Assembly (NCBI GenBank): GCA_048884785.1
Contig: JBHLQM010000044.1
Location: 7,499-29,999, forward strand
Direction of reading: 5' to 3'
DNA length: 22,501 bases
Origin: Candidatus Thorarchaeota archaeon
GTDB lineage: Archaea; Asgardarchaeota; Thorarchaeia; Thorarchaeales; Thorarchaeaceae
Both the position numbers and the translations under genes were made by a program. Shown one piece after another: positions 1 through 22,501 of the stretch (within the stretch, counting starts at the first letter, position 1; each line of letters opens with the position of its first letter). Below the pieces are notes generated by a model. The model had not been told where the DNA came from. It did not search any database and saw nothing but the letters and a program-made list of their open reading frames with translations.

Positions 1-1016
1 TATGATGTGAACTGCATCGATAGACCAACTATCAACGCACCAAAGAAAGTTCCTTCAAAGCGACCATAATGGGCGCCTCCTACAACGACTATGACAAACG
101 CATATATGAGGTACGTCAGACCGTGACCAGAGTTTGCTCCAATCCACGGAACTAGAATAGCACCGGACAATCCCGCAAGGCCTGCACCCAACATGAATAC
201 AATAGTAAACAATCTTCTAATGTTGGTGCCTAATGCTTCAACCATCTCGGAATCTTCAATTCCTGCCTGAATTTGCAGACCAATACGCGTCTTTCTAAAA
301 CCTAAAAACATTAGTCCAGCAACGGTGAATCCCAGAAAGATTAAGAAAATACGGTAGAGATCAAACAAATAACCTCCACCAAAATCTACAACGCCACTAA
401 TGAAGAAGTAGTATATTTGGGAATGAGGGATAATAAAATAGGAGAATTGCGAAGGACCCCAGAAGATTTCGGCCATCTGAGTAATGATGAACATAAAACC
501 AACAGTTAGCAGTATCTGGGCGATAGGATTGCCATAAAGCCGTCGAACTGTAAAGAACTCTATCCCTCCACCAATGAGAGCCATAATTGCTGTCGCTCCA
601 AAGGCACTCACAATAAAGGCTGTAACTGACAGCATAAAATAATTGGTTCCAAAGATGGCGAAGAATGGTAAAGATGGGTTCAAGAAAACAGCCTCAGTTT
701 CGAGATAGATTACGTACCCCAAGAATCCCCCCAACATGAAGAACGCACCGTGTGCGAAATTGATTACATCGCATAGGCCAAAGATCAAGAAGAAACCTGA
801 AACCATCAAGAATAGGAGCATGCTGAATGCAAGACCATTTACCAGCGATTTGCTTGCTCTTACAACAAATCCATCCCACGTATAGAAGTCTATGGCAGCG
901 AAAATCAAAAGACCGCCTATTATTATGAGTACGACCACTGTTACGATTCTCAATATTCTGCGAATCTGTGGGTTTGCCTCCAAATAATCCCGAGGCGAGA
1001 ATTTTTTTCTTTCCAT
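1..1016 (-). CDS. livH: Branched-chain amino acid (HAAT/Liv family) ABC transporter permease, LivH-like; truncated by the left window edge
   Basis: Absent from the ORF track; translated by hand at both ends, which share one frame. ATG at 1016 follows AGGTGA. N-terminal part reads MERKKFSPRDYLEANPQIRRILRIVTVVVLIIIGGLLIFAA...NGLAFSMLLFLMVSGFFLIFGLCDVINFAHGAFFMLGG. Distal part reads AFVIVVVGGAHYGRFEGTFFGALIVGL. INFAHG and FxxVVxGG are LivH hallmarks. Confidence 0.93.
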   Translation of the reverse strand, partial: MERKKFSPRDYLEANPQIRRILRIVTVVVLIIIGGLLIFAAIDFYTWDGFVVRASKSLVNGLAFSMLLFLMVSGFFLIFGLCDVINFAHGAFFMLGGFLGYVIYLETEAVFLNPSLPFFAIFGTNYFMLSVTAFIVSAFGATAIMALIGGGIEFFTVRRLYGNPIAQILLTVGFMFIITQMAEIFWGPSQFSYFIIPHSQIYYFFISGVVDFGGGYLFDLYRIFLIFLGFTVAGLMFLGFRKTRIGLQIQAGIEDSEMVEALGTNIRRLFTIVFMLGAGLAGLSGAILVPWIGANSGHGLTYLIYAFVIVVVGGAHYGRFEGTFFGALIVGLSMQFTS

Positions 1017-1046
1017 CGTCTTTTTCACCTTGATTCAACAACTATG

Positions 1047-1766
1047 CTAAATTGTTACTCCCAAGTATTGCGCTACAAGCTGTTTGTCAGCCACCAACTT
1101 CGCCATGTCCTTGCCTTCATGTACTATCTTCCCGCTATCAAAGATGTAATAGTTATCACCGAGCTTTGACACTGCTCTAAAATTCTGTTCCACTAATAGG
1201 ATAGTTGCAAATTCCTTTAGCCTGTCCAGAGCATTGATGAGATTCCTAGCCAATATAGGACTCAACCCCTCTGTTGGTTCGTCGATAAGCAATAGGTCAT
1301 TATCGTTCACCAATGCACGGGCAACAGCCAGCATTTGCTGCTGACCACCTGACAGCGTCTTGGCCCTCTGTTTAAAGAATCTCCTCATGTCCGGAAATAG
1401 GTCAAAAATAAACTCCAATCGTTCAGGGTAATCGCCCACAAGACCCCCCTTTCGTCTTGACACAATCAGGTTTTGCTCAACTGTCAATGTGCCGAAAATT
1501 CTTCTGGTGTCAGGAACATATCCAATGCCCTTACTGACTATTTTGTGAGTAGGTAGATGCGATATGTCCTCATCTTTGAAAACTATCTTTCCTTCTCTTG
1601 GTGGATAGATTCCCAGTATAGCTTTCATTGTTGTAGTTTTTCCAGAGCCATTTCTACCCAACAGCAGTGTTACTTCTCCTTTGGGCACAACTAGCGAGAT
1701 TCCCTGTAAAATGTAGAAAGACCCTATGTAAACATGGGCATTTTGAATTTCAAGCAAGTTCTTCAT
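1047..1766 (-). CDS. livF: HAAT/Liv ABC transporter ATP-binding subunit, LivF-like
   Basis: Walker A GRNGSGKTT, GIGYVPDTRRIFGTLTVEQNL, signature LSGGQQQMLAVARAL, Walker B LLLIDEPTEGLSP, ILLVEQN. The likely start is ATG 1766 (MKNLL), after GGTGG and overlapping the livG 3' end. Confidence 0.93.
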   Translation of the reverse strand: MKNLLEIQNAHVYIGSFYILQGISLVVPKGEVTLLLGRNGSGKTTTMKAILGIYPPREGKIVFKDEDISHLPTHKIVSKGIGYVPDTRRIFGTLTVEQNLIVSRRKGGLVGDYPERLEFIFDLFPDMRRFFKQRAKTLSGGQQQMLAVARALVNDNDLLLIDEPTEGLSPILARNLINALDRLKEFATILLVEQNFRAVSKLGDNYYIFDSGKIVHEGKDMAKLVADKQLVAQYLGVTI

Positions 1767-2544
1767 CTGTACCACCAAGATAAGCAGCTAACACTAGTTC
1801 ATTTTCTTGAATCTCCTTCGGAGGGCCTTTAGCGATTACGCGTCCTTCTGATAGAACAAAAATCTCCTCACTCAGCCTCATTACTATGTCCATCTTATGT
1901 TCTACTACTACAAGCGTCAATTGGTCGCCATAAGATTCTTTGACCCGTATTATAGCATCAATAACTTCGGGTATCTCTTCTATTGACATCCCTGCAGCTG
2001 GCTCATCAAGTAGAAGGAGTCTTGGCTCTGTAGCAAGAGCCATCGCGATTTCCAGTTTTCTTTGCTCTGCGTGCGGTATCAACGCAGCTGGAATATACAG
2101 TTTGGTTGGGTCAAGTCCCACAACTGACACTATTTCCAGCACTCTTTCATGAAATCTTTCATATGAGCTTGCGTTCGTTAACATTCCCAAGAAATTTACT
2201 CTCGCACCACTACAACCTTGTACAGCCAGTCGAATATTCTCAAAGGTTGTTTGATATGGGAATATGTTCGTAATTTGATATGATCTTGATATCCCCCGTC
2301 TCGTACGTTGGTGCATTGAAAATCTCGTTATATCCTGACCTTCAAAGTATATCTTTCCGGAAGATGGAAGTAGCGCGCCTGTAATCAAATTGAAAAATGT
2401 GGTCTTGCCTGAACCATTCGGGCCAATGATGGCTTTTATAGAACCTCTCTCCACATCAAGTGTCACATCATTAACGGCAACAAGCCCTCCAAAGCTCTTT
2501 GTTAATCCACTTGTGCTGAGGATAAAATCATTCGTAGAGGACAA
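1750..2544 (-). CDS. livG: HAAT/Liv ABC transporter ATP-binding subunit, LivG-like
   Basis: LTKSFGGLVAVNDV, Walker A GPNGSGKTT, GISRSYQ, LLLLDEPAAGM, VEHKM, C-terminal V..AYLG. TTG start preceded by GAGGAAGGAG. Confidence 0.93.
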   Translation of the reverse strand: MSSTNDFILSTSGLTKSFGGLVAVNDVTLDVERGSIKAIIGPNGSGKTTFFNLITGALLPSSGKIYFEGQDITRFSMHQRTRRGISRSYQITNIFPYQTTFENIRLAVQGCSGARVNFLGMLTNASSYERFHERVLEIVSVVGLDPTKLYIPAALIPHAEQRKLEIAMALATEPRLLLLDEPAAGMSIEEIPEVIDAIIRVKESYGDQLTLVVVEHKMDIVMRLSEEIFVLSEGRVIAKGPPKEIQENELVLAAYLGGTDEELA

Positions 2545-2599
2545 TTGGCTCTCCTTCCTCGCAATCTGTCAATAGAAGCATGTACCCAATAGACAGCAT

Positions 2600-2736
2600 T
2601 TAGGCGAATAATATATCTTTTGGATTAAATTTGGTATGTTTCTTGTTTCTAATCAGCAACAAAAGCAAGGAAGCACATCTTCAGTAAGACTAATACTCGA
2701 GAGTACAATGATTTTAATTCAATAGGAGCTTGTGAA
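2600..2736. promoter_or_regulatory. Divergent promoter region between liv and the acyl-CoA operon, with TATA-like boxes and an imperfect 20-bp palindrome
   Basis: AT-rich AATAATATATCTTT (about 2607-2620) and ATTTTAATT (2711-2719). Inverted repeat TTGTTTCT-AATC-AGCAACAA at 2643-2662 with one mismatch. SD-like AGGAG before ATG 2737. Confidence 0.45.
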
Positions 2737-4266
2737 ATGGTTTTGAATGATTGGGCTTGGATTGGAGATTGGACAGGAAGAAGAGCTCTTTTAACACCTA
2801 ATAGTGAGGCTGTAGTTGACAACATTCAGCATAGGAGATACACGTTCAAGGTTATGAATGAACGTGCCAATCAAACTGCTAGATTGCTGCTAGATTCCGG
2901 AATACAGAAAGGTGACAGAGTTGGAGTGTTATCGAAAAACAGATTCGATTTTCTTGATATTCTATTTGCCTGCGGCAAGATAGGGGCAATCTTGACTCCA
3001 TTCAACACTAGGCTCACAGCAAAAGAGATTGAATACCTGATAAAGAAAACAGACCCTTCCATCTTCTTCTATGATCCCGATCTCGGAGCTCAGTTTGAGG
3101 ATACGCGCCCGTTTCTCAAAAAAAGACACATATTCGTAATGGGAGATAAAAAGTCAGAAAATGACAGAAACCTTGACTCGGCGAGGTCCAAGAATTCATC
3201 TGATGAAGTGGAACGTCCCTCAATAACCTTGGATGATCCGTACCTAATTGTTTTCACTGGAGGTACCACAGGACTGCCCAAAGGTGCGATTCTTTCCCAT
3301 GGCTTAGTGTTCTGGAATTCAGTTAATACGATTGTTTCATGGGGACTGCGACCTGATGACATTCAGCCACTTCTCTTTCCTCTCTTTCATACAGGCGGAA
3401 TCAACGTTCTCTTAATCCCCTTCTATCATATCGGGGCCAAGACGATTATCATGGGCGATTTCAATGTGGATGCAACCCTAAAGGTAATTGAGAGGGAGAA
3501 CTGTTCCATTGTCATAGGAGTCCCGACAATGTTCAACATGATGTCGGAGTCACCCATGTTTGAGAATGCGAACTTCGACAGTGTACGAGTCTTCATTAGT
3601 GGCGGAGCTCCTTGCCCCGTGGCCATAATGGAAAAGTACTGGAAACGCGGCAAGATACTGAAAATGGGATATGGACTAACAGAAGTGGGGCCGAATAATT
3701 TCTATCTTCCCGACAGTGAAGTGGAACGAAAACCATCCTCTGTTGGATTCCCTGTGTTTCACTGTGACATGAGAGTGGTTGATGACCACGGAAATGAAAT
3801 GCCAGCAGGCGCGGTTGGCGAGTTAATGCTGCGTGGGCCTCACACATTCTCAGGGTACTGGGATGAACCTGAAGAAACATCCAAAACCATCGAACATGAT
3901 GGTTGGGTTCACACCGGCGACCTTGCCATGAGAGATGCTGAAGGATTCTATTTCATAACCGGACGAAAGAAGGATATGTTCATCTCAGGAGGTGAGAATG
4001 TCTATCCCACTGAGATTGAGGAGCTTCTCTACAAACATCCCTCTATTTTGGAGGCCGCCGTTATAGGAGTCCCTCATGAGAAATGGGGCGAGGTGGGCAA
4101 GGCATTCATTGTGTTGAAACCGGGCAAGAGTCTTATTGAAAAGGAGATTCTTGAGTATCTTGATGGAAAGCTTGCAAAGTATAAGATACCAAAGCATTTC
4201 GAATTCAGAGATGAACTGCCAAAGAGCGCAGCTGGAAAGATACTGAAGCGGGAATTAGTTGGATAA
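2737..4266 (+). CDS. Acyl-CoA synthetase / AMP-dependent ligase (FadD-like, ANL superfamily)
   Basis: P-loop FTGGTTGLPKG, PLFHTGG, GYGLTE, HTGD, GRKKDMFISGGENVYPTEIE, terminal PKSAAGKILK. Confidence 0.95.
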   Translation: MVLNDWAWIGDWTGRRALLTPNSEAVVDNIQHRRYTFKVMNERANQTARLLLDSGIQKGDRVGVLSKNRFDFLDILFACGKIGAILTPFNTRLTAKEIEYLIKKTDPSIFFYDPDLGAQFEDTRPFLKKRHIFVMGDKKSENDRNLDSARSKNSSDEVERPSITLDDPYLIVFTGGTTGLPKGAILSHGLVFWNSVNTIVSWGLRPDDIQPLLFPLFHTGGINVLLIPFYHIGAKTIIMGDFNVDATLKVIERENCSIVIGVPTMFNMMSESPMFENANFDSVRVFISGGAPCPVAIMEKYWKRGKILKMGYGLTEVGPNNFYLPDSEVERKPSSVGFPVFHCDMRVVDDHGNEMPAGAVGELMLRGPHTFSGYWDEPEETSKTIEHDGWVHTGDLAMRDAEGFYFITGRKKDMFISGGENVYPTEIEELLYKHPSILEAAVIGVPHEKWGEVGKAFIVLKPGKSLIEKEILEYLDGKLAKYKIPKHFEFRDELPKSAAGKILKRELVG

Positions 4267-4281
4267 TCAGGAGGTATAATC

Positions 4282-5307
4282 ATGACTAGGAAGAGTATCG
4301 GCATTGAGGCAATTGGCACATATATTCCGAAGGAGCGACATACTGCTGAATATATCTCAAGCAAGTCTGGGACTCCTGCTGAAGTCATCAAGAGTAAGAT
4401 GGGAATGAAGAGTAAGGCAGTCCCAGGGAAGGATGATCATACAGTTGCAATGGGAGTGAAGGCTGCCAAGATTGCCATTGAAAGGGCTGGAATCGATCCG
4501 GCAAAGGACATTGATTTGGTCATCTGGGCAGGTGAGGTCTATGCCGAGCATCCTATGCAGACATATGCAATAAAATTCCAGGGCGATATTGGCGCGACAA
4601 ACGCCTGGGCGTTTGATGTTAATCAGAGATGTGGGACGATTGTCGTGGCAATGATGCTTGCCAAGTCGCTAATGCTGACAGAGGGCTATAGACGTGTTAT
4701 TATTGGGAGTGGCTACCGCAATTGCGATCTAATAGACTATGAGAATATTCGAACTCGATTCATGCATGACCTAGCTGCAAGTGGTGTTGCTATGATCCTT
4801 CGTTCCGATTTTGGCAAAAATATAGTTCTTGAGGGCAGCGTGATCTCTGATGGTCAGTTCTCTGAAGATGTCTATGTTCCAGCAGGCGGGACGGTAATGC
4901 CAATCTCTTGCGAGGCAATTGAGAAGAAGCTGACATACCTTGATGTTACAGATCCAGAAGGTCTCAAAGAAAGATTAGATAGACTGTCAATGCAGAACTT
5001 CATCAAGGTTGTAGATGAATCCCTCAAAAAGAGCGGCTACACCAGAGAGGATATTGACTACCTGGGTCTTCTTCGAATGAAGAGAAGCGCATTTGAATAT
5101 GTAGCAACAGAACTTGGCGTTGACCCGTATGAGCAAGCAACATATTTTGAGGAATGGGGACATATGGGGCAGAATGACGCCGTTGTTTCACTGGAAGAAG
5201 GCTTGAAGAGCGGGAAGATAAAAGATGGTGATGTTGTCGTTCTAACGGCAGCCGGCATTGGATGGTCGTGGAATGCCATGACAATCAAATGGGGAGCACA
5301 GGAGTGA
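4282..5307 (+). CDS. 3-oxoacyl-[ACP/CoA] synthase III (FabH/KAS III-like, thiolase fold) family protein with an atypical active site
   Basis: IGTYIP at the N-terminus, AFDVNQRCG with nucleophile Cys117, WGHMGQND, C-terminal GDVVVLTAAGIGWSW (FabH-like GxGxxW). Strong SD GGAGGT. Confidence 0.88.
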   Translation: MTRKSIGIEAIGTYIPKERHTAEYISSKSGTPAEVIKSKMGMKSKAVPGKDDHTVAMGVKAAKIAIERAGIDPAKDIDLVIWAGEVYAEHPMQTYAIKFQGDIGATNAWAFDVNQRCGTIVVAMMLAKSLMLTEGYRRVIIGSGYRNCDLIDYENIRTRFMHDLAASGVAMILRSDFGKNIVLEGSVISDGQFSEDVYVPAGGTVMPISCEAIEKKLTYLDVTDPEGLKERLDRLSMQNFIKVVDESLKKSGYTREDIDYLGLLRMKRSAFEYVATELGVDPYEQATYFEEWGHMGQNDAVVSLEEGLKSGKIKDGDVVVLTAAGIGWSWNAMTIKWGAQE

Positions 5308-5312
5308 TTGCT

Positions 5313-5729
5313 ATGAAGGTTACTAAATATTCAGACATCAAATTAGGTGACTTTGCAGAAGTAGAGCATTTCATAACTGATGAAGATATTCAGACATTTG
5401 GCAGGTTAAGCGGCGATTATAATCCGCTGCATTTTGATGAAGAATGGGCAAAAACAACGATGTTTGGTAGTCGAATTGCCCATGGTCTTCTTACAGCATC
5501 TTTCATCAGTACAGCTATTGGAATGCATCTTCCAGGAGCTGGAACAATATACATAGGCCAAAGCATGCGCTTCCTAGGACCTGTAAGGATTGGTGATACG
5601 GTGATTGCTCGTGTAGAAGTAGTCAAGCTGGATGATGAAAAAGAGCGCGTGACTCTTAGAACAACTTGTACAAACCAGCGTGGCAAGCTAGTACTAGATG
5701 GAGAAGCAGAAGTGACCCTCATGAGATAG
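5313..5729 (+). CDS. MaoC-family (R)-specific enoyl-CoA hydratase/dehydratase (PhaJ-like, hot-dog fold)
   Basis: Hydratase motif SGDYNPLHFD with the Asp/His dyad, IAHGLL, PGAGTIY, F.GPV.IGD. The start is more likely ATG 5313 (after GGAGTGA) than 5262. Confidence 0.92.
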   Translation: MKVTKYSDIKLGDFAEVEHFITDEDIQTFGRLSGDYNPLHFDEEWAKTTMFGSRIAHGLLTASFISTAIGMHLPGAGTIYIGQSMRFLGPVRIGDTVIARVEVVKLDDEKERVTLRTTCTNQRGKLVLDGEAEVTLMR

Positions 5730-5773
5730 ACAACATGAGCTTGTGCATGAACTCCTAATATCGGAATGAGCCT

Positions 5774-7414
5774 CTAGTCCTTCAGAATCCGTGGCAGTGC
5801 AAATCGCAACACGATCGCCTCTCCAAGGGATATAGCTAGCTGAGTGAGAATTGCCAAGACATGATTTCCTGTGGTCAATAGCATATAGCTGTACCCTACA
5901 AGAGGTGAAAAGCCAACAATACCGCTGATCAAGAGCGCGAAAAACGATATTGCCTGATCACCGACGAGATTGACCGCAGTTACCCGGCCGCCTCCACGAA
6001 CTCGATATATTGCCCCACCTACAGCAGCCCCAATTGAGTAGGTACAGGGTAATTGGAAAAGAGGAATGAGGAGGAGATATGGCGATATTAGTGAGTTGAC
6101 CAAGAGAATCACAAACACTACTATCATTGAGAAAACATATGATACTGAAAAGATTGCTATTTTCCCGTTTAGAACTGTGAAGGTCTTCAATGGCAATCCT
6201 TCGTAAACCGAAGCACCTTGAGTATCTAAACCTAGTAGTCCTATCATTGCTATTCCTGCAAAGACTGTTACATAGCCAACAACCATCAATACTGCCATAC
6301 TACGAATCCCGGAAACTCCGCCTATTGAGAGAGAAGGAAGAATTGCAAATATCATTAAGAATGGAAAAACAAGCAGCATGATGGAACCTAAACTTCGAGT
6401 GGCAATTCGTAGGTCCTTTCGAACTAGCGCTCGAAGCTCCGATGAGATGTGTATATCAACCGGCGATACAGATGATGATGCAGACACTGAAACTCCGCCC
6501 AATGCCAGAGATTTCAGAGTTTTTCCACTAGTTTGATAACTTCTGATACCAAGATAGAGATAAAGAATGGAAGCCGCTGCTGAAGCAATAATAGTAGGTA
6601 GTGGAAACACAAAACCATAGGCAAGCGTTGCAGCCACGAATCCAAATGAGAATGGAAATAGCAGAGCTAGAATACTAATTACTCCTGAACCTGCGATTGT
6701 GGAGAAAGTGACAATCACATTTACAATGGCAGGGATAAATCCTATCGCACCATATGAGACCACGAAGCCCAATGTCATCCCGATTCCAGCCCCAATTCTT
6801 ATGATTGATGAGAACGCAGATTCACTTCCGGCTTGGGATTTTGAATAGAACCACCCTGATACACGAATAAGAGCTCCAAGTGCCAAGATTGATGTCGCGG
6901 TCAATGAGGCAAATACAAAGATGGCAGTCAGGAGTCCAAAGATGATGGCAATCAGAATTGGAAAAATCACTAGAAGCAATGCAATAGGAGCAATGAATAT
7001 TCTGGCAAAAGCGAGTAGCATTAGTCCCTCTAAATCAGATTTGCTAAATGGAAGCGTAGATGGTAGAACCATCGCGCCAGCGCTGAAGAAGCCAGTTGAA
7101 GATATTAGATTCATGAAGAATATCAGCACAAAGCCTGCTCCGAAAAATATGCTAATAGAGACAGCGAACTGGAATTCTATTCCTCCGGTCATTTCAAAAA
7201 AGAAGAATGATACCACCATCATGATGCCAACCATAAGTACAACGAACCCTGTTAGCAAGGAGTTTATTGCTGAGCCTCTCTTAATCTGCGAAATGATGCG
7301 TTCGGGTTTTTCCTTTATTCTAGAGAGATTAGAAGGATTGGCGTCAAGATAACCAGTGAACCGAATCTCTTGAGCGATGGTACCAGCAATTCTCCAACGC
7401 TCTCTGAAACTCAA
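5774..7414 (-). CDS. ABC exporter permease (long ABC-2-like polytopic membrane protein)
   Basis: Roughly a dozen hydrophobic segments in two halves, with an ALVRKDLR amphipathic motif starting the second half. TTG start overlaps the ATPase stop (TTGA). Confidence 0.8.
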   Translation of the reverse strand: MSFRERWRIAGTIAQEIRFTGYLDANPSNLSRIKEKPERIISQIKRGSAINSLLTGFVVLMVGIMMVVSFFFFEMTGGIEFQFAVSISIFFGAGFVLIFFMNLISSTGFFSAGAMVLPSTLPFSKSDLEGLMLLAFARIFIAPIALLLVIFPILIAIIFGLLTAIFVFASLTATSILALGALIRVSGWFYSKSQAGSESAFSSIIRIGAGIGMTLGFVVSYGAIGFIPAIVNVIVTFSTIAGSGVISILALLFPFSFGFVAATLAYGFVFPLPTIIASAAASILYLYLGIRSYQTSGKTLKSLALGGVSVSASSSVSPVDIHISSELRALVRKDLRIATRSLGSIMLLVFPFLMIFAILPSLSIGGVSGIRSMAVLMVVGYVTVFAGIAMIGLLGLDTQGASVYEGLPLKTFTVLNGKIAIFSVSYVFSMIVVFVILLVNSLISPYLLLIPLFQLPCTYSIGAAVGGAIYRVRGGGRVTAVNLVGDQAISFFALLISGIVGFSPLVGYSYMLLTTGNHVLAILTQLAISLGEAIVLRFALPRILKD

Positions 7415-8190
7415 TTCTCTAGAGCCCCCCTCAGAGCATCAACGCCCTTCTTTACATCATCCTCTTCTCCGGTTAGTTTGAGAAAGACATTCTCGAGTGT
7501 AGCTCCTTCCGATTCAGATTGAGTACGAAGCTCGTCTAGTGTACCCTCTGCAACAAGAACACCATCATCAATGATTCCTACACGATCACAGAGACCCTCT
7601 GCCATCTCCATAATGTGCGTGCTGAAGAGTACTGAGCCACCTTTGTCGGTATGAATCTGAATGACATCCTTCATGATTCGGGTTGTTCTTACATCGAGGC
7701 CTGAGAATGGCTCATCAAGAATTAGGAGATCTGGGGCATGCAGCATAGCGATGAGTAGCATAGCCTTCTGTTTATTTCCCTGCGAGAGTGTAATAATTGG
7801 CTTATCATAATGATTCGTGAAATCAAGTGCACGAGCCATTTCTGCAACACGGTTTTTTGCATGCCAATGGTCTAGACCTCGAATAGAGCCTACAAACTCA
7901 AGGATTTCTCGGGATGTTAGCGAATTGTAGAGAAGTTGCTCTTCTGGGACATATCCAACTCTTTTCTTGACCTCAATAGGGTCAGAGGTTGAGCTAATGC
8001 CGAAAACATTAGCAGTTCCAGAATCTGGATCTAGAAGACCCATCAAGATCTTCAATGTTGTTGTCTTTCCTGCACCATTAGGCCCCAGAAGCCCATAGAC
8101 CTCACCCTCATGTACATCGAACGTTAGTCTATTGACAGCTGTTATGTGCCCAAAAGTCTTCACAAGGTCTCTAATCTCTATTGGATTCAA
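7411..8190 (-). CDS. ABC exporter ATP-binding protein (ABC-2/DrrA-like)
   Basis: GPNGAGKTT, VGYVPE, LSQGNKQK, LILDEPFSGLD, STH, C-terminal TLENVFLKLT. TTG start with SD AGGAGGAG. Confidence 0.93.
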   Translation of the reverse strand: MNPIEIRDLVKTFGHITAVNRLTFDVHEGEVYGLLGPNGAGKTTTLKILMGLLDPDSGTANVFGISSTSDPIEVKKRVGYVPEEQLLYNSLTSREILEFVGSIRGLDHWHAKNRVAEMARALDFTNHYDKPIITLSQGNKQKAMLLIAMLHAPDLLILDEPFSGLDVRTTRIMKDVIQIHTDKGGSVLFSTHIMEMAEGLCDRVGIIDDGVLVAEGTLDELRTQSESEGATLENVFLKLTGEEDDVKKGVDALRGALEN

Positions 8191-8210
8191 ACCAACTCCT
8201 CCTATTCACG

Positions 8211-8269
8211 CAGCAGTTTGGTTTCAGACAAACTACTGGAAATCAATCACATTGAAACAGTATATATTC
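8211..8269 (-). promoter_or_regulatory. Promoter of the ABC exporter: TATA-like box plus a 10-bp inverted repeat near the expected start site
   Basis: GAATATATAC on the minus strand (8260-8269). CAGCAGTTTG (8211-8220) / CAAACTACTG (8229-8238), fully paired with one G-U in the minus-strand RNA. Confidence 0.5.
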
Positions 8270-8430
8270 TTCGAGAGAAGCAAAACATTGTATCGTCTTT
8301 CAAAAGGCTACCAATAATACAACTGGGTTGTATGAATTTATGTGCTTCGAGATAATCTCAATTCATGAGGGCGGCAAAGAATCAAAATACTGTAGGATAG
8401 TGGAACTAATCAGAATAGGGAATCAAGAGA

Positions 8431-9591
8431 TTATTCAACGATATCAAATTCGGTCCCAACACTTTCTGCACCATCACCGGAAGTTCTTATTTTCCTCATC
8501 CACACGTATAGAAGGACAATTGCTGCTAATCCTCCAATGAGTATAATCGGTTCCAAGCCTATGATGGGCTCATCGCTTTGCTTGATTTCCAGAATGACGA
8601 ACCCATTCTCTTCATCTGTCATATAGATATAATTACCAACCAATTCAATCCGATTGGGCTTGCCACCGTCAGAGTAGCGAGCTACTTCAGTAGGTTGAGA
8701 TGGATTCTGAATATCTAGCAGCAGTAGTCCTAATTCCACATCACAAAGAAAGGCAAGATTGCGTACCATGTCAATGTGAACAGAAAAAGCGTGCAAACTC
8801 TCATCGAATTCGGATACAACTCTGATATTTGATATGTCGCTAATGTTCAGTACCTTAAAGCTCTTTTCCCAATAACTTAGAAAAGCCAAGTCTCCAACGA
8901 TTTCTAGATCGCCCAATTCAGCATCACTAGTCGACTCTCCCACATACTGTGCTACTTGTGTTGGATTAGTACGGTTGGTAATATCAAAAACCGTAAATCC
9001 TGCGTAACTTGTGGTTGCAAAAGCAAGATTCTCCATGACTTCGACATCTGTTGCATCTCCAGCAGTAGATATACTTCCTAGCAATTCAGGTGCTGTGAGG
9101 TTCGTTACATTGACACTTGTAAGAACGCAGCCAATCCCGCTGAATCCATTAGCAACAAAAGCTACATCTTCTACTACTGCTACATCCCATGCGTAGTTTC
9201 CCGTGAATTGGCTCAGAACAACGGGATTGGATTCATCCTCAAAGTTGATTATCTTGAGCCCACCGTTGCCATCACCCACGAACATTGTATCATCCCGCAT
9301 GAAAAGCTGATGTGCGTAGCCGCCCGATGAAGAAGGAACGCTTGCTAGCTCAGTTGGCTCATAAGGATCACTTGTATCAAAGACCTTTACTCCAGAGTAT
9401 CCACATGAAACATAAGTGATATCCTTGTTTGAATCGACCCACACATCATAGGCATCACCAGTTTCAACCTGTCCCACTTTTGTCAGCACAATTTGGTTTG
9501 CGCTTGCACGAAGCACGAAGCAGCTTAGAATGGAGTTCAGAATAGTGATTAGAACTAGGTAGCAAATGACTCTAGTATATCTCCCCTTCAC
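8431..9591 (-). CDS. Secreted, C-terminally membrane-anchored LVIVD-repeat beta-propeller protein
   Basis: N-terminal signal-like segment, seven repeats of about 40 aa (e.g. GVKVFDTSDPYEP, GLKIINFEDESNP, GFTVFDITNRTNP, GLLLLDIQNPSQP), then a TM helix IILIGGLAAIVLLYVWM followed by RKIR. GTG start. Confidence 0.88.
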   Translation of the reverse strand: MKGRYTRVICYLVLITILNSILSCFVLRASANQIVLTKVGQVETGDAYDVWVDSNKDITYVSCGYSGVKVFDTSDPYEPTELASVPSSSGGYAHQLFMRDDTMFVGDGNGGLKIINFEDESNPVVLSQFTGNYAWDVAVVEDVAFVANGFSGIGCVLTSVNVTNLTAPELLGSISTAGDATDVEVMENLAFATTSYAGFTVFDITNRTNPTQVAQYVGESTSDAELGDLEIVGDLAFLSYWEKSFKVLNISDISNIRVVSEFDESLHAFSVHIDMVRNLAFLCDVELGLLLLDIQNPSQPTEVARYSDGGKPNRIELVGNYIYMTDEENGFVILEIKQSDEPIIGLEPIILIGGLAAIVLLYVWMRKIRTSGDGAESVGTEFDIVE

Positions 9592-9869
9592 CTTGGTTTT
9601 CTCCCTAGCCCGGAATCAGATCTCCGTTTCCCTATCTTCACGGTGCTTGAAGATAGAGTTGCATACTGAAAACTCAAGCGCGCTGAGAAATAAGAATAGT
9701 GTTTGGCGCAGACATTGCAGAGAGAATCAAAGTGTGCTTAATGTCACTGCTGAGCTATCTATCGCAATGTCTGTGGTCAAGTCCATGAGATGATGATAAG
9801 TGCAAACATTCGTTTGAGATTCCCTGATGTGCGATAGAGAACTTGTGTTTGAAATCCGGATACAGTCAT

Positions 9870-11219
9870 TTAACCAGATGTTATCTTTGCAGACTCGACC
9901 AATATTGATGGAGAGATCATGTTTTCTCGGCTTTCAATATCTGATCCAATTAGAATTATTCTCTTCAGCAAGTCGGTCATTGTAATTCCGAATAGTGTAC
10001 TTTTCAGAGGATGTATGATTTCACCCTTCGAGAGGAAAAAGCCCTCCATAATCATGGCGCTCAGCTCTCCTGTGATGGGATTAGGCCGATCTAGGGTAAG
10101 AGTGCAGAGAACACCCTTGCTGACTTCTGAAATCATTTCATCAAGAGATGAAGAGCCTGGCGAGATTACCAGATTCGAAATGTCAATGCTCGGAGTAACT
10201 CTATAGGAACCGCGTGCAGCATTACCAGTATCATCCACTTCATCTTTGGCACTACTGTATGAATCGTGAAGATAGCTCTTTAGAATCCCTGAGCCTACTA
10301 GTTGTGTATTCTGGGATGGAAAGCCTTCAGCATCAAAAGGCCGTGATCCAAGAGCATAGGCTTGAACTCCTGTATCCATAATAGATAGTTCAGAGGTGGC
10401 AATCTCCGAGCCCAGCGAATCCACCATGTAAGATTTCCCTTCTTGAATTGTCCTTGCATTAAGGGCCTTGGTAAATCCTTCACGAAGTACTGCCAACAAC
10501 GCTCGAGGACTCAGGATTAGAGGCAAATCACCTCCATCAATCGCTTTCGCACCCCGCAATTCAAGGGCGTACCGAGCAGACTGTGAACCCACTTTCTCAG
10601 GATCAATAGCCGCAAGTCTACGTGAACCTTGAATTTCATCACTTGAGCATTGCTCCCCGCCTGATCCAATAGCAGAATATACCTCTAGTCCTGCTTTCGT
10701 TTCACAGCTTGTTGCATTGATTCCATGTGAATTCACGATAACTCTTGTCTTGGATTCAGCAGTAAACCCCCCCACAATTAGATTGCGCTCCTTTCCTGAA
10801 ACCTCCTGCGAGGCTTGAACTGCACGTTTCATTATTTCGACAGCTTGCTCATATCCGATTTGATCTATTTGTCTGTCAAAGATACCACTGATTTTGGGGT
10901 ATGATGAACGGACGGATGCGAACGATTTGAAGTCCGGATCAGGAACTGATGCACGTGACGCGGCAATCGCGTCCCGAATTGCTTGATCGAGGTCCTTCTC
11001 TAGGATTGAAGTGACATACGAAATCCCTAGCTGATTCCCAAGAGCAACCCGTATCCCGCATCCTGCATCCTGTTTCTCAGCAGCTAGGCGAATTAATCCC
11101 CTCTCAATCTTTACCTCGATTATTTTTGTCGATTCCAAGTATGCTTCAACCTGATTTGCACCTAGGGCTTCAGCGCAATCGACTACATGCGTACCTAGTT
11201 CGATGAGTTGGTGGTTCAT
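9870..11219 (-). CDS. tldE: TldE/PmbA, non-catalytic subunit of the TldDE metalloprotease
   Basis: GCGIRV, IVNSHG, PFDAEGFP, GIL.SYLHD.YS, TGNAAR, ISNL.I.PG, NPITGELS; no HExxxH. ATG 11219 lies 1 nt after the tldD stop. Confidence 0.9.
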   Translation of the reverse strand: MNHQLIELGTHVVDCAEALGANQVEAYLESTKIIEVKIERGLIRLAAEKQDAGCGIRVALGNQLGISYVTSILEKDLDQAIRDAIAASRASVPDPDFKSFASVRSSYPKISGIFDRQIDQIGYEQAVEIMKRAVQASQEVSGKERNLIVGGFTAESKTRVIVNSHGINATSCETKAGLEVYSAIGSGGEQCSSDEIQGSRRLAAIDPEKVGSQSARYALELRGAKAIDGGDLPLILSPRALLAVLREGFTKALNARTIQEGKSYMVDSLGSEIATSELSIMDTGVQAYALGSRPFDAEGFPSQNTQLVGSGILKSYLHDSYSSAKDEVDDTGNAARGSYRVTPSIDISNLVISPGSSSLDEMISEVSKGVLCTLTLDRPNPITGELSAMIMEGFFLSKGEIIHPLKSTLFGITMTDLLKRIILIGSDIESRENMISPSILVESAKITSG

Positions 11220-11220
11220 A

Positions 11221-12612
11221 TTATACGCCTCCCACTGGAACTTGGTGCAATCTTGCATGTGGCCCTCCAGACATCACCCATGCCGCTTGTCCTTGAGTTC
11301 CACAGCTCCCAGCGTCATAGAAGAAGTCCTTGCACACTGCATCCACCTTTGGCAATATTTCGAGTATCTGGCCTGCAATAGAGGCATCACGAACTACATC
11401 TGTTCTTTCACCATTCTCAATCAGTTGGCCATTTACTGATTTGAACATGAACTGGCCCTTTGTAGAATCCGTGTAGCCGTAATCAACATTGCACATGATT
11501 ATACCTTCTTTGGTATCTTCAATCAATTCCTCAAGATCCCAATCGCCAGGCTGCATGAACGTGTTGCTCATTCGAGGAATCGGTGGATGCATGAAGGACA
11601 TCGCTCTTGCGGAACCATTTGCCACCATCTTGAGCCGTGATGCTGTGTCTAGGCTATGCAAGAATTCTGTGAGTATACCGTCTTTCACCATTTGCTTCCT
11701 TGTGGTGCGAGTTCCTTCCCAGTCGTATACATAGGATCCGAGATGTCCTTTTAGGGTCGGATCATCAAATAGATTGATGTGCTCTGGTCCGATACTTGTT
11801 CCCATTCTACCCTGCAGTACTGATGACCCACCGGTCAGCGAATCAGCCTCGCACGCATGACCAAATGCTTCATGGATCAAAGCTCCATTTAGTGGTGGAT
11901 CGACAATAACATCGAAAATCCCACCCTTCACTGCTTTTGATGCCAAGAGTGATAATGCCACTCGCGATGGTTCTTCGACCAGCCATTGCATTCTCTCATC
12001 TGTGATGTCACCTAGACCTCCAGTAAACCCAATGGAGACATGTGCCTGTTGTGTGCTTTTTTCATCTTTGGCTGTGCAGAAAGGAATGAACACAATCTTG
12101 GCACTCTCTTCCATGACACTTGTTCCCAAGGAATTCGCAGCATACATCTCAGTGTAGACATCGCGATAGACTATTCGTGAGTTCTTTACCCTCTTGTCTG
12201 CCTGAAGCATATCGTTGCTTAGTTGCTTTGCTATTCCTATCTTGTAGTCGACAGATGTTTTATTGATAGGAGTCTTGGCCTTGTATTCTATATTATCTTG
12301 AAAAGCTGGAGCTTCAATCTCGAACCGTTCTTCAACCCACTTGCTTGCAGTCACTGCTAGCTTCGCTATTGATTGTGAAGCAATTCTAATCCCATTCTGG
12401 GACAAATCAGTTGTGTAGCCAAATGACCAAGACCCATCCACAAATGCGCGGATACCTGCCCCCTTCTCCGTAGCCAAGACTGTGTTTCTGGTGACTCCAT
12501 TCACAATGTCGAGGTTTGTCTTCCGAGTGTATTCGATTCTAATATCCACAAAGGAGGCTCCCGCACTCAATCCAGCCTCTATTGCAGTTTCACCAAGGTC
12601 TTCCAAGTTCAT
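11221..12612 (-). CDS. tldD: TldD catalytic metalloprotease subunit
   Basis: GAGIRAF, Zn motif HEAFGHACEAD, DDPT, YDWEG, NGSARA, PIPRMSNT, Cys ligand in SCGTQGQ, GGPH. ATGA overlap with the upstream regulator stop. Confidence 0.93.
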   Translation of the reverse strand: MNLEDLGETAIEAGLSAGASFVDIRIEYTRKTNLDIVNGVTRNTVLATEKGAGIRAFVDGSWSFGYTTDLSQNGIRIASQSIAKLAVTASKWVEERFEIEAPAFQDNIEYKAKTPINKTSVDYKIGIAKQLSNDMLQADKRVKNSRIVYRDVYTEMYAANSLGTSVMEESAKIVFIPFCTAKDEKSTQQAHVSIGFTGGLGDITDERMQWLVEEPSRVALSLLASKAVKGGIFDVIVDPPLNGALIHEAFGHACEADSLTGGSSVLQGRMGTSIGPEHINLFDDPTLKGHLGSYVYDWEGTRTTRKQMVKDGILTEFLHSLDTASRLKMVANGSARAMSFMHPPIPRMSNTFMQPGDWDLEELIEDTKEGIIMCNVDYGYTDSTKGQFMFKSVNGQLIENGERTDVVRDASIAGQILEILPKVDAVCKDFFYDAGSCGTQGQAAWVMSGGPHARLHQVPVGGV

Positions 12613-13355
12613 ACCTCCGACTGCGTTCCAAAGAGCAGCTTGCTAATCTTCTGCCAAATCTGCACATACTCGCCATTCCCAATTGCATATGCATCGAGAA
12701 GCCAGTGATACATGTTTACAACTTCGGGATCTGTTACATCAGCTCGCACAAGCCCAGCAATCATCCCCCTCCAAGAGTCCTTGAGTAATTCACTTGCAGT
12801 CAGGAGCCTTACAACCTCTTTCCTATCGCGTGCATTCAATTTGATGTTGAAGATACTCAATGTATCGTCCATTCGTTTACCTTCTCTATCAAGCAAAAAG
12901 TCTTCATCAAAATGTGGTGTAGCCATTGTAACGACAACGTATTTGGATGTCCGACGGTAGTAATCGATAGCTCTCTTGCCCACCCAGAGCGTGCCATACT
13001 TGTGGACGAATCCCAACTCCTCCAGGCGACGAATGTGATGATTTACCTGATTACGAGTGACTTCCTGAAAGCCTACGTGCTTTCTTGATAGTTCCACAAT
13101 CTCGCTGACGGATAAAGCGTATCGAACGGTAGGAGTTTCCTTAATGGTTCGAATACCAGTCTGTTGATCAATTGATGATTCCACCACGAAATCAGCGATA
13201 CCTCGTCCCAAGATCTGATGGATAGCTAATCTAGGTTCTTGTTCAAATTCAGTGGCCAATCGAATGTCGGTTATGAAGATCGCGCCAGTTTGAGGTCGTT
13301 GCCCGGCCTCAGTCAACTCAATCTGAGCAATTGATTGTGGAATTTTGGCAGTCAC
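12609..13355 (-). CDS. ArsR-like winged-helix transcriptional regulator with an inserted segment and a helical C-terminal domain
   Basis: EPRLAIHQIL...ALSVSEIVELS...VTRNQVNHHIRRLEELGFV...wing...YYRRT. GTG 13355 is preceded by AGGTGA and is preferred over TTG 13388, which lies inside the palindrome. Confidence 0.8.
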   Translation of the reverse strand: MTAKIPQSIAQIELTEAGQRPQTGAIFITDIRLATEFEQEPRLAIHQILGRGIADFVVESSIDQQTGIRTIKETPTVRYALSVSEIVELSRKHVGFQEVTRNQVNHHIRRLEELGFVHKYGTLWVGKRAIDYYRRTSKYVVVTMATPHFDEDFLLDREGKRMDDTLSIFNIKLNARDRKEVVRLLTASELLKDSWRGMIAGLVRADVTDPEVVNMYHWLLDAYAIGNGEYVQIWQKISKLLFGTQSEV

Positions 13356-13372
13356 AGAATCACCTACGATTT

Positions 13373-13427
13373 TTGTTTGTTCTAACAAACAATTCTTAGT
13401 ATATTGTTTGCTTTGAGAAGCAAATAA
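13373..13427 (-). promoter_or_regulatory. Tandem palindromic operator candidates flanking a TATA-like box upstream of wHTH-tldD-tldE
   Basis: Perfect TTGTTTGTT-CT-AACAAACAA (13373-13392). Near-perfect TTGTTTGCTT-TGAG-AAGCAAATAA (13404-13427). Minus-strand AATATACTAAG lies between them. Confidence 0.65.
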
Positions 13428-13460
13428 GCGTTGCTACCAACGCAGCTCCATATGGAGCTG
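13428..13460. repeat. Two adjacent inverted repeats
   Basis: GCGTTG-CTAC-CAACGC (13428-13443) and the perfect 18-bp palindrome CAGCTCCATATGGAGCTG (13443-13460). Confidence 0.75.
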
Positions 13461-13645
13461 TTAGAGGAGTAATGCTGGCGATTTGCTTAGTTTTGAAAAG
13501 AGCTAGAGCATCTGGTTGAACATGGTCATCTCCGGCTCCAGTGATTTTTGCTTGATGTATTATCACAAAACCTGAAAGAACCAATAAAACCGGACAATTG
13601 CGCAGAACTAACGGGCTTTTAATCGTCATTCTGGGTCAGAAAACT

Positions 13646-14575
13646 ATGAAAATTCTGACCATAGATGATTTTGGTTATGCAGTGGATATTCTCACGAAAT
13701 ATCAAGAAGGCATTAACTTCCCTGCTCCTTTTGTGGATATGCTGAGAGATGCCATGAAGGCAGAGAGAATCAAAGTATGTCTGACAGAGTCCAATGACAA
13801 CACACCAAATGGGTTTGGTGTCATTGGTAAAGTCAGCGGGCAAATTCATGCAATATGGGTAGATGATAGGGACGGTGCACTGGATCAAGACTACATCAGA
13901 GATTGCGAGAAGGAAATCGTAGAATGGTGCTTTGGGGAGATTGAGAATCCCCCTGATAGAATTGACTTCCCAAAAATGACAGATCCTCTGAAAATGGAAA
14001 TACTTCGTCGAGGCTATATCGAATACAAGCGAGCAGGAATGTCAGCATCAAGAGAGGATTTCCTAGAGAATCATGAGGTATCACTCCCAGAAGGTTTTGC
14101 ATTAGTGCCTTATCAGTCTGCGTTTAGGCATAATGTGGCAGAGGTGATTGCAGAAGCCTACAAAAACCATATTGACGCCATTATCTACCCTGAGTTTTTT
14201 AGCTCAAAAGAAAAGGCATTGGAACTGCTTCAGAAACTTGAGAAGAATGAATTGGGAGAGTTCATTGAGGGGGCATCTCAAGTACTTTTGAAAGGCGAAG
14301 AGGTTATTGGAATTTGTATGATTGTGAAAAAGGAAGAAGACGCAAGCATTTCAGATATAGTAATATCACCATTATATCAGGGCAGGGGATTGGGAAAAGC
14401 ACTTCTTGTAAATACGGTTCTCTCATTCTTTAAATCGGATGATTCAATTAATGCAATAAATCTTGCAGTCACTTTATCAAATCCAGCCAAATATCTCTAT
14501 GAGAAGACAGGATTCAAAATCAAGGGTGAGTTTTCAGCTATTATATACCAAGGCAATGGTGTGGCAACCAACTAA
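13646..14575 (+). CDS. GNAT-family N-acetyltransferase (intact C-terminal GNAT, degenerate N-terminal domain)
   Basis: Motif A ISPLYQGRGLGKALL and motif B NPAKYLYEKTGF. The likely start is ATG 13646 (MKILT). Confidence 0.87.
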   Translation: MKILTIDDFGYAVDILTKYQEGINFPAPFVDMLRDAMKAERIKVCLTESNDNTPNGFGVIGKVSGQIHAIWVDDRDGALDQDYIRDCEKEIVEWCFGEIENPPDRIDFPKMTDPLKMEILRRGYIEYKRAGMSASREDFLENHEVSLPEGFALVPYQSAFRHNVAEVIAEAYKNHIDAIIYPEFFSSKEKALELLQKLEKNELGEFIEGASQVLLKGEEVIGICMIVKKEEDASISDIVISPLYQGRGLGKALLVNTVLSFFKSDDSINAINLAVTLSNPAKYLYEKTGFKIKGEFSAIIYQGNGVATN

Positions 14576-14610
14576 GCTAGTGATAAGACTCGGGGGGCTC
14601 CAACGGCATA

Positions 14611-14967
14611 TTATGGTTCATCTATCAAATCCTTGTTTTTCTGTCGTACTCCTCCAATCATAATTAGTATAGTCCCTGCAAGAAAAGCCAACCCGTAAAG
14701 AGGTGTATGTGATAAAAACCACCAAGGAAGACTAGAAATCACCAAAAGGATATAACCCGAGGAAATCAATGTGAAATTTACCCTTTCCAAATGTTCAAGG
14801 TGCAGACCCCATAGGACAAAAAGACATCCTGCAAAAGCACCGCAGACTAGTATGAATATAGCAAGAGGATCAAGCGGCGGAAACAATGCAATATATGCAA
14901 AAAACTGAATTATCAAAACGAAAATCAGTAGAATTAATCCTGTTCCAAAATATCGGTTATGATTCAC
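14611..14967 (-). CDS. Small hypothetical membrane protein (about 4 TM helices)
   Basis: Four hydrophobic segments and a charged C-tail. It fills the gap between the GNAT and MFS genes. GTG start with GGAG upstream. Confidence 0.65.
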   Translation of the reverse strand: MNHNRYFGTGLILLIFVLIIQFFAYIALFPPLDPLAIFILVCGAFAGCLFVLWGLHLEHLERVNFTLISSGYILLVISSLPWWFLSHTPLYGLAFLAGTILIMIGGVRQKNKDLIDEP

Positions 14968-15124
14968 AGGAATAATTAGCTCCCAATTTCTAAATGAAGA
15001 TTGCGCGAAATGAGTGGACTCGGTTCTGGGAATTACTCTTCCTGACTGGGGAGATTCTGCTCAGCGCACCCTCCCTTATGGCAAAATCCAGATATCAAAT
15101 GGTTGGAAGAAAGGATTCGACCAT

Positions 15125-15149
15125 ATTTATTACAATGAATTATGATTCA
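15125..15149 (+). promoter_or_regulatory. TATA-like box and short palindrome upstream of the MFS-GH38 operon
   Basis: ATTTATTA followed by TGAAT-TATG-ATTCA (15136-15149). Confidence 0.35.
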
Positions 15150-15172
15150 CCTGACGTTAGGGAATAACCATT

Positions 15173-16666
15173 ATGGAAGGCAGAGAAGAGAGTTTACCTA
15201 ACGACATGACTATTGATTTTGATGAACGCTTGCCATTTAGATCGAAATTGGCCTACGGTTTATCTCAGGCTTCTGTCAATCTTCTAGTGAGCATTGCGCT
15301 TGGATCAGCAATCACATTCTACTATAATATCAAACTAGGATTGAGTGAAGAATGGGTCGCACTTGCATGGATCATCTTCGCAGTATGGAATGCAATAAAC
15401 GACCCTCTATTTGGGATTCTGCAGGAGAGGATAGATACAGACATAGGACGACGCATCCCTGTTCTTAGGTATGGAGCACCTTTCTATGCCGTTACTTTCA
15501 TAATATGCTGGTTTCCATTCCTAGGAAGCACTCAGATAGCATTATTCTGGAACTTCCTACTCGTCCTCTTTCTATTCGACACAACGTTCACGATGGTCGG
15601 ATTAGTTCAGACTGCTCTTCCAGCTGAGATGTGTATAACTCAGGAGGCTAGGTCTAATCTTGCATTGTACAATGTGATTCTAGGAACATTTGGCGGCTTA
15701 GTCGCAATGTTAGTGACCTTGATTCTTCTCACTGATGAAGCAACAACCACACTTAATCCCCTATTCCAGCCGCTTATGGTTCTGCTTGGATTAGTAGCAG
15801 GAGTTCTTCTTTTTGGCGCAAGTTATGCTTTGACTGAGAATGAGTATGCAAGAAAGGAGGAAACTCTGAGTTTCAAGGACTCCATGGTTGAAAGCCTAAA
15901 GAATCGGGAGTTTCTTGTTTTTGAGGGGATGAATTTCATCCGGGAGATGGCATTCACAATTGTAACTGGGTCATTGATCTATTTCGTTCAATATGTAATG
16001 CTTCTTACAGGATTCCTGTCATCAATCCCATTAGTTGCCATCTTTGTCGTCATGCTTGTCTTTAGTTTTGTAGCAGACAGGATGGTTAAGAAAAGAGGAT
16101 TAAAACAGGTCTATGTTATTGGACTTATGGTAACAAGCCTTGGTCTTATTCTTCTATTCCTCTCGGGTTCTCTATTTGCTGCAGCGATTTCCAGTCTGAT
16201 TGTAGTTGGAATTGGATTTGCACCAGTTCTTATGATTTGGTCTCCGCTGCTAGCTGACGTAATGGATTATGATGAAATCTTAACAGGGAAGAGAAGAGAA
16301 ACGACATATGCAGGTATGAACGCGTTGATCACCAAACCAGCTATTTCCATAGCGAATGCTTCGTTCCTGCTCATCATCAGCGGATTTGGTTTTGATAATA
16401 CTCAGAGTGTTCAGTCGGACTCCGCAATCTTGGGTATACAATTCGCCTACGCATTATTCTCGGCTATTCTATTCCTAATTTGCGCATTCATCTTTTGGAA
16501 GTGGTATAGTCTTGATGGAAATGAATGGATTGCAAAGAAAATAGAATTGGGAAAGGAGCGACTAAAAAAAGAGAATGCATACATTGTAGGCCTTCGAAGG
16601 GAGGGAAAGATCTCCAGGACCTACGACAAAATCTACAAGCAAAAACAGGAGAGCAATAGGGAGTGA
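15173..16666 (+). CDS. MFS transporter, glycoside-pentoside-hexuronide (GPH/MelB-like) cation symporter
   Basis: KLAYGL, WNAINDPLFG..ERIDT.IGRRIP, LLADVMDYDEILTGKRRE..YAG, about 12 TM helices. Confidence 0.92.
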   Translation: MEGREESLPNDMTIDFDERLPFRSKLAYGLSQASVNLLVSIALGSAITFYYNIKLGLSEEWVALAWIIFAVWNAINDPLFGILQERIDTDIGRRIPVLRYGAPFYAVTFIICWFPFLGSTQIALFWNFLLVLFLFDTTFTMVGLVQTALPAEMCITQEARSNLALYNVILGTFGGLVAMLVTLILLTDEATTTLNPLFQPLMVLLGLVAGVLLFGASYALTENEYARKEETLSFKDSMVESLKNREFLVFEGMNFIREMAFTIVTGSLIYFVQYVMLLTGFLSSIPLVAIFVVMLVFSFVADRMVKKRGLKQVYVIGLMVTSLGLILLFLSGSLFAAAISSLIVVGIGFAPVLMIWSPLLADVMDYDEILTGKRRETTYAGMNALITKPAISIANASFLLIISGFGFDNTQSVQSDSAILGIQFAYALFSAILFLICAFIFWKWYSLDGNEWIAKKIELGKERLKKENAYIVGLRREGKISRTYDKIYKQKQESNRE

Positions 16667-16671
16667 ATACT

Positions 16672-19497
16672 ATGGGGTCCGAGAAAACAATCATTGTTCC
16701 CCATACGCATTGGGATAGAGAATGGTACCTACCGTTTCAGAGATTCAGGTATATGTTAGTTGAACTCATTGATGAACTTCTTGAAATCCTTAAGAAACAG
16801 GACTACAGATTCATGCTGGATGGTCAAACAGTCATATTGGAAGATTATTTTGAAATCCGAGAGGAGCGTAAAGAAGAGGTCCTGAAACATATTAGGGATG
16901 GAAAGATCACAGTTGGTCCGTGGTATTTATTACCTGACCAATGGCTGGTTGGCGATGAGAGTCTAATTCGGAATATTGAATACAGCCATGACCTCACTTC
17001 AGAACTACACATTCCACAGATGCCAATTGGCTACCTGCCAGACATGTTCGGGCATTCAAGTGCTATTCCTCAAATGTTGAGCAATCTCACAGACTTCAAA
17101 GCTGCAGTTCTATGGAGAGGAATTCCGCCCGAAATAATGACAGTTCTCTTCAATTGGAAATCACACCCATCATCAACAGCTGTGATTCCAGCTGTTTACC
17201 TCCCTGGAGGATATGGGAATACTTCCAGATTCGTGGAAGAGTACAAAGATTTCATCGAGATTGTAAAAGATGGTATCTCATTTTTAGATCCATATTCTCC
17301 AGTACCTGTCTATCTCATGATGAATGGTTCAGATCATCTTTTTCCTCAGGCATTTGTTCAGAAGAGTGTGGACCGGATGAGAAGTGAAGGATTTGACATT
17401 TCACTTGGGTCACTCACAGAATATATTGAGCAACTCCAAAAAGCAGTTGGCGACTCGGGCTATATACCTCCTTTACAAAGTGGTGAGTTCCGTTCACCAG
17501 CTAGAGCCCCGCTTCTACAAGACACCTATTCAGCAAGAATGTGGATCAAGATTTGGAACCAGAAAGTCGAGGATATGTTAGTGCGACAAGTTGAGCCACT
17601 GAGCACTTATCTCTGGCTCTTTTTGAAGCAAGAATATCCGACCAGCTATCTAAAGACTGCTTGGAAATGGTTGTTAAGAAATCACCCCCATGATTCAATC
17701 TGTGGCTGTTCTGTTGATACTACTCATGAAGAGATGAAATCTAGATTCTCATGGGCTGAAACCATCGGAGAAAGTCTGCTGGAAAAGGCGAAGAAGATAC
17801 TAGATGAGAAAGCATTGGAGTCCGAATCTGATACATCAAGTGTCCTAGTCTACAATTCCGGCGGAAGCATGGATTCTCCGGTACTAATCGAATTCTCGGC
17901 ATCAAAGGATCGGACAATCAATGGTTTGAAAGGTCCAGACGGTACAATACATGCTGTCCAAAGGCTTGAATCACGAGATGATATCTTCTTTGAAATAACA
18001 GTTGGGATGAGAATGGCAAGAATGAGTATGGGTCTATTGCCAGGTAGGAAGCTCATGAATTTCTACATCAATGATATTGAGTTCTTCGAAGGTGAGAATC
18101 CAGAAGTCCTAGAGTTGCGATTCATATCAGATCTTCATCCCATTGGTGACCTTGATATGCAGGAGTTCAAACGCAATGCACGGGAGATAACCGCTGGCAA
18201 GAAGTACAAGAAGATACACCTCGTCGCTGCACGTCCAACTCAGAATATCTATTCTGCCGTTATACCACTGCAATCATGGGCCTTTTCAGAGTTCGTTCCA
18301 GTCAAAGCGACTCCAAAAATAGACGAGAATGAGTTCTTGGTGAATCAGAACCAGGTTGACAATCGATACTATTCGGTCTCCTTCAATAAAGATGGTTCAT
18401 TGAATCTTTACAGCAAGGAACTGGAGTTAACCTACGATAAACTCCATTTCTTTGAGGACTATGGCGACCGTGGGGATGAGTACACCTTCGGAAGAGTTGG
18501 ACCCGAGAGGGTCGACGTGAAGAAGGTGAAACGGCATGTTGCTGTAACCGGACCCGTTCTTGCAGAGATTCGACAGGATATGGAGATTGAAGTCTTCGAA
18601 AACTTAGACAATTCCAGAGAGAAGCGGAAAGGCAAGGTAAGAATTCCTATTGAGTCTATTTTCAGGTTCTATCGAGACACTCCAAGAATTGAGGTGACCA
18701 CTCGACTCACTAACAGGTCCAAAGATCATAGGCTCCGAATCTGCTTCGACCTTCCTTTCACCTCAGAGAAGTCCAAAACTGCAACACACTTTGGTGTTGT
18801 AGAGAGAGATGGGGCACCTGCAGAAGTTCCTGATGCTGATATACTAGAGAGGACTAGCTCTTCATTTCCGGAATTACCATCGGGTATACAGCCGCAAAAG
18901 CGATTCATCAGGGTTGATGATGACAAGGGAAACGGAGCAATTACTGTCTTCAACACAGGTTTGCCTGAAGTCGAATTGGCAGATGAAAATAGGATTGCTG
19001 TAACACTTATTCGCTCAGTTGGCTGGCTCTCTCGAGCAGACATACCTGAGAGACCTGTTCATGCAGGACCTGGAAAAGAAACTCCTGGTGCGCAGGAATT
19101 GGGAACTGAGTATGAGTTTCACTATGGATTCGCTGTGCACTCAAATGACAAACCAATCAGTGTGAGTGCAGATATTGCGGATGCCGCATCAGAGAAACCA
19201 TTGACCCTTCATCTCAATCAATCAGATGAGTTCTCGATGCTCTTTAATCCTATTATTCAGATAGATAATCCAAGTATTAGGATCTCTTCAATGAGAGTGA
19301 GAAATGATGCAGTTTTAGTTACGATGTTCAATCTAGAGAACAAGGAAATAGCTGTGACCCTAAACACTCAAGATTCCTTCGAAACCGTGACGGAATCAAA
19401 GATTGATGGAACAAAGAAGTCAATGCATACAGTCGATGAAAATCAAGTCAGTGTTGTATTTAGTCCGCGTGAAATCAAAATGTGTGTATTAAAGTAA
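16672..19497 (+). CDS. Glycoside hydrolase family 38 alpha-mannosidase (MngB-like), cytoplasmic
   Basis: HTHWDREWY, FMLDGQ, GPWY, nucleophile region YLPDMFGHS, NGSDH, HPHDSICGCSVD, DHRLR, TLIRSVGWLSR. No signal peptide. Start is ATG 16672 or GTG 16663 overlapping the MFS stop. Confidence 0.94.
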   Translation: MGSEKTIIVPHTHWDREWYLPFQRFRYMLVELIDELLEILKKQDYRFMLDGQTVILEDYFEIREERKEEVLKHIRDGKITVGPWYLLPDQWLVGDESLIRNIEYSHDLTSELHIPQMPIGYLPDMFGHSSAIPQMLSNLTDFKAAVLWRGIPPEIMTVLFNWKSHPSSTAVIPAVYLPGGYGNTSRFVEEYKDFIEIVKDGISFLDPYSPVPVYLMMNGSDHLFPQAFVQKSVDRMRSEGFDISLGSLTEYIEQLQKAVGDSGYIPPLQSGEFRSPARAPLLQDTYSARMWIKIWNQKVEDMLVRQVEPLSTYLWLFLKQEYPTSYLKTAWKWLLRNHPHDSICGCSVDTTHEEMKSRFSWAETIGESLLEKAKKILDEKALESESDTSSVLVYNSGGSMDSPVLIEFSASKDRTINGLKGPDGTIHAVQRLESRDDIFFEITVGMRMARMSMGLLPGRKLMNFYINDIEFFEGENPEVLELRFISDLHPIGDLDMQEFKRNAREITAGKKYKKIHLVAARPTQNIYSAVIPLQSWAFSEFVPVKATPKIDENEFLVNQNQVDNRYYSVSFNKDGSLNLYSKELELTYDKLHFFEDYGDRGDEYTFGRVGPERVDVKKVKRHVAVTGPVLAEIRQDMEIEVFENLDNSREKRKGKVRIPIESIFRFYRDTPRIEVTTRLTNRSKDHRLRICFDLPFTSEKSKTATHFGVVERDGAPAEVPDADILERTSSSFPELPSGIQPQKRFIRVDDDKGNGAITVFNTGLPEVELADENRIAVTLIRSVGWLSRADIPERPVHAGPGKETPGAQELGTEYEFHYGFAVHSNDKPISVSADIADAASEKPLTLHLNQSDEFSMLFNPIIQIDNPSIRISSMRVRNDAVLVTMFNLENKEIAVTLNTQDSFETVTESKIDGTKKSMHTVDENQVSVVFSPREIKMCVLK

Positions 19498-19674
19498 GTA
19501 TGCTGGTAAGCATTGCTTGTTGCTGGAAGCAGACAAGTATTGTTGCCCACGCATGGCAAGTTCCAAGACTAATCAGCAGAATTTAGCAATACCAGGGAAA
19601 CATGAAAACTCATCATAAATTCTATAAGATTCAATCCCGAATTAACCATGCAATCAAGTTGGGCGGGTGGTTCA

Positions 19675-21174
19675 GTGAAACCTCTCGGGACTGTTATGAA
19701 GTATTATCCGTTTATTGATAAGGAATCCAAGCGCATTCTCAAATCTCTAATGGATGAATCAAATAACTATAATGAATTCGTACAACGACTCTGTAAAGTA
19801 GTTATTGAGAATGATGTTCCTGTCAGTCTTGCTTATCTCGCGGCGGTTCAAGCCTGGTGGTGTAGAATAGACAATGTAAAGAATCTAATTCAAGAGAAGT
19901 TCAAGGATATTCCAATTATCAGACCTTGGGCATATCCCCATAATTCTTTTGAGAGAGACCAAATCACATTTCATGATGTTGTTACTGAAGCTATAAAGAT
20001 TGCAATTGATTCAGATATAGAGGACTGGATAGAAACAGAACTTCATTTACTCCATACCTTTTATCATTGGCCCATAGGTGAAATCTCAAGTGCTCTTGAA
20101 CCAATTGAAATCGCAAAAGGTTTGATCAAAGAGAATGCTGCTTTGAGTTGTTTTGAGCCTTTAATCTGTGCATTTGAAGGAGTGTTTATTGCAGGAGATG
20201 GTGAAGTAGAGAAAGCTCTAGACATTCTCAGTAAAGGAGAACAGATAGTAGAGCGTTACGATGATGTCTTTTACAAATACATGCTCCTCTTGACCCGGGC
20301 AGATATTCTGAATTTCATCTTGATGGATGTTCAAGGTTCAATGGCAATATTTGAAGATCTTTACAAAATAGCTCAAGAATTAGACCTGCCTTATTTTATC
20401 TGTGAGGTTTTGAATGATTCAACTCTTGCCTTTGAAGCAGCTGGAGAGTATGATTTAGCAATTTCCAGTGTTCAAGAAATCATCGATTCAGGAAAACAAC
20501 AGAGTTTGGGTGAAACAAATTTCATTCTACTTTCCAGAAACTATGCAAATTTAGGTAATGGCCCCAAAGCTCTCGAATGGATAAACAAAGGTTTCGACTA
20601 CTGTGGGCAATTTGAGAGTCCTCTAATGCTTCTATCTAAAGCCTGGGCATTGGCATTGGTAAATAGACTTGATGAAGCAGACCAGACATTGGAATCTGCG
20701 TACTCCCTTATCATGAAGGCTGGTCTGGAACGTCATTTGGGAGATTACTATCAGGTGTCGGGAGTGGTCGAGTATAGAAAGGGAGACCCTCTCACTGCTT
20801 TACACCTCCTTGAAAAAGCGTGGGAGATTGCAGAACGGGTTCCAACAGCCGCAAACCAGAATCGAGCTCTGCTTGATCTCGCACGAGTTGAGATTCAGAT
20901 TAGTGATTATTCTGCAGACAGTACCGAAATTGCTGTCCCCGGAAAATGGCTTTCCAAGCTTGAGAAACTTGCATTCGATCGAAACCTCACGGGCATCAGA
21001 ATGCAGGCGGCTCTTCTCAAATCTGAGTTCTACAAGAAGCATGAACAGCTCAAAGATGCTCGCTCAACTCTTGTGGATGCACTGAATATTACGGATTCGC
21101 TAAGTGTCAAAACTCTCCGACAGCAGATAATGGAGAAAACACACGAACTTGATCAATTGCTTATGGGCGAATGA
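19675..21174 (+). CDS. TPR-like alpha-solenoid protein of unknown function
   Basis: Repeated helical pairs (AFEAAGEYDLAIS, NYANLGNGPKALEWI, ALALVNRLDEADQTL, EYRKGDPLTALHLLEKA). The likely start is GTG 19675 (VKPLGT) after GGGTGG; ATG 19648 is the alternative. Confidence 0.78.
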   Translation: MKPLGTVMKYYPFIDKESKRILKSLMDESNNYNEFVQRLCKVVIENDVPVSLAYLAAVQAWWCRIDNVKNLIQEKFKDIPIIRPWAYPHNSFERDQITFHDVVTEAIKIAIDSDIEDWIETELHLLHTFYHWPIGEISSALEPIEIAKGLIKENAALSCFEPLICAFEGVFIAGDGEVEKALDILSKGEQIVERYDDVFYKYMLLLTRADILNFILMDVQGSMAIFEDLYKIAQELDLPYFICEVLNDSTLAFEAAGEYDLAISSVQEIIDSGKQQSLGETNFILLSRNYANLGNGPKALEWINKGFDYCGQFESPLMLLSKAWALALVNRLDEADQTLESAYSLIMKAGLERHLGDYYQVSGVVEYRKGDPLTALHLLEKAWEIAERVPTAANQNRALLDLARVEIQISDYSADSTEIAVPGKWLSKLEKLAFDRNLTGIRMQAALLKSEFYKKHEQLKDARSTLVDALNITDSLSVKTLRQQIMEKTHELDQLLMGE

Positions 21175-21261
21175 TGCGTCTTCCGCAATCACATGGTAGT
21201 GAAACACTTATCATCAGGTTGACAAATCTCTTCCACTTCATCTTTGATTGGAGGAAGGAAT

Positions 21262-21411
21262 GTGACCTCTTCTCAAGAAACTCCGTGCTTCTACTGTTCT
21301 GAGTACGCAAAAGCTGCGAAAGACTATCCAGTGAATCCAGCTACGCATGACGTGCAATCCTTTACTCTTTATTGTCAAGACAATAAAGAGGTCCGGTACA
21401 AGTCGGATTAA
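21262..21411 (+). CDS. Unannotated 49-aa CxxC microprotein or truncated Zn-finger gene
   Basis: SD GGAGG before GTG 21262. Translation MTSSQETPCFYCSEYAKAAKDYPVNPATHDVQSFTLYCQDNKEVRYKSD*. TATA-like GAAACACTTATCA upstream and hairpin plus T-run downstream. Confidence 0.55.
   Translation: MTSSQETPCFYCSEYAKAAKDYPVNPATHDVQSFTLYCQDNKEVRYKSD
21365..21390. repeat. Perfect 12-bp inverted repeat with a 2-nt spacer
   Basis: CTCTTTATTGTC-AA-GACAATAAAGAG. Confidence 0.9.
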
Positions 21412-21429
21412 TATCAGCTAGCTGCGTTG

Positions 21430-21453
21430 GTGACCAGGTTTATGGTCACTTTT
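21430..21453 (+). terminator. Hairpin plus T-run, possible terminator of the microprotein transcript
   Basis: GTGACCA-GGTTTA-TGGTCAC followed by TTTT. Confidence 0.4.
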
Positions 21454-21497
21454 GTCCAATACTAAGATATACTGTAGCCAGTCTTGAGTAGATTATT

Positions 21498-22475
21498 ATG
21501 ACAGTCACACATTCTAGCTCGAATCGAGAGATTCGTAAAATGCGACCTGATGAAATGGACGAATTCGTCACACTGATGCAAATAGCATTTAGAGATAGTA
21601 TTGAAGAAGACCGACTTGATGAGGCTGAAGTTCGAAGACTCATGAAGAAGGTACAAAGCCCTCTCTATAAGATTATCACAAAAGCATTTGGCATTAGGAT
21701 GGAGTTCTTCGTGGGAACTAGCAGCAACAAGATTGCGAGCGGAATTCAACTGGGTATTGAGAAAGACCATGTTTATGTTGGCAATTTAATGACTCTTCCA
21801 GAATATCGACGGCAAGGTTTCGCAAGGGAGTTGCTTCATTTGTCATTCCAAAGGGCACATGAGAATGATTTGAAGAGAGTGGGGCTTGGTGCAAGAGCTA
21901 ACAATGCTAGTGCCGTAGGTCTTTACAAATCCGAGGGTTTCGAAATTACAAATCACACTGGCCGGTTTGATTCCCACTCTTTGCAAATTCCTGAGCCGGC
22001 ATCTTCAGCCAATGTTGAGATACGCAGGGTCACCAAAATTCCATTTATGGATATCAATCATATGTTGGATGATTGCTTTCCTGAGTCATATCTAGAAATC
22101 AGGGGTCGAGAGAAATTCGTCAAGGATTATATTCCGTCCCGTGCCATTCGTTTCTTTGCTCGCCGACTTGCAGGTCAATCGATAAACACCTATTCATTCT
22201 ACGTAAATGGACAAGTGAAACCTAGAGGGTTCGTTCAGGCATCTCAGTCGAATATTGAACCCAGAATTCAGATTTCATCACCAATCCTATTAGAGAAAGA
22301 CAACGATTTGCTGATGGAAGTCATTCCACGAATATTAGATCTCGAATCAAAATACAAGGGACTAACTACTGCGTCTATCAGTTGCTCAATGCATCGCAAA
22401 GATGCAATAGCAAAGATAGAGAGTCTTGGTTTCAAGAATATACGTGAAAGCATATCAATGACCAAATATCTCTGA
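21498..22475 (+). CDS. GNAT-family N-acetyltransferase (intact N-terminal GNAT, degenerate C-terminal GNAT-like domain)
   Basis: EIRKMRPDE (beta1), motif A LMTLPEYRRQGFARELL, motif B NASAVGLYKSEGF; the second domain ends IESLGFK. Confidence 0.88.
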   Translation: MTVTHSSSNREIRKMRPDEMDEFVTLMQIAFRDSIEEDRLDEAEVRRLMKKVQSPLYKIITKAFGIRMEFFVGTSSNKIASGIQLGIEKDHVYVGNLMTLPEYRRQGFARELLHLSFQRAHENDLKRVGLGARANNASAVGLYKSEGFEITNHTGRFDSHSLQIPEPASSANVEIRRVTKIPFMDINHMLDDCFPESYLEIRGREKFVKDYIPSRAIRFFARRLAGQSINTYSFYVNGQVKPRGFVQASQSNIEPRIQISSPILLEKDNDLLMEVIPRILDLESKYKGLTTASISCSMHRKDAIAKIESLGFKNIRESISMTKYL

Positions 22476-22501
22476 ACCAGATTGGACCTCTGCTACTACC
22501 A

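What the first reader, a model, noticed from the sequence alone, without database searches (positions are those of the whole stretch)
1..5729. ACP-free uptake-activate-condense-dehydrate cluster in an apparently archaeal genome
Seen: a Liv-type importer shares a 192-bp divergent region with a tight operon of acyl-CoA synthetase, KAS III-like enzyme and MaoC (R)-hydratase. No ACP, reductase or acyl-CoA dehydrogenase lies in the operon. Established: HAAT/Liv systems beside CoA ligases often import carboxylic acids rather than amino acids; MaoC enzymes act on (R)-3-hydroxyacyl-CoA; most archaea lack canonical ACP-based fatty acid synthesis. Inference: this is a CoA-based module that scavenges an organic or fatty acid and extends or cleaves it by a non-canonical route. 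From memory, similar clusters occur in Thermus/Bacillus-type bacteria with unresolved function, so horizontal transfer is possible.
Basis: partly seen in the sequence, partly recalled or inferred. Interest (0 to 1): 0.7.

Follow-up and report, generated by a model that had tools for sequence, protein, structure and literature searches.

The report
Asgard acid-uptake cassette with odd FabH-like enzymes
A Thorarchaeota genome carries one arm of a conserved 11-gene cassette, shared with several bacterial phyla, that imports a small organic acid or ester and handles it as CoA thioesters using two uncharacterised FabH-like enzymes; it probably salvages nutrients and does not build fatty acids.

Summary
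LivG/LivF/permease genes lie 192 bp from, and diverge from, an acyl-CoA ligase, a KAS III-like gene and a MaoC gene. The genome (Thorarchaeota-like, 91% complete) has no ACP, PPTase or FabD.

The window shows only half of the unit. Left of it, the importer operon continues with a fused LivHM permease, a hydrolase, a second KAS III-like gene, a second ligase, a second hydrolase and the binding protein. This gene set recurs in Thorarchaeota, recurs rearranged in another Asgard family, and recurs in Thermoflexus, Rectinema, other Chloroflexota and Proteobacteria. Some bacterial copies add TetR and, in Thermoflexus, a 3-hydroxybutyrate dehydrogenase.

Neither KAS III-like protein has the FabH Cys-His-Asn triad. 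KAS1 reads Cys117/Arg265/His294/Asp299 and KAS2 reads Cys116/Thr257/Tyr287. MaoC is PhaJ-like.

Best reading: an accessory import, de-esterify and CoA-activate module, possibly for (R)-3-hydroxyalkanoate units. The FabH-like enzymes would act as non-decarboxylating acyl-Cys enzymes. ACP-free chain elongation is a weaker rival.

Earlier agents of this scan reached similar readings for the same cassette on other DNA. I found no literature on the family.

The parts
1..1028 (-). N-terminal (LivH-like) 342 residues of a fused LivH/LivM permease of 812 aa. The gene starts at 1028 and runs off the left edge of the window (whole gene L041:6088-8526, minus strand).
   Evidence: PF02653 BPD_transp_2 at 9.5e-28 in the window part. 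The whole ORF has two BPD_transp_2 stretches and UrtB- plus UrtC/LivM-like halves.
1047..1778 (-). LivF/UrtE-like ABC ATPase
   Evidence: PF00005 at 4e-33. Best NCBIfam hits are UrtE (207 bits) and LivF (172 bits), both below their cut-offs.
1750..2544 (-). LivG/UrtD-like ABC ATPase; first gene of the leftward operon
   Evidence: PF00005 plus PF12399 BCA_ABC_TP_C. Best NCBIfam hits are UrtD (204 bits) and LivG (191 bits), both below their cut-offs.
2545..2736 (.). 192-bp divergent control region
   Evidence: Read directly. Aligning 17 Thorarchaeota spacers shows two conserved boxes and a Shine-Dalgarno-like AGGAG at 2724-2728. Their promoter roles are inferred.
2604..2624 (.). Conserved box GCGAATAATATATCTTTTGGA. 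It is AT-rich and TATA-like, about 60-80 nt from the LivG start. Candidate promoter and/or regulator site for the importer operon.
   Evidence: Most positions are at least 80% conserved across the 17 Thorarchaeota spacers, while the flanks vary. The function is inferred.
2680..2697 (.). Conserved box TTCAGTAAGACTAATACT, about 40-55 nt upstream of the ligase ATG. Candidate TATA/promoter of the ligase-KAS1-MaoC operon.
   Evidence: Conserved in 15 of the 17 aligned spacers; the other two are gapped across it. The function is inferred.
2737..4266 (+). LIG1, an ANL-family acyl-CoA synthetase (509 aa)
   Evidence: PF00501 at 1.7e-83 plus PF13193. It scores 459 bits against NF004837 (cut-off 476) and 478 bits against NF005307 (cut-off 748). 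Best solved relative is 8wev/8weu, 'feruloyl-CoA synthetase / fatty-acyl-CoA synthase', at 354 bits; next is FadD13 at 263 bits. The C-terminal GKILKR Lys is present.
4282..5307 (+). KAS1, a FabH-fold protein of NCBIfam family NF005308 (PRK06840), 341 aa. Cys117 is codon 4630-4632, Arg265 is 5074-5076, His294 is 5161-5163 and Asp299 is 5176-5178.
   Evidence: NF005308 at 422.7 bits, above the 315 cut-off. AF2 model has pLDDT 95.9 and its top folds are FabH. In the alignment to B. subtilis FabH, Cys is kept, His becomes Arg and Asn becomes His. In the family alignment G293 and D299 are invariant and H294 is nearly invariant.
5262..5729 (+). PhaJ-like MaoC (R)-specific enoyl-CoA hydratase. The start is either 5262 or Met18 at 5313.
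   Evidence: PF01575 at 1.1e-24. The motif SGDYNPLH carries Asp52 and His57. Best solved relatives are PhaJ-type hydratases 5cpg (118 bits) and 1iq6 (96 bits).

Best explanation
The finding is the right-hand arm of an 11-gene accessory cassette. The cassette takes up a small carboxylic acid or its (oligo)ester and processes it as CoA thioesters for catabolism or salvage.

Shown:
- A Liv/HAAT-type ABC importer is present (binding protein, fused LivHM permease, LivG, LivF).
- It is genetically locked to two cytoplasmic serine hydrolases, two acyl-CoA ligases, a PhaJ-like (R)-hydratase and two FabH-fold proteins.
- The cassette is conserved across Asgard families and bacterial phyla. Some bacterial copies sit beside a TetR-family gene.
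- Neither FabH-fold protein has the Cys-His-Asn triad, and the genome has no ACP system.

Inferred:
- The hydrolases free acid units from esters and the ligases make acyl-CoAs.
- MaoC converts an (R)-3-hydroxyacyl-CoA to the enoyl-CoA. The product then enters the acyl-CoA dehydrogenase and thiolase genes encoded elsewhere in the genome. This would explain why the cassette needs no dehydrogenase of its own.
- KAS1 (Cys117/His294/Asp299, Arg265) and KAS2 (Cys116 only) act as acyl-Cys enzymes. They would carry out acyl transfer, thiolysis or a non-decarboxylative C-C step. They would not carry out malonyl-dependent condensation.

The most likely substrate class is (R)-3-hydroxyalkanoates such as 3-hydroxybutyrate and its oligomers. 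I put that at about 0.3 within the overall 0.55.
For: Cassette extent:
- The left flank adds a hydrolase, KAS2, LIG2, a second hydrolase and the binding protein.
- The same gene set is found in four other Thorarchaeota genomes. It is complete but reordered in a second Asgard family.
- About 20 further Thorarchaeota loci keep LivF-LivG facing LIG1-KAS1-MaoC.

Bacterial versions:
- Thermoflexus: TetR-ABH-LIG-SDR-ABH-LIG-KAS1-MaoC-SBP-LivG-LivF-perm-perm.
- Rectinema, Desulfobacterales, Proteobacteria and other Chloroflexota keep KAS1 with the Liv importer, mostly with a ligase and a hydrolase.
- A haloarchaeon has CoA-transferase A/B, ligase, KAS1.

Not FabH:
- KAS1 has His replaced by Arg265 and Asn replaced by His294. 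KAS2 has Thr257 and Tyr287 at these sites, conserved in 8 orthologues.
- No ACP, PPTase or FabD in the genome.

Acyl-transfer-like site:
- His294 and Asp299 are five residues apart, as in ChlB3 (Cys113-His296-Asp301) and CerJ (PMC9573744).
- The end-anchored profile offsets agree with this equivalence.

3-hydroxyalkanoate lead:
- MaoC is nearest to PhaJ.
- The Thermoflexus SDR is a 3-hydroxybutyrate dehydrogenase: TIGR01963 at 335.8 bits, above the 307 cut-off.
- The Rectinema SDR is FabG/PhaB-like and sits near a butyryl-CoA:acetate CoA-transferase-like gene.
- The roughly 355-aa cassette hydrolases have 'intracellular scl-PHA depolymerase' as their first or second hit, at 78-104 bits, below the cut-off.

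Downstream enzymes exist elsewhere in the genome: 4 acyl-CoA dehydrogenases and 6 thiolase-like genes.
Against: - No enzyme of the cassette has been assayed, and I found no paper on the family.
- The substrate is not identified. LIG1's best solved relative is labelled feruloyl-CoA synthetase. The hydrolases score higher against 3-oxoadipate enol-lactonase (134-137 bits) than against PHA depolymerase (about 70 bits), and all are below cut-off.
- This genome has no true 3-hydroxybutyrate dehydrogenase (best 223 bits against a 307 cut-off), no PF10503 depolymerase and no class III PHA synthase.
- The wider KAS1 family keeps His at position 265 (a Cys/Ser-His-His-Asp site). That resembles DpsC, which does condense.
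- Overall KAS1 is closer in sequence to FabH (about 200 bits) than to DpsC or CerJ (about 100 bits).
- The role of KAS2 is unexplained.
- No regulator gene is seen in the Thorarchaeota cassette.
Confidence: 0.55

Rival explanations
1. ACP-independent chain extension. The ligase primes an imported acid as acyl-CoA. KAS1 condenses it with malonyl- or acetyl-CoA to a 3-ketoacyl-CoA. A reductase encoded elsewhere makes the (R)-3-hydroxyacyl-CoA. MaoC dehydrates it. A hydrolase acts as a thioesterase and releases the product.
For: - The KAS1 family consensus is Cys/Ser117-His265-His294-Asp299. This is the DpsC layout, and DpsC condenses.
- A FabG/PhaB-like SDR lies next to KAS1 in Rectinema.
- MaoC uses the (R) stereochemistry of synthesis.
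- The genome has no ACP, so any condensation would be CoA-based.
Against: - The Thorarchaeota clade has replaced His265 by Arg. This is one derived event (clade support 0.998).
- KAS2 lacks both the His and the Asn equivalents.
- There is no ketoreductase or enoyl reductase in the archaeal cassette.
- Constant linkage to an importer and hydrolases, with TetR and a catabolic 3-hydroxybutyrate dehydrogenase in some bacterial copies, points to breakdown.
- The distribution is patchy: 56 of 201 Asgard genomes are over the family cut-off. That fits an accessory trait better than lipid synthesis.
Confidence: 0.2
2. Hydroxycinnamate or other aromatic-acid ester salvage. Esterases free ferulate/coumarate-type acids. 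The ligase makes the enoyl-CoA. MaoC hydrates the side chain. A FabH-like enzyme helps to shorten it.
For: - LIG1's best solved relative is deposited as feruloyl-CoA synthetase, at 354 bits against 263 bits for the next hit.
- ABH1's best solved relative is a soil-metagenome carboxylesterase, Est1/Ade1.
- A Desulfobacterales relative has ligase, crotonase and Liv importer next to KAS1.
- An unsaturated acid would explain a hydratase without an acyl-CoA dehydrogenase.
Against: - The same PDB sequence is also deposited as 'fatty-acyl-CoA synthase'.
- The binding protein matches the benzoate-derivative binding proteins only weakly, at 24-31 bits.
- MaoC is nearest to short-chain PhaJ enzymes.
- The cluster has no aldehyde dehydrogenase or ring-processing genes.
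Confidence: 0.1
3. Ole-like or other secondary-metabolite pathway. A KAS-like condensing enzyme, an AMP-ligase-like beta-lactone synthetase and an alpha/beta-hydrolase would make an olefin, beta-lactone or ester product.
For: The enzyme classes (FabH-fold, ANL ligase, alpha/beta-hydrolase, plus an SDR in Thermoflexus) are the same classes as OleA/C/B/D.
Against: - OleA structures match KAS1 only marginally (E about 7e-4) and match KAS2 only over its N-terminus.
- The hydrolases score best against PcaD-type lactonases and esterases. Haloalkane dehalogenase (OleB-like) is at most 64 bits.
- The Thermoflexus SDR is a 3-hydroxybutyrate dehydrogenase.
- An importer and TetR are atypical for such pathways.
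- There is no OleD-type gene in the archaeal cassette.
Confidence: 0.05

Closest known systems
FabH (KAS III, beta-ketoacyl-ACP synthase III)
   Same: Same fold and domain pair (PF08545 and PF08541). FabH is the best sequence and structure match: TM about 0.83-0.88 and about 200 bits to the family profile. The nucleophilic Cys sits at the same place.
   Different: The catalytic His and Asn are replaced: Arg265/His294 in KAS1 and Thr257/Tyr287 in KAS2. The genome has no ACP, PPTase or FabD. The genes sit with an importer, ligases and hydrolases, not with fab genes.
KAS III-like acyltransferases CerJ and ChlB3, and the priming enzyme DpsC
   Same: A Cys (or Ser in some bacterial members) nucleophile, plus a His at the FabH-Asn site followed five residues later by an invariant Asp (GHxGxxD). 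ChlB3 uses Cys113-His296-Asp301. The bacterial members' extra His265 mirrors the second His reported for DpsC.
   Different: Overall similarity is lower than to FabH (about 100 against 200 bits). Those enzymes work with ACPs or sugar acceptors in antibiotic pathways. Here there is no ACP and the context looks catabolic. The residue equivalence rests on motif spacing and profile offsets, not on a superposition.
Liv/HAAT-type carboxylate importers next to CoA ligases (for example the Rhodopseudomonas palustris aromatic-acid and dicarboxylate systems; from my own knowledge)
   Same: A Peripla_BP_6 binding protein, BPD_transp_2 permeases and a LivG/LivF ATPase pair are encoded beside acyl-CoA ligases. 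The binding protein's best solved relatives are 3nnd/3n0x, ABC binding proteins deposited without a named ligand.
   Different: The permease halves are fused into one 812-aa protein. The ligand is unknown. FabH-like genes are not part of the described systems.
3-hydroxybutyrate / PHB-fragment catabolism (oligomer hydrolase, BdhA, CoA activation, PhaJ)
   Same: A PhaJ-like hydratase and serine hydrolases are present. The bacterial cassettes carry a bona fide 3-hydroxybutyrate dehydrogenase or CoA-transferases.
   Different: The Thorarchaeota genome has no BdhA above cut-off and no known depolymerase. The hydrolases are not members of a PHA depolymerase family. FabH-like enzymes have no place in the classical route.

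Membership tests
FabH / KAS III | Thiolase-type fold with ACP_syn_III and ACP_syn_III_C domains | tested here: met
   Pfam hits. AF2 model with pLDDT 95.9 whose top folds are FabH structures.
FabH / KAS III | Cys-His-Asn catalytic triad | tested here: not met
   KAS1 has Cys117, Arg265 and His294. KAS2 has Cys116, Thr257 and Tyr287. Both patterns are conserved in orthologues.
FabH / KAS III | Malonyl-ACP partner system (ACP, PPTase, FabD) in the genome | tested here: not met
   PF00550, PF01648 and PF00698 have no match in a genome that is 91.3% complete. The controls ring in 10-11 of 14 genomes.
NCBIfam NF005308 (PRK06840, named '3-oxoacyl-ACP synthase') | Score above the curated cut-off of 315 bits | tested here: met
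   KAS1 scores 422.7 bits. KAS2 scores 193 bits, so it is not a member.
CerJ/ChlB3/DpsC-type KAS III-like acyl-transfer enzymes | Cys/Ser nucleophile with a His-Asp pair (His at the FabH-Asn site, Asp five residues later) | tested here: inconclusive
   The motif GH294MGQND299 is present, and G293 and D299 are invariant in 40 sequences. The offsets to ChlB3, CerJ and DpsC chains fit. The triads are taken from PMC9573744. No residue-level superposition was possible.
HAAT (Liv-type) ABC importer | BPD_transp_2 permease(s), LivG (with BCA_ABC_TP_C) and LivF ATPases, and a Peripla_BP_6 binding protein | tested here: met
   Ligand specificity was not tested.
(R)-specific enoyl-CoA hydratase (PhaJ/MaoC) | MaoC hot-dog domain with the catalytic Asp...His motif | tested here: met
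   PF01575 hit, motif SGDYNPLH, and alignment to 5cpg.
OleABCD olefin / beta-lactone pathway | OleA-type thiolase, OleB dehalogenase-like hydrolase, OleC and an OleD reductase together | tested here: not met
   OleA matches are weak. The hydrolases are PcaD/esterase-like. There is no reductase in the archaeal cassette.
Classical PHB / 3-hydroxybutyrate degradation route | 3-hydroxybutyrate dehydrogenase and a recognised depolymerase or oligomer hydrolase | tested here: not met
   In this genome the best TIGR01963 hit is 223 bits against a 307 cut-off, and PF10503 finds nothing. The feature is met only in the Thermoflexus cassette, at 335.8 bits.

The most novel reading that the evidence does not exclude
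KAS1 (Cys-Arg-His-Asp) and KAS2 (Cys-Thr-Tyr) represent new reaction types in the thiolase/FabH superfamily that need no carrier protein. One possibility is CoA-dependent thiolysis of oxo-ester bonds, an energy-saving depolymerisation of hydroxyalkanoate oligomers into acyl-CoAs. Another is a FabH-fold substitute for beta-ketothiolase. Asgard archaea and haloarchaea would have acquired the family by inter-domain transfer.
Probability: 0.2. Interest if true: 0.8.

Novelty: new variant of a known kind. Interest (0 to 1): 0.55.

Why it matters
Genome pipelines annotate these genes in Asgard archaea as '3-oxoacyl-ACP synthase'. That label invites the claim that the closest archaeal relatives of eukaryotes make bacterial-type fatty acids.

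The evidence here argues against that. The enzymes lack the condensation triad, there is no ACP system, the trait is patchy, and its partners are an importer, esterases and ligases.

The cassette also marks two widespread FabH-fold subfamilies with no assigned reaction, and it exists in a cultured bacterium (Thermoflexus hugenholtzii). The chemistry is therefore directly testable. It could reveal how sediment archaea scavenge hydroxy-acid or ester carbon.

Tried and rejected
- HMG-CoA-synthase-like Glu-Cys-His site. Glu85 sits 32 residues before Cys117, but it is not conserved in the family (consensus Ser). Dropped.
- BioZ/BioH-type pimelate (biotin) route. There is no BioB in the genome. Dropped.
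- Ole pathway. Rejected; see the rival explanations.
- 'Frameshifted' binding protein. The two ORFs are separated by a run of N in the contig. The gene is intact (498 aa) in a relative.
- The search for related loci with family alignments failed because no conserved stretch was found. I used the search for homologous proteins and the look-up of encoding contigs instead.
- treekit.build was killed by the sandbox. I replaced it with MAFFT and FastTree.
- Protein comparison does not take PDB ids, so there is no residue-level alignment to DpsC, CerJ or ChlB3.
- Foldseek against the PDB could not separate FabH-like from CerJ-like.
- Literature searches for the family, for PDB codes 8wev/6eb3/3n0x and for Asgard FabH gave nothing useful.
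- Complex prediction was not used. A KAS1-KAS2 heterodimer would pass by likeness to FabH dimers, and KAS1 often occurs without KAS2.

Full report
**Observation.**
- On the minus strand lie a permease fragment (3-1028, BPD_transp_2), a LivF-like ATPase (1047-1778) and a LivG-like ATPase (1750-2544, with the BCA_ABC_TP_C tail).
- On the plus strand lie an AMP-binding ligase (2737-4266), a KAS III-like protein (4282-5307) and a MaoC protein (5262-5729).
- The divergent spacer is 2545-2736, which is 192 bp.
- The window is G000:C44:7499-29999 of a 3.6-Mb, 158-contig genome that is 91.3% complete.
- The closest relatives of the KAS gene are Thorarchaeota MAGs at 79-89% identity, then Hermodarchaeota at about 56%.
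- The genome gives no match to ACP (PF00550), 4'-phosphopantetheinyl transferase (PF01648) or FabD (PF00698). The same searches ring in 10-11 of 14 control genomes.

**The unit is larger than the finding.** I read the 7.5 kb to the left (L041). The permease turns out to be a fused LivH/LivM protein of 812 aa. On the same strand it is followed by:
- an alpha/beta hydrolase (ABH1, 275 aa);
- a second KAS III-like gene (KAS2, 336 aa);
- a second ligase (LIG2, 516 aa, 41% identical to LIG1);
- a second hydrolase (ABH2, 265 aa);
- a Peripla_BP_6 binding protein.

The binding-protein gene looks split only because a run of N interrupts it. It is an intact 498-aa ORF in a relative. Both hydrolases carry GxSxG motifs and no signal peptide. 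There is no reductase, acyl-CoA dehydrogenase, thiolase or regulator anywhere in the 11 genes.

**Conservation.**
- About 20 Thorarchaeota loci keep LivF-LivG facing LIG1-KAS1-MaoC.
- Four further Thorarchaeota genomes carry all 11 genes in the same order.
- Two genomes of another Asgard family carry the complete set in different orders and on one strand. A gene set that stays together through rearrangement argues for one functional unit.
- The trait is patchy. KAS1-type genes exceed the NF005308 cut-off in 56 of 201 sampled Asgard genomes.
- Seventeen Thorarchaeota spacers share two conserved boxes, at 2604-2624 and 2680-2697, plus an AGGAG before the ligase ATG. I read these as the two divergent promoters, possibly with a regulator site. 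That reading is inferred.

**Bacterial counterparts.** A search of 1.8 billion cluster representatives found relatives at 37-44% identity. They come from Rectinema, Desulfobacterales, Anaerolineae, Thermoflexus and Proteobacteria. A profile search added many Chloroflexota, Desulfotomaculales and two haloarchaea. Their contexts repeat the theme:
- Thermoflexus: TetR-ABH-LIG-SDR-ABH-LIG-KAS1-MaoC-SBP-LivG-LivF-perm-perm.
- Rectinema: CoA-transferase, KAS2-like and TetR facing KAS1-SDR-SBP-perm-perm-ABC-ABC-ABH-ABH.
- Proteobacteria and Chloroflexota: KAS1, ligase, (ABH), SBP and the Liv transporter.
- A haloarchaeon: CoA-transferase A/B, ligase, KAS1.

The constant core is KAS1 with a ligase, usually joined by a hydrolase and a Liv-type importer.

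In a FastTree rooted on KAS2, the Asgard KAS1 sequences form one clade (support 0.93) nested among bacterial sequences. The deeper nodes are weak. The haloarchaeal copies sit inside a Chloroflexota/Firmicutes clade (support 0.99). Inter-domain transfer is therefore likely, but its direction for Asgard is not resolved.

**The FabH-like proteins.** KAS1 is a member of NCBIfam NF005308 (422.7 bits, cut-off 315). Its high-confidence model has the FabH fold.
- Aligned to B. subtilis FabH, Cys117 is kept. The His of HQAN is Arg265 (LLRMKRS). The Asn of GNTS is His294 (GHMGQND).
- In a 40-sequence family alignment, G293 and D299 are invariant and H294 is nearly so.
- The nucleophile is Cys, or Ser in some bacteria including Thermoflexus.
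- Position 265 is His in bacteria and other Asgard lineages but Arg in the Thorarchaeota clade. That clade has 0.998 support, so the change is one derived event.
- The His-x4-Asp spacing and the numbering match the Cys113-His296-Asp301 triad of the acyltransferase ChlB3, which is shared with CerJ. The extra His265 of the bacterial members matches the second His described for DpsC (PMC9573744). Profile-to-chain offsets agree.
- Overall, though, the family is nearer to FabH (about 200 bits) than to DpsC or CerJ (about 100 bits).

KAS2 keeps Cys116 but has Thr257 and Tyr287 at the His and Asn sites. This holds in all eight orthologues examined, including Rectinema. Neither protein can be assumed to decarboxylate malonyl units. 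Both probably still form acyl-Cys intermediates.

**Other parts.**
- MaoC carries the hydratase Asp/His motif and is closest to PhaJ-type (R)-specific enoyl-CoA hydratases (5cpg at 118 bits, 1iq6 at 96 bits).
- LIG1 and LIG2 are ordinary ANL ligases near the NF004837 'long-chain-fatty-acid--CoA ligase' subfamily (459 and 446 bits, cut-off 476). LIG1's best solved relative is deposited as a feruloyl-CoA synthetase / fatty-acyl-CoA synthase.
- ABH1 is most like a soil-metagenome esterase, and then 3-oxoadipate enol-lactonase.
- The binding protein resembles 3nnd/3n0x, ABC binding proteins deposited without a named ligand, far more than any Leu/Ile/Val-binding protein.

**What it most likely does.**
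- The constant importer, the esterase-type hydrolases, the ligases and (in some bacteria) TetR-family genes point to an inducible uptake-and-activation module, not a biosynthetic one.
- An (R)-specific hydratase with no acyl-CoA dehydrogenase is explained most simply if the CoA ester made by the ligase is already a 3-hydroxyacyl-CoA or an enoyl-CoA.
- Several bacterial cassettes point to 3-hydroxybutyrate chemistry. The Thermoflexus SDR is a 3-hydroxybutyrate dehydrogenase above both curated cut-offs. The Rectinema SDR is FabG/PhaB-like and sits by a butyryl-CoA:acetate CoA-transferase-like gene. The haloarchaeal pair follows 3-oxoacid-type CoA-transferase subunits. The long cassette hydrolases have a PHA-depolymerase model as their first or second hit, though below cut-off.
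- The Thorarchaeota genome encodes four acyl-CoA dehydrogenases and six thiolase-like proteins elsewhere, which could take the products further.
- Against the specific substrate: this genome has no true 3-hydroxybutyrate dehydrogenase, no PHB depolymerase and no PHA synthase. The ligase and hydrolase similarities fit other acids equally well.

I put 0.55 on the general salvage reading and about 0.3 on the 3-hydroxyalkanoate version. I put 0.2 on ACP-free elongation, 0.1 on aromatic-acid ester salvage and 0.05 on an Ole-like pathway.

**Prior notes and limits.**
- Earlier agents of this scan described the same cassette on other genomes and reached similar verdicts. One proposed PHB-oligomer catabolism for a Lutibacter operon. 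I used that as a lead and tested part of it.
- I found no published work on the family.
- No residue-level superposition on CerJ, ChlB3 or DpsC could be made.

Noticed in passing
window 5774-8190 (minus strand): A 546-aa polytopic membrane protein (weak 12TM_1 hit, below the cut-off) and an ABC ATPase lie directly after MaoC. Homologues of this pair (about 27% and 55% identity) lie about 3 kb from the KAS1 homologue in eight Hermodarchaeota-type loci. They are absent from the other Thorarchaeota loci. The link to the cassette may be real or may be coincidence.
   Followed up: partly
L041:1151-1220 (contig C44, left of the window): A run of N interrupts the binding-protein gene, so it appears as two ORFs. 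It is an assembly gap or a withheld stretch, not a frameshift.
   Followed up: yes
window 9870-12612 (minus strand): A tandem TldD/PmbA metallopeptidase pair (462 and 463 aa) is preceded by a 259-aa ORF (12609-13388) with no Pfam match.
   Followed up: no
window 8431-9591 (minus strand): A 386-aa LVIVD-repeat protein lies between the ABC pair and the TldD/PmbA genes.
   Followed up: no
window 15173-19497 (plus strand): An MFS_2 sugar-type transporter overlaps a 944-aa GH38 alpha-mannosidase by 4 bp. This looks like a small mannoside-uptake operon.
   Followed up: no
NCBIfam models NF005307 (PRK06839), NF005308 (PRK06840), NF005309 (PRK06841): The best or near-best models for the ligase, KAS1 and the Thermoflexus SDR carry consecutive PRK numbers. 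This suggests they were seeded from three adjacent genes of one bacterial genome. The label 'o-succinylbenzoate--CoA ligase' on PRK06839 may be a misnomer for this cassette's ligase.
   Followed up: no
L054 (Halobacteriales archaeon Cl-PHB) and P0415 (Salinibaculum salinum): Haloarchaea also carry the ligase-KAS1 pair, here after CoA-transferase A/B genes. In the tree their copies nest within a Chloroflexota/Firmicutes clade, which suggests an acquisition separate from the Asgard one.
   Followed up: partly
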